NCBI GenBank assembly: GCA_019637675.1
Contig: JAHBVE010000003.1
Location: forward strand, 271,696-335,695
Direction: 5' to 3'
DNA: 64,000 bases
Source: Anaerolineales bacterium
GTDB lineage: Bacteria > Chloroflexota > Anaerolineae > Anaerolineales > UBA11579
The notes under the pieces were generated by a model. That model made no database searches, had not been told where the DNA came from, and saw only the letters and a list, made by a program, of their open reading frames with translations. Positions 1 through 64,000 of this stretch are shown here, piece by piece. The stretch's first letter is position 1. Each line of letters starts with the position of its first letter. The position numbers were made by a program, and so were the translations under genes.

Positions 1-501
<501 letters not shown>

Positions 502-1350
502 CTAGACCACATCCGCAAAGGTGCGCTCCATGCTGCGGAAATACATCAGGCCGCTGACCAGCATCACTGAAGCGGATGCCAGCGAGACCCACAGCATGTC
601 TTGAGAATAGACGGGGATACCCAGCAGGGCCTGGCGGAAACCTTCGACCACGCCCACCAGCGGGTTGAGCGCGTACAACCATTGCCACTGCTGCGGCAGG
701 CGCTCAAAGATGCTCGAGGCCTCGTAGGCGATGGGGCTGGCCAGCATCCAAAACTGGGTCAGGAACGGGATGATGTACTTGACGTCACGATAGTGCACAT
801 TGAGCGCCGCCAGCCACAGGCCGACACCCAGCGCAGTGAGCAGCGTGATGAGCACATACACCGGCAGCAGCCACACAGCCGCGGGCGCGAACTGGTAATA
901 GACCATCATGCCGACCAGGATGAGGAAAGCCACCGCAAAATCGAGCACGCCGCTGAGGACGTTCGCCAGCGGCACAATAATGCGCGGGAAATAGACCTTG
1001 GTGATCATGTTGCGGTTGGCCACCAGCGAACGGCTGGCGTCGCTGACCGCGTTCGAGAACAGGTTCCAGGGCAGCAAGGCCGCGAAGGTGAACAGGGGGC
1101 GCGGCACGCCGCCGGTGGGCAGGCCGGCTACCTCGCCGAAGAGCAGGTTGAGCAGCAGCATCTGCAGCAAGGGCTGCAGGATGGCCCAGCCGCCACCCAG
1201 CAGGGTCTGCTTGTAGCGCACCAGGATGTCGCGCCAGGTGAGGAAAGCCACCAGCTCGCGGAAGTTCCACAACTCTCGGAAGTTGAGCCCCACCACGCCG
1301 CGCTGCGGCCGGATGAGCACTTTAGTGCTCTTGGTTAGTGCGCTGCTCAT
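502..1350 (-). CDS. ABC-2 type polysaccharide export permease (Wzm/TagG-like)
   Basis: 282 aa with about 6 hydrophobic spans. N-terminus ([36 protein letters not shown]) matches the ABC-2 permease signature. Directly followed by the cognate ATPase. Confidence 0.85.
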
Positions 1351-2306
1351 TTAATCAGCTCAGTACGATGCTGCAAATACCAGTCAATGGTTTTGCGCAG
1401 CCCTTCTTCGAACTTGACCGCCGCTCGGAAACCGAAGAGTTCCTCGGCGCGGCTGACATCCAGCAGGCGGCGCGGCTGGCCGTTGGGGTACGCTTCGTTC
1501 CATACCAGCTCACCGCTGTAGGCAACGAGGCGGCTGATGAGCTCGGCCAGATCCTTGATGCTGATCTCATAGCCGGAGCCCAGGTTGACCGGCTCCTCGC
1601 CGTTGTAGCGCTCAGCGGCCAGCACGATGCCCTCGGCGGCGTCCTCTACATACAGGAACTCACGCGTGGGCGAGCCATCGCCCCATAGCTCCACCTGCGG
1701 GTCCCCGTTCTCTTTGGCTTCCACGAACTTACGAATCAGCGCCGGGATGACATGCGAGGAGGCGGGGTCAAAGTTGTCTTTGGGGCCGTACAGGTTCACC
1801 GGCAGCAGGAAGATGGCATTGAAGCCGTGCTGTTGGCGGTAGGCTTGCGCCTGCACCAGCAGCATCTTCTTGGCCAGGCCATAAGGCGCGTTGGTCTCTT
1901 CGGGATAGCCTTCCCATAATTCATCTTCGCGGAAGGGCGTGTTGGCAAATTTAGGATAGGCGCACACGGTGCCGAGGGCGACGAACTTATCCACGCCCTC
2001 CTCCCAGGCCTGGTGCATGAGGGGGATGCCCATCATGATGTTCTTGTAGAACAGGTCGGCCGGCTTCTCGCGGTTGAGGCCGATGCCGCCCGCCAGCGCG
2101 GCGATGTGAATGACCACATCCGGCTTGGCATCCTCCAGCATGCGGGCGATGTGCTCGGGCTGCACCAGGTCATAGTCTTTGCTGCGCGGCACAAAGATCT
2201 CCGTAGCGCCGCGCTGGCGCAGCTTCTCCACCACGAAGGAACCCAGGAAGCCGCCGCCGCCGGTGACGGTTACACGTTTGCCTGCCCAAAAATTTGTTTC
2301 AGCCAT
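1347..2306 (-). CDS. fcl: GDP-L-fucose synthase family NAD(P)-dependent epimerase/reductase
   Basis: 319 aa. Rossmann motif [10 protein letters not shown]. Long stretches resemble E. coli Fcl (NAPYGLAKK..., [44 protein letters not shown]). 4-nt overlap with the downstream permease gene. Confidence 0.8.
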
Positions 2307-2314
2307 TCTTCACC

Positions 2315-3319
2315 TTACTGCACAATGAACTGCGCATTGCGAAAGCGCGGGTTGTGCGGGTCTTTGATCAAGCCATCCTGCAGGGCATGCAACAGCTCGC
2401 GGATGCCGTCATCTACGTTGTAGCGGGTCTGGTAGCCAAGCACGCGGCGCACTTTTTCGAACGAGACGCTGATGTCGCGCATATCGCCGCCGAAGGTCAG
2501 GTCTTTGTAGTTCACGATGATCTCGGGCAGGCGTTTGATGATCAGCCCCACGATCTCATCCTTGCGGTAATTGCCCGACTCGTCGCCCAGATTGAAGATC
2601 TCGCCGCGCACTTTGTCCTCAGGGGCGTCCAGGCCCAGCAGGATGCCGGCCACAATGTCGCGCACATGCACGAACGAGCGCGAGTAGCCGCGCTGGTAAA
2701 TCAGCAGCTCACGTTTGGTGAACGCATCGAGCACAAATTGATTGACGATCAGGTCAAAGCGCGTGCGCGGCGAAATACCGAACAGCGTCGCGAAGCGGAA
2801 GATGACCGGCGTGCAGGCCGAATCTTTCTGGCCCAGCAGATACTCCTCGGCGGCGATCTTGGTCTCAGCATACAGAGACTGCGGGTGCAGCGGAGACTCC
2901 TCTGTCACCAGTTCCCCGTCGCCGGATTGGCCGTAGTTGCTGTACGTGGAAGAGAAGACGAAACGCTTGGCGCCCATCTCGGCCGCCTGCTCGAAGACGC
3001 GTTGGGTGGTCTCCACGTTGTAGTGCCAGGCCACGGACTTGCCTACGGCCTGGCAGGCCGGGAAGCCCACGATGCCCGCCAGATGCACGATCGCATCCGG
3101 CTGGGCGCCAGTGCGCAGCAGCTGGCGGAAGGTGTGCGGCTCGCCCACATCCGCCTTGATGAACTTGAAGTTGGGATGGGCCAGGTAAGCCACCAACGAA
3201 TCGCCGCCGAACAGCAGCTTGTCCATCACGGTCACCTGGTGGCCGCGCTGCAAAAGCTCGCCCGCCAACAGGGAACCGATATAGCCGGCGCCGCCCGTGA
3301 TCACGATGTGCTGGCTCAC
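2315..3319 (-). CDS. NAD-dependent nucleotide-sugar epimerase/dehydratase (SDR family)
   Basis: Rossmann motif ITGGAGYIGS near the N-terminus; extended-SDR catalytic region with YAETK. Start trimmed to the GTG at 3317-3319, which overlaps (GTGA) the stop of the upstream regulator. The longer track ORF (to 3433) would overlap that gene. Confidence 0.8.
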   Translation of the reverse strand: MSQHIVITGGAGYIGSLLAGELLQRGHQVTVMDKLLFGGDSLVAYLAHPNFKFIKADVGEPHTFRQLLRTGAQPDAIVHLAGIVGFPACQAVGKSVAWHYNVETTQRVFEQAAEMGAKRFVFSSTYSNYGQSGDGELVTEESPLHPQSLYAETKIAAEEYLLGQKDSACTPVIFRFATLFGISPRTRFDLIVNQFVLDAFTKRELLIYQRGYSRSFVHVRDIVAGILLGLDAPEDKVRGEIFNLGDESGNYRKDEIVGLIIKRLPEIIVNYKDLTFGGDMRDISVSFEKVRRVLGYQTRYNVDDGIRELLHALQDGLIKDPHNPRFRNAQFIVQ

Positions 3320-3834
3320 GCGCGTTTCTCCACAGCGTCTGGCTCCATGATGAGGTGTACTTTGTGCCCGGTGATGCGCAAGGTAGCTGCCTCGCGGTTG
3401 TTCGACTCTATGGGCATGCCTTGTTCCATGCAAGTCAATTTGCAGATATCCAGAATGTCGTCCGGGCTGCCGGGGGCCACTTCAATGCGCACCGCCCAGG
3501 CTCCGGCGGCGCGGGCCTCGGCCAGCAGCGCCTGCACCCGGCTGCGGGTGCGGCGGTACAGGGCCATGGACTGCTCCACATAATCCACCGTCAGGCGGGC
3601 ACGCAGGCTCAGCCCCTGGGGCGTGATGATGTAGCGCAGCTTGCGGCGCTGGGCGCGGGTCACCTTGACGTAGCCCTTGGAGATCAGGCGCTTGAGGTGC
3701 CAGTTGACCGTACCCACCGCCACGCCCAACTGGCCTGCCAATGAGGCCTGGGTGACGTCTGGGTCGGTTTCGATATGCTCCAGCAGAAGGAGATCCCGCG
3801 CGGGATCGGCGTGTTGTTCCATAGGGTGCGCCAA
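3316..3834 (-). CDS. Winged-helix transcriptional regulator with about 90-aa C-terminal domain (paralog of 19324..19812)
   Basis: 172 aa. wHTH segment TQASLAGQLGVAVGTVNWHLKRLISKGYVKVTRAQRRKLRYIITPQG aligns with TQAGLASRLGMAIGSVNWYIKRLISRGYLKATRMDRTRLRYNLTGEG in the second copy. Translationally coupled to the downstream epimerase. Confidence 0.7.
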   Translation of the reverse strand: MAHPMEQHADPARDLLLLEHIETDPDVTQASLAGQLGVAVGTVNWHLKRLISKGYVKVTRAQRRKLRYIITPQGLSLRARLTVDYVEQSMALYRRTRSRVQALLAEARAAGAWAVRIEVAPGSPDDILDICKLTCMEQGMPIESNNREAATLRITGHKVHLIMEPDAVEKRA

Positions 3835-3872
3835 AATTCAGGCGCTGAATTATAACGTCAGGGAACTAAAGG

Positions 3873-5405
3873 TCAAGCGCGCAGCCAGTCCCACAGAAGG
3901 TAGAGCGCGCAGCTCACCAGCCCGATGCCGACCACCTGGTAGATCTCCACGATCGGCCACCAATCCAAGCCAAAATAGCGCCGGATATACCACAGCAGGA
4001 AGCTGGCGCACATCAGTGCTGCGCAGACCAAAGCGCGCCGCAGCCAGGGGTCTGTCCCACGCTTGTGCTCGAACCAGGCCCAGGCCGCCATCATCACCTG
4101 GATGGCGGCAAAAGCGCTGCGGTAGCGCGGGTTATCCCACATGTCACCGCCGGCCCGGTACGAAGCCACCAGGCTGACCGCCCAGCTGAATAGCAGCAGC
4201 GCCCCGGGCAGTTGCAGCCAGGCCCGCTTGCGCCAAACAAGGTAAGTGGCATACAGCAGCATGGCCAACAAGACCGTCCAGCCCAGCGCCCGCCAGATCC
4301 CGATGATGTCCCACACCAGCAGGCCGCGGGCAACCAGGGCGGCGGGCAGCAGCGGGCGCACCAGGCCATACAGCACCACGAATGGAATATGCACCCACTC
4401 CGGCATGAGCCTGAATTGGCGCGCGATCCAGCCGGAGCCGCTGGCGCTCACATACACCTGCCAGGCAGCTGACTGCACCAGCCACTGCTCGCGCAGATCG
4501 ACGAATAGCCACACATATAACAGCGCCAGCACAGCGGCCAGACCCAGCCCGATCTGGACGCGGCGGTCACGCAATATGCGCCACTCGGTGAGCGCCAGGT
4601 AGCAAACCAGCAGGAACAACAGCAGCGATGCGATGAACGGCCAGGAGAGGATGGCGGCGCTGATGAACGCCACCGCCAGCAATGTTAGCCCGCCGCGCCG
4701 CTCGCCAGACAGGACGCGCTGCAAGCCCAACAGCGCCATCGGCAACAGGCAGACGGTGAAGGCTTCACGCATCTGCGATGAGCCCAGTAGCGCCGCCTCC
4801 GGGTACAGGGCCAACCCCCACGCCGCCCACAGCGCCACTTGTTTGCCAAACGCGCGCCGGGTGGCCGCCCAGGCGAAGGCCACCGCCAACCCGGAGACGG
4901 CCGCAGCCGGCACCAGCGCCAGCAGGGGCTGGTGCACCGCGCCGCCAAAATAGCGGTACAAGGCCGCGCTGATGAACAGTAGCCCGCCGTACTGGTCGGT
5001 GATGCTGTAGCCGCTGAACGCGGCGACCAGCGGCTCATCCGACTCGGCCAGCTGCCAGGCGGCCTGGTCGCGGTTGTAGGCATCCTGCATGACGTAGCCG
5101 GCGCGCTGTACATCAGTGTCATGGCCGCCCACCGGCAGCGCCACCAGCCACACCGCGCCCAAGGCCAGGCGGAACAAGGCCGCGCCCAGGGTCAAACCCA
5201 GCAGCCAGCGCGGCATCTGTTCAGCCGCCAGGTTGCGCCAAGCCAGCCAATACACAAGGCCCATCAGAGCGATCGCCAGCACAAATGAAACCCAGCTCTG
5301 CAGCGACACAAACCCCGTAGACACCCACGCCAAGCCTAAGCCCAGCAGAACGCAGCCGCCTGCCAGCCAAATGGGATTGGGGGATGAAGTAGTTTTCTTC
5401 GCCAT
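3873..5405 (-). CDS. Polytopic integral membrane protein, GT-C-like glycosyltransferase/polymerase/ligase candidate
   Basis: 510 aa, more than 10 hydrophobic spans, W/L/A-rich, located inside the glycan locus. No soluble catalytic domain recognised. Family assignment is inference. Confidence 0.6.
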   Translation of the reverse strand: MAKKTTSSPNPIWLAGGCVLLGLGLAWVSTGFVSLQSWVSFVLAIALMGLVYWLAWRNLAAEQMPRWLLGLTLGAALFRLALGAVWLVALPVGGHDTDVQRAGYVMQDAYNRDQAAWQLAESDEPLVAAFSGYSITDQYGGLLFISAALYRYFGGAVHQPLLALVPAAAVSGLAVAFAWAATRRAFGKQVALWAAWGLALYPEAALLGSSQMREAFTVCLLPMALLGLQRVLSGERRGGLTLLAVAFISAAILSWPFIASLLLFLLVCYLALTEWRILRDRRVQIGLGLAAVLALLYVWLFVDLREQWLVQSAAWQVYVSASGSGWIARQFRLMPEWVHIPFVVLYGLVRPLLPAALVARGLLVWDIIGIWRALGWTVLLAMLLYATYLVWRKRAWLQLPGALLLFSWAVSLVASYRAGGDMWDNPRYRSAFAAIQVMMAAWAWFEHKRGTDPWLRRALVCAALMCASFLLWYIRRYFGLDWWPIVEIYQVVGIGLVSCALYLLWDWLRA

Positions 5406-5465
5406 TCAGGAAAACCTCAATGAGTTCTGCGTTGTCTACACGACCTGCTTAATGCTACCAGCGAG

Positions 5466-6626
5466 CTACTTCCGCGCCGCAAAGCGGCGCAACAGCTCCT
5501 CGATCAGTTTGGCATACGCCGCGCCCATCACGTCTACCGTGTAGTTTTGCTGAGCTTCCTGTTGAGCGGCCGCGCCCAAGTGGCCACGTAGGCCCGCGTC
5601 GCCGATCAGGCGTCGCAAAGCCTCGGCCATACCTTCGGGATCCTTAAGCTCCACCAGCAAGGCGGTGCGCTCATCCTCGAGTACGTCGGTAGCCGCTTCA
5701 ATGCGCGTGGCTACGATGGGCAAGCCGGCAAACATGGCTTCGAGCAGGGCCAGCGACATACCTTCCCAAAGCGAAGGCTGCACAAAGATGTCCGCCGCCT
5801 CTAACAGCTGCGGCACATCGCTGCGCACGCCGGCAAAGCGCACTCGCGCCGCGATGCCAAGCTGGCTAGCTTTGTCTTCAAGTTCAGCCTGCAATGGGCC
5901 TTGCCCAACGAAGGCGAACACGGCGGCTGGTTCATCCAGCACTTTGATCGCATCCAAAAGGTATGTGTGGCCTTTTTGCACCACCAAGCGGCCCACGGTC
6001 AGCAGCAGCAGCTGGCCGGGTAGCACGCCCAGCGCGGCGCGCAAAGAGTCCTTTTGTTGCGGAGACAAGCCAAGCTGGGGAGGATGGATGCCGTTGTCGA
6101 TCACCACCAGTTTTTCAGGCGCGGCGCCTTCTGTGCGCATCGCCAGGCTGCGCACCTGGTTCGACACGCACACCATGCGCGTGCACAGGGTCGAGTTGGT
6201 GAGGCGGCCGTGCAGCCAGATCAGCAGGCGGGGCGTGTTCTCGGGATGGCTGTGGTGTGTGCCGATACGGGTGCGGACGCCGGCCAGCCACGCCAAGGGC
6301 AGCCCAAGCAAATTGCTATGCGGCGTATGGGTGATCACTACCTTGCTGCGCCTCAGGAGGCCAGCTAGGCGCAGCAAGGCCCCGGCCAGGCGCACTAGAT
6401 TGGAAAGCACAAAGCCGCCATACTTCCAACCATTCAGCGAGGTCACCGAGAACGGGCGGGATGCCTGCCACTCGACAGCCAGACCCTGCTTGTCATACAA
6501 AAAAACGGCTTGCACGGGGTAGCCATGCTGGTGAAGGTATTCGGCCTGCGAGAGCAGGACGCGCTGCGCGCCAGCCACTTCCATCTGGGTTCCGAGCAAA
6601 AGTATTGAAGGTTTGTGGGTGGACAT
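5466..6626 (-). CDS. Glycosyltransferase family 4 (GT-B, group 1)
   Basis: 386 aa. C-terminal GT4 signature PSLWEGMSLALLEAMFAGLPIVATR. Confidence 0.85.
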   Translation of the reverse strand: MSTHKPSILLLGTQMEVAGAQRVLLSQAEYLHQHGYPVQAVFLYDKQGLAVEWQASRPFSVTSLNGWKYGGFVLSNLVRLAGALLRLAGLLRRSKVVITHTPHSNLLGLPLAWLAGVRTRIGTHHSHPENTPRLLIWLHGRLTNSTLCTRMVCVSNQVRSLAMRTEGAAPEKLVVIDNGIHPPQLGLSPQQKDSLRAALGVLPGQLLLLTVGRLVVQKGHTYLLDAIKVLDEPAAVFAFVGQGPLQAELEDKASQLGIAARVRFAGVRSDVPQLLEAADIFVQPSLWEGMSLALLEAMFAGLPIVATRIEAATDVLEDERTALLVELKDPEGMAEALRRLIGDAGLRGHLGAAAQQEAQQNYTVDVMGAAYAKLIEELLRRFAARK

Positions 6627-6638
6627 GAGGCGTTGCGA

Positions 6639-7595
6639 TTATAACGAGCCGCTATTTGCCGGATAACGCTGCTTACGCAGCCCGCCGATGAGCCAGCGCC
6701 GCACGCCGGCGGGCAGCCAGGTAGCGACCCAGGCTGCCCAGGCCCGCAGGCTGAACGGGCTGCGCCGCAGGGCCAGCGCCAAATGCTGGCGGGCTACCTG
6801 CATCTGCGGGCCGCCGCCTTCGCCAAGCAGGTTCTGAGCAAGATTTATGTAGAGGGTCACCCACGCCCTGCGCCAAAAGTCGCGGCCCTGGCTTGCGTCT
6901 TCCTGCTCGGCTTTGTGCATGTAGCGCACAAAGCCTTCGCTGGCGTCTGTCTTGTCATAGCTGGTACTTTGAGAGTGGACACGCACGCGCACCAGGCTCT
7001 CCGACACAAGGTCAATCGGATATTTGCGCACGACCCTGCGCCACAGGTCAAGATCTTCGGCCCAGTGCATGCTTTCATCGAAGCCGCCGGCCTCCAGGAA
7101 GACATCCTTGCGGATCAGCAAGCATGGCATCGCCATCAGCACCGACCATTCGGTCAGGATCTGTGGATAGACAAACCCGCGGAACACAGAGGTATCGCGC
7201 ACGCCCAGTTCTTCACCGGCATCCGTGAACTTGGAGAACCAGCAATGCACAAAACCCAGTTCGGGATTCTTGTCGAAGACCGCCATCTGCTCTTCCAGCT
7301 TGGTCGGCATGAACAGGTCATCTGAATCCAGAAAGGCAATGTATTCGCCCTGCGCCTGCTGCACGCCAAAGTTGCGCGCCGCCGAAACCCCCTGTGGCTC
7401 GCGCACAAAGTAGCGCAGCCTGCCCTCGGCCGCCATTGGCTGCAGGAGCTCGGCCGTATTATCGGTCGAACCGTCATCGACCACAACAATTTCGTAGTCA
7501 GTGAAGGTTTGCGCGAAGATACTGTCGAGCGCTTGCAGCAAGTAGCCCGCCCGGTTGCGGGTAGGGATCACAACGCTGACACGCGGCGCCATCAC
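6639..7595 (-). CDS. Glycosyltransferase family 2
   Basis: 318 aa. N-terminal VSVVIPTRNRAGYL...VVDDGSTDNT...FLDSDD (GT-A DxD) signature. Confidence 0.85.
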   Translation of the reverse strand: MMAPRVSVVIPTRNRAGYLLQALDSIFAQTFTDYEIVVVDDGSTDNTAELLQPMAAEGRLRYFVREPQGVSAARNFGVQQAQGEYIAFLDSDDLFMPTKLEEQMAVFDKNPELGFVHCWFSKFTDAGEELGVRDTSVFRGFVYPQILTEWSVLMAMPCLLIRKDVFLEAGGFDESMHWAEDLDLWRRVVRKYPIDLVSESLVRVRVHSQSTSYDKTDASEGFVRYMHKAEQEDASQGRDFWRRAWVTLYINLAQNLLGEGGGPQMQVARQHLALALRRSPFSLRAWAAWVATWLPAGVRRWLIGGLRKQRYPANSGSL

Positions 7596-8521
7596 ACTTC
7601 CCTCTTCAAGCGCTTATGCAGCCAGGCTAATAGCCCGAGACGCTCTAATAGTGCACGAAGTGCGAAGCGAAGCCGGCCGAGCAGCCACAACGGCTTGCGC
7701 CGTTTGAGATAGGCTGCGTAACCTGGCAGCAGATCAGCCAAGGCGCGCCACTCGCCAAAATTTTGTACAGCTTCCAGGCGGAGGTTGCGCGCCGCGGCCA
7801 CAAGCTCCGGCTTCACCTTGTCATACACACCGTAGCGCAACTGCACCGCCGTGCGCTCCAGCACCGCTTCCTGGCCGCCCTCGCGCGTGCTCAAGCCGGT
7901 CTCGGCGTCTGTGAAACAGCCCAGCACGCCCTCCACGCGGCCCATTGGCAGGCGGCTGGCGGCCATGCGCAGCGAAAGATCCATATCGGCCGCCACGCGC
8001 AACTGCTCATCAAAATAGCCGGCCCGCTCACTCACCTCGCGGCGCAAGACCCAGAACGCCCCACCTTGCGCGAACGCCCGCGCAAAATGGCGGGCGCTGT
8101 AAGCGGGTGTATGGCGGCGTTCGCCCTCCTGCGCGCCATAGCGCGGCACCGATACGTAATCGCCATAGCACAAGGCCCAGTCGTTGCCGGTCATGGCTTC
8201 GACCTGACGCTGCAAAGAGTCTGGCACGCGGCAGTCATCAATATTCCAGATCGCCAACAGTGGCGCACGCGCGGCGGCCCAGGCCCGGTTCCACGATGCG
8301 CCCAGCGTCTCGCGCGGTACTTCGATCACCTGCACCCGTTCGGGATGCTTGGTTTGAAAAGCCTGCACAAGCTGGCGCTCTTTTGCAGAGGGTTCGTTGC
8401 ACACAAAGATCACTTCAAGTTCCGGGAAAAGCGTTTGCTGCTCCACCTGGGCGCAATAGGCGGCCAGGTATTCCTCGCCTCTGTATACCGAGGTCAAAAC
8501 GCTGAGCCTGGGCGCGCTCAT
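7592..8521 (-). CDS. Glycosyltransferase family 2-like
   Basis: 309 aa. LSVLTSVYRGEEYL... and NIDDCR (DxD-like) fit the GT-A pattern. 4-nt overlaps on both sides. Confidence 0.7.
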   Translation of the reverse strand: MSAPRLSVLTSVYRGEEYLAAYCAQVEQQTLFPELEVIFVCNEPSAKERQLVQAFQTKHPERVQVIEVPRETLGASWNRAWAAARAPLLAIWNIDDCRVPDSLQRQVEAMTGNDWALCYGDYVSVPRYGAQEGERRHTPAYSARHFARAFAQGGAFWVLRREVSERAGYFDEQLRVAADMDLSLRMAASRLPMGRVEGVLGCFTDAETGLSTREGGQEAVLERTAVQLRYGVYDKVKPELVAAARNLRLEAVQNFGEWRALADLLPGYAAYLKRRKPLWLLGRLRFALRALLERLGLLAWLHKRLKREV

Positions 8522-9687
8522 AACCCGTGGCGCTCCATCTCATCAAACGCCGTGACCGCGCCGCGCACAAAATCGCGCGTCGTCCAGGCTCCGGCTCGCG
8601 TGCGCCCAGCCTCGATAAGCCGCCGGCGCAGCGCGGCGTCCCCATGCACGCTACGGATAGCTGCAGCGATCGCGCCGGGGTCTGTGGGGTCGGCCAGTAC
8701 CGCTGCCGCGCCCATCTGCTCTTCGGCGCCCGGCACCCTGGCGGCGACGACTGGGCAACCCAGAGCGAACGCCTCCAGCGGCGGCAGATTCTCCGGCCCA
8801 AAGAAGCTCATATACGTCAGCGCCAGCGCATTGCGATACAGGACATACAGATCTTCGCGGCTCACAAAGTCGAGTAGCTTAACCTGGTCTTGCAAGCCCA
8901 GCTGGCGGATCAGGCTGACAATGCTGCGTTTGGCGCCAAAATCTGCGCCGGTGAGCACCAGCTGCAAAGCCAGTCCGTCTTGCTTCAACGCCGCTACGGC
9001 CCGCAGCAGGTTGGCGTGATTTTTGTGCTGCCACAGCTGAGCCGGGTACAGCAAATAGCCGGGCTGCAGCCCAAAATCCTGCAGCACGCTGGCATCCTCC
9101 CCGGCAACTGCGTCCAGCGCAGCCTGCGGGGTGGGGTGCGGCAGCAAGATCACGCGTTCGGGGGGAACAGCATAGAAACGGACGATCTCGGCGCGCCCGG
9201 CCTGGTTACCGGCCACAATGGCGCGGGCGCGCGGCAGCCAGCGGCGATAGTGGCTCTCGCGCACCTGCCACTCACCGCCGGCGCTGACCTCAGGGAACTG
9301 CGGCTGCAAGCGGTGCTGCAGGTCCAACACCAGCGGCACAAAAGGCATGCGTATGCCACGGATGCGCGGGCTCAAGAACCAGGCGATGTCTGCGCCCGCC
9401 TGGGCTATGTGGTGCTCCAGGCTGGAACGCCATGCGAGCTTGTCTTCTAATTCAGGAAAATAGCGGAAGAGCTTGAGCATGGCGCGCTCAACGATCCCGG
9501 GTTTGGAATACAGCCGGAACGAGAGTTTGGGATTCGGCTCAAGATCGATCCTGGTTGGACTGAATACGATGAATTCGTGATTCGTGTTGGCGGCGCCGGC
9601 GGTCAGCGCACGCAGCACTTCGCCCTGGAAGGTGAAGGCGCCGCCATCGTGAGTAAAGTATTGGTCAAGTACAACGGCGATCTTCAT
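8518..9687 (-). CDS. Glycosyltransferase family 4
   Basis: Start trimmed to MKIAVVLDQYF (ATG 9685-9687), just after the stop of the upstream methyltransferase. GT4 signature FFGPENLPPLEAFALGCPVVAARVPG. Confidence 0.8.
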   Translation of the reverse strand: MKIAVVLDQYFTHDGGAFTFQGEVLRALTAGAANTNHEFIVFSPTRIDLEPNPKLSFRLYSKPGIVERAMLKLFRYFPELEDKLAWRSSLEHHIAQAGADIAWFLSPRIRGIRMPFVPLVLDLQHRLQPQFPEVSAGGEWQVRESHYRRWLPRARAIVAGNQAGRAEIVRFYAVPPERVILLPHPTPQAALDAVAGEDASVLQDFGLQPGYLLYPAQLWQHKNHANLLRAVAALKQDGLALQLVLTGADFGAKRSIVSLIRQLGLQDQVKLLDFVSREDLYVLYRNALALTYMSFFGPENLPPLEAFALGCPVVAARVPGAEEQMGAAAVLADPTDPGAIAAAIRSVHGDAALRRRLIEAGRTRAGAWTTRDFVRGAVTAFDEMERHGL

Positions 9688-9695
9688 TGGCCCTG

Positions 9696-10466
9696 CTAGG
9701 CTTTTTGGGCAACGACCATCACATGCCAGGTGTCCAGATCGATCGCCTGGCCGGGCTGATAGGCCGGCAGCCATTCCAACGCGTTGAAGCCGGCGGTCTG
9801 CAAGAACAACGCCATCTCTTGCACAAGAAAATAGCGATTGAGCTGGGTTTCCTCCAGCTCGGCAACGAGGTTGCCAGCCGTATCGGTCTCGCGCAAGCGG
9901 TAGTGCACCTCCGCCAACTGGCGATCGACATGCAGAACCGTGCGGGATGTACGCGCCAGCTCGCCGTTGGGCAAAGGCCAGCTCGCCTGGCGCTCAGGCT
10001 CGTAACCGCGCAGCATGGCGGCCGCATGCCAGAATTCCAGGATCAGCAAGCCTTGCTGGCGCAACGCCGCCGCGGCGTTTTGCAGCACGCGCAGGATCGC
10101 TTCATTGGTCTGCACATAGCCGATGGAATCGAACAAGCAATACACCGCGTCAAACACGCGGTTGCCCAACTGCAGATCACGCATGTCCTGCAACTGGAAG
10201 TCAACGGCGGAGCCGCGGCGCTGGGCTTGCGCCCGGGCTACCTCCAGTAGATCGGCAGAATAGTCGGTGGCGAGGATTTGGTAACCCAGCTGCTCAAGCT
10301 CAAAGGCGTGCCGGCCGGTGCCGCAGGCCAGTTCCAGCAAGGTCTTCGTTTCGCCGTGGGCGTTGCAGCGCAGGCAGGCATCCACGAAGGCCGCTTCGTC
10401 CTTGTACGGCTTGTTGGCATAGATGTGATCGTAGTACTCGGCGTACTTGCCGAGGTACGAGCCCAC
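9696..10466 (-). CDS. Class I SAM-dependent methyltransferase, TylM1/DesVI-like (aminosugar N-methyltransferase candidate)
   Basis: 256 aa. SAM motif I LELACGTGRH. DMRDLQLGNRVFDAVYCLFDSIGYV and LLILEFWH resemble the sugar N,N-dimethyltransferase family. Sits directly after a DegT aminotransferase. Confidence 0.7.
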   Translation of the reverse strand: MGSYLGKYAEYYDHIYANKPYKDEAAFVDACLRCNAHGETKTLLELACGTGRHAFELEQLGYQILATDYSADLLEVARAQAQRRGSAVDFQLQDMRDLQLGNRVFDAVYCLFDSIGYVQTNEAILRVLQNAAAALRQQGLLILEFWHAAAMLRGYEPERQASWPLPNGELARTSRTVLHVDRQLAEVHYRLRETDTAGNLVAELEETQLNRYFLVQEMALFLQTAGFNALEWLPAYQPGQAIDLDTWHVMVVAQKA

Positions 10467-11585
10467 CTAGCCCTCCCACTGGGGGGCGCGGCCAATGGCG
10501 TCACAGATCAGGTCGATGGTCTCGTCGCTCAAGTTCCAGGTGGAGGGCAGATACAGGCCGTTCTCCCACAGGGAGTCGGCCACCGGGCACGGCACATCCC
10601 GGAAACCCGGCATCTTGTCGAGCACAGGCTGCTGGTTCATGGGGCAGAAGAAGGTGCGGGTTTGGATGCCGCTCTCAGCCAGCGCTTCCACCAGTTTGTC
10701 TCGGCCAATCCCAAATTCCTTGGGGTCAACCACGATGCCGTACATCCAATACACATTCTTGGCCCAGTCCAGTTCAGCGGGCAGTTGAATGCCTTTGATG
10801 CCCTTCAACTTCTCGTTGTAGCGGTGGGCCACGCGGCGTTTCTGCTCGACGATGTGCTCGATCTTGCGGAACTGTGCCAACCCCAGCGCCGCCACGAAGC
10901 CCGGCATGCGGAAGTTGAAGCCGGCCAGCTCATGCTTGAAGCGCGGCTGGGTGAAAGCCAGGTTGCGCAGCAACTTCACCCGTTCGGCGAAGGCATCATC
11001 ATTGGTGGTGATCATGCCGCCCTCGCCGGTGGTGATGACCTTGTTGGCATAGAAACTAAAGCAGGCCATGTGCCCAAAGCTGCCGGTCATGCGGCCGCGC
11101 ACCGTGGCGCCATGCGACTCGGCGCAATCTTCAATGACGATCAGGTTGTGCTTGTTGGCGATCTCCATCAAACGGTCCATATCCACCGGATGGCCATACA
11201 GATGCACCGGGATGATGGCCTTCGTGCGCGGCGTGATCAGACCTTCGATCAGGTCCAGATCCAAATTCCAGGTCACATTCTCGGAGTCGACCGGCACCGG
11301 CACCGCGCCGTTGTGCAACGCAGCCAGCGCCGTGGCGATGTTGGTGCTGGAGCTGACCAGCACCTCATCCCCCGGCTGCAGATCCAGCGCGGCCACCGCC
11401 AAATGCAGGGCCGAGGAGCCACTGTTCACGGTGACGCCGTGCTTGCAGCCTACATAGGCGGCGAACTCGTTCTCAAAATCCTCAATATATTTGCCAAAGG
11501 TGCCGGAGACTTCGCCCTTGCGCAGCGCGTCAACCACGGCCTCGATCTCATCCTCGCTGATGACGGGTTCAAAGACCGGGATCAT
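10467..11585 (-). CDS. DegT/DnrJ/EryC1/StrS family PLP-dependent nucleotide-sugar aminotransferase (perosamine-synthase-like)
   Basis: 372 aa. MIPVFEPVISEDE..., SGSSALHLA, FSFYANKVITTGEGGM (PLP lysine region) are typical of the family. Confidence 0.9.
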   Translation of the reverse strand: MIPVFEPVISEDEIEAVVDALRKGEVSGTFGKYIEDFENEFAAYVGCKHGVTVNSGSSALHLAVAALDLQPGDEVLVSSSTNIATALAALHNGAVPVPVDSENVTWNLDLDLIEGLITPRTKAIIPVHLYGHPVDMDRLMEIANKHNLIVIEDCAESHGATVRGRMTGSFGHMACFSFYANKVITTGEGGMITTNDDAFAERVKLLRNLAFTQPRFKHELAGFNFRMPGFVAALGLAQFRKIEHIVEQKRRVAHRYNEKLKGIKGIQLPAELDWAKNVYWMYGIVVDPKEFGIGRDKLVEALAESGIQTRTFFCPMNQQPVLDKMPGFRDVPCPVADSLWENGLYLPSTWNLSDETIDLICDAIGRAPQWEG

Positions 11586-11995
11586 TTCTTCACCTCAACA
11601 AAAACTTTGTCCTCGGCCTCACCCAGATATGGGCCTTGCTTCACGCTGATGCATTGCATGTCTTCCAGTACGCGGATGGCATGCACACCATGGATGAGCA
11701 CGATCGCATCCCCGGCGTGCATTTCGATCTCGCGCAGCAAGCTGCCATCATCGCCGTACAGGTCCACCACCACCACCCCGCGCTGCACTACGAACATCTG
11801 CTGCAGGTCGGCTATGGTGCGCTCGACGGGCTTGTGGAAGTGGGGCGGCTCTACAAAGCCAGCCTTGTGAGCCAACAGCCCGAACTGGAAAGACGATTCG
11901 GCCGGCGAGAAGAATGTGGTCTTGTCCACCTTTTCGCTGGCCCAAATGATCTCGGCATACTTGATGCCGTGGTATTCAACGATCTCTACGCCCAT
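11582..11995 (-). CDS. Cupin-fold protein, possible nucleotide-sugar ketoisomerase (FdtA/Tyl1a-like) or WbuC-like
   Basis: 137 aa. PHFHKP...QQMFVVQRGVVVVDLYGDDG gives an HxH plus beta-barrel pattern. 4-nt overlap with the aminotransferase gene. Function is inferred from context. Confidence 0.55.
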   Translation of the reverse strand: MGVEIVEYHGIKYAEIIWASEKVDKTTFFSPAESSFQFGLLAHKAGFVEPPHFHKPVERTIADLQQMFVVQRGVVVVDLYGDDGSLLREIEMHAGDAIVLIHGVHAIRVLEDMQCISVKQGPYLGEAEDKVFVEVKK

Positions 11996-13027
11996 TTATG
12001 ACCTACCGCTGAGAATTTTCATGATCGGATCTCGCACAGACTTCCATGCTACCCGAACTGGCCAATACACTTTCAGAAAAGCACGCGCCAATCGGGTCTG
12101 CAGCCAATACCAAGGGGATGCAAGCAAGCGCTCAATATCTTCGCCAGCACGCTGCTCCTCAACAATCACACCCTCCCGCAGATCGCGCTGCAAGGCCTGG
12201 ATCGCAGTCGGGTGCTGGCCTGAAAAGCGCTCCAGCCACTGCAAGCCGCCCAATTCGCCCAGACGTAAAGGGTTCTTCAAGCCCATGTATTGCTCGTCGT
12301 ACCACTTCTTGTTCTTTGTAAAGGCCGTCGACCAGGTGACGTTGGAGTAGTATCCCACCTTCTGCCATGCCTGCTTGGGGAACACATACGAGTAGTGACG
12401 CATATACACCGGTTTACCGGCGGGGGCAGGCCGGGTTACCCAGTTCAACTGGTTCAGTTCGCGGCCCTGGTCATCCACTACAGTCGGCGGGCGGTGGGAG
12501 GTATAGCGATAGCCCGGCCCCCAGCGGAAGACGCGCGAAACGCGCGGGTATTGATGCAGATGCCACTCTCCGGTAATGTGTGAGTTAAAGCCGCCGAAGA
12601 ATTCAATGTATGGAAACGAATAACCCGAGACCTCCGGTTCGCGGTCAAGTAACGCAAGCATGGCAGCCAGGTCACTCTCTAGATAGAACTCATCGCTATC
12701 CACCTGCCACAACCAATCACCCGTGGCGCGCTCGGCATAGGCCTGCGACATCTCATCCTTCTCAGGCCAAAACCCATCCGCATAGCCCGCATCCGCGGCG
12801 CTGAGGATCAATACCTTGCCTTCGGGGTCTTCGTCGCGCTGGAAGCGCTGCAGCATTTCCAGTGTGCCGTCCACCGAGTGCCCGTCCGGGCGCGCCAGAG
12901 CGCCGGCCGTGCGCACCGCGCCCTCCACCACAATGATCTGGTGCGCGAAGGGATACAGGGCGCGCAGGTTGTATTCAAGGAACGGCATGGCGTTCAGCGC
13001 CAGGATGCCAAAGCTCACCTTAGCCAT
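11996..13027 (-). CDS. Glycosyltransferase family 2-like (GT-A fold) protein
   Basis: 343 aa. N-terminal VSFGILALNAMPFLEYNL and QVDSDEF (DxD) motif. Long C-terminal extension of unknown function. Confidence 0.55.
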   Translation of the reverse strand: MAKVSFGILALNAMPFLEYNLRALYPFAHQIIVVEGAVRTAGALARPDGHSVDGTLEMLQRFQRDEDPEGKVLILSAADAGYADGFWPEKDEMSQAYAERATGDWLWQVDSDEFYLESDLAAMLALLDREPEVSGYSFPYIEFFGGFNSHITGEWHLHQYPRVSRVFRWGPGYRYTSHRPPTVVDDQGRELNQLNWVTRPAPAGKPVYMRHYSYVFPKQAWQKVGYYSNVTWSTAFTKNKKWYDEQYMGLKNPLRLGELGGLQWLERFSGQHPTAIQALQRDLREGVIVEEQRAGEDIERLLASPWYWLQTRLARAFLKVYWPVRVAWKSVRDPIMKILSGRS

Positions 13028-14255
13028 GCGCCGCCTCAGTCACCAGTGCATGCAAGTACATATCGAGCACTCGGTCTGCAGAAAATTTGCCGCGCGTGTA
13101 CGCTTTCGTTTCCTGCTGGATGGTTTCCAAATTTGGCGCATTAAGCAACTCAGCCGCCCGGTCTGCCATCCTGCCGGCGTTGAAATCGGCCACGAGATAG
13201 CCGTTCTTGCCATCCTCAATGATGTCAGCATTGCCGCCGCGGCGGAAGGCGACCACTGGTAGGCCCAGACAGGCTGCTTCCACGATGGCCATGCTGAAAT
13301 TCTCCATCAACGCCGGCGAGATCGCCACATCACTGGCTTTGACATATCCGATATGCTCAGCATAACTGACCTGGCCGGGCAGCAGCATGTGCCCGCGCGC
13401 CTTGTGCGCCTCCAGTTTGTCCATCACCTCAGGCTCGATATACCCAGGAATATAGAATCCCAACGGGTCCTTCACAAGGCCCAGCAAGGCATCGATAATT
13501 TCGAGCAAGTACTCAGCGCCTTTGATGCGGCTGCCGGCAGAGGGCATATATACGACACGTGCCGTGGTCGGCAGACCCAGTTGTTCCCGAACCGCCTGTG
13601 GTTCTACGCGGTCCACAGTAGACAGGTCGATCATATTAGGCACGACCGAGACCGGGCCGTCGAAGGCATAGGTCTGTTTGAACCATTCGCGCATATAGCC
13701 GGATGGGCACAGCACCTGGTCCACCTTTTTGAGCACCTGGTTCTCAAGCCAGATCGCCAAACGCGTATCCAGCGCAGAAAACGCACCCAAGCCCGATTCT
13801 TTGGCGATCCGCGCCGGATTATGGTGCGAGGTCAGCACAAAACACTGCTGGGCAGATTTGCGCAGCCAAAGGCCGGGAGCGCCGTGGTCTGAGAGGAGCA
13901 CCGTGTCCGGCGCATACTCCCTTATCGAGCGTGCCATCCTCAGCGCGCCGGGCGCATTGCGCAGGATCTCGGCCGCTTGGTAGGCCAGCTTGCCGGGCTG
14001 CAATACCCGCCACGGGAATTGCAGCAGGACAAACAAGCGCTTGAGCCACTGGGGGGCGACGCCATGGCGGACGATCTCGGGCTCAGAGTCATCCTTGACC
14101 CCATTGTCGTAGAACGTAAAAAGCCGCGCCGCGTAGCCGCGCTGGCGCAGGGCACGCCACAAGTTGTAATGCGCGCTGGCCACGCCGCCTGCGCCATACG
14201 GCGGGGCGCTGGCGGCGACAATGGCGATGCGCGATTTTTTGCTTAGCGCGGCCAT
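13020..14255 (-). CDS. Glycosyltransferase family 4
   Basis: Start trimmed to MAALSKKSRIAIVAAS. GT4 signature PALMENFSMAIVEAACLGLPVVAFRRGG. Confidence 0.8.
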   Translation of the reverse strand: MAALSKKSRIAIVAASAPPYGAGGVASAHYNLWRALRQRGYAARLFTFYDNGVKDDSEPEIVRHGVAPQWLKRLFVLLQFPWRVLQPGKLAYQAAEILRNAPGALRMARSIREYAPDTVLLSDHGAPGLWLRKSAQQCFVLTSHHNPARIAKESGLGAFSALDTRLAIWLENQVLKKVDQVLCPSGYMREWFKQTYAFDGPVSVVPNMIDLSTVDRVEPQAVREQLGLPTTARVVYMPSAGSRIKGAEYLLEIIDALLGLVKDPLGFYIPGYIEPEVMDKLEAHKARGHMLLPGQVSYAEHIGYVKASDVAISPALMENFSMAIVEAACLGLPVVAFRRGGNADIIEDGKNGYLVADFNAGRMADRAAELLNAPNLETIQQETKAYTRGKFSADRVLDMYLHALVTEAAHG

Positions 14256-15253
14256 TGCATTTTCATCCAGAATACGGCTTTGTCGGCGATGCCGTGTTTT
14301 GCGCCTTTTGCCAAAGGGGAGCTGGAGTACAGCCGCCACGACTCTCGGTTGTGAACGGCTGCGGCGCGGCAAGCCGCCCACCAGCGCTCTTCGAGTGCAG
14401 CGCGCAAGGCGGCGGCCGCATACAGCTTCTTGCGCTTGTTGGCGCGTTCAATTGAGCGCAGCCAGACCTCTGTGCGGCGCAGAAAGCTGCTATTGTGCTC
14501 AAACTGCCATGTGGAAATAGCGCTGTGCAGCTGCAAGTCTCGCCGCGTTGCGGTTATGCCCAACCGCTTAAGCTGGCGCGCCCGCACGGCATCTGCGGTT
14601 TGCGCCTGCCCGATGGCGTGCCGCTGGCCCACCTGGCCGGCGTGGATTCGGTAGCGCAGCAATACCTCCGGCACGTTAGTCATTTGCAAACGGCGGGCGG
14701 CCCGCTCCCATAGCTCATAGTCCTGCGCGCGCTCCACGCGTGGGTTATAGCGCAAACCTTTGCTCGCAAAATCCTTGCGGCGCAACATCACCGCACTATG
14801 CACAAACGGAGAGTTGAACAACAGGTCTGCCTTGGCTGCCTCCGGCGTTGTGGGCAGTTTCCAGGTTTGCTCTTTGGGCAATCCCATGGTTTGCGCCCAG
14901 GCGCTCACCAGGCTGATATCAGGATGGCTTTCCATGAAAGCGACTTGCTTCTCGAGCCGGGCAGGCAAACTAACATCATCTGCGTCCATACGCGCCCAGT
15001 AGACGCCGCGCGCCATTCGCAAACCTCGGTTGAGTGTTACCGAAAGGCCGGCCCGTTTGCGGTTGCGCACCAATCGCCAGCGCGGGTCCTGTACGCCGGC
15101 CAGCATCTCAGCGCTGCCGTCTGTGGAGCCATCGTCAATGCAAATAAATTCAAGATCGCTCAACGTCTGGGCGAAGATGCTGTCAATGGCTTCGCGCAGG
15201 TATGGCAGGCCGTTGTATACCGGCATGACCACACTTACCAACGGGGTCTTCAA
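14243..15253 (-). CDS. Glycosyltransferase family 2
   Basis: 336 aa. VSVVMPVYNGLPYL...IDDGSTDGS...RMDADD. Confidence 0.85.
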   Translation of the reverse strand: MKTPLVSVVMPVYNGLPYLREAIDSIFAQTLSDLEFICIDDGSTDGSAEMLAGVQDPRWRLVRNRKRAGLSVTLNRGLRMARGVYWARMDADDVSLPARLEKQVAFMESHPDISLVSAWAQTMGLPKEQTWKLPTTPEAAKADLLFNSPFVHSAVMLRRKDFASKGLRYNPRVERAQDYELWERAARRLQMTNVPEVLLRYRIHAGQVGQRHAIGQAQTADAVRARQLKRLGITATRRDLQLHSAISTWQFEHNSSFLRRTEVWLRSIERANKRKKLYAAAALRAALEERWWAACRAAAVHNRESWRLYSSSPLAKGAKHGIADKAVFWMKMQWPR

Positions 15254-16344
15254 TCAGCCAGCCTGTTCAGTAGGTCGAATTCAAGCTCAGCCACCCGCTC
15301 GAGCGCGAAGTGCGCTTCGACATAGGCTCGGCCGGCGCGGGCCAAGCGCTGGCGCAGTGCAGCATCATCCACCAGGCGCTGCACGCCTTCCCGAATACTG
15401 GCGGCGTCCACATTGCACAGCAAGCCGTTGTCTTCGTGCGTGATGATCTCTTGGATGCCTTGCACCCGCGTTCCCAGAACGGGCAGGCCACATGCCATCG
15501 CTTCGATCAATGCCTTGGGGTGGCCCTCATACAGCGAGGGGAAGACGAACAGGTCACACTGGCGCAGCAGATCCGGCAGATCCTGATTCCCCACCGATCC
15601 TAAAAATCGAAACTCAGCCTTCCCACCTTCCGAGAATTCCTCGAGTTGCTCTTTGCGCGGCCCATAGCCGATCAGCCACACTTCCACATCCATATCAATA
15701 ACCGCTTTGATCAACTGGAACAGGTTCTTCTCGTCATCCAACCGGCCCACGAACCCGATCCGTGTTTTCGAAGACCCGCTGCCCTTGCCCGGATAAAAGC
15801 GATCCGTCTCAACATAGTTGGGAATCACGTTGATCCGCTCGGGGCTCACTCCATAGTTCTCAGACACTTTGTTTGCAATGCGCTGTGTGGTCACCACCAC
15901 CGCGTTCGCCCCGTTAAATACGGCTTTCTCCAACTTAAGCGCCTGCTTGGCGTGCTTGGATTTAGGACCATACTTGTTGCTCTGAACCTCGGAAAGCATA
16001 TAGCCGCAGCGCGCAATGAACTTTGCGCCCGCTTTGCGGGCAGCCCCCATGGCAATATCCGCCCCGGCCATCTGATTGCTTTTGAACACATCCGCCTTCA
16101 ACGGTTGTGAGAGCAGCTTACGCTCATACGCTGCCAGCTTGAGCCCATCTACATTGGCATGGATACGCAGATCAGGAATAATGTGAGCGAACGCTAGGTC
16201 TTGCTTGTCGCCATAGGTCACAAAATCAATGCCAATCCCGAGCGCCTGCAGCCTGCGATACAACGCCACCTCGCGGTCCAGCATGCCGACCGTGCTCCAG
16301 GTTTTGAGCGACACCCCTTGGGTGAAAAACAGGGCTAAGTTCAT
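15250..16344 (-). CDS. Glycosyltransferase family 4
   Basis: 364 aa. PSLYEGHPKALIEAMACGLPVLGTRV. Confidence 0.85.
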   Translation of the reverse strand: MNLALFFTQGVSLKTWSTVGMLDREVALYRRLQALGIGIDFVTYGDKQDLAFAHIIPDLRIHANVDGLKLAAYERKLLSQPLKADVFKSNQMAGADIAMGAARKAGAKFIARCGYMLSEVQSNKYGPKSKHAKQALKLEKAVFNGANAVVVTTQRIANKVSENYGVSPERINVIPNYVETDRFYPGKGSGSSKTRIGFVGRLDDEKNLFQLIKAVIDMDVEVWLIGYGPRKEQLEEFSEGGKAEFRFLGSVGNQDLPDLLRQCDLFVFPSLYEGHPKALIEAMACGLPVLGTRVQGIQEIITHEDNGLLCNVDAASIREGVQRLVDDAALRQRLARAGRAYVEAHFALERVAELEFDLLNRLAD

Positions 16345-17432
16345 TTCAACACCGGCAAAAGAGGCTCATAAAGCTCTCGATAGTAGCGGGCCGCGATCAC
16401 CGGCCAGCCATAGTGCTTGATGCGCTCAAGCCCGTTCGCAACTAGTTGCTGGCGCAAACCAGGCTCCTCGATCAGGCGCTCAATACCCGCAGCCAACCCG
16501 GCCGGGTCTTCGATATCGGTCAGCAAACCATCCTGCCCATGCGTGACCACATCCGGCGCCAGGCCCACCCGCGTGCCCACGAACGGCACGCCGGAGGCCA
16601 GCGCTTCGAGCACGCCTTTGGGGCCACCCTCCTCGCGTGAGGCCATCAGATACGCGTCAATGCCGTCAAACAAACGCGGGATGCGGTGAAAGTCTTCCTC
16701 CACCACATGCACATACGGCACTCCGGCGGAAACCAACCCCTGTTTCACATAGCCGCGCGCCGGAGCGCTCAACAAGACGAACAGGTTCTTATGGCGGGCA
16801 TGAACTTGCTTCAGCGCTTCGATGAGCACATCCGGCCCCTTGATCAGCTTAGGCACCAGGCCATCGGCCATACCCTGGCCATCTTTCTGGAACGAGCCGA
16901 TGCAGAACGCATCCGCGGGGATGCCAAGCTCTCGCCGCCGGGCAAGTCTGTCTTCGGGAGACGCGGGTTTGAAACGCTCCAGGTCCACACCCAGAGGAAT
17001 ACGGACCAATTTCTCTTTAGGCGCGCCCCACTGAAGAAAACGATCTTCCATGATCTTGCATGAAACATGTAGCCGGGCGATCAAATGCAATTTTGCCAAC
17101 ACCTTTTCGATGGGCTCGGCAAAGTCAGGCGCTTCTTTATTCCCATGAAAGACGGTTGCGACAACCGTATTTTGGCGGGTATGTTTCGCGTCCAGATTTG
17201 CCAGGGTGTCCCAGAGAGATGAATAATGAAGGATCTGGCGCGAAATACCCCGGGCAGATCTCACAACCTGGGTTTCCATCGCAAATTGCTCACGGATGTT
17301 ACGCGTGATGTAGTGCGCCTCCCAGTCCAAAACCCAATTCACAAAGGGGGCAACAAAGTACAGGGCGGGCTGGTGACGCAGCCTGGGCATCGCCAGTGAA
17401 AGCAAAGAACGAATGCCGCGCGATATCGTCAT
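16341..17432 (-). CDS. Glycosyltransferase family 4
   Basis: Start trimmed to MTISRGIRS (ATG 17430-17432), which forms an ATGA overlap with the ABC exporter stop. Signature ASREEGGPKGVLEALASGVPFVGTRVG. Confidence 0.8.
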   Translation of the reverse strand: MTISRGIRSLLSLAMPRLRHQPALYFVAPFVNWVLDWEAHYITRNIREQFAMETQVVRSARGISRQILHYSSLWDTLANLDAKHTRQNTVVATVFHGNKEAPDFAEPIEKVLAKLHLIARLHVSCKIMEDRFLQWGAPKEKLVRIPLGVDLERFKPASPEDRLARRRELGIPADAFCIGSFQKDGQGMADGLVPKLIKGPDVLIEALKQVHARHKNLFVLLSAPARGYVKQGLVSAGVPYVHVVEEDFHRIPRLFDGIDAYLMASREEGGPKGVLEALASGVPFVGTRVGLAPDVVTHGQDGLLTDIEDPAGLAAGIERLIEEPGLRQQLVANGLERIKHYGWPVIAARYYRELYEPLLPVLK

Positions 17433-19327
17433 ACAACACCTTGCGCGCCGGTGAGCGTTTTTAGCTCTTCGTTCGCGCCAAATTGCAGGTCGCAAAAGTG
17501 CTTGTATTCTTTGCAGCGCAGATACAGTTCGGCGTGCTTGCCTTGATCCACGATCTGGCCGCGCGCCAGAACAACAATGTTGTCGGCATGGATCACCGTA
17601 GAAAGCCGGTGGGCGATCACCACCGCAGTCGTATCCTTGATGATGTTGTCGATCGCTCGTTGCACCTGGCGCTCCGATTCGGTATCCAGTGCGCTGGTCG
17701 CCTCATCGAGAACCAGGATGCGCGGGTCATGGTACACCGCCCGGGCGATCGTGATGCGCTGCTTTTGCCCGCCCGAGAGCAGCATGCCGCGGTCACCAAT
17801 AAGCGACTCGTAGCCCTTCGGCAGCTTGTCGATGAACTCGGTGGCATTGGCCACCTCAGCCGCCTTGCGCACTCGCTCCAGGTTGGCGTTCTCGTCGGGA
17901 TAAGCAATGTTCTCGGCCACGGACGCATTGAACAGGATACTGTCCTGCGACACAACGCCGATCATGCGGCGGTACACAGGTAGATCCAGCTCGCGCAGGT
18001 CGGCCCCATCCACGCTGATGCGCCCACTGCGGGGATCATAGAAGCGCAAGATCAGATCCGTGATGGTGGATTTGCCGGCCCCACTCTCGCCGACCAGGGC
18101 CACCATTTGGCCGCGCTCGATCTCGAGATCAATGTGGCTCAATACGCTCTCTTGACCGTATGCAAACGATACGTCTTCAAAGCGGATCCGGTCGACAAAA
18201 TCAGTCTTGACCGTCGTTCCGCTGACGATGGACGCGGTTTCGTCAAAGAATTCCTGCACCCGTTCGCTGGTCGCTACTGTAGTCTGGATAATTTTCAGCG
18301 TGCGGGCCAGATCAGTTAGTGGGTCGAGCACCGCTCGCCCCACATACAAGTAGAGAAAGAAACCTGTCGTACTGAGCCGGCCAGAGATAAGTTCGTTGGC
18401 GGCAAACAGCAGAACGGCCACATTCACCATTGAGTTGATAATGAACGTGACCGGCTCATCCACATGTTTAAAGAAAGAGGATCTGAAGAGCGCCTGAATG
18501 GCTCTACGGGAAAGGGAGGAGAATCTTGTCGCTTCGTAAGGCTCTGCTGCAAACGATTTCACGATACGAATATTGGAAACGACTTCCTGCAGGTAGGATG
18601 TAACCTCGGCCTGCACACCAAACTGCTCACGAACCCGGCGCTGGGCCGGCTTCTTCACAAGCTGAACAAAGATGTACTGTGCAATTGCGGCCAGCACAAC
18701 AAAAAGGCTGAGGCGCAAGCTGGTTTTGATCAACAGCGAGCCGTACAGCAATGCCAGTACGCTCGAAACCACGATCGAGCGCACGATCGCCTCAAGCCCG
18801 GATACGACCGCATCGGTATCCTTGTCCAGGCGAGAGATCAATTCACCCGTGCGATTCTTTGTGAAAAAATCGAGCGACAACCCCATAACGTGTTCCAGCA
18901 GGGCCGCCTGCATTCCACGCCCTGCTCGCACTCGGATCCAGATCCCCAGCAGATAGACCAGAAAGTTCAATACATACAGCACAACAGAGACCAGCAGGTA
19001 CAAGACCGCCACGGTTACGATGACATTCCAGGCGCTGGTTTGCTCAGGAGAGAACAGGTGCAGCAAGTATTGGCCGATGTTGTTCAGGTCAACATCAAAA
19101 ATGCTGTCAGGCACTTCCTCGGTCAGCTGGTTGAACGCCTCCGGCCCATGCACGGCCACTTCCAGCACGGGCGCGGTCACCATCGGCTGGGCCGCGGTTA
19201 GCAGGCTGGCGACGAAGTACAAGGCCAGCGAGAGCAGCATCTGCGGCCAGTACGGCTTCATGAATCGGCTCAGCAGCTGGGCCAGCTGCTTGAATTCGTA
19301 GTTGCGCTTCATGTTGGAGTTGTTCAT
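17429..19327 (-). CDS. Fused TMD-NBD ABC exporter (MsbA/PglK-like lipid or lipid-linked-glycan flippase type)
   Basis: 632 aa. Six N-terminal TM spans; Walker A GESGAGKST; ABC signature LSGGQKQR; Walker B ILVLDEATSALD. Confidence 0.9.
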   Translation of the reverse strand: MNNSNMKRNYEFKQLAQLLSRFMKPYWPQMLLSLALYFVASLLTAAQPMVTAPVLEVAVHGPEAFNQLTEEVPDSIFDVDLNNIGQYLLHLFSPEQTSAWNVIVTVAVLYLLVSVVLYVLNFLVYLLGIWIRVRAGRGMQAALLEHVMGLSLDFFTKNRTGELISRLDKDTDAVVSGLEAIVRSIVVSSVLALLYGSLLIKTSLRLSLFVVLAAIAQYIFVQLVKKPAQRRVREQFGVQAEVTSYLQEVVSNIRIVKSFAAEPYEATRFSSLSRRAIQALFRSSFFKHVDEPVTFIINSMVNVAVLLFAANELISGRLSTTGFFLYLYVGRAVLDPLTDLARTLKIIQTTVATSERVQEFFDETASIVSGTTVKTDFVDRIRFEDVSFAYGQESVLSHIDLEIERGQMVALVGESGAGKSTITDLILRFYDPRSGRISVDGADLRELDLPVYRRMIGVVSQDSILFNASVAENIAYPDENANLERVRKAAEVANATEFIDKLPKGYESLIGDRGMLLSGGQKQRITIARAVYHDPRILVLDEATSALDTESERQVQRAIDNIIKDTTAVVIAHRLSTVIHADNIVVLARGQIVDQGKHAELYLRCKEYKHFCDLQFGANEELKTLTGAQGVV

Positions 19328-19812
19328 GCGATCTTGCGCGCTCCGTTGCCGGCGGGCTTGCTGCGCTCCAGCGAATAGGCGCCATCGCGCATGCGGATGA
19401 TGTACTTGCCGGGCTGCTCATCCAGGGCCAGGCCGCCGGTCTCCAGGCAACTCAGGCGGAAGATGTCCAGCTCCGGGTCGCTGCCATCGATATACACGCT
19501 TTCGATTCCTTTGGCTTGCATCGAGGCGATCAGATCCTTCGCCTGCTCGCGCAGCCCATGATAGACCTTGAGCGAGTCTTTGACATACTGGGTGGCATTG
19601 CGTTGGAAGGCGCGCATGCCCTCGCCGGTCAGGTTGTAGCGCAGACGAGTGCGGTCCATGCGCGTGGCCTTGAGGTAGCCGCGGCTGATCAGGCGCTTGA
19701 TGTACCAGTTGACGCTGCCGATCGCCATGCCCAGCCGGCTGGCTAAACCCGCCTGGGTAATGGTCTCGTCTTCGGCAATAGCTTCCAATAATCGGTATTC
19801 GCGTTGCTTCAC
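19324..19812 (-). CDS. Winged-helix transcriptional regulator with C-terminal domain (paralog of 3316..3834)
   Basis: Start trimmed to the GTG at 19810-19812 (VKQREYRLLEAIAEDE), giving 163 aa, comparable to the 172-aa paralog. ATGA-type overlap with the ABC exporter start. Confidence 0.65.
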   Translation of the reverse strand: MKQREYRLLEAIAEDETITQAGLASRLGMAIGSVNWYIKRLISRGYLKATRMDRTRLRYNLTGEGMRAFQRNATQYVKDSLKVYHGLREQAKDLIASMQAKGIESVYIDGSDPELDIFRLSCLETGGLALDEQPGKYIIRMRDGAYSLERSKPAGNGARKIA

Positions 19813-19885
19813 GGCACACCAGCTTTCAGGAAATGAATTCTGACACGCGCGCCGCACAACTGTCAATAGACATTGAGGGGAGAAG

Positions 19886-20980
19886 CTAGCCCAATTTCTC
19901 GTACAAAATGGCTTCGATACGTTCGGCCGTGCGCCCATCCCATAAGTCGGGCTGCTGGGGAGCCGCCTTCTGCCCCCGCAGCGCACGATAACCCTCAACA
20001 ATCCCCTGAGGGCTGTTGCCCACCAGGCGGTTGCCGCCCATCTGCAGCGTGATCGGGCGCTCCGTGTTCTCGCGCGCCGTCAGGCACGGGATGCCCAGCA
20101 CGGTGCTCTCTTCCTGAATGCCACCCGAGTCCGTCAAGATGAATTGAGCCTGCGTCATCAGGCTAACGAACTCGAGATACCCCACCGGCTCCAGCAGCCT
20201 GACCCCGCTGGCTTGCAGCGCATCCAGCAAGCCCCAGTCGGCCATGCGAGCCCGCGTGCGCGGGTGCACCGGGAAGATCAGCGGCGTGCTTTGCTGGATC
20301 GTAGCCAGCGCCTCAACGATCCCGCACAGCGCGCCTTGCTCATCCACGTTGGATGGGCGATGCAATGTCACCACGCCATACCCACCCGGCGTAAGCCCTT
20401 GCGCTTCCCAGGCGGCCAGCTGCTCAGCGGCCGGCTTGAAACGCAGCAAACTGTCCACCATGATGTTGCCCACGCGGAACACGCGCTCGGGCGGGATGCC
20501 GGCCGCGGCCAGATTCGTATCCGCATCCGGCGAGGGCGTGAATAAATAATCAGCCAGCACATCCGCCACGATGCGGTTGTGCTCCTCTGGCATCTCGCGG
20601 TCAAAGCTGCGCAGCCCGGCTTCCACATGCGCCAACGGAATGTTGAGCTTGTTGGCCGCGATCGAAGCGGCCAGGGTGGCATTGACATCGCCAAAGACAA
20701 CCACCATGTCCGGCCGGCGCGCCGTGAATTCCTTATCCAACTCAAGGATCACGCGCGCCACTTGCTCATTGACGCTGCCGCCATGAATATCCAAGTACAA
20801 ATCCGGCTCGGCCATCTGCAGCTGCCGGAAGAATACGTCTGACATGTTGGCGTCAAAATGTTGGCCAGTATGTATGAGGCGCGCCTGCAGGCGGCCCTTG
20901 GCCTGCACCGCCGCCATCAGCGGCGCCGCCTTCATAAAGTTAGGCCGCGCCCCTACCACCAGCGCCAGTTGCTTGGCCAT
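19886..20980 (-). CDS. wecB: UDP-N-acetylglucosamine 2-epimerase (non-hydrolysing)
   Basis: 364 aa. ARPNFMKAAPL, VFGDVNATLA, HVEAGLRSFD, HRPSNVD, DSGGIQEE are typical WecB/MnaA motifs. Confidence 0.9.
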   Translation of the reverse strand: MAKQLALVVGARPNFMKAAPLMAAVQAKGRLQARLIHTGQHFDANMSDVFFRQLQMAEPDLYLDIHGGSVNEQVARVILELDKEFTARRPDMVVVFGDVNATLAASIAANKLNIPLAHVEAGLRSFDREMPEEHNRIVADVLADYLFTPSPDADTNLAAAGIPPERVFRVGNIMVDSLLRFKPAAEQLAAWEAQGLTPGGYGVVTLHRPSNVDEQGALCGIVEALATIQQSTPLIFPVHPRTRARMADWGLLDALQASGVRLLEPVGYLEFVSLMTQAQFILTDSGGIQEESTVLGIPCLTARENTERPITLQMGGNRLVGNSPQGIVEGYRALRGQKAAPQQPDLWDGRTAERIEAILYEKLG

Positions 20981-20981
20981 G

Positions 20982-22202
20982 CTAGTTCACCAACTCCGCG
21001 GCCTGGGCGGCCACATGCTGGCCGATGGCCAGGCTGGCCGTGGCCCCCGGTGATGGTGCATTCAGCACATGCAGCCAGCCGTCGCCGTGCGCAAAGCGGA
21101 AATCCTCAACCAACTTGCCGTCCTTATCCACCGCCTGGGCGCGCACCCCCGCCCGCGCCGGCAGCAGGTCCTCGGCCGTGACCGCTGGCATCATCTGCTG
21201 CACATCCCGCGCGAACACGCGCACATTCCCTGACCGCATCAATTCACCCAGGCCCATTTTTAGATTTGGCAGCACCAGCCGCCAGAAACCACTGTAACTC
21301 AACGACTCTAACGTATCTTGCAGATCAAAATCCCTACTGAAATAGCCCTCGCGCCGCAGGCTGAACACGGCATTGGGGCCAACCAGCACTTCGCCATCCG
21401 TCATGCGGGTCAGGTGCACACCCAGGAACGGGAAGCGCGGATCGGCCAGCGGATAGACCATGCCGCGCACCAGGTGCTGGGCCTCCGGCCGCAGCCGGAA
21501 GTACTCGCCGCGGAACGGCACGATGCGCAGCCCAGGGTCCACCCCAGTCTGGCGGGCCAGCCGGTCGCTGTACAGGCCGCCGCAGTTCACAGCCACCCGC
21601 GTTTGCACTTCGCCCTGGCTGGTGTGCAGATGCAATATCCCATTTTTGCGCACAAAGCGCTGTAATTTGGCGCCCAGGTGCACTTCTGCGCCCGCCTGCG
21701 CCAGATCCTGCGCCAACGCCCGCGCCACATGCCCATAATCTACGATACCCGCCTGCGGCACCCAGATGGCCTGCAAGGCGCACACATACGGCTCGATCTC
21801 GGCGATACGCTCCTGGCCCACGATCTCCAGCGCCAGCCCGTTCTCGAGGCCGCGCGCATACAGCGGCTGCAGGCGTGGCACTTCGTCCTCGCGGGTGGCG
21901 ACGATCAGCTTGCCGGTCATCTCATACTTGATCTTGTGCTCGTCGCAAAAGGCCAGCATGGCGGTGCGCCCGGCCGCGGTCAGCTGCGCCTTTAAGCTGC
22001 CCTTCTTGTAATAGATACCGGAGTGCAGCACGCCGCTGTTGCGGCCGGATTGGTGCGCGGCTACCTGCGGCTCCTTCTCCAGCACGGCCAGCGAGCTGCC
22101 GGGGTACTGCTGCAGCAAGGCCCACGCCGTCGCCAACCCCACCAGGCCGCCGCCGATCACCACAAAATCATATGGCTTGGTTTGCATACCTGAAGTCATC
22201 AT
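20982..22202 (-). CDS. lhgO: L-2-hydroxyglutarate oxidase/dehydrogenase (FAD-dependent)
   Basis: 406 aa. FAD motif DFVVIGGGLVGLA, then HQSGRNSGVLHSGIYYKKGSLKA, typical of the LhgO family. Confidence 0.8.
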   Translation of the reverse strand: MMTSGMQTKPYDFVVIGGGLVGLATAWALLQQYPGSSLAVLEKEPQVAAHQSGRNSGVLHSGIYYKKGSLKAQLTAAGRTAMLAFCDEHKIKYEMTGKLIVATREDEVPRLQPLYARGLENGLALEIVGQERIAEIEPYVCALQAIWVPQAGIVDYGHVARALAQDLAQAGAEVHLGAKLQRFVRKNGILHLHTSQGEVQTRVAVNCGGLYSDRLARQTGVDPGLRIVPFRGEYFRLRPEAQHLVRGMVYPLADPRFPFLGVHLTRMTDGEVLVGPNAVFSLRREGYFSRDFDLQDTLESLSYSGFWRLVLPNLKMGLGELMRSGNVRVFARDVQQMMPAVTAEDLLPARAGVRAQAVDKDGKLVEDFRFAHGDGWLHVLNAPSPGATASLAIGQHVAAQAAELVN

Positions 22203-22244
22203 AACTCAGCCAAACTTGACGAGCATCTACCCGCACACTACAAT

Positions 22245-22445
22245 GGTCAGGCTCATTAACATTGCAACTGGGTGGCTGTTGTCTTTGCGACAACGGCAAC
22301 TGCGAAGCCGGTGAGATGCCGGCGCTGTCCCGCAACTGTGATCCGCCTCTGTAGCTAGAGCGCGGTAAGCCAGGTCGCCGGCCCAGCTTGCTCAAGCACG
22401 ATCCTCGATGGATAAGGAGGTGCCCTTGCTCAAGCCCATGACCCC
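22245..22445 (+). ncRNA. Cobalamin (B12) riboswitch
   Basis: Core GAAGCCGGTGAGATGCCGGCGCTGTCCCGCAACTGTGA and B12-box-like GTAAGCCAGGTCGCCGGCC match the conserved cobalamin riboswitch core. Located in the leader of a BtuF/BtuC/BtuD-like importer operon. Ends are approximate. Confidence 0.8.
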
Positions 22446-22463
22446 CGCTTGACGCCAGCCCTT

Positions 22464-22490
22464 CCCTGCCTCGTGCAGGGATTTTTGTTT
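22464..22490 (+). terminator. Intrinsic terminator-like hairpin, probable riboswitch expression platform
   Basis: CCCTGC-ctcgt-GCAGGG followed by ATTTTTGTTT, about 35 nt before the start codon at 22526. Confidence 0.5.
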
Positions 22491-22525
22491 AACTTGGCTT
22501 ATGAATTAACACAAAGGAGTTTTCC

Positions 22526-23488
22526 GTGAAAAAACGCATTCTCAGCAGCCTCTTGCTGCTCGCTCTGCTGGCCGCCTGCGCCCCCGCTGCGGTGGCCACT
22601 CAAGTTCCCACCGCGGTAGTCGAACAGCCTACCGCCGCACCGGTTGTCGATACCAGCATCAGCCTGACCGATGACCTGGGCCGCGAGGTAACCCTCGAAG
22701 CCCCGGCTGCCCGCGTGGTGTCGATGGCCCCGTCCAACACTGAGTTGCTCTTCGCCGTGGGCGCGGGTGACCAGGTCGTTGGCCGTGACCCGTACTCCAA
22801 CTTCCCCGAGGAAGCCTTCGACATCACCGACATTGGCGACACCTACGCCAGCCTCAACACCGAGCTGATCCTCAGCCTCGAACCGGATCTCGTGCTGGCC
22901 GCCGGCATCACGCCGCCGGAGCAAGTCGACCAGCTCGAGCAGCTGGGCATCACGGTCTACTGGCTCGGCAACCCGACTGACCTCGAGGGCCTCTACCGCA
23001 ACCTGGAGACCGTTGGCATCCTCACCGGCAATGAGCAGGAAGCCCTGGCCGCCATTGATGACCTCAGCGCCCGCGCCGAGGCCGTGCTCGAGAAAGTGGC
23101 CACCGTCACCGAACGGCCCACCGTCTTCTATGAAGTCGATGGCCAGACCGACCCCAGCGCGCCGTTCACTGCCGGTGGCGGTACCTTCATTGACCTCATC
23201 ATCAACCTGGCTGGCGGCGCCAACATCGTCGGCAGCCAGGAAGGCTACATCGCCTACAGCATCGAAGACCTGCTGGTGGCTGACCCCAGTGTGATCCTGC
23301 TGGGCGACTACGCCTGGGGCGCTACGGTGGAGTCCGTCGCAGCCCGCGCCGGTTGGGGCGCCCTGTCGGCGGTCACCAACGACCGTGTCTACCCGTTCAA
23401 CGATGACCACATGAGCCGCCCGGGGCCGCGCCTCATCAACGCGCTCGAAGAATTGGCCCTGCTGCTTCACCCGGAACTGTTCGACTAA
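22526..23488 (+). CDS. ABC transporter periplasmic-binding lipoprotein, cobalamin/Fe3+-siderophore type (BtuF-like)
   Basis: 320 aa. Lipoprotein signal MKKRILSSLLLLALLAAC. Cluster A-II type binding protein pattern (RVVSMAPSNTELLFAVGAGDQVVG). Downstream of the B12 riboswitch. Confidence 0.85.
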   Translation: MKKRILSSLLLLALLAACAPAAVATQVPTAVVEQPTAAPVVDTSISLTDDLGREVTLEAPAARVVSMAPSNTELLFAVGAGDQVVGRDPYSNFPEEAFDITDIGDTYASLNTELILSLEPDLVLAAGITPPEQVDQLEQLGITVYWLGNPTDLEGLYRNLETVGILTGNEQEALAAIDDLSARAEAVLEKVATVTERPTVFYEVDGQTDPSAPFTAGGGTFIDLIINLAGGANIVGSQEGYIAYSIEDLLVADPSVILLGDYAWGATVESVAARAGWGALSAVTNDRVYPFNDDHMSRPGPRLINALEELALLLHPELFD

Positions 23489-23516
23489 GTAACCAGAAAC
23501 AAGCAGGGCGGGCTAT

Positions 23517-24551
23517 ATGCCCGCCCTGCCATTGCTTATGAGACCTTTTATCCGCCGCCACCCATTCATCACCACCGCCATCCTGTTGGTCGGCGCGTTC
23601 TTGCTCAGCATTGCGCTAGGTTCTGTCTTCATTCCGCCTGAGAGCATATTCAAAGCCTTGCTCGGCCTTGAACCGTTGCAGGGCACGCTCAACACCATCC
23701 TGTTCGAGATCCGCCTGCCGCATGCCGTGCTCATCACCCTCACCGGCGCGGCGCTGGCCGCCAGCGGCACGGCCTACCAGGGCCTGTTCCGCAACCCGCT
23801 GGCCGATCCGTACCTCATCGGCATCGCCTCCGGCGCCGGGTTGGGCGCCGTCACCATGATGGCGCGTGACTGGCCCAAGGATCTACTGGGCTTCTACAGC
23901 ATCCCCGCCGCCGCCTTCGCCGGCGCGCTGCTCACCGTCGCCATCGTGTACTGGATCGCCCGCCTGGGCAAAACCGTGCCGGTCACCACGCTGATCCTGG
24001 CTGGCGTCGCCGTCAGCACCTTCGCCACCTCGCTCAGCTCCTTCCTCATGCTCCAGTCCGAAAGCGAGCTGCGCCGCGCCATCGCCTGGCTGCTGGGCGG
24101 CGCGGCCCTCAACGGCTGGCAGCCGGTCATCGCCATGCTGCCCTACGTCACCGTCGGCATCATCATCCTGCTGCTCTCCGGCCACCAGCTCAACGTGCTG
24201 CAGACCGGCGAAGAGCAGGCCCAGCAGCTTGGCCTGCCGGTCGAGCGCATCAAGCTGGTGCTCATCGTGGCCGCCTCGCTGGCCGCGGCCGCCGCGGTGG
24301 CTTTCTCCGGCATGATCGGCTTCATCGGTCTGGTCATCCCGCACTCTTTGCGTCTCATTTGGGGCGGCGACCATCGCCGCTTGCTGCCGCTCTCGCTGCT
24401 CGGTGGCGCGGCCGCCTTGCTGCTGGCCGATGTGGTGGCGCGCACCATCCTGCCGCCGCAGGTCATCCCGGTCGGCATCATCACCGCTCTGGTCGGTGTG
24501 CCTTTTTTCCTTTGGTTGCTGCGCCGCGCCAAGGCGCAGATGTATTGGTGA
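23517..24551 (+). CDS. FecCD-family ABC permease (BtuC-like)
   Basis: 344 aa. Typical FecCD motifs (RLPHAVLITLTGAALAASG, LADPYLIGIASGAGLG, FIGLVIPH). Confidence 0.9.
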   Translation: MPALPLLMRPFIRRHPFITTAILLVGAFLLSIALGSVFIPPESIFKALLGLEPLQGTLNTILFEIRLPHAVLITLTGAALAASGTAYQGLFRNPLADPYLIGIASGAGLGAVTMMARDWPKDLLGFYSIPAAAFAGALLTVAIVYWIARLGKTVPVTTLILAGVAVSTFATSLSSFLMLQSESELRRAIAWLLGGAALNGWQPVIAMLPYVTVGIIILLLSGHQLNVLQTGEEQAQQLGLPVERIKLVLIVAASLAAAAAVAFSGMIGFIGLVIPHSLRLIWGGDHRRLLPLSLLGGAAALLLADVVARTILPPQVIPVGIITALVGVPFFLWLLRRAKAQMYW

Positions 24552-24559
24552 GCCATGCC

Positions 24560-25333
24560 ATGCTGAAGATCGAACAGCTTGAGCTCGCCTACGGCAGCAC
24601 ACCCGTACTTACGGATCTCAGCCTGCAAGTGCAGCCAGGCGAAGTGCTGGGCCTCATCGGCCCCAATGGGGCCGGCAAAAGCAGCCTGATCCGCGCCCTC
24701 AGCGGGGTGCTGGCGCCGCGCCGCGGGCGCATCTCCTTCAACGGGCAAGACCTGCTGGCCATGCCCGAAGCGCAGCGCGCTCGCCTGGTCAGCGTCGTGC
24801 CGCAATCCACCCAGCTACCGCCCGCCTTCACCGTCTACGAATGCGTGGCCCTGGGCCGTACGCCCCACCTCAACTGGCTGGGCAGCTTGGGCGCGCAGGA
24901 TAGGGCGAAAATTGACTGGGCCATGCAGGTAACCGAGAGCGCCGCGCTAAAAAACCGCCGTGCCGGCGAGCTTTCTGGCGGCGAACAGCAGCGCGTGCTG
25001 CTTGCCCGCGCCCTGGCGCAGGATTGCCCCATCCTGCTGCTTGACGAGCCGACCGCCCACCTCGATCTCCACCACCAGGTCGCCATCCTCAACGTGGTGC
25101 GTAGCCTGGCCCGCGAGCGTGAGCTGGCCGTGCTGGTCGCCCTGCACGATCTCAATCTGGCGTCCCTGTTCGCCCAGCGGCTGGCCCTGCTGGTCAACGG
25201 ACGCCTGCAGGCCGAAGGCACTCCCGCACAGGTGCTTACCCGGGAAGCGCTGCAGCAGGCCTACTCCGTTTCCACCCGCATTCTGCCCAATCCAGAAACT
25301 GGGCAGCCCTGGGTTGTCCTCCAAGACAAATAG
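24560..25333 (+). CDS. ABC transporter ATP-binding protein (BtuD/FepC-like)
   Basis: MLKIEQLELAYG...; Walker A GPNGAGKSS; signature LSGGEQQR; Walker B LLLLDEPTAHLD. An alternative GTG start at 24548 overlaps (GTGA) the permease stop. Confidence 0.9.
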   Translation: MLKIEQLELAYGSTPVLTDLSLQVQPGEVLGLIGPNGAGKSSLIRALSGVLAPRRGRISFNGQDLLAMPEAQRARLVSVVPQSTQLPPAFTVYECVALGRTPHLNWLGSLGAQDRAKIDWAMQVTESAALKNRRAGELSGGEQQRVLLARALAQDCPILLLDEPTAHLDLHHQVAILNVVRSLARERELAVLVALHDLNLASLFAQRLALLVNGRLQAEGTPAQVLTREALQQAYSVSTRILPNPETGQPWVVLQDK

Positions 25334-25394
25334 CCGACATTCAGCCCGCTAAAATTCAGCCTGCGATTCCGCCGCGCAGGCCGGCCCGCATGCG

Positions 25395-25400
25395 TACAAT
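25395..25400 (+). promoter_or_regulatory. Candidate -10 element (TACAAT) placed for a leaderless transcript
   Basis: TACAAT lies 6 nt upstream of the ATG at 25407. No Shine-Dalgarno sequence in between. Confidence 0.3.
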
Positions 25401-25406
25401 GCGCGC

Positions 25407-26399
25407 ATGTCTGTAAAGCGCATCCTAGTCGTCGAAGATCAGCCGCAAGCAGCCCACGCGCTGCTGGAAGGGCTGGCCAGCCTGGGGCCGGCCATCACCG
25501 CCCATAGCGCGCCCTCTGCAGAGGCAGCCTTGCGCGCCTTGCAAGACGCACCCTTCGACATGCTGATCGCCGATGTGCTGCTGCCCGGCATCTCCGGCCT
25601 GGAGTTGATGGCGCGTTTCCGCCGCCACAACCCGGCCACCCGCGTGATCCTGCTCAGCGGCGTGCAAGACGAAGCGATCCGCAGCCAGGTGGCCCGCAGC
25701 GGCGCGGATGGCTTTTTCTTCAAGCCGGTCGAGCTGGCCGACGTGCTGGATGCCGTGGAACGCCAGCTCGGCCTGGTCAAGACCATCCTGCCCACCGAGC
25801 TTTCCGTCATCAAGAACTCGCAAGACAACGAAGCCAACATCGCCCAGGAACTGGCCGAATTGCGCTTCACCGCCCAGGCCTACTCCGCCTTGCTCATCGC
25901 CACCGGCGGCCAGGTGCTGGCCCGCGCCGGCGTGCTGCCCAACCCATCCGTTGAGGCTGGCCTGATCACGCACATGCTTTCCGCCCTGCAATCCAGCCAG
26001 CGCATGGGCAGCCTGTTGGGCGCCGCCCAGCCGGATGATCTGCTGGCCATCCGCGGCGCAAACGAGCACGTCTACTTCACCAGCCTGGGTGGTGGCCGCT
26101 GCCTGGCCCTGGTCACCAAGCCGCTCAGCGCCCCGCGCGCTGCGGCGCTGGCGCAGGCGATGCACAAGACCAGCCTGCGCCTGGCCCAGTCACCCGAGGC
26201 TGCGCCGGCTGCCGAAGTCCGCCTGGCGGAAACCGACCCGCACCTGGAAAAGATCCTGGCCATGGAAGATACGCGGCCCAGCCGCGTGGTCGCCGAGCGC
26301 TACTGGCAGGCCGCTGAGCTGCAGGCGCCGCGCCTGCACGGCGCGCTCAGCTACGAGCAAGCCGCCCAGATCGGCCTGGCGCCGCCTATCCAACAATAG
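25407..26399 (+). CDS. Response regulator: REC domain plus about 200-aa non-HTH C-terminal region
   Basis: 330 aa. REC motifs ILVVEDQ, MLIADVLLPGISG, FFFKP. The C-terminal part has no recognisable DNA-binding motif. One segment (ALLIATGGQVLARAG...HVYFTSLGGGRCLALV) looks Roadblock/LC7-like (inference). Confidence 0.8.
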   Translation: MSVKRILVVEDQPQAAHALLEGLASLGPAITAHSAPSAEAALRALQDAPFDMLIADVLLPGISGLELMARFRRHNPATRVILLSGVQDEAIRSQVARSGADGFFFKPVELADVLDAVERQLGLVKTILPTELSVIKNSQDNEANIAQELAELRFTAQAYSALLIATGGQVLARAGVLPNPSVEAGLITHMLSALQSSQRMGSLLGAAQPDDLLAIRGANEHVYFTSLGGGRCLALVTKPLSAPRAAALAQAMHKTSLRLAQSPEAAPAAEVRLAETDPHLEKILAMEDTRPSRVVAERYWQAAELQAPRLHGALSYEQAAQIGLAPPIQQ

Positions 26400-26448
26400 G
26401 CTTGCTCCACATGTTACAATTTTGCGCCTTCGGCTAACCCCGACCCAT

Positions 26449-26519
26449 TGGGGCGTGGTGCAATGGCAGCACACCGGACTTTGAATCCGTGGATCCTGGT
26501 TCGAGTCCAGGCGCCCCGA
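26449..26519 (+). tRNA. tRNA-Gln (anticodon TTG)
   Basis: Acceptor TGGGGCG/CGCCCCG; T-arm CCTGG-TTCGAGT-CCAGG; anticodon loop CTTTGAA. Resembles E. coli tRNA-Gln. CCA not encoded. Confidence 0.85.
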
Positions 26520-26605
26520 CTTGCGTCAGCTATGCAAGCATCTGAAGACCCTCTCCCTGATTCTTCTCATTTTTCATTCTTAACGCCTGCCAGGTGGCCG
26601 GCGGT

Positions 26606-27958
26606 ATGACCACCCGCGTCGTTATTCTGGCCGCCGGCAAAGGCACGCGCATGCGCTCGCGCCTGCCCAAGATCCTGCACCCTCTTGGCGGCCGGCCCAT
26701 GGTGCAATACGCCCTGGAAGCTGCCCGCCAGGCCAGCCCGCTGCCACCGGTGCTCGTCATCGGCCACCAGGCCGCTGACATCCGCACCGCGGTCGGCGAC
26801 CAGGCTGACTATGTAGAACAGGCTGAGCAGAAGGGCACCGGCCACGCGGTCATGCAGGTCCAGAGCCTCCTAGAGGGCAAGGCCGAGCAGGTCATCGTCT
26901 CCAACGCGGATCTGCCCCTGCTGACTGGCGAAACCTTGACCGCTCTGGCTGAGGTGCACGCCAAAAGCAAGGCCGCCATTACCCTGCTGACCCTCAAGCA
27001 AAAGAATGCCCGTGGCTTTGGCCGCATCAAGCGCCTCAAAGGCAAGCCGGTCGCCATCATTGAAGAAGCCGAGGCGACTCCCAAACAGCTATTGATCGAT
27101 GAGCTCAATGTCGGCGCCTATTGCTTCAACGCCAAATGGCTGTGGGCCGCCCTCCAAAAGCTCAAACCCTCCCCCAATAAGGGCGAGTATTACCTGACCG
27201 ACTTGCTCGCCATCGCCGTCAAGCAAAACAAGAAGATCCACAGCCTGGAGCTGCAAGACCCCACCGAGGCGATCGGCATCAACACGCGTGAGCACCTGGC
27301 CGAAGCGGAGTACGCCCTGCGCCAGCGCATCAACCGCCACTGGATGCTGGCCGGTGTCACCATCCAGGACCCGCAAAGCACTTACATCGAGCCTGGGGTC
27401 ACCCTGGGGCAGGACACCACCATCCTGCCCAACACCATGCTGCTGGCTGGCACCCAGGTGGGCGAAGACTGCATCATCGGGCCTAACACCTCGATCAGCC
27501 ACAGCCGGGTCGGCAACGGCTGCCACATCCAGGCTGCCGTGGTGGAGCACGCCATCATCGAGAACGATGTAGAGATCGGCCCCTTCGCCCATCTGCGCAA
27601 GGGCGCCCACCTGGAAGACCACGTCCATATGGGCAACTTTGGCGAGATCAAGAATTCGCGCCTGGCCGCCGGCGTCAAGATGGGCCACTTCTCCTACATC
27701 GGCGACGCCACCATTGGCAAGAACGTCAACATCGGCGCAGGCACCATCACCGCCAATTACGACGGCCAAAACAAGAATCCCACCGTCATCGAAGACGGCG
27801 TCTTCATCGGCAGTGACACCATGCTGGTCGCCCCGCTGCACATCGGCAAAGGCGCCCGCACCGGCGCCGGCGCGGTGGTCACCAAAGATGTTCCCCCCAA
27901 TACTGTGGTCGCCGGCGTACCCGCCCGCGCCATCCGCAAACTGGAAGGTTCTGATTAG
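26606..27958 (+). CDS. glmU: Bifunctional UDP-N-acetylglucosamine pyrophosphorylase / glucosamine-1-phosphate N-acetyltransferase
   Basis: VILAAGKGTRMRS N-terminal nucleotidyltransferase motif. C-terminal left-handed beta-helix hexapeptide repeats (GKNVNIGAGTITANYDG). ATG at 26606 preferred over the GTG at 26594. Confidence 0.9.
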   Translation: MTTRVVILAAGKGTRMRSRLPKILHPLGGRPMVQYALEAARQASPLPPVLVIGHQAADIRTAVGDQADYVEQAEQKGTGHAVMQVQSLLEGKAEQVIVSNADLPLLTGETLTALAEVHAKSKAAITLLTLKQKNARGFGRIKRLKGKPVAIIEEAEATPKQLLIDELNVGAYCFNAKWLWAALQKLKPSPNKGEYYLTDLLAIAVKQNKKIHSLELQDPTEAIGINTREHLAEAEYALRQRINRHWMLAGVTIQDPQSTYIEPGVTLGQDTTILPNTMLLAGTQVGEDCIIGPNTSISHSRVGNGCHIQAAVVEHAIIENDVEIGPFAHLRKGAHLEDHVHMGNFGEIKNSRLAAGVKMGHFSYIGDATIGKNVNIGAGTITANYDGQNKNPTVIEDGVFIGSDTMLVAPLHIGKGARTGAGAVVTKDVPPNTVVAGVPARAIRKLEGSD

Positions 27959-29234
27959 TCCGCTCATAGCCCTGCTTGCTCTTCTATTGATATTTGATCT
28001 ACTGGTAACTGCTACCCGCGCCAGCGTCATCAATGTGCGCCAGACCCGCCTGGTCTCCCTCGAAGATGAACTGGGCACCAAGGCGGCCGGCACGCTGGAG
28101 CTGCTGAAGCACCGTCAAAATCTGCGCGACGCCCTGCAGCTTGCTCTGGCGCTACTGCGCTTCCTGATGGCCGGCCTGGTGCTCGACTTCCTCATCCCCA
28201 CATCCCAGGGCAGCGCCTCGGCCATCAACCTGGGCGCGCTGGTCGCCATCGGTTTCGCCATCTGGTTGGCCGAGTTCTTCGTGGAACGCCGCGTCCTGCA
28301 AGACCCTGAGCGCTGGTCGCTGCGCCTCAGCGGCGTGGCCCGCGTGGTCAATACGCTCATGCACCCCATCATCTTCGTGCTGACTCACCTCAGCCCCGGC
28401 GATCAGAACGTGGCTGACCTCGAAACCATCACCGAAGATGAACTCAAGTCCTTCGTCACCGCCAGCGAGCAGCAAGGCGTGCTGGAGGAAGAAGAGCATG
28501 AGATGATCATGTCCATCGTGGAGTTTGGCGACACGCTGGTGCGCGAGATCATGGTGCCGCGCATCGATATCTTCTCGCTGGACGCCAACATGCAGCTCAA
28601 GGAAGCCGTGGACGCCCTGATCGAATCTGGCTATTCGCGCATCCCGGTCTATAACGAAACGATCGATGATATTGTCGGCGTGCTGTACCTCAAAGACATC
28701 CTCAAAGCCTGGCGTAGCGGGGATGGCGCCACCAAGACCCTGCGAGAGCTGGCGCGCGGCGCGTACTTCGTGCCCGAATCCAAAAAGCTGGATGAGCTGC
28801 GTGCCGAAATGCAGGACAACCGCATCCACATGGGCATCGTGGTGGATGAATACGGCGGGGTGGCCGGCCTGGTGACCCTGGAAGATTTGATGGAAGAGAT
28901 CGTCGGCGAGATCCAGGACGAGTATGACGACCTGGGCGAAGAGCAAAATCACCAGAAGATCTCCGATGATGAGTACGTATTTCATGGGCGTATTCCACTG
29001 GCAGACTTCAACGAAATCATGCAAAGTGACCTGAGCACAGAGAACGCCGACACCCTGGGCGGTTTCCTGTTCAGCGAGCTTGGCCGCCTGCCGCGCGTGG
29101 GTGAGCAAGTGAAACATGACGGTTTGCTTTTCACCGTAGAATTCATTACCGGCCGCCGCATCCGCCGGGTGCGCGCCGTGCGCAGCCCGGCCGCGCTGCT
29201 GGAAACCGAGAAAGAAGATAATGTCAAAGACTGA
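27888..29234 (+). CDS. CNNM/HlyC-CorC family transporter (DUF21 - CBS pair - CorC_HlyC)
   Basis: DUF21 membrane region (LISPLIALLALLLIFDLLVTATRASV...), CBS pair (REIMVPRIDIFSL...), CorC C-terminal domain. Start uncertain: the ATG at 27888 overlaps glmU by 71 nt, and the only codons near the first TM helix are CTG/ATT at about 27951-27954. Confidence 0.8.
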   Translation: MFPPILWSPAYPPAPSANWKVLISPLIALLALLLIFDLLVTATRASVINVRQTRLVSLEDELGTKAAGTLELLKHRQNLRDALQLALALLRFLMAGLVLDFLIPTSQGSASAINLGALVAIGFAIWLAEFFVERRVLQDPERWSLRLSGVARVVNTLMHPIIFVLTHLSPGDQNVADLETITEDELKSFVTASEQQGVLEEEEHEMIMSIVEFGDTLVREIMVPRIDIFSLDANMQLKEAVDALIESGYSRIPVYNETIDDIVGVLYLKDILKAWRSGDGATKTLRELARGAYFVPESKKLDELRAEMQDNRIHMGIVVDEYGGVAGLVTLEDLMEEIVGEIQDEYDDLGEEQNHQKISDDEYVFHGRIPLADFNEIMQSDLSTENADTLGGFLFSELGRLPRVGEQVKHDGLLFTVEFITGRRIRRVRAVRSPAALLETEKEDNVKD

Positions 29235-29619
29235 GCTGGTTCAAGCCGCACAACAAGCCCAACAGGCCGCCTACGCGCCGTACTCCAATTACCGCGTCGG
29301 CGCCGCGCTGCGCACCAAGGCCGGCAAGGTCTACCTCGGCGCCAACATCGAGAACGCCGCCTACCCAGACTCCATCTGCGCTGAACGCGTCGCCATGTTC
29401 ACCGCCATCATGCAGGGCGAGCGCGAGTTCGACTCGATCGCCGTCGTCACCCGTGACGGCGGCTCGCCGTGCGGCTCCTGCCGCCAGGTGCTGGCCGAGT
29501 TCGCTCTGCATGCCACCGTGCTGCTGGCCGACCAAAGCGGCCAGATCCTGCAAGAATCCACAGTAGACAAACTGCTGCCCGGCGCGTTCCTGCCCAGCAA
29601 TCTCAACATCAAGCCGTAG
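29221..29619 (+). CDS. cdd: Cytidine deaminase
   Basis: 132 aa. Zinc motifs CAERVA and PCGSCRQ. Confidence 0.9.
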   Translation: MSKTELVQAAQQAQQAAYAPYSNYRVGAALRTKAGKVYLGANIENAAYPDSICAERVAMFTAIMQGEREFDSIAVVTRDGGSPCGSCRQVLAEFALHATVLLADQSGQILQESTVDKLLPGAFLPSNLNIKP

Positions 29620-29626
29620 CCGCGCC

Positions 29627-30349
29627 ATGCGCACCCTGGTCCTCAGCGATATTCACGCCAATCTCACCGCGCTTGACGCCGTTCTGGCGGATGCGGGCGA
29701 TGTGGATGCCGTGTGGTGCCTGGGCGATGTGGTCGGCTATGGGCCAGACCCTAACGAATGCATCGCCCGCCTGGCGGCGCTGCCCAACCTGGTGTGCTTG
29801 CAAGGCAACCATGATGCCGCCGCCATCGGCCAGTTGGCGCTGGAAAGCTTCAATCATGAAGCGCGTATCTCGGTCGAATGGCTGCGCGATGTCCTCACTC
29901 CGGACTCGCTAACTTTCCTAAAAACCTTGCAGCCGATGCGCGTAGAGCACGGCGTCACCCTGGCGCATGCCAGCCCGCGCCAACCCGTGCTGGAATACTT
30001 GCTTGACAGTTATTCTGCGCTGGAGAATTTCGATTACTTCGAAACGCCGTTCTGTTTCGTGGGTCATACCCATGTACCGGTGCTCTTCATCAAGCACGGC
30101 GCGGGGATCAACCTGCAGATCCCGGCGACCAACACCACCATCCAGCTTCACGACCGCTGCATCGCCAACCCCGGCTCGGTCGGCCAGCCGCGCGATCGCG
30201 ATCCGCGTGCCGCTTACGCCATCTTCGATGCGCAGGATGCCAGCTGGAGCACGAACCGCGTAGACTACGACATCGCCCAGGTGCAGATCCGGATGCAGTC
30301 CGCCAACCTGCCCGAGCGTCACATCAGCCGCCTGGCTGGCGGTTGGTGA
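29627..30349 (+). CDS. Metallophosphoesterase family protein
   Basis: 240 aa. LSDIHAN, GDVVGYGP, GNHD, GHTH motifs. Confidence 0.85.
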   Translation: MRTLVLSDIHANLTALDAVLADAGDVDAVWCLGDVVGYGPDPNECIARLAALPNLVCLQGNHDAAAIGQLALESFNHEARISVEWLRDVLTPDSLTFLKTLQPMRVEHGVTLAHASPRQPVLEYLLDSYSALENFDYFETPFCFVGHTHVPVLFIKHGAGINLQIPATNTTIQLHDRCIANPGSVGQPRDRDPRAAYAIFDAQDASWSTNRVDYDIAQVQIRMQSANLPERHISRLAGGW

Positions 30350-30409
30350 CGGAACTTTTTGCCGGGCTGCTGCGTTAGTAGGGGAGATAGCATTTCAAGG
30401 AGAGATGAC

Positions 30410-31363
30410 ATGAAGCCGAAAGCCCCCTTGTTTATTGCAGTTTCCATCGTCGCCGCCATGCTGCTGGGCGCCTGCACCACGGCAGCCAACGCCATTGCAG
30501 ATTTTGATCGCAGCGCCGCGGTGGAAGCCCCCGCAAGCCCCAACATGTCCTTCGCCGGTGACATGGTGGCGATGGATGGCATGCAAGAAAGTTTCGGCGG
30601 TGGCGGAGTCGCCAGCGCGCCGCAACCAGCCGACTCGAAACGCCTGGTCATCCAGAACGCCAGCCTGACCATCGTCGTAGACCAGCCCGAAGACGCGATG
30701 CAGAGCATCACCGCCCTGGCCGAGCGCTTCGGCGGCTTCGTGGTCGACTCTTACCTATACCAGCGCACGCTGGCCAACGGGCTGCAAGCCCCCTCCGCCA
30801 GTATCACCATCCGCGTGCCGGCTGAGCACCTCACCGAGGCGCTCGATCTAATCGAGCAGGACGCCCGCAGCGTGGACAACCGCAGCCTCTCCGGCCAGGA
30901 CGTGACCGCCGAGTACACTGACCTGCAATCCCGCCTGCGCAACCTACAGGATGCCGAAGCCATGCTGCGCCAGATCATGCAAGACGCCACCGACACTGAG
31001 GATGTGCTGGCCGCCTTCAACCAGCTCAACTACATTACTGAGCAGATCGAAGTGCTGAAAGGCCAGATCAAGTACTACGAAGAATCTGCCGCCATGTCCT
31101 CGATCAGCGTGGAGCTGATCGCAAGCCAGGCCGTGCAGCCCATCACCATCGGCGGCTGGGAGCCGGTCGGCGTCGCCAAGGACGCGGTTCAGGCTCTGCT
31201 CAGCGCCCTGCAGAGCATTGTGAATGCCCTGATCTGGCTGGTGCTGTACGCCCTGCCGATCCTGCTGGTGCTCGGCGCTCCGCTGTACTTCCTGGTGCGC
31301 TGGCTGCGCCAACGCCGCGCCGCTGGCCGCCGCAAGCCGGCTGCCAAGCGCAAGCAGCGCTAA
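30410..31363 (+). CDS. DUF4349-type lipoprotein with C-terminal membrane anchor
   Basis: Start trimmed to MKPKAPLFIAVSIVAAMLLGAC (lipobox). Central region (ASITIRVPAEHL...SGQDVTAEYTDLQSRLRNLQ...) matches the DUF4349 pattern. Hydrophobic C-terminus, then a basic tail. Confidence 0.7.
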   Translation: MKPKAPLFIAVSIVAAMLLGACTTAANAIADFDRSAAVEAPASPNMSFAGDMVAMDGMQESFGGGGVASAPQPADSKRLVIQNASLTIVVDQPEDAMQSITALAERFGGFVVDSYLYQRTLANGLQAPSASITIRVPAEHLTEALDLIEQDARSVDNRSLSGQDVTAEYTDLQSRLRNLQDAEAMLRQIMQDATDTEDVLAAFNQLNYITEQIEVLKGQIKYYEESAAMSSISVELIASQAVQPITIGGWEPVGVAKDAVQALLSALQSIVNALIWLVLYALPILLVLGAPLYFLVRWLRQRRAAGRRKPAAKRKQR

Positions 31364-31375
31364 TTTCAAATAACA

Positions 31376-31412
31376 AATAAAAAAAGGCCGGCAAATTGCC
31401 GGCCTTTTTTTA
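31376..31412. terminator. Bidirectional intrinsic terminator between convergent genes
   Basis: AAAAAAA-GGCCGGCA-aa-TTGCCGGCC-TTTTTTT. Serves the + gene ending at 31363 and the - operon ending at 31410. Confidence 0.75.
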
Positions 31413-32294
31413 TTTGCTTGCGATGCCAGCGCGTGCCAGCACGCGCCGCGCCGCTTTCACCAGCGGCATATCGATCATCTTGCCGTCCAGCGCGAACGCG
31501 CCGCGGCCCTCAGCCTCGTGCTGCTCATACGTGTCCACTACACGCTGGGCCCAGGCCGTGTCCTCCGCGCTGGGCGTGAAAGCCGCCAGCACCGGCGCGA
31601 TCTGGTCAGGGTGCACGATCTGCATCCCGCTGTAGCCCAGCCGCGCTCCTTGCGCCGCCAGCCGCCTCAGACCTGCGCTGTCCTTGAAGTTGACGTGCAG
31701 CATATCAATGGCCTGCAGGCCGAAGGCGGCCGCATACGTCACCACCGCGCTGCGCGCGTAGAATACCTCTTCAGCTTCATCGGTGCGGATCGCGCCCACA
31801 TCGCTGGCAAAATCCTCCGACCCAAAGACCAGCGCCACCAGATGCGGGTCCGCACTGGCGATCTCTTTCAAGTTCACCACACCCATCGCACTTTCGATCT
31901 GGGCGAGTAAGCTCAACGTGTTGGGCGCCAGCGAGCGCGCTTGCTCTGCTTGCTGCAAGCGCGTACCCACTGTTTGCACATCCGCCGCGCCGGCGGCCTT
32001 CGGCAGCACGAGACCCTGCAAATTCGGGTGGCTGGCCAACTGTAGATCCTCGGCCTGCAAGCCGCTATCGGCTGCATTCACGCGCACCAGGCGCTCACTG
32101 TTGCCAAAATCCAGCTCGCTCAACGCCTTGGCGATCAGTGTGCGCGCTTCCGCCTTGCTGCTGGGCGCCACGCCGTCTTCCAGGTCCAGGCATACGCAAT
32201 CCGCGCCCAAGCCGGCGGCCTTCTCCATCTTGCGCCAATCGCTACCGGGCACATACAACAGGGTGCGCCTGGCGCGCATCGAGCTATTCTGCAT
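31410..32294 (-). CDS. HpcH/HpaI aldolase - citrate lyase beta (CitE)-like acyl-CoA lyase (HMG-CoA/citramalyl-CoA lyase type)
   Basis: 294 aa. LYVPGSDWRKMEKA, CLDLEDGV, FGSEDFASD are typical CitE-family motifs. Last gene of the carboxylase operon. An alternative ATG lies at 32279. Confidence 0.85.
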   Translation of the reverse strand: MQNSSMRARRTLLYVPGSDWRKMEKAAGLGADCVCLDLEDGVAPSSKAEARTLIAKALSELDFGNSERLVRVNAADSGLQAEDLQLASHPNLQGLVLPKAAGAADVQTVGTRLQQAEQARSLAPNTLSLLAQIESAMGVVNLKEIASADPHLVALVFGSEDFASDVGAIRTDEAEEVFYARSAVVTYAAAFGLQAIDMLHVNFKDSAGLRRLAAQGARLGYSGMQIVHPDQIAPVLAAFTPSAEDTAWAQRVVDTYEQHEAEGRGAFALDGKMIDMPLVKAARRVLARAGIASK

Positions 32295-32748
32295 CAGCTG
32301 CCTCGCGTTTCAAGAACATGACCGCCCGCTCGATCTCGACAACAACCTCGCCGGTCTGCTTGTACCCAATATGGCGCAGGCGCACCACACCGCGGTCAGG
32401 CTTGCTGCTGGAGGGGCGCTTCTCCAGAACCTCAGTCTCGACTCGGATCGTATCGCCGGCGAATACCGGGGTGGGGTGATTGACCTTTTCATAGCCCAGG
32501 TTGGCCACGATCGTCCCTTCGGTTAGTTCCGAGACCGTGATCCCCACCACCACACCAAAGGTGAAAATGCCATTCACGATCCGCCGGCCGAACTGGTTGC
32601 GTTTGGCAAACTCCTCATCCATGTGCAGCGGCTGGGTATTCATGGTCAGCCCGCTGAAGAGCACGTTGTCCGCCTCGGTGACCGTACGGGTGGCGGCATG
32701 GGCAAAGCGCTGGCCTATGCTCAAGTCTTCGTAAAACTTACCCGCCAT
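32284..32748 (-). CDS. MaoC-family (R)-specific enoyl-CoA hydratase/dehydratase
   Basis: Start trimmed to MAGKFYEDLSIGQRF. Hot-dog fold pattern (TEADNVLFSGLTMNTQPLHMDEEFA...). Confidence 0.85.
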   Translation of the reverse strand: MAGKFYEDLSIGQRFAHAATRTVTEADNVLFSGLTMNTQPLHMDEEFAKRNQFGRRIVNGIFTFGVVVGITVSELTEGTIVANLGYEKVNHPTPVFAGDTIRVETEVLEKRPSSSKPDRGVVRLRHIGYKQTGEVVVEIERAVMFLKREAADAE

Positions 32749-33229
32749 CACCAGGCTCCAATTCCACCAATAATTGGTCTTTTTCCACGCTCTGACCTTC
32801 AGAAACGACAACCTGCGCCACTTTTGCGTCCTGGCTGGCGCTGATGCGCACCTCCATCTTCATCGCTTCCAGCAGCACCAGGACCGCACCGGCACTGACC
32901 TGCTGCCCGGGCTGCACCAGCACCTTGCGCACCTGGCCCGGCATCGGCGCCCGCAGGCTGCGCTCGGCGCCGGCTGCCTGGCCGCCGGCGCGGCCGCCGG
33001 CCGTACGGCGCAGCAGAAAGCTGCACCCAGCCACATGCAGCCAGGTGTCGCGACCGTCTTTTGCCCAAGCCACCTGTACGCTGCGGCCGCCAATGTTCAA
33101 CTCCAGCGGCTGGCCGCGCACGATCGTGGCCTCGTGCACCTGCCCATCGACGAGCAAACGCAGTTGCTCGCCGTGCGCCTGCAGTTCAATAGTATAGGCC
33201 TGCCCGCGGTGCTCAAAGCTGAACTTCAT
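32738..33229 (-). CDS. Stand-alone biotin carboxyl carrier (biotinyl/lipoyl attachment) protein
   Basis: Start MKFSFEH (ATG 33227-33229) forms an ATGA overlap with the biotin carboxylase stop. C-terminal biotinylation motif LEAMKME. Confidence 0.8.
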   Translation of the reverse strand: MKFSFEHRGQAYTIELQAHGEQLRLLVDGQVHEATIVRGQPLELNIGGRSVQVAWAKDGRDTWLHVAGCSFLLRRTAGGRAGGQAAGAERSLRAPMPGQVRKVLVQPGQQVSAGAVLVLLEAMKMEVRISASQDAKVAQVVVSEGQSVEKDQLLVELEPGDGG

Positions 33230-34722
33230 CGCCCGCCACCCATGCGGAAGCCGCTGCCGCTCGCCCACGGCGAATATGGGTCAGTTGCTTCCTGCTCAGC
33301 TGTCGCCGCGGGCTGCAATTCCAGCGCCGCGGCAGCCAGCAAGGCTTCCAGAGATATTTCATCTGGCTGCCAGTCCGCGAACCTGCGCTCGATGAACTGA
33401 GTATCAAAGTCGCCAGCCGCCACGGCTGAGTCAGCCAGCACAGCCTGCAAGAAGTCAATGTTGTTGACCACGCCCAGCAGCACTGTTTGGGTCAACGCCG
33501 CCCGCATGGCGGCCAGCGCCTGCGCGCGGTCGGCCGCGTGCACGCTCACCTTGGCCAGCATCGGGTCGTAGTGCACGCTCACCGTCTGGCCTTCGGCGAT
33601 GCCCGCATCCACCCGCGCGTCTCGCGGGAATTGCAAACACAGCACCTTGCCCGCCTGCGGAAGAAAGTTCGCCGCCGGGTCCTCGGCATAGATACGGCAC
33701 TCGATGGCATGGCCGCGCTGCGCCAGTTCGCTCTGCGTAAGCGGCTGCGCCTCGCCTGCCGCTACGCGCAGCTGCCACTCGACAATATCCACACCTGTGG
33801 TGAGCTCCGTTACCGGGTGCTCCACTTGCAAGCGGGTGTTCATTTCCAAGAAATAGAATTCGCGCGTACCCGGGTCAACCAGAAATTCCACCGTGCCGGC
33901 ATTGGTGTACTCCACCGCCGCAGCGGCCGCCACCGCCGCCTCACACATCGCTGTCCGCAATCGCTCATCCAGCAAAGGTGACGGCGTCTCCTCCACCACC
34001 TTCTGCCGCCTGCGCTGCAGCGAACATTCACGCTCGAACAAATGCAGCAGCTTGCCATGCTGGTCGCCCAGCACTTGCACTTCCATATGCCGCGCCGTTG
34101 CCAGGTACTTCTCCAGCACCAGGCGCTCGTCGCCGAACGCGCTGGCGGCCTCGCGCCGCGCCGCCGCGATCGCATCGCTTAGCTCAGCCGCAGCGTGCAC
34201 CACACGCTGGCCCACGCCGCCGCCGCCGGCCGCGGCTTTTACCAGCAGCGGGTAGCCCAACTCGGCCGCGGCGGCCTGCAGTTTCGCATCACTATCCTCG
34301 CCCTGATAACCGGGCAGCACCGGCACGCCCGCCTGCAGCATCAGTTGGCGCGCCGTGGCCTTGTCGCCCATCGCCCGTATGGCGGCCGGCGGCGGCCCGA
34401 TCCATACCAGGCCGGCGTCCATCACCGCCTGGGCGAACTCGGCATTCTCTGCCAAAAAACCGTAGCCGGGATGCACTGCGCCCGCTCCGGTCTGCTGTGC
34501 CGCGGCCAATACCGCGGCGATGTTGAGATATGAGTCACGCGCCGCGGCCGGGCCGATCAGCAGGGCTTCATCCGCTACCTGCGTATGCAACGCGCCAGCA
34601 TCCGCCTCGGAGTACACCGCAACGCTGGCCAGGCTTAGTTTCTTGCACGCTTGCGCCACGCGCACGGCGATCTCGCCCCGGTTGGCGATCAGTACTTTCG
34701 CAAAAGGCAACGGCTTGGACAT
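33226..34722 (-). CDS. Biotin carboxylase subunit of an acyl-CoA (methylcrotonyl-CoA type) carboxylase, lacking the BCCP domain
   Basis: Start trimmed to MSKPLPFAKVLIANRGEIAVR. ATP-grasp motifs (GYPLLVKAAAGGGG, EMNTRLQVEHPVTE). 498 aa, ending before any biotinyl domain. Confidence 0.9.
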   Translation of the reverse strand: MSKPLPFAKVLIANRGEIAVRVAQACKKLSLASVAVYSEADAGALHTQVADEALLIGPAAARDSYLNIAAVLAAAQQTGAGAVHPGYGFLAENAEFAQAVMDAGLVWIGPPPAAIRAMGDKATARQLMLQAGVPVLPGYQGEDSDAKLQAAAAELGYPLLVKAAAGGGGVGQRVVHAAAELSDAIAAARREAASAFGDERLVLEKYLATARHMEVQVLGDQHGKLLHLFERECSLQRRRQKVVEETPSPLLDERLRTAMCEAAVAAAAAVEYTNAGTVEFLVDPGTREFYFLEMNTRLQVEHPVTELTTGVDIVEWQLRVAAGEAQPLTQSELAQRGHAIECRIYAEDPAANFLPQAGKVLCLQFPRDARVDAGIAEGQTVSVHYDPMLAKVSVHAADRAQALAAMRAALTQTVLLGVVNNIDFLQAVLADSAVAAGDFDTQFIERRFADWQPDEISLEALLAAAALELQPAATAEQEATDPYSPWASGSGFRMGGGR

Positions 34723-36761
34723 CACGGCTCGCAACTCAACAGTTCGAACGCCGATTCTACGCTGGCGGCATCCACGCCGTTGGCGTCCAGCCGCGCCCAC
34801 AGGTCACACAGCATCGGCTGCATCAGCTTGGTGACCGTGTACGAGGTCTGCGTCAATTCCAGCGCACGCTGGGTGTTGCCCAGCATGGCATAACCCTCGA
34901 TAAAGGGCGTTCGCTCCGCCGGGTGGTTAGGATAGTCGTCCAATGCAAAAGCGCGGTCACCCAGTGCGGCCACCTCGGCCCAATCACCAAACTGGCGCGC
35001 CAGATCCGCCTTTTGAAAATAAAAGCACCAGGTCTCGCGCGGCTGCATATCCCAATACGGGAATTCGGCCGCGGTCGGAGCCGAGCTTTGCTGGATCATG
35101 CCCAGATTGCTCAGCTCAAGCAGACCGGCAACCTCTTTCGATAAGAGTGGGAAACGCGCGTCGATCTGCGGGTCGAGGATGCGCAGACAGCCCGGCGGCT
35201 CGTAGATCAGCACGAGCACATCTTTCGCCGTGCCTTCATAGTCAACAAAGTCATACGTACGCTGAATGTGGCCGCTGCTCGTCAACTCAGCCAGGTCGCG
35301 GGTGCTGCGCAGGTTGGCAAAGAAGAACGCGTGATTTAAACGCTGGCTCTCATGGGTCGGCGTGTATATCCAGTTCAGGGTCCCGGTAAGGGAATAGTCG
35401 GTGTTGTGCGCAAGCACGCGCAGCTCGGGCGAGATGATGGCTGCGTTGTCCGCCAGGTCAGGCGCCCGCCACGAAAGCTGGCGCGCAAACTCCGCCTGGC
35501 GTAACCACTCCAGGCGATACTGGTTGGCCGTGATGAAGTGCACTCCCACGCTCAGCCCCAGCAGGACCGCCAATGTGGCCATCCCCAACCGGCGCGAGCC
35601 CCAGGGCCGGCTGCATACAGCCGCCAGCAGCAGGCTGGCCCCAAACATCATCGGCATCGTGAAGCGGTCGCTGGGAAAGGAAAGGTCAAGCCGCAGATCC
35701 GCCACCCAGAACGAGAGGCCGGAAACCGCCAGCGCCACAAGGCCTAGCCACACCGCGTCACGGGCATGTTCGCCGCGCTTAGCGCTTTTGAGCACGACCC
35801 AGGCCACGCCCGCCGCAACCAGCACCACGGGCACATACGCAAGCGTGACCACAGAGCCGGCCTCCAGGTTTTGCAGCATGGTGATGGTCTTGCCCCAGGC
35901 CAGCAGGCCGCCCTTGATCACATCGCCGGCGGCGTGCCCAAGCCATTCCACCAGCGCGGGCAGCGGGTTGGCGGTAATCTTTTGCAGCAGGGTCGTGCCA
36001 TACAGCGCGTTATCCTGCTGGCTGGCCCACTGCCTCCAGACGAATACCCCCGCCAACACCAGCGCATACGGCCACCAACGCACCAGCGCACTCTGGAGCT
36101 GTTTGCGAGTGCTAGGCTTGAGCACAAGATAGAAAAGGAACGGGCGCAGCAGTTCAAGCCCATAGAAATATTCCGTGCACAACATGCTCGCCAGACCCAA
36201 AGCGATCGACGCGGCGTGCAAGCCAATGGCATTCTTGTCCGCCCGCAGCGCCTTAACCATCAGGACCAGCGACAGCAAGAACAGCGTGTAGTAGAAAAAG
36301 TACACGCTATACGTTACAGAGATGCTTTGCTGGCTAAAGCCCGGATACAGCAGGAACAATAGCGCGGCCGTCACCACAAAGCGGCGGTGCTGCGGCCACA
36401 GCAAGTTCACCAACCAATAGAAGCTGATCGCGCTGATCCAACGCCACAACAGGTTGGCAAGCTGCCAACCCAACGCGCCTTCGCCCAAAACAGAAAAGAA
36501 TATGTAATACACCCAGCCAGACAGCGGCCGGTAAGCGGCAAAATCTTGATAAATCTGCGGCCCAAACTGATAACTGCTCCACGCCAACGGCCAATCATCC
36601 CAGTACAGACCCAGCCAAGGGATGAACACGCCGTACGCCAAATACGCGAGCACAGCGCTCAACAGCAAGAACAACGCATGCGGCGAGCGTTCGCCCCAAC
36701 CAGAAATCCGTTGATTCAAATCAGCCAATAACTTCTTCAAAACGCTCCTGAAGCTGTTCAT
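34722..36761 (-). CDS. Polytopic membrane protein with soluble Cys-containing C-terminal domain, paralog A (GT-C-like, unassigned family)
   Basis: 679 aa. Roughly 11-13 hydrophobic spans, then an approximately 240-aa hydrophilic domain. [14 protein letters not shown] follows TM1. About half the residues are identical to 36758..38794 by eye. ATGA overlap upstream and 1-nt overlap downstream. Confidence 0.7.
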   Translation of the reverse strand: MNSFRSVLKKLLADLNQRISGWGERSPHALFLLLSAVLAYLAYGVFIPWLGLYWDDWPLAWSSYQFGPQIYQDFAAYRPLSGWVYYIFFSVLGEGALGWQLANLLWRWISAISFYWLVNLLWPQHRRFVVTAALLFLLYPGFSQQSISVTYSVYFFYYTLFLLSLVLMVKALRADKNAIGLHAASIALGLASMLCTEYFYGLELLRPFLFYLVLKPSTRKQLQSALVRWWPYALVLAGVFVWRQWASQQDNALYGTTLLQKITANPLPALVEWLGHAAGDVIKGGLLAWGKTITMLQNLEAGSVVTLAYVPVVLVAAGVAWVVLKSAKRGEHARDAVWLGLVALAVSGLSFWVADLRLDLSFPSDRFTMPMMFGASLLLAAVCSRPWGSRRLGMATLAVLLGLSVGVHFITANQYRLEWLRQAEFARQLSWRAPDLADNAAIISPELRVLAHNTDYSLTGTLNWIYTPTHESQRLNHAFFFANLRSTRDLAELTSSGHIQRTYDFVDYEGTAKDVLVLIYEPPGCLRILDPQIDARFPLLSKEVAGLLELSNLGMIQQSSAPTAAEFPYWDMQPRETWCFYFQKADLARQFGDWAEVAALGDRAFALDDYPNHPAERTPFIEGYAMLGNTQRALELTQTSYTVTKLMQPMLCDLWARLDANGVDAASVESAFELLSCEP

Positions 36762-38794
36762 TCAGAATTGCAATTCAAAAGCTCAGTCACCGGTTGAGCT
36801 TGTCCCGCGCCTGCCGCTTCCAGCTCGCTCCACACCGCGCACAACACAGGCTGCAGGCTGGGCATTTTGGCCAGCGCCTCCTCCGTGAACATCACGGCCT
36901 CGCCGCCACGGCCAAGCCGCGCATACGCCTCGATGAAGGGAACGTACTCCACGGCATGATCAGGATACAAACCCAAGCCGAAAGCCGTGTCCCCAAGCTG
37001 GGCAGCCGCCTGCCAATCTTGCTGCTGGCGGGCCAGGTCAGCCTTCTGAAAATAGAAGCACCAGGTCTCGGCCGACCCCAGATCCCAGAACAGTCCGCGC
37101 TCGCTGAACGGGCTGGCCTCCGCCTGAATTCGAGACGGATCGCTCAGCCCAATGATTGGCTTGAGCTCATGCGAAAGCTCAGGCAAATTCGCGGCGATCT
37201 GCGGGTCGAGCACATGCAGGCAAGCAGGCGGCTGGTATGCGAAGGTCAGCATCACCACTTCCGAGCGGTCACCGCGGTATTCGAGAAAATCGAACGGCGC
37301 ATAAATAGGATCACCTGTTCGCAAGCCGGCCAGCCGGGTTTGCCCGCGCAGCTCTGCATAAAAGAAGGCGTGCGGCAGCCGCTCGGTCTCCGCTCCCGGA
37401 GTGACGTACATCCAATTGAGCAGACCCGTCAGCGAGTTGTCCGTGTTGAACTGCAGCACGCGCAGCTGCGGGCTTACGACCGCAGTGTTGGGCTCCAGGC
37501 TGGGCGCACGCCAGGCAAGCTGCCGGGCGAAGTCTTCCATATACAGCCACTCGGCCCGGAACTGGTTGCTCTTATAAAAATGAAAACCAACACACAAGCC
37601 TAGCAACACAGCCATAAGAATTTGCGCAGTAGGCCTATGTATCCGCAAGAATCCCCACAGCCCGGCCACGATCAGACTGACCCCAAACATCATCGGCATG
37701 GTGAAGCGATCATTCGGGAAGGCCAACGCCATCGGCAAGGCCGCCATCCAAAACGAGAGGCCAGACACCGCCAGCGCGATAAGCCCCAGGCCCAGCATGT
37801 CCCGCGCGGTCGCCCCGTTCTGCGCGGGCAGCTTGTTCACGCCCAGCATCGCGACCGCACCGGCGATCACCGCGCCAACCGTCACAGCAATATATGAGAT
37901 CGAGGAGACCGAGAGCGCTCGCAGGCTGCCCAGCGCCTCCACCGTGCGCGTCCAGGCCATGACCGCGCCCAAGCTCAGGTCACGCAGCGCGGTCGGCGCC
38001 CACACCGAGAGCGCGTACACGGGGTCATCCTGGATCCGGCCCAGCAGCACCGTGCGATACAGCGCCCCGCTTTGCTGGCTGGCCCAGTTGCGCCACAGGA
38101 ACACGCCCACCAGCATCGCCGCATATGGCAGCCAGGCGATGACCGCGCGCTTCCAGTCGCCCACGTTGCGCGGCCGCAGCGCAATGACGAGCAACACTGG
38201 GCGCAGCAACTCCAGCCCATAGAAGTACTCCGTGCAGGTCATGCTGAATACGCCCAACGCCAGCGCGCCCAGCGTAGCGCCCCAGGCGCGTTCGCTCCGG
38301 GCCGCCACCAGCATCAGCGCCAGCGACGCAAGGAACATGCTGTAATACAAAAAGTACACACTGTACGTGACCGCAATGCTCTGTTGGCTGAACCCTGGAT
38401 ACACAAGAAACAGCAGGCCCGCCACCACCGCCAACGCCTTCTCCCGCGGCCACAACAAACGCACCACCCAGAAGAAGGCCAGCCCGCTCACCCAGCGCAA
38501 CACCAGCGCCAACAGGTGCCAGCCTAACGGGGCTTCGCCTAGCAGCGAGAACAAAAAGTAATAGACCCAGCCAGACAGCGGCCGGTAGGCCGGGTAACCC
38601 TGATAGACCTCCGGCCCAAAGTGGTGGCTGCTCCACGCCAGCGGCCAGTCGTCCCAATACAACCCCAGCCACGGGATCAGCAGCCCGTACGCCAAAACGC
38701 ACAGGACAAAACTAACTACTGGAAACCAGTAGTCTTTTTCGCTGTCGGTTACTTTGCGCAACCAGGTCTGCAATGGGCTAAGCATGCGGCTCAC
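36758..38794 (-). CDS. Polytopic membrane protein with soluble Cys-containing C-terminal domain, paralog B (GT-C-like, unassigned family)
   Basis: 678 aa. GTG start at 38792-38794 overlaps (GTGA) the carboxyltransferase stop; an alternative ATG is 3 codons in. Same architecture and motifs as paralog A. Confidence 0.7.
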
Positions 38795-40401
38795 ATCCTG
38801 AATACGCCAAAGCCCTCACCTGTGCGCGGCGCCTTCAGCACCACCGAGAGCGCCAACCCCAGCACCGTACGCGTTTCCGCCGGGTCCAGGATCCCATCGT
38901 CCCACAAGCGCGCCGTGGAGTAATACGGATGGCCTTCATGCTCATACTTGTCCAGGATCGGCTGCTTGAGCGCGGCCGCCTCGGCCTCCGTCAGCGCCGG
39001 CTTGCCCTCGCGCTCCAGCTGGTCTTGCTTGATCGTCAGCATCACGTTGGCGGCCTGTTCGCCGCCCATCACGCTGATGCGCGCGTTCGGCCACATCCAC
39101 AAAAAGCGCGCGTCGTAGGCCCGCCCGGCCATGCCGTAGTTGCCGGCCCCGAACGACCCGCCGATGATGACGGTCAGCTTGGGCACCGTGGCCGTGGCCA
39201 CGGCGTGCACCATCTTGGCCCCATCCTTGGCGATGCCGCCGGCCTCATACTCTCGCCCCACCATGAAGCCGGTAATGTTCTGCAGGAACAGCAGCGGGAT
39301 GCCGCGCTGCTCACACAACTCAATAAAATGGGCGCCCTTCAACGCGCTCTCACTGAACAGGACGCCGTTGTTTCCCAAGATGCCCACCGGGTATCCATGA
39401 ATACGCGCAAAGCCGCACACCAGCGTGTCGCCATAGCGGGCCTTGAACTCACGGAAGCGGCTGCCATCCACAACGCGGGCGATCACTTCGCGCACGTCAT
39501 AGCTCTCGCGGAAGCTGGTCGGCAGCACGCCATACAGCTCCTCCGCCGGATACAGCGGCTCCTCCGGTGCGCCCACCGGCGTCTGCAGGGTGCTGCGATC
39601 AGGCAAGGTCTCAACGATCTGCCGCAGGATCTCGATGGCGTGCTCGTCATCCTCGGCAAAGTGATCCGCCACACCAGACAGGCGCGTATGCACATCCGCG
39701 CCGCCCAACTCTTCGGCGCTGACATCCTCACCCGTGGCGGCTTTGACCAGCGGCGGGCCGCCCAGAAAAACAGTGCCGGTGCCTTTAACAATGATGGCCT
39801 CGTCGCTCATGGCCGGCACATACGCGCCGCCTGCCGTGCACGAGCCCATCACCGCTGCGATCTGCGGAATGCTCTTAGCGCTCATTTGCGCCTGGTTGTA
39901 GAAGATGCGCCCGAAGTGCTGCTCGCCCGGGAACACCTGGTCCTGCATCGGCAGGAACGCGCCGCCCGAATCCACCAGATACAAACACGGCAGATGGTTC
40001 TGCATGGCGATCTGCTGAGCGCGCAAATGCTTGGTCACGGTGAGTGGGTAGTACGAGCCGCCTTTGACCGTGGCGTCATTGGCCACGATCATGACTTCGC
40101 GCCCGGCCACGCGGCCGATGCCGGCCACAATGCCCGCCCCCGGCGCGTCATCATCATAGATACCCTCCGCCGCCAACGCCGAAAGCTCCAGGAACGGCGA
40201 GCCGGCATCAAGCAAGCGCTCGATGCGCTCGCGCACGAACAGCTTGCCGCGCTGCTCATGCCGCGCCCGCGCCTCGGTCCCGCCGCCGGCGTGCACCGTC
40301 GCCAGCTTGGCGCGCAATTCCTCCGCCAGGGCGCGGTGGTGCTCGCTGTTCTTCTTGAATTCAGGGGAATTGGAGTCTATACGGCTGGAAAGAGAGTCCA
40401 T
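38791..40401 (-). CDS. Acyl-CoA carboxylase carboxyltransferase (beta) subunit, methylcrotonyl-CoA carboxylase type
   Basis: 536 aa. Typical MccB/AccD1 features ([13 protein letters not shown]..., [30 protein letters not shown]). Confidence 0.9.
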
Positions 40402-40428
40402 GCCTGAATTATAGACTTTCGCCAGCCC

Positions 40429-42792
40429 TTATTTGAAATATGCGATCGTCACGCCTTCACCACCCTCATGCGGGTTGGCGAAGACGTAGCGTTCCACATA
40501 GTTGCGCTTGCGCAGCATGTCGCGCGCCATCTCGCGCAGCGTGCCGGTGCCCTTGCCGTGAATGATGCGCGCCGAGCGCAACCCCGAGGCGTACGCCGCG
40601 TCCAGGTACGCATCCAGCTTATTGTAGGCGTCCTCAAAGCGCATCCCGCGCAGCGACACCTCGGAGGCCACTGCATCCGGCAGCTGCACCGTGCCCTGCC
40701 AGTCCGGCAGGCTCTCGCTGGCCGGCTCGTCCAGCAGCTCCAGGTCGGTATAGCGCGCCCGCGCCCGCAGCGCGCCCACCTGCAGTTCAGCCTCTTCTTC
40801 GCTCAGGCCGATCACGACGCCGCGCGCCCCCAGGCTGCGCACGCGCACCGCATCACCCAGGCGCAGCGCCCGCCCCGGCGCCGATTCCGGCACCGCCTGG
40901 CGCTGCACCGGCTCTTCCACCGTATCTTCCAGCGCTTCGATGGCTTGCTTGACCGCCTGCACCTTGTCCAGCGGCTCGCGCTGGCGCGCCAGGTCGGCCC
41001 GCAGCCGGCCGGCTTGGGTCTTCAACGCGTCCAGTTCCTGCTTGGCTTGCTTGCGCGCGGTCTCCAGCACTTCGATGCGCTCGTCTTCGATCAGCTCCAG
41101 ACGCTCAGCCAGTTCAGCGCGCAAGGCCTCCGCGCTGCGCTCGGCCTCCGCCGCCCGTTCGTGCGCCCGGCGGGCGCGTTCGCGCTCGCGGTGAATATCG
41201 TCCAGCAGGTCTTCGGCCTTCAGGTCGGCCGGGTCGATCCCGCTGCGCGCTTGCTCCAACACTTCGTCGCTCAAGCCCAGCCGCTTGGCGATCGCTAGCG
41301 CATTCGAGCGGCCCGGCAAGCCCACGGTCAGGTGATAGGTAGGCGCCAGCGTCTTCAGGTCAAACTCCACGCTGGCATTCACCACGCCTTTGGTGCCCTG
41401 CGCATACACCTTCAGCTCAGGGTAATGTGTGGCCACCAGGGTGGTGATGCCGCGCCGCACCAAATGGTCCAGCAGCGCCCGCGCCAGGGCCGCACCCTCT
41501 TGCGGGTCGGTGCCGGCGCCCAGCTCATCAAAGATCACCAGCGAGCGCTTGTTGGCGTGCTTTAGGATGCTGACAATGTTGGTGATATGGCCGGAAAACG
41601 TGGAGAGCGACTGCTCGATCGATTGCTCATCGCCAATATCTGCGTATACAGACTCAAAAAATGAGATCTGGCTGCCCGCCGCCGCCGGAATGTGCAGGCC
41701 GCTCTGGCCCATCAATGCCAGCAGGCCCACTGTCTTGAGCGTGACGGTCTTGCCGCCCGTGTTCGGGCCGGTGATGACCAGGCAGTAATTCTCAGGGAAC
41801 AACTCAATATCAGACGAGACGACCCGCTCCGGGTCCAGCAGCGGGTGGCGCGCATCGAACAGGCGCAGGGTCACGCCCGGGTGCGGCCCATCTACGTGCG
41901 GGCGCAGCGGCAGCAGCTCGGGCGCATGGGCGCGCAGCTGCTCGGCATACTTGGCCCGCGCCAGCACCAAGTCCAGCTCGGCCAGGCCCTCCAGCGCCGC
42001 GCCGATCGCTTCGCTGTGCGTTTGCACCAGGGCGGTCAGCGCCAGCAGGATGCGGCGCTCCTCCTCGCGCTCGGCCAGTTGCAGCTCGCGCCAGGTGTTG
42101 TTCAGCTCCACCACGCTCAGTGGCTCGATGAACAGCGTCGCCCCGCTGGCCGATTGGTCATGCACCACGCCTTTGACCCGGCCGCGCTCCTCCGCCCGGA
42201 TCGGCAGCACATAGCGCCCATCCCGCTGCGTAAAGATCGGCTCCTGCAGCGCCTTGGCATACGGGTCGCTGCTCAGCATCTTCTGCATGCGCCCCAGCAG
42301 GCGCTCGTGCGCAACACCCAGCTCACTACGGATCTGGGCCAGCTGCTCCGAAGCATTATCGAGGATCTGGCCGCGCTCAGAGATGGCCTTGGTGATCGCA
42401 TCCACCACGCCCACCGGCTGCGGCATCTGCGCCGCCAGCTCGGCCAGCAGGGGGTAGCTGGCCTCGGCGTCCTGCAGTTGGCGCGCCAGCGTGCGCGCCG
42501 CTACCAGCGTGCCCTTTACATCCAGCAGCTCGGCTGCGGTCAGCGCCATGCCGCGGCGCGCGTTGCCCAACGCCGGGCGCAGGTCGCGCGCCCCGCCCAC
42601 GCCTACCTTGGGCTGGTCCTCCAGCAACGCACGCGCTTCGCCAGTCTCTGCCAGCCGGCGCCGGGCCGCGTCAATATCGGCGGCCGGGCGCAGCGCTTCG
42701 GCGCGCTCCTGCGAGACGCTGAAGACCGTATGGCGCGCCAAACGCTCCAACACCTTGGGAAACTCAAGCGTTTGCAGGGCTTTTTCGTCCAT
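40429..42792 (-). CDS. mutS2: Endonuclease MutS2 (MutS domain plus C-terminal Smr)
   Basis: Start trimmed to MDEKALQTLEFPKVLERLA. Walker A GPNTGGKT. C-terminal Smr domain (RGMRFEDAYNKLDAYLD...IIHGKGTG). Confidence 0.9.
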   Translation of the reverse strand: MDEKALQTLEFPKVLERLARHTVFSVSQERAEALRPAADIDAARRRLAETGEARALLEDQPKVGVGGARDLRPALGNARRGMALTAAELLDVKGTLVAARTLARQLQDAEASYPLLAELAAQMPQPVGVVDAITKAISERGQILDNASEQLAQIRSELGVAHERLLGRMQKMLSSDPYAKALQEPIFTQRDGRYVLPIRAEERGRVKGVVHDQSASGATLFIEPLSVVELNNTWRELQLAEREEERRILLALTALVQTHSEAIGAALEGLAELDLVLARAKYAEQLRAHAPELLPLRPHVDGPHPGVTLRLFDARHPLLDPERVVSSDIELFPENYCLVITGPNTGGKTVTLKTVGLLALMGQSGLHIPAAAGSQISFFESVYADIGDEQSIEQSLSTFSGHITNIVSILKHANKRSLVIFDELGAGTDPQEGAALARALLDHLVRRGITTLVATHYPELKVYAQGTKGVVNASVEFDLKTLAPTYHLTVGLPGRSNALAIAKRLGLSDEVLEQARSGIDPADLKAEDLLDDIHRERERARRAHERAAEAERSAEALRAELAERLELIEDERIEVLETARKQAKQELDALKTQAGRLRADLARQREPLDKVQAVKQAIEALEDTVEEPVQRQAVPESAPGRALRLGDAVRVRSLGARGVVIGLSEEEAELQVGALRARARYTDLELLDEPASESLPDWQGTVQLPDAVASEVSLRGMRFEDAYNKLDAYLDAAYASGLRSARIIHGKGTGTLREMARDMLRKRNYVERYVFANPHEGGEGVTIAYFK

Positions 42793-42941
42793 CCTGCGCA
42801 GTGTATCACGCAGCATGTGTGCCTTTTTGCACGAGCCTAGTTGCTGCGCGTTGCAGATTCCTGTATGATTCGTTTCAGAGGGTGCGCCGTTGTGCAACGG
42901 TTTCACTATCCTCCTGGCCCAACGGCGCGTGAAGGGCCAAC

Positions 42942-43232
42942 ATGGACGTTATCAAGGTCTCAGGTGCATCACGTACCTCTGCGGTGGCCGGCGCCATTGC
43001 CGGGGTGTTTCGGGAACACAAACGGGCAGAGATCCAGGCCATTGGCGCCGGCGCGGTTAACCAGGCTGTAAAGGCGCTGGTTCTGGCGCGCAGCTACTTG
43101 AAAGAAGATGGCTACACCGTCTACTGCACGCCGGAGTTTGCGGATGTCGAGATCGAAGGCAAGGTCCGCACCGCCATCAAGCTCGTCATCGAATGTCACG
43201 AAGCAGCCACAGAAACAAAAAACGCCGCATAA
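42942..43232 (+). CDS. spoVS: Stage V sporulation protein S homolog
   Basis: 96 aa. MDVIKVSGASRTSAVAGAIAGVFRE...IQAIGAGAVNQAVKA is the characteristic SpoVS sequence. Confidence 0.9.
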   Translation: MDVIKVSGASRTSAVAGAIAGVFREHKRAEIQAIGAGAVNQAVKALVLARSYLKEDGYTVYCTPEFADVEIEGKVRTAIKLVIECHEAATETKNAA

Positions 43233-43248
43233 GCGGCGTTTTCTTTTA
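43222..43248 (+). terminator. Intrinsic terminator of spoVS
   Basis: ACGCCGC-ataa-GCGGCGT followed by TTTTCTTTT. The stop codon lies in the loop. Confidence 0.7.
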
Positions 43249-43257
43249 GCTCATTGG

Positions 43258-43935
43258 CTAGTGTTCTGAGGAGTGGCTGGCAAAGATCTCCACTTCCTCG
43301 GGCAGGAACACCACTTCCTCTTTGCCCATCAGCTTCTCGCTCATTTTGAGCTTCACCAATTCCACCAGACCGTCATGCGCCACAAAGTTCATGTTGTCTG
43401 TCGGCACGGTCAGCACCGGACACAAGGTGAAGTTGGTCACCCAGTCTTCATACAGCCCGTTGAGCTGCTCCAGGTATTCTGTGGTGATCTTGGCTTCAAA
43501 GTCGCGCCCGCGCTGCGCAATGCGGCGCTGCAGTGTCGGCACCGAGGCCCGCAAATAGATCACCAGGTCAGGCGGGCGCAGCAAGTCACACAGCAATTGA
43601 TACAGATTGCGATACGAGGTGTAGTCGCGCTCATCCATCTGGCCGGAGAGATACAGGTTCTTGGCAAAGATCTCGGCGTCTTCATAGACAGAGCGGTCCT
43701 GGATCACCGAGTTCGGGTCGGCCAGCAGGCCCAGGTGCATGCTCAGGCGGTGGCGCAGGAAGAACACCTGCGACTGAAACGCCCACGAGCGCATATCTGA
43801 ATAGAAATCTTCCAGGTACGGGTTCTCAGCAACGGGCTCGTAGTACGGGTTCCATTCCAGATGGCTGGCTAACTTTGACACCAGCGTGGATTTTCCAACA
43901 CCAATATTCCCGGCCACGGCCACAAAATGCTTCAT
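43258..43935 (-). CDS. Deoxynucleoside kinase
   Basis: 225 aa. P-loop GNIGVGKST. YYEPVAENPYLEDFY and QVFFLRHR are typical of the dAK/dGK/dCK family. ATGA overlap with the upstream gene. Confidence 0.85.
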   Translation of the reverse strand: MKHFVAVAGNIGVGKSTLVSKLASHLEWNPYYEPVAENPYLEDFYSDMRSWAFQSQVFFLRHRLSMHLGLLADPNSVIQDRSVYEDAEIFAKNLYLSGQMDERDYTSYRNLYQLLCDLLRPPDLVIYLRASVPTLQRRIAQRGRDFEAKITTEYLEQLNGLYEDWVTNFTLCPVLTVPTDNMNFVAHDGLVELVKLKMSEKLMGKEEVVFLPEEVEIFASHSSEH

Positions 43936-46259
43936 TCGTCCCTAGTCTCCTCTTTCAAAAACGCTACTGCTCGGCCGGATTCAGAGTCCATTATAAGCTC
44001 CATGATCTGGCCGGGTGCTACATCATCAACGTGGATCAAGCGCAAAGTGTTCTGCAAGCCGTCCAACTCCGGCGCCCAATCCGTCAAATGGTTGGGCGCG
44101 TCGTAAAAGAACGCGTTGTTGAAGATCGCGTCGGCATCATCCAGGTGCACCGCCAGCGGATAGATGCGCGACTCGATCAGATCCTGAAAGAAGTGCGTCC
44201 CGTACGATGGTTCGGGCGCTGGCCCCACGCCCTCGCCGGATAATTCCACCAGGGCGCGCGTATTGTAAATATCCGCATAGCTCACACTCACGCCCAGGTC
44301 GGGCGTGCTGGTGCCCCAGCGCCCCGGCCCCACGCAAATGAACTCCTCGCCTTCCAGCACTTTGTTGATCTTGCTGATCGCCCGCGTCAGTTCGCCGCGC
44401 GCCTGCGAGTTCGGCAGGCCATAGTAGCCCTGCGGCGTCACGAATAACGCGTAGCGGATGTTCGTGGCCCGGCCGTGCGGGGCCACCTTGCGGGTGGCGA
44501 ACACGATCGCCTGCTTATCAAGCCGCTCCGGCAGGCGCACCGCCACCTCATGCAAATGGCTTTGCGGGCGGCATTGCAGGATAAATAACTCAATTTCGGG
44601 CTTTCCGTCGCGCTCGAATACCCGCATGGTGAACTCCATATCCACCGGCGAGCTGTATTTCTTCTCCAGATGCGCCAGGATGCGCCGCATCCGCTCAGCG
44701 AACGGCGTATTGCGCACCACGCCGTCGAAAGTGAGCACCAGCTCGTTGTCTGCGCCCACCATCGAGCGGATCGGGCTCAGGTCGCCGTCCTTGTACAGCG
44801 AGGCCGCCAGGCGCAGGTGCGGATAGCGCCCGTTCAGCACCTCGGTGAACGGCAGGGTCTTGAAGGCATTCTCCTCAAGGTCGATCACGTCCATGTAGTG
44901 CTGCGAATACGTGCGGATCGAGCGCGGGTCGCCCTGGGCGCGCAGTTCCGGGTGGCTCAGCGCCACCAGGCGCGGGTAGTCGTTGCCTACATGGTCCACC
45001 GCCCGGGTGCCCATGCCCGCCACCAGGCGCACAAAGCCGGCATCCCGCTGGATCTTGGGCGACCAGCGGAACAGGTTGCGGCTGAACGCCACCCCGGCAA
45101 AATGCGGGAAGTAGTAGCGCCCATACGCCTCGCCCTGCACAACCTGGATCAGCACCGCCAGGCGCTCGTCGTAATCCTCCAGGCCGTGCGAGCGGCGGTA
45201 CTGCAGCGCATCCGGGTTGAGCGCGCTGGCATACACAGCCGCGATCGCTTGGGTCAGTCCGCGCAGGTTCTCGGCGTGCGTGCCCTGGTTTGGGCAGAAA
45301 AAGCTGGAGTATTTGCCGGCAAACGATGAGCCAAAGTTATCCTCTAGCAAACTGCTGGAGCGCACAATAATAGGCTGCCGGCCGATCTTCTCCAGCATGG
45401 CTGACAGCTCGATCAAAATATCTTCAGGGAAAGTGCCCGCCGCGTATTCTTCTTTGATCTGCTCATATTCAGCGCGGATCACTTCTTCGTCTTTGTATTT
45501 CTGGTCGGCCCAGTGCATCATGCCGTTGTTGCTCATGAAAGCGTACATCACATCCGCGCCCAAAAAGTAGGAGTCGGGGATGTCAACGTTCTTGACGATA
45601 TCTTCTTCAGCCACGGCCTGCAAAATGCGCAGCGCCAGCAGCATGCCCGCCGCCTTGCCGCCCACCTTGCCCTTGCCGATCTTGTAGCGGCGGATCTCCA
45701 GCAGGTCGTCGAGCGTGAACCATTCCTTGGCAATGTTGATATACGCCAGTTGGTCTGAGATCATGGATTTGAGCAGCACCACCTTGATCTCGCGCTCGCG
45801 CGCTTCATGCCGGCGGCGTTGGTCGGCCTCCATGCGTGAGATCGCCATGGCCTGCTCGAACAGCGCCTCTTGCGAAGCCAGCTCCGGGTTGAAAGTGCGC
45901 AGCAGGTCTTCGCTCTCTGCGCCGCGCTCAGCCAGGATGTCTTTCACCAGCCCTTCAAAGATCTCGAAGGGCAGGTTGTTCGCAAAGCTCACATCCGTCA
46001 GCTGATCGCGCACCACATCCAGGCGCAGCTTCCACTCCTCGGGCGCCTCGTCGCCGATCGCGTCCAGCAGCCCTTCGCGCTGCTGCGAATCGATCGCCTG
46101 CTGGCGCACCATCTCCTCGAACATCTGCGAAGACAGGATGCCGCGCTGGATCAACTCGTTGCGCATCTTGGTGCGAATGCGCCGGCGCAGGGTGGGGTAC
46201 TGCGCCAGCGTCAAATAGATGCGGTAGGCCGGATCAATGGAGTTAAGTGGCAGCGTCAT
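43932..46259 (-). CDS. PEP/pyruvate-binding (PPDK_N, ATP-grasp-like) domain protein without a phosphohistidine swivel domain
   Basis: 775 aa. KVGGKAAGMLLA and IVRSSSLLEDNFGSSFAGKYSSF match the PPDK_N nucleotide-binding domain. No GGxTSHAA-type mobile-His motif seen. Unassigned N-terminal (about 190 aa) and C-terminal (about 200 aa) regions. Confidence 0.8.
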   Translation of the reverse strand: MTLPLNSIDPAYRIYLTLAQYPTLRRRIRTKMRNELIQRGILSSQMFEEMVRQQAIDSQQREGLLDAIGDEAPEEWKLRLDVVRDQLTDVSFANNLPFEIFEGLVKDILAERGAESEDLLRTFNPELASQEALFEQAMAISRMEADQRRRHEAREREIKVVLLKSMISDQLAYINIAKEWFTLDDLLEIRRYKIGKGKVGGKAAGMLLALRILQAVAEEDIVKNVDIPDSYFLGADVMYAFMSNNGMMHWADQKYKDEEVIRAEYEQIKEEYAAGTFPEDILIELSAMLEKIGRQPIIVRSSSLLEDNFGSSFAGKYSSFFCPNQGTHAENLRGLTQAIAAVYASALNPDALQYRRSHGLEDYDERLAVLIQVVQGEAYGRYYFPHFAGVAFSRNLFRWSPKIQRDAGFVRLVAGMGTRAVDHVGNDYPRLVALSHPELRAQGDPRSIRTYSQHYMDVIDLEENAFKTLPFTEVLNGRYPHLRLAASLYKDGDLSPIRSMVGADNELVLTFDGVVRNTPFAERMRRILAHLEKKYSSPVDMEFTMRVFERDGKPEIELFILQCRPQSHLHEVAVRLPERLDKQAIVFATRKVAPHGRATNIRYALFVTPQGYYGLPNSQARGELTRAISKINKVLEGEEFICVGPGRWGTSTPDLGVSVSYADIYNTRALVELSGEGVGPAPEPSYGTHFFQDLIESRIYPLAVHLDDADAIFNNAFFYDAPNHLTDWAPELDGLQNTLRLIHVDDVAPGQIMELIMDSESGRAVAFLKEETRDE

Positions 46260-46379
46260 AGCAAAATGCCGCGCAAGGCGCGGTCAGATTTGATCGATAA
46301 ATTGTAATTCGGGTGAAACTGTGATGCGCAGTCCGCCCGTTTTTTCTACGGTGAACTGCTCACTAATCACTGGTTACTG

Positions 46380-47513
46380 TTACTTCCCAAGATGCATGGG
46401 CATGATCACATGCAAAAAGTCGTCGCTGCCCATCGGGCGCATCACGCCCGGCGCAGCCGGCGCCGACGTCTCCAGCGCCACGTTCGGCGTCTTCATCACT
46501 TCCAGCGCCTCGCGCAGGTAGCGCACATTGAAGGCGATCAGCACGCCGTTGCCTTCCACCGTAGCATCCACTTTGCTGTCGTTCGAGCCGGTTTCCTCCG
46601 CCGTCGCCGAGATGTCCACAACCCCGGGCGCCTTGCCCTCGCCCGGCTTGATCTCCAAACGGGTAATGTGCGAGCTCTCGCGCGCAAAGATCTCGGCCTG
46701 GCGCGCCGCCTTCAGGAACGCATCCGTCGCCACCACCGTGCGGGTCTTGAAACTGGTCGGCACGATCTGCTGGATCTCGGGGAACGCGCCTTCCACCAAC
46801 TGGCAGCGTAGCTCGGCGTTCTTCATGCTGAAGATCACCTGGCCGCGGCCGGCCGGCATGACCATGCTGATGCTCTCTTTGTCATCCGTGGCAATGCGCG
46901 CCACTTCGCTCAGTGCTCGCGCCGGGATGATGGCGCGCATGCTCTGCTCCGCCTTGGCGCCCAACTGCGCCTTGCGGATCGACAGCCGAAAGCCGTCAGC
47001 CGCCACCAGCGTCAGGTCCTTGCCCTCCACCGTGGTCAGCACGCCGGTCAGCACCGGGCGTGCGTCATCCTTGGAGGCCGCGAACACGACCTGCTGGATC
47101 ATTTCCTTGAAGTCGCCAGCCGGCAGCTCGATGCCAGTCGCCTTGTCAGGCTCCGGCATCGGCGGGAACTCCTGCGCATCGATGCCCTTGATCTCAGCCT
47201 TGGCGCGCCCCGCCTTGATGTGCAGGGTCTGCGTGCGCACCGCCAGATCCAGCTCGATCGTCTCACCTGGGAAGGTGGACACCAGGTCGATCAGGGTGCG
47301 GGCCGGCACCGTGGTTGCGCCTTCTTCGCTGATCTTGGCGTTGATCCAGCAGGTAATGCCCATCTCGCGGTCGGTCGCCGACAGTTTTAGCCGCCCATCC
47401 TCGGCAGAAATGAGCACATTTGCCAAAACAGGGTATGTACTGCGCGAAGAAACGGCGCGCGAGACGATATTGAGGCCCTGGGCCAAATTCTCTTGAGGGA
47501 CTGAGACTTTCAT
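46380..47513 (-). CDS. dnaN: DNA polymerase III beta sliding clamp
   Basis: 377 aa. Typical three-domain DnaN pattern (MKVSVPQENLAQGLNIVSRAVSSRSTYPVLANVLI...MPMHL). Confidence 0.9.
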   Translation of the reverse strand: MKVSVPQENLAQGLNIVSRAVSSRSTYPVLANVLISAEDGRLKLSATDREMGITCWINAKISEEGATTVPARTLIDLVSTFPGETIELDLAVRTQTLHIKAGRAKAEIKGIDAQEFPPMPEPDKATGIELPAGDFKEMIQQVVFAASKDDARPVLTGVLTTVEGKDLTLVAADGFRLSIRKAQLGAKAEQSMRAIIPARALSEVARIATDDKESISMVMPAGRGQVIFSMKNAELRCQLVEGAFPEIQQIVPTSFKTRTVVATDAFLKAARQAEIFARESSHITRLEIKPGEGKAPGVVDISATAEETGSNDSKVDATVEGNGVLIAFNVRYLREALEVMKTPNVALETSAPAAPGVMRPMGSDDFLHVIMPMHLGK

Positions 47514-47689
47514 GGGCAGAACTCCCGCTTAAGGATACAAGCGGCCAAAGCCGCTAGAAACTGCTTAAGATGGCTCAGTATATCATCTGATTCAATTAGG
47601 CCAAACAGCCTGTATTTTCAACCAAAAAAGCTGTGAGCGAGGCGATCTACCTGGGCGACCCCGACCTAATTGGCCTCTCTCGAACTCAT

Positions 47690-48319
47690 TTAGCAGCTAA
47701 ATGTAAGGAATCTAAATGTACCTTTTGAGGTTTCGTCTAGTTTTGCGTAGTCGAGCCAGTAGCAGGTATAGTTTCCTTTGAGAAGAATTTCTCTAGCATT
47801 ACCCTGTAATGTTCCCACTCCAACTCGATCCGCCCAAGACAAGCTGCCGAACAACACTTTGCCTTGATGAAGTTTGAAATTGGCATCTATAGCATCAGGG
47901 TTATTGCTTTCTCGCCAATACAAGCTGTCATTCGTAAGAAAGACAACAAATCCCCGATCGATTTGTTTGTTGCTTAGAAATTGTTCAATTCGCCAAATAT
48001 CTTTAATGACTAAGAACCTGTTTATGTCCTGTGCACCGTGATTTTGAAGCGAAAAAGCTTCAGCTCCAAGGGATATTGAGTTCCTAGCAGTTTTATACTT
48101 CAGTTCAATTCCAAAGACTTGGCCATCTTGTCTTACAACTATATCAATTGACTGTCTGCGGGGAGACAAGGACATAGGAACTTCAAGTCTGATATCTGCA
48201 TCAGGCAGTTGCTCCTTAATTTTCCAAGCCAAGGCATGCTGAAAATCAGCTTCTGAATAAAACACTGGTCTCTTATTTGCCAAGCTAGCAATAAGTTCAC
48301 TAATGTTAAATATGTTCAT
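47690..48319 (-). CDS. Hypothetical protein with PD-(D/E)xK nuclease-like motif, on a low-GC island
   Basis: Start trimmed to MNIFNISELIAS (ATG 48317-48319), 209 aa. Candidate catalytic pattern ...SIDIVVRQDGQVFGIELKYK (D...E-x-K). One hand-counted 60-nt line (48001-48060) has 23 G+C, against about 60-65% in the flanking genes. Confidence 0.55.
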   Translation of the reverse strand: MNIFNISELIASLANKRPVFYSEADFQHALAWKIKEQLPDADIRLEVPMSLSPRRQSIDIVVRQDGQVFGIELKYKTARNSISLGAEAFSLQNHGAQDINRFLVIKDIWRIEQFLSNKQIDRGFVVFLTNDSLYWRESNNPDAIDANFKLHQGKVLFGSLSWADRVGVGTLQGNAREILLKGNYTCYWLDYAKLDETSKGTFRFLTFSC

Positions 48320-48340
48320 CCACCTAACCGATTCTCTTAC

Positions 48341-48374
48341 AAAAAGAGCCGTCCAAGGCAACGGCTCTTTTTCT
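48341..48374. terminator. Hairpin terminator downstream of gdh (usable in both directions)
   Basis: AAAAA-GAGCCGT-ccaaggca-ACGGCTC-TTTTT between the gdh stop (48399) and the island gene start (48319). Confidence 0.6.
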
Positions 48375-48398
48375 AAACAATAGGGACTGTTGTTTGCC

Positions 48399-49685
48399 CT
48401 ACAGCCAGCCGCGCAGCTGCATGGCCTCCACAACCGAGCCGATCGCCACCATATAGGCCGCATCGCGCATCTTGACCTTCTCGCCCACCGACATCTTCAA
48501 CACCTTGCCGAAGGCTTCGGTCATCTTCATGTCCAGCCGCTGGATCACTTCTTCCTGCGACCAGTAGTAGTTCATGTCGTTCTGCACGCCTTCAAAATAC
48601 GATACGGTCACGCCGCCGCTGTTGCACAAAAAGTCAGGGATGACGAAGATGTTGCGCTTCTCCAGCTCCTCGTCGCCTTCCAGCGTCGTCGGGCCGTTGG
48701 CGCCCTCCGCAACGATCTTGACCGTATCGCTGATCTTCTTGCCGCTGTCAGCGTTGATCTGGCCTTCCAGCGCGGCGGGGATCAGCACCTCCGCGTCCTG
48801 CGAGATCCAGTCGTCGCCGCCGCTGATCGTGTAGCCGGCCTCCTGCGCTTTGGCCTTGTTGATCGAGCCGTATTCATCCGTAATGTTCTGCAGGAAGGCG
48901 ATGTCTAGGCCCTTCTTGCTGCTCACGCTCAGCGAGGCCTTCTCTTCACGGTCCCAGTACGAGACGCACAACACCTTGCCGCCCAGGATCTGCGTGAAGC
49001 CCAGGCCGGCGAACTGGGCCACATTACCAAAACCCTGGATCGATGCGCTGGTCTTGCTGGGGTCCATCTTGAGATGCTTCATCGCCTCGCGCACGTTGTA
49101 GATCACGCCGTAGCCGGTGGCCTCCTTGCGGCCCTTGGATCCGCCGCCGCCCACCGGTTTGCCCGTGATCACGCCCGGCGTGTACTGGCCCACCAACCTG
49201 GAGTATTCGTCCATCATCCAGCCCATCATCTGCGGGGTGGTGCCCACATCCGGCGCGGGTACGTCCACGCGCGGGCCGAGATTGTGATGGATCTGGCCCA
49301 CCCAGCCGCGGCACAGTTGCTCTTTCTCCTTGAGCGAGAGCGAAGCCGAGTCCACCGCCACGCCGCCTTTGGCGCCGCCCAGCGGAATGTCCGCCACCGC
49401 GCACTTCCAGGTCATCCACATCGCCAGCGCGCGCACGGTGTCCATCGTCTCCGACTGGTGAAAGCGAATGCCGCCCTTTGTCGGCCCGCGTGAATCATTG
49501 TGCTGCACGCGGTAGCCGAAGAACACCTTCTGGCTGCCATCGTCCATGCGCACCGGGATCTGGAACTTGAACTCACGGCGCGGCCAACGCAGCTGCTCAG
49601 CCACATCTGAGTCCAGATGCAGCTGCTTGGCCACGTTGTCAAACTGGGCTTGGGCGATGCTGAAAGCGTTGGTGGTTTCCGACAT
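48399..49685 (-). CDS. gdhA: Glutamate dehydrogenase (Glu/Leu/Phe/Val dehydrogenase family)
   Basis: 428 aa. Catalytic Lys region IPLGGAKGGV and dinucleotide fold IQGFGNVA. Confidence 0.9.
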   Translation of the reverse strand: MSETTNAFSIAQAQFDNVAKQLHLDSDVAEQLRWPRREFKFQIPVRMDDGSQKVFFGYRVQHNDSRGPTKGGIRFHQSETMDTVRALAMWMTWKCAVADIPLGGAKGGVAVDSASLSLKEKEQLCRGWVGQIHHNLGPRVDVPAPDVGTTPQMMGWMMDEYSRLVGQYTPGVITGKPVGGGGSKGRKEATGYGVIYNVREAMKHLKMDPSKTSASIQGFGNVAQFAGLGFTQILGGKVLCVSYWDREEKASLSVSSKKGLDIAFLQNITDEYGSINKAKAQEAGYTISGGDDWISQDAEVLIPAALEGQINADSGKKISDTVKIVAEGANGPTTLEGDEELEKRNIFVIPDFLCNSGGVTVSYFEGVQNDMNYYWSQEEVIQRLDMKMTEAFGKVLKMSVGEKVKMRDAAYMVAIGSVVEAMQLRGWL

Positions 49686-49960
49686 TACTCTCCTGCTTAC
49701 TAGGGTGGTCCGGCGTGAACAGCCGGGTTAAACAACTATGCGGGCGCCTTGCTAGACAGCCCGCAGTTAAAAACAAAGTTCATGTGATTGGCCGATTTTG
49801 ATCTCATCTCAGAGTTCAGGTTTCAGCGACAGCACCTGAATTCTACTCCGTTTTAGCCCATTGGTCTGTTGGCAACCCATCCGCCAGCCTTCAGTGCTTA
49901 GTCGCTTTACCTGCTCCCTGTTCCCTCATCCCTGCTCACTACCGCCCTGCTCACTCGCCC

Positions 49961-50512
49961 CTACCGCCCCACATCCTCCGCGCGTCGCACGGTCACCTTC
50001 TCACCCTTGCAGATCGTGCCCGGCTTCTCCACCCACGCCACCAGGCCGCGCTTGCCGATCGCCCGCTTGGGGAACGCGCTGCGTAGCTCCGGGCGCTCGT
50101 ACTGCTCGGCCAGGCAGCCGCCGGCCGTCACGCACGGCATGTTCTCGCCTTCCACCACCACGCCCGCGCCGCCTTCAAAGTACAGGCGGCTGCCGGGCGG
50201 CAGCTGCGTCAGGTCGGGCACGCCGGAGATCATCAGGTTGGCGCCCAGCCAGGCCGGCTCCACCCGCTCCACCTGCATTGCCTCGGCCACCTGCGCCAAT
50301 TCTTCGGCTGAGACGATCGAGATCTGGCGCACATTGCGGATCAGCTCGCCTTTAGGGTAGGGCGCCTGGAACTTGTTGGCTTTCATGGTCAAGCCAAAAT
50401 GCTTGTCGCCCACCAACCCTTCCAGGGTCGCTTCCACTTCGTCCAACGCAGTACTGGGGATCAGCTCCGGCGTGATCGCCAGCGCTTCCACAACACCTTG
50501 CATATCAGCCAT
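49961..50512 (-). CDS. MOSC domain-containing protein
   Basis: 183 aa. GDKHFG..., RQISIVSAEEL..., LGANLMISGV..., conserved Cys region NMPCV. Confidence 0.75.
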   Translation of the reverse strand: MADMQGVVEALAITPELIPSTALDEVEATLEGLVGDKHFGLTMKANKFQAPYPKGELIRNVRQISIVSAEELAQVAEAMQVERVEPAWLGANLMISGVPDLTQLPPGSRLYFEGGAGVVVEGENMPCVTAGGCLAEQYERPELRSAFPKRAIGKRGLVAWVEKPGTICKGEKVTVRRAEDVGR

Positions 50513-50518
50513 TTCGCC

Positions 50519-51982
50519 TCACTTTCCCAGCTTGCTCAGCTGGGCCTGTAATTCGTCACGCACCGCGGCCGGGTTGGCTTTGCCGCCGGCTTTTTGCATC
50601 ACTTGCCCGAACAGGAAGTTCAGCAGCGGCGCATTGCCCGCCAAGTAGTCGGCGGACTGTTTGGGATGGGCCGCGATCACTTCGCCCACCCACGCCGCCA
50701 GTTGCCCGCTGTCCGAGATCTGCTGCAGCCCGCGCGCTTTGATGATGCTGGCCGGGCTGCCGCCTTCGGCGAACAGCACGCCCAGCACCTCGCGTGCGCC
50801 GGCGGCGTTCACTTTGCCGACCGCCACCTGGTCGCACAGCGCCGCCAGCTGCTTGGCGCCGAAGCGCAGGTCACCCATCTCAACACCGGCCTCGTTCATC
50901 AACCCGAACAACGGACCCGTCAGCCAGTTGGCGATCAGCTTGGCATCGGCCGTCTTGGCCGCCGCCACTGCGGCTTCATAGAAATCAGCCACTTCGCGCT
51001 CAGCGACGATGACGTTGGCGTCGTACGCCTTCAACCCATACTTGGAAATAAATCGCTCGCGCCGCGCCTGCGGAAGCTCGGGCAAACCCTTGCGAATCTT
51101 CTCGACCCAGGCCTTCTCCACCACCAGCGGCGGCAGGTCCGGCTCGGGGAAATAGCGGTAATCCTCAGCAACTTCCTTGGAGCGCTGCGCCTGCGTGGTG
51201 CCGCGGGCATCATCCCATCCCAATGTCTGCTGCACCACCGCGCCACCCGCTTCCACCAGCTGTTCTTGGCGCGCCAGCTCATAGGTCGTGGCCCGTTCCA
51301 GTGAGCGGAAGCTGTTGAGGTTCTTGATCTCGGCCCGTGTGCCGAACTCGCGGCTGCCAACCGGCCGGATGGAAATATTGGGCTCGATGCGCATCAAGCC
51401 CTTCTCCAGGTTGCCGGAGTTGACGCCCACATAGCGCAAGATGCTGCGCAGCGCGTAGGCGCAGTTGCGCACCGCCTCCACGGAGTGCAGCTCCGGCTCG
51501 GTCACGATCTCCAGCAGCGGCACACCGCTGCGGTTGAGGTCCACCAGCGAATAGCGCTCGCCATCCCGCTCCACATGGGTCAGCTTGCCGGTGTCTTCTT
51601 CAATATGCACCCGGCGGATAGCTACTCGCTGCTCCCCGTCCACGGTGTCGATCGTCAGCCAGCCATTTTGCGCCAGCGGCTGCTCATATTGCGAGATCTG
51701 GAAGCCCTTCGGCAGGTCCGGGTAAAAATAGCTCTTGCGTGCAAAGATGCTGGTCAGGTTGATGGTGCAGTTCAGCGCCAACGCCACCCGCAGCGCATAT
51801 TCCACCGCCGCCTCGTTGATCACTGGCAGCATGCCAGGCATGCCGGCGCATATCGGGCACACCGCAATGTTGGGTTCGCCCACGGTGGAATCCACCACCG
51901 GGCACGCGCAGAACATCTTGCTGCGCGTTTCCAGCACGGCGTGCACTTCAAGCCCGATGACGGGCTGGTACTTGCTCGCCAT
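50519..51982 (-). CDS. gatB: Asp-tRNA(Asn)/Glu-tRNA(Gln) amidotransferase subunit B
   Basis: 487 aa. YQPVIGLEVHAVL, FCACP, DLNRSGVPLLEIV, C-terminal YqeY-like tail. Confidence 0.92.
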   Translation of the reverse strand: MASKYQPVIGLEVHAVLETRSKMFCACPVVDSTVGEPNIAVCPICAGMPGMLPVINEAAVEYALRVALALNCTINLTSIFARKSYFYPDLPKGFQISQYEQPLAQNGWLTIDTVDGEQRVAIRRVHIEEDTGKLTHVERDGERYSLVDLNRSGVPLLEIVTEPELHSVEAVRNCAYALRSILRYVGVNSGNLEKGLMRIEPNISIRPVGSREFGTRAEIKNLNSFRSLERATTYELARQEQLVEAGGAVVQQTLGWDDARGTTQAQRSKEVAEDYRYFPEPDLPPLVVEKAWVEKIRKGLPELPQARRERFISKYGLKAYDANVIVAEREVADFYEAAVAAAKTADAKLIANWLTGPLFGLMNEAGVEMGDLRFGAKQLAALCDQVAVGKVNAAGAREVLGVLFAEGGSPASIIKARGLQQISDSGQLAAWVGEVIAAHPKQSADYLAGNAPLLNFLFGQVMQKAGGKANPAAVRDELQAQLSKLGK

Positions 51983-51987
51983 CCGTC

Positions 51988-53004
51988 CTACCCAGCCTCC
52001 CCGCTCACCGAGGAATCATCGCCCACATTCACCTGGCCGCGCACGCCGCGCACCTGGCTGCGCTCGCCGATCAGCGAGTGCTTCAGCTGGCTGTCCTCGA
52101 TCACTACATCGCGCTCCACCACCGCATCTTCGATGCGGCTATTGCGCACGCTCGAGCCCGCGCCGATGGAAACATACGGCCCCAGCTCGCTGTTCTCTAC
52201 CGTTGCGCTGGGGTGGATGTAAACCGGCGGGTGCAGCGTCACACCTTCGTGGCCAACCTGGCCGCTGTTGTCGCGGCCTTTCTCCAGCAGTTTCTGATTC
52301 GTCTCTAGCACGGTGTCCGGCAGGCCGGCGTCCAGCCATTCGCCCACTACCTCGGTGCGCATGCGCAGCCCCTTCTTGAGCATGATGTCGATCGCGTCGG
52401 CCAGGAAATATTCGTTCTTGGTCACAACGCCTTTTTCCATCTGCTCATCGATGGCTGCCATCAGGTCTTCGCCGCGCTTGAAGTAATAAATGCCCACCAC
52501 GGCCAGGTTGTTGCTCATATCATCCGGCTTTTCGATCAAGCCGCGCACCAGCCCATCGTCACCCAGAGCGGCCACGCCAAAGCGGCGCGGGTCCGGCACG
52601 GGCTTCACCCACGCCACCGCATCCACCTCTTCCTTATCCAGGGCCGAGAAGTCGGTCTCGACCACTGTATCCACAAAGATCACCAGGGTCGGCCCGCTCA
52701 TGAATTCACGCGCCTGAGCCAGCGCGTGGGATTGGCCCTTCATTTCCTTCTGCTCCACAAAGTGCGCTTTCACCTTGGGGTGCTCGGCTTTCATATACGC
52801 CTGCACCTGCTCGCCCAACCAGCCGACGATGAACACCATCTCGGCCTGCTCAGCGCCCGGCGCGGTCTGCAGCAGCTTCAGCACGTGCCCCAAAATCGTG
52901 TCGCCCGCCGCGGTCAACAGCGGCTTGGGGCGGCTCCAGGTGTGCGGGCGCAGGCGCGTGCCAAAGCCGGCCATGGGCACAATGATCTTCAGTGGTTCAC
53001 TCAT
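51988..53004 (-). CDS. Sugar-phosphate nucleotidyltransferase with C-terminal left-handed beta-helix (RmlA/GlmU-like)
   Basis: 338 aa. IVPMAGFGTRLRP (GxGTRxxP) motif. Hexapeptide-like C-terminus. Located between gatA and gatB. Confidence 0.8.
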   Translation of the reverse strand: MSEPLKIIVPMAGFGTRLRPHTWSRPKPLLTAAGDTILGHVLKLLQTAPGAEQAEMVFIVGWLGEQVQAYMKAEHPKVKAHFVEQKEMKGQSHALAQAREFMSGPTLVIFVDTVVETDFSALDKEEVDAVAWVKPVPDPRRFGVAALGDDGLVRGLIEKPDDMSNNLAVVGIYYFKRGEDLMAAIDEQMEKGVVTKNEYFLADAIDIMLKKGLRMRTEVVGEWLDAGLPDTVLETNQKLLEKGRDNSGQVGHEGVTLHPPVYIHPSATVENSELGPYVSIGAGSSVRNSRIEDAVVERDVVIEDSQLKHSLIGERSQVRGVRGQVNVGDDSSVSGEAG

Positions 53005-53014
53005 GGCATCTCCT

Positions 53015-54483
<1,469 letters not shown>

Positions 54484-54487
<4 letters not shown>

Positions 54488-54780
54488 GGGCCACCGTCCA
54501 ACACCGGCGGCACTTTAAACTGCTCATCGCTCGCTTCGGGCGCGTTGGCCAGCAGGTCGGCGCGCAGCATGGCCGCCGCGGGCTCATCAGGCCGCAGGCG
54601 GCTGCGTTCCACCACAATGCTGGCCATGGCCGGCACGTCTGTGGTGTCCAGCTCCTGCAGCTTGCCTACATGCTCAAGAATATTGGAGAGTTGTTCGCCG
54701 TAACGCTCTTTTTCTTCTTCGCTCAGGTGCAGGCGCGCCAGTAATGCAATATGTTCAACGTCTTCTTTGGTTAAGCGCAT
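54484..54780 (-). CDS. gatC: Glu-tRNA(Gln)/Asp-tRNA(Asn) amidotransferase subunit C
   Basis: 98 aa. MRLTKEDVEHIALLARLHLSEEE is the typical GatC N-terminus. 4-nt overlap with gatA. Confidence 0.9.
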
Positions 54781-54789
54781 ACACGGCCA

Positions 54790-54795
54790 ATTATA
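54790..54795 (-). promoter_or_regulatory. Candidate -10 element (TATAAT) close to the gatC start
   Basis: On the minus strand, TATAAT is followed by 9 nt and then the gatC ATG (54780). No Shine-Dalgarno sequence in between. Confidence 0.3.
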
Positions 54796-54835
54796 AATGC
54801 CCGCCCTTTACGCCGCACGCCCGCAAGTTATCAAG

Positions 54836-55759
54836 CTACCAATCCCGCGCATACCAGCGCAGGTATTGCTCCACATGGCTGCTCCAGTACGCTTCGCTGT
54901 GGTCACCGGTGAACAGGTACCACTCGTGCGCAATATTGCGCTGGGTCAACAGCCCCTCAAACCAGATGGCCGAATCCAGGATGGCGCGCTGGTCACGCTC
55001 GCCAATGTCCAGCCAGATGCGCGGCAGATCCTCGGCCGGCATCTCATCCAGCCAGCCGCGCATCTGCGGAGCATCCTCCTGGAACACGGGCGGGCTGTGC
55101 CCACCCACCGCTGAGAACAGATCCGGATAGTTGAAGGCGAAGTGGATCGCCCACGAAGCCCCGCGTGACAGCCCGCCGATGGCGCGCGTCTCGCGTGCAG
55201 TCAACGTGCGATAGTTCGCGTCGACCCATGGCAGCAACTCCTCGATCACCGCCTGCCGGAATGGGTCCTGCGAGGGCTGATTCGACGAGCGGTCATACGG
55301 CATCACAATAATGAATGGCGCCACCTCGCCGGCTGCGATCAGGCGGCTGGCCGCCTCGTCAGCCCCCAAGCGGTCCCACTGGTCATCGTTATAGGTCTGC
55401 CCGTGCACCAGGTACAGCACGGGGTAACTTTCCACGCTCTCGTCATAGCAGGGCGGGGTATATACCCGGAAGCGCAGCCCATAATCCAAATAGTCCGACT
55501 CCACCTCGTGGTATTCCACTTGGCCGCCCGCATCCAGACATTGCGCTTTCACCAGCTGGGTAGCCAGCGCCGCTTGCGTCTCGGTGGCCTTGTCCAAATT
55601 CACATCCAGCGTCGCCGCAGCCCCCGGCGTGGGCTGCGCTGCTGGCGTCGCATCCGTCTCCGCCGCCAGCGTGGCAGCCGGCACCTGACCGCCGCAGGCC
55701 GCCAGCAGCCAGCCGGCCACAACGAGTGCCAGTACGGCTCGTCTTTGCGAGCCAGCCAT
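54836..55759 (-). CDS. Secreted alpha/beta-hydrolase, esterase family (enterochelin-esterase/esterase D-like) lipoprotein
   Basis: Start trimmed to MAGSQRRAVLALVVAGWLLAAC (lipobox). YPVLYLVHG and IGGLSRGA (GxSxG-like) motifs. Confidence 0.8.
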   Translation of the reverse strand: MAGSQRRAVLALVVAGWLLAACGGQVPAATLAAETDATPAAQPTPGAAATLDVNLDKATETQAALATQLVKAQCLDAGGQVEYHEVESDYLDYGLRFRVYTPPCYDESVESYPVLYLVHGQTYNDDQWDRLGADEAASRLIAAGEVAPFIIVMPYDRSSNQPSQDPFRQAVIEELLPWVDANYRTLTARETRAIGGLSRGASWAIHFAFNYPDLFSAVGGHSPPVFQEDAPQMRGWLDEMPAEDLPRIWLDIGERDQRAILDSAIWFEGLLTQRNIAHEWYLFTGDHSEAYWSSHVEQYLRWYARDW

Positions 55760-55796
55760 CCGGCTGGCGAAGCGATCCCCAAGCCAATATCTATAT

Positions 55797-55880
55797 CTAT
55801 CTGTGTTCATCTGTGGATAAAAGAAGGAAGTATCTGCGTTGCGCCGCAAGCGGCGCACATCTGCGTTCATCTGTGACGAG
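55797..55880. repeat. Intergenic repeat cluster: phased 10-bp ATCTGYGTTC/ATCTGTG units around a GC palindrome
   Basis: ATCTGTGTTCATCTGTGGATAA (55799-55820), ATCTGCGTT (55832-55840), palindrome GCGCCGCAAGCGGCGC (55841-55856), ATCTGCGTTCATCTGTG (55859-55875). A related copy lies at 61223-61284. Confidence 0.7.
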
Positions 55881-55887
55881 GGTTGCC

Positions 55888-56532
55888 TTACCCGCGCGCG
55901 AAGCGCTCTTCCTTCCAGACATTCGCCTTGTTGTGATATCCCGCCTGTTCCCAGAAACCCAGCTGATCCTCCGCCAAAAACTCCAGGCCGCGCAGCCACT
56001 TGGCACCCTTCCACAAATACGGCGTCTCCAAGTCCTCGCGCCCGCGGATGTAGCCCACCACGCCGCGCAGCGGCAGCCCGTGGTCCGGGTCCAACGGCTG
56101 CCCGTTGAACGTATCCGCCAGCAGAAAATTCTCGGCCAGCGCCACTTCGATCGGCAAATTCACCGTGAAGCCATACTCCGCATGCTGCAGCAAATGTTTG
56201 GCTGTGGGCTTGAGTTTGATAAGGCCTTGATCCACCAGATCACGCAAGCCCACGCCTTCCCACTCCGTGTCGAACTTGCTCCAGCGCGTCACGCAGTGCA
56301 GGTCCATCACAACTTTGCGCCGCGGCAACTGCCTGAACTCGTCCCAGGTCCAGCGCTGCTCTTCCTCCACCTCGCCCCACACGCGCAGATCCCACGTCTC
56401 GGGGTTGAAACGCGGCACAGGCCCATAATGCAGCACGGGGAACTTCTGAGTCAGCGATTGCCCAGGCGGCAGCCGCCCCTCGCTGCGCACCCGCGCTTCT
56501 TCCTCGCGGCGGTCTTTCGAGAAGTCGAACAT
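55888..56532 (-). CDS. Sulfite-oxidase-like molybdopterin-dependent oxidoreductase (catalytic domain only)
   Basis: 214 aa. RLPPGQSLTQKFPVLHYG..., DLHCVTRWSKFDTEWEGV match the Oxidored_molyb family pattern. Confidence 0.8.
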   Translation of the reverse strand: MFDFSKDRREEEARVRSEGRLPPGQSLTQKFPVLHYGPVPRFNPETWDLRVWGEVEEEQRWTWDEFRQLPRRKVVMDLHCVTRWSKFDTEWEGVGLRDLVDQGLIKLKPTAKHLLQHAEYGFTVNLPIEVALAENFLLADTFNGQPLDPDHGLPLRGVVGYIRGREDLETPYLWKGAKWLRGLEFLAEDQLGFWEQAGYHNKANVWKEERFARG

Positions 56533-56578
56533 GGTCTCAGTATACGCCCGCAGCTATGCGGGCCAGAATGAGTTCTGG

Positions 56579-57262
56579 TTAAATCTCCAACGTATCGCCG
56601 GGCTGCATGACGAACGCGTCGGCGTCCGTTTCCGCATTCACGCGTTCCACCCAGGCCTTCTCGTCCTGCTTGATCACGTTCCAGGTCGAGTAGTGATACG
56701 GCATGACCCGCTTCGGCCGCAGCAGCTTGACCGCCTTCAGCGCATCGTCCGGCCCCATGGTGAAGTTGTCGCCGATCGGCAGGGCCGCAAAGTCCACGCC
56801 CTCATCGCCGATCAAGGCCATATCGCCGAACAAGCCGGTGTCACACCCCAGGTAGACCTTCTTGCCCTCCGGCGTGGTCAGCAAAAATCCGCTGGCCGTG
56901 CCCCCCGGGAAGCCGTCAGGGAAGCCTGACCCGTGCGCAGCCTGGGTCAGCTTCAAGTAACCGAACGGGTGCTTGTACCCGCCGCCAATGTGCTGGCCAT
57001 GCGTCTTGAAGCCTTTGGCGGCGTAGTAACGGGCGATCTCGTCATTGGCTATGATCAGAGCCCCCGTGCGCTGGGCGATCGGCTCCACATCGCCCGAATG
57101 ATCCCAGTGTCCGTGGCTCACCAATATATAGTCCGCCGGCACATCGTCCATGTCGATGGAAGCTTGGGCATTCTCCCGAAAGAAGGGGTCAACAACAACG
57201 TGCTTGCCGTCGACAACTAAAGCACAGGTGGCGTGTCCGTACCAGATAAAAGTCGTGGGCAT
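56579..57262 (-). CDS. Metal-dependent hydrolase, metallo-beta-lactamase fold (UPF0173-like)
   Basis: 227 aa. ILVSHGHWDHSGD (HxHxDH) motif. Confidence 0.85.
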   Translation of the reverse strand: MPTTFIWYGHATCALVVDGKHVVVDPFFRENAQASIDMDDVPADYILVSHGHWDHSGDVEPIAQRTGALIIANDEIARYYAAKGFKTHGQHIGGGYKHPFGYLKLTQAAHGSGFPDGFPGGTASGFLLTTPEGKKVYLGCDTGLFGDMALIGDEGVDFAALPIGDNFTMGPDDALKAVKLLRPKRVMPYHYSTWNVIKQDEKAWVERVNAETDADAFVMQPGDTLEI

Positions 57263-57284
57263 GGGTCTCCTTGGTGGTGGCGTC

Positions 57285-57650
57285 TTAATTCTATAAACCC
57301 TAACCCTTACTTTAGTTCTTATATTTATTCTTTAGTATTCGTATTAGGGCCTGGGGATTTGTGGATAGATATCCTATAGCACGCTTCTTTGCCCGCATAC
57401 AGCCCAGGCAATCCTGAGATGCCTAGATACAGGGCCAGGTATCCTCTACACCCATCCCCAAGCCGTGCAGGCAAAGATTCTGCATAACTCGGAGCCTTAA
57501 ACAGCAGGGGAGGGTTATCCGCAATTCATGCACATCTATCCCCCGACCAGCGAGAATAACCTGCGGCTAGTCCCTGCCCCAATCCACAGGCAACTGTCCA
57601 CAAAAGCACAGACTTATCCACAGAAACAGCCGGGGTTATCCACAAACAAG
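57285..57650. other. Candidate chromosomal replication origin (AT-rich unwinding region plus DnaA-box cluster)
   Basis: AT-rich 57285-57350 with CTTTAGT repeated 20 bp apart (57310, 57330). DnaA-box-like 9-mers: TGTGGATAG 57360-57368; TTATCCGCA 57515-57523; CAATCCACA 57580-57588; CTGTCCACA 57594-57602; perfect TTATCCACA at 57614-57622 and 57636-57644. Gene strand switches here. Confidence 0.5.
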
Positions 57651-57654
57651 CCAG

Positions 57655-57687
57655 TTAAAGACAAAACGCCCACAGGGCGTTTTGTCT
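57655..57687. terminator. Long perfect hairpin downstream of tRNA-Leu
   Basis: AAGACAAAACGCCC-acag-GGGCGTTTTGTCTT, immediately 3' of the minus-strand tRNA. Confidence 0.6.
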
Positions 57688-57689
57688 TG

Positions 57690-57771
57690 TGCCGAAGGTG
57701 GGAATCGAACCCACACTCCCAAGGGAACGCGATTTTGAGTCGCGCGCGTCTGCCAGTTCCGCCACTTCGGC
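57690..57771 (-). tRNA. tRNA-Leu (anticodon CAA)
   Basis: The reverse complement gives acceptor GCCGAAG/CTTCGGC, anticodon loop CTCAAAA, a long variable arm and T-arm GTGGG-TTCGATT-CCCAC. Confidence 0.9.
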
Positions 57772-57950
57772 TTATGATGAGCGCAAAGTATAATCACCAG
57801 AAAACCAAGGGTCAACAACAAGTTTGCGAACTTGATCGCGAAGTCGCCCTATCTGTGGAGTAGCGTAACCGAGCGTCAGCTCGGTAGCTACTCCAAAAGT
57901 TGTACGGGTTTGTGCGCCACCTTGGCTAACTATAAGGACTAGTGCAACGT

Positions 57951-59009
57951 ATGAAATTAGGCATCATCGGCCTGCCGCAATCCGGCAAGACCACCATATT
58001 CAACGCCCTCACCCGCAGCAACCGCCCGCTCGCCATGAGCGCCGGCCGCATCGAGACCACCACCGCCGTCGTAGACGTGCCCGATGAACGCCTGCACAAA
58101 CTGGCCGCCCTGTTCGCCTCCAAGAAGATCGTGCATGCCCAGATCTCCTTCGCCGACGTAGCCGGCATGGGCTCCGGCGACTCTGGCCAGGGCCTCAGCT
58201 CCCAGCTGCTCAACGCCCTCAGCGGCATGGACGGCCTGCTCGTCGTCCTACGCGCCTTCGAGGACGATAGCGTCGCCCATCCCTCACTCACCGTAGACGC
58301 CGCCCGTGACCTGGCCGCCATCTCCGACGAGCTGCTCCTCAACGATCTGATCATCGTCGAGCGCAAGCTGCAAAAGCTCACCGAGGAGCGCGGCAAAGGC
58401 GGCCGCGATATCGCCGCCCTCGATCGCCAGCTGGCCCACTTCCAAAAATTGCACGCCACCCTCTCCGACAACAAACCTCTGCGCACCGCCGGCCTCACTG
58501 ATGACGAGATCACCGCCAGCGCCGGCATCGGCCTGCTGACCCTCAAGCCCATCCTGGTCGTCGCCAACCTCGGCGAGGGTCAGCCCGCGCCCAGCTTCGA
58601 CACTCCGCTGCCCGTGCTCGCCCTGCAGGGCAAGCTTGAAATGGAGCTGGCCCAATTACCCGCCGACGAGCAGGCCATATTCCTGCAGGAATATGGCCTG
58701 CAGGAGCCCGGCTCCCTGCGCGTCATCCGCGCCGCCTACGACCTGATGGACACCCAGACCTTCTACACCGTCGGCGAGCCCGAAGCCCACGCCTGGATGC
58801 TGCGCAAGCATGCCAGCGCCCTGGAGGCCGCCGGCGCCATCCACTCCGATATCGCCCGCGGCTTCATCCGCGCCGAGATCGTCTCCGGCGACGAACTCCT
58901 CGAGCTCGGCGGCATGTCCCAGGCCCGCGATAAGGGGCGCCTGCGCCTTGAGGGCAAAGAGTACCCGATGCAAGACGGGGACATCATCAATGTTAGGTTT
59001 AATGTGTAA
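57951..59009 (+). CDS. ychF: Ribosome-binding / redox-regulated ATPase YchF
   Basis: MKLGIIGLPQSGKTTIFNALT, plus TGS-like C-terminus (RLEGKEYPMQDGDIINVRFNV). ATG at 57951 preferred over the GTG at 57942. Confidence 0.9.
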   Translation: MKLGIIGLPQSGKTTIFNALTRSNRPLAMSAGRIETTTAVVDVPDERLHKLAALFASKKIVHAQISFADVAGMGSGDSGQGLSSQLLNALSGMDGLLVVLRAFEDDSVAHPSLTVDAARDLAAISDELLLNDLIIVERKLQKLTEERGKGGRDIAALDRQLAHFQKLHATLSDNKPLRTAGLTDDEITASAGIGLLTLKPILVVANLGEGQPAPSFDTPLPVLALQGKLEMELAQLPADEQAIFLQEYGLQEPGSLRVIRAAYDLMDTQTFYTVGEPEAHAWMLRKHASALEAAGAIHSDIARGFIRAEIVSGDELLELGGMSQARDKGRLRLEGKEYPMQDGDIINVRFNV

Positions 59010-59039
59010 CCAGTAAGAAGACACCTTAAAGAGCGGGAA

Positions 59040-60014
59040 ATGATAAGGGAAGCATTTCAAAGAATCTTTAACGAATACCCCACGGCCCGACAAGAAGATT
59101 TTGCAGGGCATGAGCTAGCGGATTTTATTCGGCGGGAAGTTCCACGCGTTTTTCATGCTAGCATTTCGCAGCTTGAAGAAATGCTGTTCGCCGCCTCTCC
59201 TGGGCAGGGTAGATGGGCGGATGCCCCTTGGATAGCAGTCTTTGACCCCGCGATTACTGAAACTGCACAAGAAGGCTTTTATCCCGTCTATTTGTTTAAC
59301 AGAACTCTTACTGCGGTTTATCTGTCTCTAAATCAAGGCATGACTTCTCTGGCAAAGGAAGTTGGAAACTCACAAGCAAAGCAACTTCTCATGGCTCGAG
59401 CGGAGCTGTTGCGTAGCAGAATTGGGCCGTCTTTAAAGTTTTCAACTAACCCAATTGACCTAGAGCCTCAAGGCTCTAACGATCGTCTTGCCATGTACGA
59501 GCCGGGGCACACGCTAGGCAAGCTTTACACTGCAAACAAGTTCCCTTCCGAAAACGAACTGGTAATGGATCTCCTTGACATGGTAGATCTTTATAGAAAG
59601 GCGAAATTCTCGGGAGGCACCGATGATCTAAACGCAATCATTCAGATCAGCGAAGAGTCAGGGGAGTATTCTTCTGACTTTAGCCTTGAAGAAAAGAGAA
59701 GGCTTACTCTGCATCGCCGCATCGAAAGAAACCATAGGCTTGCGCTTCTGGCTAAGAAGATTCATGGTTACAAGTGTCAGGTATGCAGTTTTGATTTCTT
59801 TGCTGAATATGGTGAATTAGGCAAGGAATACATTGAGGCCCATCACTTGATCCCTTTATCAAGCTTGGATGTTGATAGACCCGCTTTTCTCTCCCCCGAA
59901 CGAGATTTTGCAGTGGTTTGCGCGAACTGTCATAAGATGATTCATCGACCAGGGGCTCCTAAAAACTGGGAAGCCTTTCTTAGGTTGTATCAAAAACACC
60001 AAGCAAACAAATAA
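59040..60014 (+). CDS. McrB-N-like (DUF3578) domain fused to an HNH endonuclease: candidate modification-dependent (Type IV-like) restriction enzyme
   Basis: 324 aa. ASPGQGRWADAPWIAVFDPAITETAQEGFYPVYLF...VYLSLNQG matches the DUF3578/MrcB_N pattern. C-terminal CQVCSFDF...EAHHLIPLS...CANCHKMIH is a CxxC...HH...CxxCH HNH motif. One hand-counted 60-nt line (59281-59340) has 23 G+C. Confidence 0.75.
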   Translation: MIREAFQRIFNEYPTARQEDFAGHELADFIRREVPRVFHASISQLEEMLFAASPGQGRWADAPWIAVFDPAITETAQEGFYPVYLFNRTLTAVYLSLNQGMTSLAKEVGNSQAKQLLMARAELLRSRIGPSLKFSTNPIDLEPQGSNDRLAMYEPGHTLGKLYTANKFPSENELVMDLLDMVDLYRKAKFSGGTDDLNAIIQISEESGEYSSDFSLEEKRRLTLHRRIERNHRLALLAKKIHGYKCQVCSFDFFAEYGELGKEYIEAHHLIPLSSLDVDRPAFLSPERDFAVVCANCHKMIHRPGAPKNWEAFLRLYQKHQANK

Positions 60015-60117
60015 CCTATAGCTGGTAGGCTCTCGCGAATAGTGTCCATCTGTGGACTTCATTCTCCAGCACAAATTCACCCCCTTATCCATAATAAGCG
60101 GCGGAGACCACACGCCC

Positions 60118-61212
60118 ATGCCCCGCGCCACGCTGCCCTATAACACCATCCTCCATGGCGACTGCCTCGTCGAGTTGGCCAAGCTCCCCGCCAACTCCGT
60201 AGACCTCGTCTTCGCCGATCCCCCCTACAACCTGCAACTCGGCGGCGAGCTGCGCCGCCCCAACAACACCAAAGTGCGCGGCGTCCAGGAAGCCTGGGAT
60301 CGTTTCGATGATTTTGCCGCCTATGATGATTTCACCCGCGCCTGGCTCGCCGCCTGCCGCCGCGTCCTCAAGCCCAACGGCACCCTGTGGGTCATCGGCA
60401 GCTATCACAACATCCACCGCGTCGGCAGCATATTGCAAGACCTCGGCTATTGGCTGCTCAACTCCATCGTTTGGGTCAAAGCCAACCCCACGCCCAACTT
60501 CCGCGGCACCCGCTTCACCAACGCCCACGAAACCCTGCTGTGGGCGCAGAAGGAGCAGGGCGCGCCGTACACCTTCAACTATCACGCCATGAAATCCCTC
60601 AACGAAGATAAACAGATGCGCAGCGATTGGCTGCTGCCCATCGCCTCCGGTAGTGAGCGCCTGCGTGCCGATGGCGAATCCGCCCATCCTACGCAGAAGC
60701 CCGAATCGCTGCTCTACCGCGTCCTGCTCTCCAGCACCAACCCGGGCGACGTAGTCCTCGACCCCTTCTTCGGCTCCGGCACCACCGGCGCCGTCGCCAG
60801 GCGTCTGCACCGCAACTGGATCGGCATCGAGCAAGACGCCGCCTACGTCCGCCTGGCCCGCCGCCGCATCGGCCAGATCGAGCCCGTCGCCTACGAGCAA
60901 GCCCTCTTCGAGCCCCACGAGCCCCGCCGCGAGCCGCGCATCCCCTTCGGCAACCTGCTCGAAGCCGGCCTGCTCGAAGCCGGCCAGCGCCTCTACCTGG
61001 GCGAGAAAGGCCGCGAGAGCGCCCGCATCCTCGCCGACGGCTCGCTCAAATACAACGGCCGCCGCGCCTCCATCCACCAGGCCGCCAAAGATGCCCTAGC
61101 TGCCCCCGCCAATGGCTGGCAGCATTGGTACTACATCGACCCTGACACCGGCCAGCGCCGCCCTATCGACGACCTCCGCCAGGTGTTACGCCAGGCAACA
61201 AAAGTGAAGTAG
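60118..61212 (+). CDS. ccrM: CcrM-type (beta-class, M.HinfI/GANTC-family) N6-adenine DNA methyltransferase with C-terminal DNA-binding domain
   Basis: Start trimmed to MPRATLPYNTILHGDC. SVDLVFADPPYNLQLGG (DPPY), WVIGSYHNIHRVG, NPTPNFRGTRFTNAHETLLWA, HPTQKPESLLYRV, DPFFGSGTTG (FxGxG). The C-terminal roughly 90 aa also resemble Caulobacter CcrM as I recall it. Confidence 0.85.
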   Translation: MPRATLPYNTILHGDCLVELAKLPANSVDLVFADPPYNLQLGGELRRPNNTKVRGVQEAWDRFDDFAAYDDFTRAWLAACRRVLKPNGTLWVIGSYHNIHRVGSILQDLGYWLLNSIVWVKANPTPNFRGTRFTNAHETLLWAQKEQGAPYTFNYHAMKSLNEDKQMRSDWLLPIASGSERLRADGESAHPTQKPESLLYRVLLSSTNPGDVVLDPFFGSGTTGAVARRLHRNWIGIEQDAAYVRLARRRIGQIEPVAYEQALFEPHEPRREPRIPFGNLLEAGLLEAGQRLYLGEKGRESARILADGSLKYNGRRASIHQAAKDALAAPANGWQHWYYIDPDTGQRRPIDDLRQVLRQATKVK

Positions 61213-61222
61213 ATTAAACTAT

Positions 61223-61284
61223 CCGGGTTGTATGTGCGGCTGCGCCACGCCGCACATCTGTGTTCATCTCTGGATAATTCCCGG
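61223..61284. repeat. Second copy of the hairpin plus ATCTGTGTTCATCTCTGGATAA repeat
   Basis: GTGCGGC-tgcgccac-GCCGCAC hairpin (61234-61255), then ATCTGTGTTCATCTCTGGATAA (61256-61277). Flanked by CCGGG/CCCGG. Confidence 0.65.
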
Positions 61285-61322
61285 CCAGACTAAAAATACC
61301 AAGTCAAGAAAAGGAACACCCC

Positions 61323-63092
61323 ATGACCGAATACACCCTCAGCCGTTGGTCCCTCAAAGACCTCTTCCCCGGAGCCGACAGCTCCGAGATGAAAGCCGCC
61401 ATCAAAAAGCTCGAGAGCAATGTCGCCGCCTTTGAAAAGCAGCGCGACAAGCTAACCGATGGCATCAGCGTCGATGATTTCAAAGCCATCGTCACTCAGA
61501 TGGAGCAGAACACCCGCCTCGCCGCCCGCATCGATCAGTTCGCCGGCCTCTGGTTCAGTGAAGACACCCAGAATCAGGAAGCCCAATCCTTCCAGGCCCG
61601 CGTTGATCAGCTCATGGCCGAGCTCAGCAACAAGACCCTCTTCTTCAGCATCTGGTGGAAAGCGCTCGACGATGCCGTCGCCGGCAACCTTCAGTCCGCC
61701 GTCGGGCCTGAGTTTGAATATTGGCTGCGCCAGATCCGCAACTTCAAGCCCTACACCCTCACCGAGGCCGAAGAGAAGATCGTCAACCTCAAAGACGTCA
61801 CCGGCGCCAAGGCCATGCAAGCCCTCTACTCCGCCATCACTGACCGCTATGTCTTCAAGGTCGATGTGGATGGCGAGGTCAAAGAGCTGACCCGCGGCGA
61901 GCTGATGAAGCTGGCCTACAGCCCGAATCCTGATCACCGCGCCAACGCCTACAAAGAGCTCTACCGCGTCTATGGTGATGATGCCCCCATCCTCGGCCAG
62001 ATGTACCAGACTGTCACGCGTGACTGGAAGTCCGAGAATCTCGACCTACGCAAGTTCAACAGCGCCATTTCTGTGCGTAACCTCAGCAATGACATCTCAG
62101 ATGAGGTCGTCGACACCCTGCTCGGCGTCTCGGAGGAGAACACCCGCATCTTCCAACGCTTCTTCAAGATGAAGGCCAAAGTCCTCGGGATGGAAAAGCT
62201 GCGCCGCTACGATATCTACGCTCCGGTCGCCAAGTCCACCAAGGAATATTCCTACGACAAGGCCGTTGCCCTCACCCTCGAATCCTTCGGCAACTTTGAC
62301 CCCCAACTGGCCGATATCTCCCGCCGCATCTTCGATGCCGGCCATGTGGATAGCGAGGTCCGCAAGGGCAAGCGCGGCGGCGCCTTCTGCTCCTCGGCCG
62401 ATCCGGCCCTGCTTCCCTACGTGCTGATCAACTACACCGGCGCCGCTCGGGATGTATCCACCCTGGCCCACGAGTTCGGTCACGCCGTGCACGCCGTCCT
62501 GGCCGACAAGCACAACGTGTTCAATTTCCATTCCTCGCTGCCGCTCGCTGAGACCGCATCCACCTTCGGTGAGATGCTGCTCATCGACCGCCTGCTGGAA
62601 GAGGAAACCGACCCCGCCGTCCGCCGAGACATCCTCTTCGGCCAGGTGGATGACGCCTACGCCACCATCATGCGCCAGGTCGGCTTCGCCCTCTTCGAGC
62701 GCCAAGGCCACGAGCTGGTCAGCCAGGGCGCCAGCGTGGATGACCTCTCGGCTGCCTACATGGCTAACCTCAATAGCCAGTTCGGCGACTCAATGGACAT
62801 TGCCGATGAGTTCAAGTACGAGTGGGTCTCCATCCCGCACATCTTCTACTATCCCTTCTACGTGTACGCCTACTCCTTCGGCCAGCTGCTCGTCTTCTCG
62901 CTCTACCAGCAGTACAAAGCTGAAGGCGACTCGTTCAAACCGCGCTACATCCAGCTCCTGTCTGCCGGCGGCTCCGACTCGCCGGAGAACATCCTCAAGA
63001 ACGCCGGCGTAGACATCAAAGACCCGGCCTTCTGGCAGGGCGGCTACGATGTCGTCGCCAAAATGGTAGACGAGCTCGAGAAGCTGTCCTGA
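61323..63092 (+). CDS. pepF: Oligoendopeptidase F (M3B family metallopeptidase)
   Basis: 589 aa. Zinc motif HEFGHAVH. Family-typical N-terminus (W.L.DLF...). Confidence 0.9.
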   Translation: MTEYTLSRWSLKDLFPGADSSEMKAAIKKLESNVAAFEKQRDKLTDGISVDDFKAIVTQMEQNTRLAARIDQFAGLWFSEDTQNQEAQSFQARVDQLMAELSNKTLFFSIWWKALDDAVAGNLQSAVGPEFEYWLRQIRNFKPYTLTEAEEKIVNLKDVTGAKAMQALYSAITDRYVFKVDVDGEVKELTRGELMKLAYSPNPDHRANAYKELYRVYGDDAPILGQMYQTVTRDWKSENLDLRKFNSAISVRNLSNDISDEVVDTLLGVSEENTRIFQRFFKMKAKVLGMEKLRRYDIYAPVAKSTKEYSYDKAVALTLESFGNFDPQLADISRRIFDAGHVDSEVRKGKRGGAFCSSADPALLPYVLINYTGAARDVSTLAHEFGHAVHAVLADKHNVFNFHSSLPLAETASTFGEMLLIDRLLEEETDPAVRRDILFGQVDDAYATIMRQVGFALFERQGHELVSQGASVDDLSAAYMANLNSQFGDSMDIADEFKYEWVSIPHIFYYPFYVYAYSFGQLLVFSLYQQYKAEGDSFKPRYIQLLSAGGSDSPENILKNAGVDIKDPAFWQGGYDVVAKMVDELEKLS

Positions 63093-63149
63093 TTGTCATT
63101 GCGAGGAGTGCTGCGCCAGCAGCACACGAAGCAAACCCCAACCCAACAC

Positions 63150-63185
63150 AAAAACGGCCGGTGCATTGCACCGGCCGTTTTCATC
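63150..63185. terminator. Bidirectional terminator between convergent pepF and the secreted-protein gene
   Basis: AAAACGGCCGGTGCA-t-TGCACCGGCCGTTTT, a 15-bp stem with A/T runs on both sides. Confidence 0.75.
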
Positions 63186-63201
63186 AGGCTTGTTTTGCGT
63201 A

Positions 63202-64000
63202 TCAGTCCAGCCGCCAGTACCAAAGATCATCGATGCGGTACGTGTAATCCGCCGAGGTGCTGGCGTTCACATACAGGCCAAAGCGGCCTCCGGCAAAGTT
63301 GCCGTCTTCGATCTCGTCGATCTCGAACTGGTTGGCGTACAGCGTGATCACATCGCCGATCAATCGAATGCCGATGATGTTGGTCTCCTGGCTGCCGCGG
63401 CGGATGTGGTCGCTCTCGGTCCAGCCGATGATCTCGGTCTTGGTGTACGGCGCGGTGGAGTCTAGCCGGTCGAGCCGGTAATGGCCATCACACGAGAAGG
63501 CAATGATGTAGCCACGCGCGCCCTGGCCGGTGGTCTGCGGCCCGCGCACAATGAAGCCGTAGGCCTGCTTGCCGCTGCAGTTGTCGGTCTTGACCGTCAT
63601 CTGCAGGAACAAGTTGTTGGGCGTTGGCGCCGTGAACCACCACGTATCAAAGCCGGCCTGCTTGCCGGTCATATGCAGGTGACCGCCGCCCAAGGCCAGG
63701 CGCAGCAAGTTGTCGTTCGGCAGCCCGGTCGAGTCAGCCCAATTGCGGTCGTCGTCCATGCTGTCGTATAGCGTGGGGTTGCTGCCGTACTCGTTGCGCG
63801 GGTCGAACGGCAGCGGCGTCGGGGTGGGGGTAAAGGTCGGCGTTTCCGTGGGCGGCAGAGTCTCGGTCGGTGGCAAAGTCTCCGTTGGCTCTGAGGTGTT
63901 GGTGGGCAAAGGGGTTTCGGTTGCTGTGGCGGCCAGCGTTGGCGTTTCGCTGGGCGGCGGCAGCGGGGTCTCGGTGGCTGTGGGGGCGGGCGCAAACGGC
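63202..64000 (-). CDS. Secreted protein fragment: Pro/Thr-rich linker plus C-terminal beta-sandwich-like domain; N-terminus lies beyond the window
   Basis: The reading frame stays open to the window edge; the track start at 63909 is an internal TTG. (E)TLPPTETP repeats are followed by a roughly 190-aa domain (FIVRGP...GYIIAFSCDGHYRLDR...GRFGLYV). A LamG/DUF1080-like fold is inferred only. Confidence 0.6.
   Translation of the reverse strand, partial: PFAPAPTATETPLPPPSETPTLAATATETPLPTNTSEPTETLPPTETLPPTETPTFTPTPTPLPFDPRNEYGSNPTLYDSMDDDRNWADSTGLPNDNLLRLALGGGHLHMTGKQAGFDTWWFTAPTPNNLFLQMTVKTDNCSGKQAYGFIVRGPQTTGQGARGYIIAFSCDGHYRLDRLDSTAPYTKTEIIGWTESDHIRRGSQETNIIGIRLIGDVITLYANQFEIDEIEDGNFAGGRFGLYVNASTSADYTYRIDDLWYWRLD

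Follow-up and report, generated by a model that had tools for sequence, protein, structure and literature searches.

Catalytic enzymes of the GT-C fold, such as ArnT, PglB and PMT, share a pattern in which the first loop beyond TM1 bears an acidic motif and further loops contribute arginines. In eukaryotic TMTC1-4 and in bacterial PMT_2-TPR proteins, this membrane core is fused to luminal or periplasmic TPR repeats. One described bacterial system is the Pgf protein O-glycosylation system of Streptococcus mutans, which comprises the GT-A synthase PgfS, the epimerase PgfE and the GT-C transferases PgfM1 and PgfM2 (PMC12041528, PMC5856776). Related three-component systems for extracytoplasmic glycan modification include those of the GtrA/GtrB/Gtr type, CsbB/YfhO and the GT136 system (PMC11127046). 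Here, two paralogous genes within a leucine-catabolism operon of an Anaerolineales bacterium, termed X and X', are compared with these systems. Their products are probably extracytoplasmic lipid-linked-sugar glycosyltransferases that belong to a new Anaerolineae family of a known kind, duplicated and carried into the operon by rearrangement.

The window (the whole 64-kb stretch of DNA that was analysed) carries X (36758..38794) and X' (34722..36761) on the minus strand, between the genes for 3-methylcrotonyl-CoA carboxylase (MCC) beta and biotin carboxylase. They form part of a seven-gene series, all on the minus strand, in the order carboxyltransferase (CT), X, X', biotin carboxylase (BC), BT domain plus biotin carboxyl carrier protein (BCCP), MaoC and CitE, which is bracketed by one promoter-like site and one strong terminator. 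The sigma-70-like promoter candidate just upstream of the MCC beta start (40408..40437; TTCAAA and TATAAT separated by 18 nt, 10/12 matches) is a consensus match only, in a region that holds three such sites against 2.3 expected. The intrinsic terminator (31374..31416) has a 20-bp stem and a T-run, and no convincing internal terminator was found within the unit. The first gene (38791..40401; Pfam Carboxyl_trans, E = 7e-159) encodes an MCC beta ortholog, matching PDB MCC beta 3u9r at 810 bits and Mycobacterium tuberculosis AccD1 4q0g at 799 bits. MCC alpha is split, with BC (33226..34722; Pfam/NCBIfam) as its N-terminal part and the BT domain plus BCCP (32738..33268; Pfam BT_MCC_alpha and Biotin_lipoyl) as its C-terminal part. 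These are followed by a MaoC-type (R)-specific enoyl-CoA hydratase (32284..32811; RipB/Ich-like in Pfam/NCBIfam), presumed to be a methylglutaconyl-CoA hydratase, and by a CitE/HpcH-family acyl-CoA lyase (31410..32294; CLYBL-like and M. tuberculosis CitE-like), presumed to act on HMG-CoA or citramalyl-CoA. The latter matches 6aq4 at E = 4e-33, deposited as 'citrate lyase subunit beta-like protein', which we take to be M. tuberculosis CitE. Elsewhere in the window, the stretch at 1.3-22 kb is taken up by a large gene cluster for assembling a polysaccharide or glycan, which includes an ABC exporter.

The junctions within this unit are tight. The GTG start of X (38794; 678 aa) overlaps the CT stop TGA (38793..38791) as GTGA. 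An in-frame ATG at 38785, with AGGA 10 nt upstream, is probably the true start and is the one used in the database copy (P0001, 675 aa), so that CT and X either overlap by 4 nt or lie 5 nt apart. The X stop and the X' start share ATGA (36761..36758), and the stop TGA of X' (34724..34722; 679 aa, ATG start) has one base in common with the BC ATG at 34722. For BC, the GTG at 34800 that opens the maximal ORF was judged an unlikely start, and ATG 34722 was taken. A preliminary description of this DNA, made from the sequence alone, had all of these junctions overlapping, which holds for X/X' and X'/BC and is left between two alternatives for CT/X. Its two minus-strand ORFs of 678 and 679 aa are both present, every long identical run that it quoted occurs in both translations, and its identities for the flanking genes are borne out by the Pfam, NCBIfam and PDB matches. 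In the window genome, X and X' probably share a transcript with the carboxylase genes and are probably coupled to them in translation. The start/stop overlaps show that co-expression was tolerated by selection, perhaps even favoured, and some regulatory coupling may exist.

X and X' are 51% identical over 660 aa (BLASTP, E = 0), which confirms the paralogy already proposed for them. A neighbour-joining tree places X1 and X2 as sister clades within the Anaerolineales clade, and its outgroups are single-copy; by this sequence-based measure, the copies arose by tandem duplication within this clade. X is the faster-evolving of the two and is 55% identical where the flanking genes are 85-95% identical, with X' nearer to the single-copy genes of related genomes. 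The two probably differ in acceptor or sugar specificity. More widely, the family has 572 relatives among GTDB species genomes and 4,326 50%-identity cluster representatives at E <= 1e-3. Nearly all of the 80 loci listed from these relatives carry the label Anaerolineae or Chloroflexota, the cultured Leptolinea, Anaerolinea and Levilinea among them, and 12 of the 80 have tandem copies. Named homologs, from Anaerolineales or Chloroflexota, are without exception 'hypothetical protein', and neither X nor X' has a match in Pfam or NCBIfam, in keeping with the unnamed membrane family first suggested. To judge from these searches, the X family is large, essentially confined to Anaerolineae and absent from Pfam and NCBIfam annotation.

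In an AlphaFold2 model (pLDDT 89.4, pTM 0.90), residues 5-429 form a membrane region made up entirely of helices, and a mixed alpha/beta and helical-repeat domain follows it; each protein has about 11 transmembrane helices. This is the architecture that the preliminary description had outlined, with a tail that proves to be TPR-like. When compared against the PDB with Foldseek, the best 13 matches are all GT-C enzymes (STT3, ArnT, AglB and AftD; probability 0.98-1.0, E 1e-4 to 2e-2). AftA and EmbB are further down, and GT-C matches overall span probabilities of 0.91-1.00 and E-values of 1e-4 to 0.1, although TM-scores are only ~0.3, the E-values are modest (1e-4) and the query is itself a predicted model. 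Directly after the helix at residues 5-37 comes YWDDW (residues 46-50), with the putative catalytic acidic pair D48-D49 encoded at 38648..38653 in X and at 36594..36599 in X'. Among 261 family members, D48 is conserved in 99% and D49 in 96%, and R363, R429 and four cysteines (C525, C579, C652 and C675) in 100%; invariant arginines in other loops are R71, R198, R235 and R363. The near-invariant acidic pair and the four positionally conserved cysteines had both been picked out beforehand. Together, the modelled membrane core and the acidic motif after TM1 support the assignment of X and X' as GT-C-fold enzymes, as the preliminary description had supposed, and a PgfS/ArnC-like neighbour in Anaerolineae agrees with this.

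The C-terminal domain of X (residues 428-678, ~250 aa; 36761..37513) consists of a beta-rich subdomain, for which no PDB match was found, and about three TPR-like repeats; the equivalent domain of X' lies at 34725..35471. Its four invariant cysteines fit with an oxidising compartment, and the domain would be extracytoplasmic and disulfide-bonded, with the DD loop likewise on the outer face. At the level of sequence families, Pfam TPR_2 matches 12 of 36 members. Membership in Pfam PMT_2/PMT was rejected, as neither X nor X' has an HMM match above the gathering threshold; a PMT_2 match at E = 1e-3 appears in one of the 36 members, and hhalign of the family to PMT_2-type neighbour proteins gives E = 1.5e-4 with a probability of 51%. 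The YfhO family (PgfM1/PgfM2, PgtC2 and LTA/WTA glycosyltransferases) was also rejected, with no YfhO match at E <= 1 in any of the 36.

Genes found beside X homologs point to the likely donor. In 43 of 77 loci, the X homolog has a GT2 gene (~320 aa, with C-terminal hydrophobic helices) directly beside it in the same orientation; a GalE-like epimerase gene is adjacent in 16, and the order GT2 - X - GalE-like epimerase is seen in many Anaerolineae loci. The 52 GT2 genes in the homolog loci have a median gap of 8 nt, and their cluster accounts for just 4.4% of the ORFs there. Their best NCBIfam matches are full-length, to PgfS (248-260 bits, short of its 500-bit equivalog cut-off) and to ArnC (153-157 bits). 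Genes for WecE-type aminotransferase, WbqC and DedA/VTT also recur; DedA/VTT is present in five loci and no dedicated flippase gene was identified at the homolog loci. The arrangement of a GT-C gene beside a GT2 gene, as in Pgf-like and three-component loci, is thus found in the wider family. It is absent from the window and close relatives: neither the 64-kb window nor the loci of close relatives (4-22 kb) contain a GT2 of the PgfS/ArnC type, and no GT2 or epimerase gene adjoins X or X' in the window. The case for a donor synthase in this clade therefore leans on distant paralogs or orthologs. By this argument, X and X' would use a lipid-phosphate-linked sugar.

Why such genes lie inside a carboxylase operon is a separate question. 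The preliminary description had suggested an undescribed link to branched-chain acyl-CoA / HMG-CoA metabolism, to be checked by looking for recurrence beside carboxylase genes. In this reading, the GT-C pair would act together with the MCC/MaoC/CitE pathway, which might for example feed leucine-derived HMG-CoA, isoprenoid carrier supply or branched-chain acyl units into envelope glycosylation, and the placement would be adaptive. The overlaps at the three junctions, the single promoter-like site and single terminator for seven genes, and the position of X directly upstream of BC in relatives with 41-56% X identity (L083, L086, L087 and L088) all speak for it. However, CT, BC, BCCP, MaoC or CitE genes lie within 10 kb in 0 of 80 distant homolog loci, where the family-wide partners are sugar-activation genes, so the recurrence in independent lineages expected of a functional module is absent. 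The relatives with X beside BC belong to one Anaerolineales clade in which synteny extends over the entire 15-20 kb around them, with DUF4349, Metallophos, cytidine deaminase, CNNM and GlmU genes, and the adjacency therefore carries no specific signal there. The slot between CT and BC in this clade also houses unrelated passengers: at L085, X and BC are kept apart by an LRR gene and by a DinB gene on the other strand, and SnoaL_2 or DinB genes separate CT from X at L086-L088. In three other Chloroflexota genomes, no BC or X gene lies within 8 kb of the MCC beta orthologs (79-85% identity), and one of these genomes is a MAG with an X homolog on another contig (L064). The X-BC association is thus more than a one-off, being kept to ~41% identity, but it is inherited synteny at a rearrangement breakpoint rather than a recurrent independent association. 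The place of X and X' in the operon looks like a lineage-specific genome rearrangement, and a working link with the pathway is very improbable. Since X lies upstream of BC to ~41% identity and the window junctions are coupled, some slight chance is left that the GT-C genes were recruited adaptively in this clade, with envelope glycosylation co-regulated with or supplied by branched-chain catabolism (for instance, leucine-derived HMG-CoA for the polyprenyl carrier). We give this the least credence of all, although it would represent a previously unknown metabolic-envelope coupling.

Other readings concern the activity itself. X and X' could resemble oligosaccharyltransferases (STT3, PglB, AglB, PglL) and transfer a preassembled glycan en bloc from polyprenyl-diphosphate to proteins, as might be suggested by STT3 and AglB being the best Foldseek matches and by the glycan assembly cluster with its exporter in the window. 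This is unlikely: ArnT scores about as well as STT3, Pfam STT3 has no match at E <= 1 in the 36 members or in X and X', no WWDXG-type motif was found in residues 428-678 of either protein, and the recurrent neighbour is a PgfS/ArnC-type synthase of polyprenyl-monophosphate sugars. Membership in the STT3/PglB/AglB oligosaccharyltransferases was accordingly rejected, the likeness being at the level of fold. It is less likely still that the proteins share the GT-C-like fold without being transferases, whether they serve for scaffolding or recognition in the manner of PIG-U, polymerise or ligate glycans, or transport or recycle the lipid carrier. PIG-U (rank 27) and WaaL (rank 20) do appear in the Foldseek list at lower probability, a DedA/VTT gene lies upstream of X in some loci, and catalysis by X and X' is itself a prediction. 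Nevertheless, the near-invariant DD after TM1 and the invariant loop arginines follow the catalytic GT-C pattern, and GT-C transferases hold ranks 1-13 at a probability of 0.98-1.0, against 0.47 for WaaL.

If X and X' are extracytoplasmic lipid-linked-sugar glycosyltransferases, a GT2 of the PgfS/ArnC/GtrB type would make a polyprenyl-phosphate monosaccharide at the cytoplasmic face, and in the window genome this enzyme would have to be encoded elsewhere. The lipid-linked sugar would then be flipped across the membrane, and on the outer face X or X' would move it to an envelope acceptor, perhaps a protein segment or a wall polysaccharide, picked by the TPR-like domain. As for its position, the X gene is found immediately upstream of the BC-BCCP-MaoC-CitE block in the clade, and this block would have been brought next to the MutS2-MCC-beta block. 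X and X' would stand outside leucine catabolism, and their operon position would be a by-product of rearrangement.

Sediments, digesters and wastewater harbour abundant Anaerolineae, whose cell envelope is almost uncharacterised. The X family, which runs to thousands of sequence clusters, often has more than one copy in a genome and escapes both Pfam and NCBIfam, appears to be the main GT-C-type surface glycosyltransferase of this class, paired with a PgfS/ArnC-like donor synthase. It offers a handle on envelope or protein glycosylation in the phylum, as a candidate for a new GT-C family in CAZy that is set apart by its Cys/TPR acceptor domain, and its recognition corrects 'hypothetical protein' annotations. 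The placement in the MCC operon reveals no new metabolic link, and cautions that operon position in a single lineage is a poor guide to function.

Among known systems, the flanking genes of the window resemble the M. tuberculosis Rv2498c-Rv2502c leucine-catabolism/itaconate cluster (CitE, MaoC-type hydratase, AccA1 and AccD1), except that in the window BC and BT-BCCP are separate genes that together stand for MCC alpha; we know of no membrane glycosyltransferase inside the mycobacterial cluster. X itself shares a GT-C membrane core with C-terminal TPR-type repeats with TMTC1-4 and the PMT_2-TPR proteins, but its repeats number only about three and follow a beta-rich subdomain, it bears the four invariant cysteines and it has no significant PMT_2 similarity. 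With the ArnC/ArnT system, which synthesises undecaprenyl-phosphate-L-Ara4N and transfers the sugar to lipid A, it shares a place for ArnT (5f15 and 5ezm) among the five best fold matches, a neighbouring GT2 that aligns full-length to the ArnC model and, by analogy, a lipid-phosphate sugar donor and outer-face transfer. It differs in its C-terminal domain and in lacking a PMT/PMT_2 match above threshold, and lipid A is, to our knowledge, not expected in these organisms. As in the three-component systems, a polyprenyl-phosphate-sugar synthase goes together with a GT-C component that varies, evolves fast and often occurs in duplicate, although X loci carry at most DedA/VTT in the place of a dedicated flippase and X belongs to no recognisable sequence family. 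Unlike the Pgf system, the window has no adjacent GT2 or epimerase, X bears a Cys-rich TPR-like domain and no YfhO match, and the Anaerolineae GT2 falls under the PgfS equivalog cut-off. The Anaerolineae loci nevertheless parallel Pgf in gene order, in a synthase that matches the PgfS model over its full length, and in a GT-C-fold membrane partner that bears an acidic motif on one of its extramembrane loops.

Two paralogous ORFs lie on the minus strand, X (36758..38794, 678 aa) and X' (34722..36761, 679 aa), with 51% identity over 660 aligned residues; all the identical runs quoted for this pair in the preliminary description were found. Neither protein matched any model in Pfam or NCBIfam scans. 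A profile search of PDB sequences returned a weak TPR match at the C-terminus only. When 36 members were scanned with Pfam at E <= 1, TPR_2 was found in 12 and PMT_2 in one (E = 1e-3), and in a profile-profile comparison PMT_2-type proteins that adjoin X in some loci aligned weakly (probability 51%).

A confident AlphaFold2 model from a 36-sequence alignment (pLDDT 89.4, pTM 0.90) has a helical membrane region at residues 5-429, then a domain of mixed alpha/beta structure and a tail of helical repeats. GT-C glycosyltransferases take all of the top 13 Foldseek places in the PDB (STT3 of yeast and human, ArnT, AglB and AftD), with AftA and EmbB lower in the list; these GT-C matches have overall probabilities of 0.91-1.0 and E-values of 1e-4 to 0.1, with TM-scores of only ~0.3, and transporters score far lower. 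Across 261 family members, the Asp pair of the YWDDW motif, right after TM1, is 99% and 96% conserved, five arginines (R71, R198, R235, R363 and R429) are 98-100% conserved, and four C-terminal cysteines are invariant (100%). Modelled alone, the C-terminal domain (pLDDT 83.5) matches only TPR, PPR and OGT-TPR repeats over its last ~110 residues, while its beta-rich subdomain has no Foldseek match in the PDB. The earlier suggestion of GT-C-like enzymes is thus strengthened and sharpened by the fold matches and the conserved Asp pair. On these models, X and X' represent a predicted GT-C-fold enzyme family outside current sequence models, set apart by a TPR-like domain that its cysteines would stabilise. 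That X and X' are GT-C-fold proteins with no catalytic role has a low probability, given the near-invariant Asp pair and arginines.

Many homologs exist; those with a name are without exception 'hypothetical proteins' from Anaerolineales or Chloroflexota, ~680 aa long. In GTDB species genomes, 572 relatives were confirmed by a pattern scan. When 1.84 billion cluster representatives were searched with a profile, 4,326 matched at E <= 1e-3, of which 1,755 reached E <= 1e-30. Nearly all of the 80 listed loci are labelled Anaerolineae or Chloroflexota, with Leptolinea tardivitalis, Anaerolinea thermolimosa and Levilinea saccharolytica as cultured species. The sole locus among these 80 labelled outside Chloroflexota is an X homolog (L048, CAVCBG010000073.1, 3356..5314) whose 6.5-kb contig was binned as Anaerovoracaceae (Firmicutes), reflecting either mis-binning or horizontal transfer. 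Literature searches returned no account of the family in Chloroflexota or Anaerolineae.

Around these 80 distant homologs (31-41% identity), clustering of ~1,180 adjoining ORFs identified a GT2 of ~320 aa with two C-terminal hydrophobic helices as the dominant partner of X. In 43 of 77 loci it is the immediate same-strand neighbour of X; its cluster makes up only 4.4% of all ORFs in the loci. The median gap, computed over all 52 GT2 genes in these loci, is 8 nt. The best NCBIfam matches of this GT2 are full-length, to PgfS (248-260 bits) and ArnC, both of which are polyprenyl-phosphate sugar synthases. Three layouts recur: AlaS - X - GT2, with or without GNAT and a WecE-type aminotransferase; GT2 - X - GalE-like epimerase; and DedA/VTT - X - GT2 - WbqC - methyltransferase. 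In 12 of the 80 loci, two or three X genes stand in tandem. STT3 and AglB among the top fold matches are compatible with en-bloc transfer of the OST type, an activity that appears improbable for X and X', the recurrent partner in homolog loci resembling polyprenyl-monophosphate sugar synthases.

Other neighbours were also observed. A DedA/VTT-domain membrane protein gene lies directly upstream of X in one type of locus, with five examples (L004, L005, L006, L024 at 9354..9914, and L038), and is also present in L090 (2336..2926). The DedA/VTT family has been implicated in polyprenyl-phosphate recycling, and this protein may handle the lipid carrier of the system. In a different type of locus (L002, L013 at 8356..10011, L016 and L039), a second GT-C protein of ~550 aa (Pfam PMT_2, E = 4e-6) is encoded directly upstream of X. 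In AlaS-type loci (L008, L011, L014, L015 at 13266..14780, L018 and others), a conserved ~500-aa protein, weakly similar to the Baseplate_J-like family of Pfam, is encoded after X or the GT2 and before RuvX and MltG.

The labelling of the operon around X and X' as leucine catabolism of the AccD1/AccA1-MaoC-CitE type proved sound. The carboxyltransferase is an ortholog of methylcrotonyl-CoA carboxylase (MCC) beta, scoring 810 bits against that of P. aeruginosa (3u9r) and 799 bits against M. tuberculosis AccD1. MCC alpha is split into a biotin carboxylase (BC) gene and a BT-domain/BCCP gene (32738..34722, minus strand), with the BT_MCC_alpha match spanning both products, and this split is kept in all related loci (L083-L088). 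A MaoC/RipB-like hydratase follows, and then a CitE lyase closest to human CLYBL and also similar to M. tuberculosis CitE.

Read directly, the MCC-beta stop (TGA, 38793..38791) is overlapped by a GTG at 38794; the database copy of X (P0001, 675 aa) instead starts at an in-frame ATG at 38785 with AGGA 10 nt upstream, so the two genes either overlap by 4 nt or stand 5 nt apart. X and X' meet in an ATGA overlap, and the X' stop has one base in common with the BC ATG at 34722. A longer BC ORF from GTG-34800 is artefactual and results from calling ORFs at maximal length. A sigma-70-like site (40437..40408, minus strand) lies directly upstream of the first gene and a terminator with a 20-bp stem (31416..31374, minus strand) after the last, with nothing convincing between them; the seven genes, carboxyltransferase to CitE, therefore look like one unit. 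An internal terminator candidate within the X coding region (38734..38714) was rejected, having a 9-bp stem and a poor T-tract.

Such an arrangement could suggest that X and X' are genuinely coupled to leucine catabolism, whether by regulation or metabolism. A near-identical relative (94% and 93%) has the order CT-X-X'-BC (CT, carboxyltransferase). In relatives at 41-56% identity, one X gene stands upstream of BC-BCCP-MaoC-CitE, but in variable company: CT-X-BC (L083), CT-X-DinB (opposite strand)-LRR-BC (L085, a complete 2.24-Mb genome), SnoaL_2/DinB-X-BC (L086, L087) and CT-SnoaL_2-SnoaL_2-X-BC (L088). The gap from MCC beta to BC is a variable slot in these relatives (L085 11789..13115; L086 1307..2946; L087 99..820; L088 9200..9918), occupied by SnoaL_2, DinB_2 (opposite strand), LRR and hypothetical genes. 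Conservation in the clade extends to the surrounding genes, both DUF4349, metallophosphatase, cytidine deaminase, CNNM and GlmU and, on the upstream side, DnaN, a PPDK_N protein, dNK, SpoVS and MutS2; the X-BC adjacency therefore reflects general synteny rather than a specific association. The SpoVS-like ORF (96 aa, 42942..43232, plus strand) sits between dNK and MutS2 in the opposite orientation, an arrangement shared with L085, L088 and L091, and ends at a strong bidirectional hairpin terminator (43217..43244).

Beyond this clade, none of the 80 distant loci carries CT, BC, BCCP, MaoC or CitE within 10 kb (tblastn), so a family-wide carboxylase association is rejected. Neither BC nor X lies within 8 kb of the MCC beta orthologs (79-85% identity) of three other Chloroflexota genomes. 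One of the three is the MAG JAHCII01, which carries its X homolog on a different contig (L064) lacking carboxylase genes. MutS2-CT and X-BC-BCCP-MaoC-CitE are thus separate blocks elsewhere, with the CT|X junction as a rearrangement breakpoint. In a neighbour-joining tree, the X and X' lineages are sister clades nested inside the clade's single-copy genes, and of the two types L083 retains X alone and L085 X' alone, indicating duplication followed by differential loss. The metabolic link proposed earlier is accordingly not supported, and genuine coupling has a low probability. The operon position is best explained as a lineage-specific accident of rearrangement and duplication, which probably causes co-expression with the MCC genes in this genome and does not indicate a shared pathway.

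X and X' also evolve much faster than their neighbours. Compared with 34722..42906 of the window, L083, L085 and L088 share 41-56% identity in X/X', 84-95% in MCC beta and 70-92% in MutS2 (in L085, CT 95%, MutS2 92%, BC 85% and X 55%). Such a pattern is typical of diversifying selection on surface-modifying enzymes, or else of a gene being replaced at a fixed locus.

Taken together, the models and neighbourhoods best support X and X' as putative lipid-linked-sugar-dependent GT-C glycosyltransferases of an Anaerolineae-specific family, acting on the extracytoplasmic side, as we infer. The combination of lipid-phosphate-sugar synthase, flippase and GT-C enzyme is a well-established scheme. Here, the PgfS/ArnC-like GT2 would make a polyprenyl-phosphate monosaccharide, the probable donor with which X and X' would modify an envelope protein or polysaccharide selected by their TPR-like domain. 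The 64-kb window holds no PgfS/ArnC-type GT2, only generic GT2 without C-terminal TM helices inside an unrelated polysaccharide cluster, and the close-relative loci also lack the partner. This glycan cluster (1347..22202, minus strand), ~12 kb from the operon, could make a substrate of X and X'; it encodes several GT4 and GT2, a DegT-type aminotransferase (10467..11585), an ABC exporter (17429..19327) and a UDP-GlcNAc 2-epimerase (19886..20980).

The family is moderately relevant to Chloroflexota envelope biology and to annotation, being new and unannotated within a known kind of system rather than a surprising new mechanism. New families of GT-C enzymes continue to be established, GT136 among them (PMC11127046). 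[quoted passage not shown]
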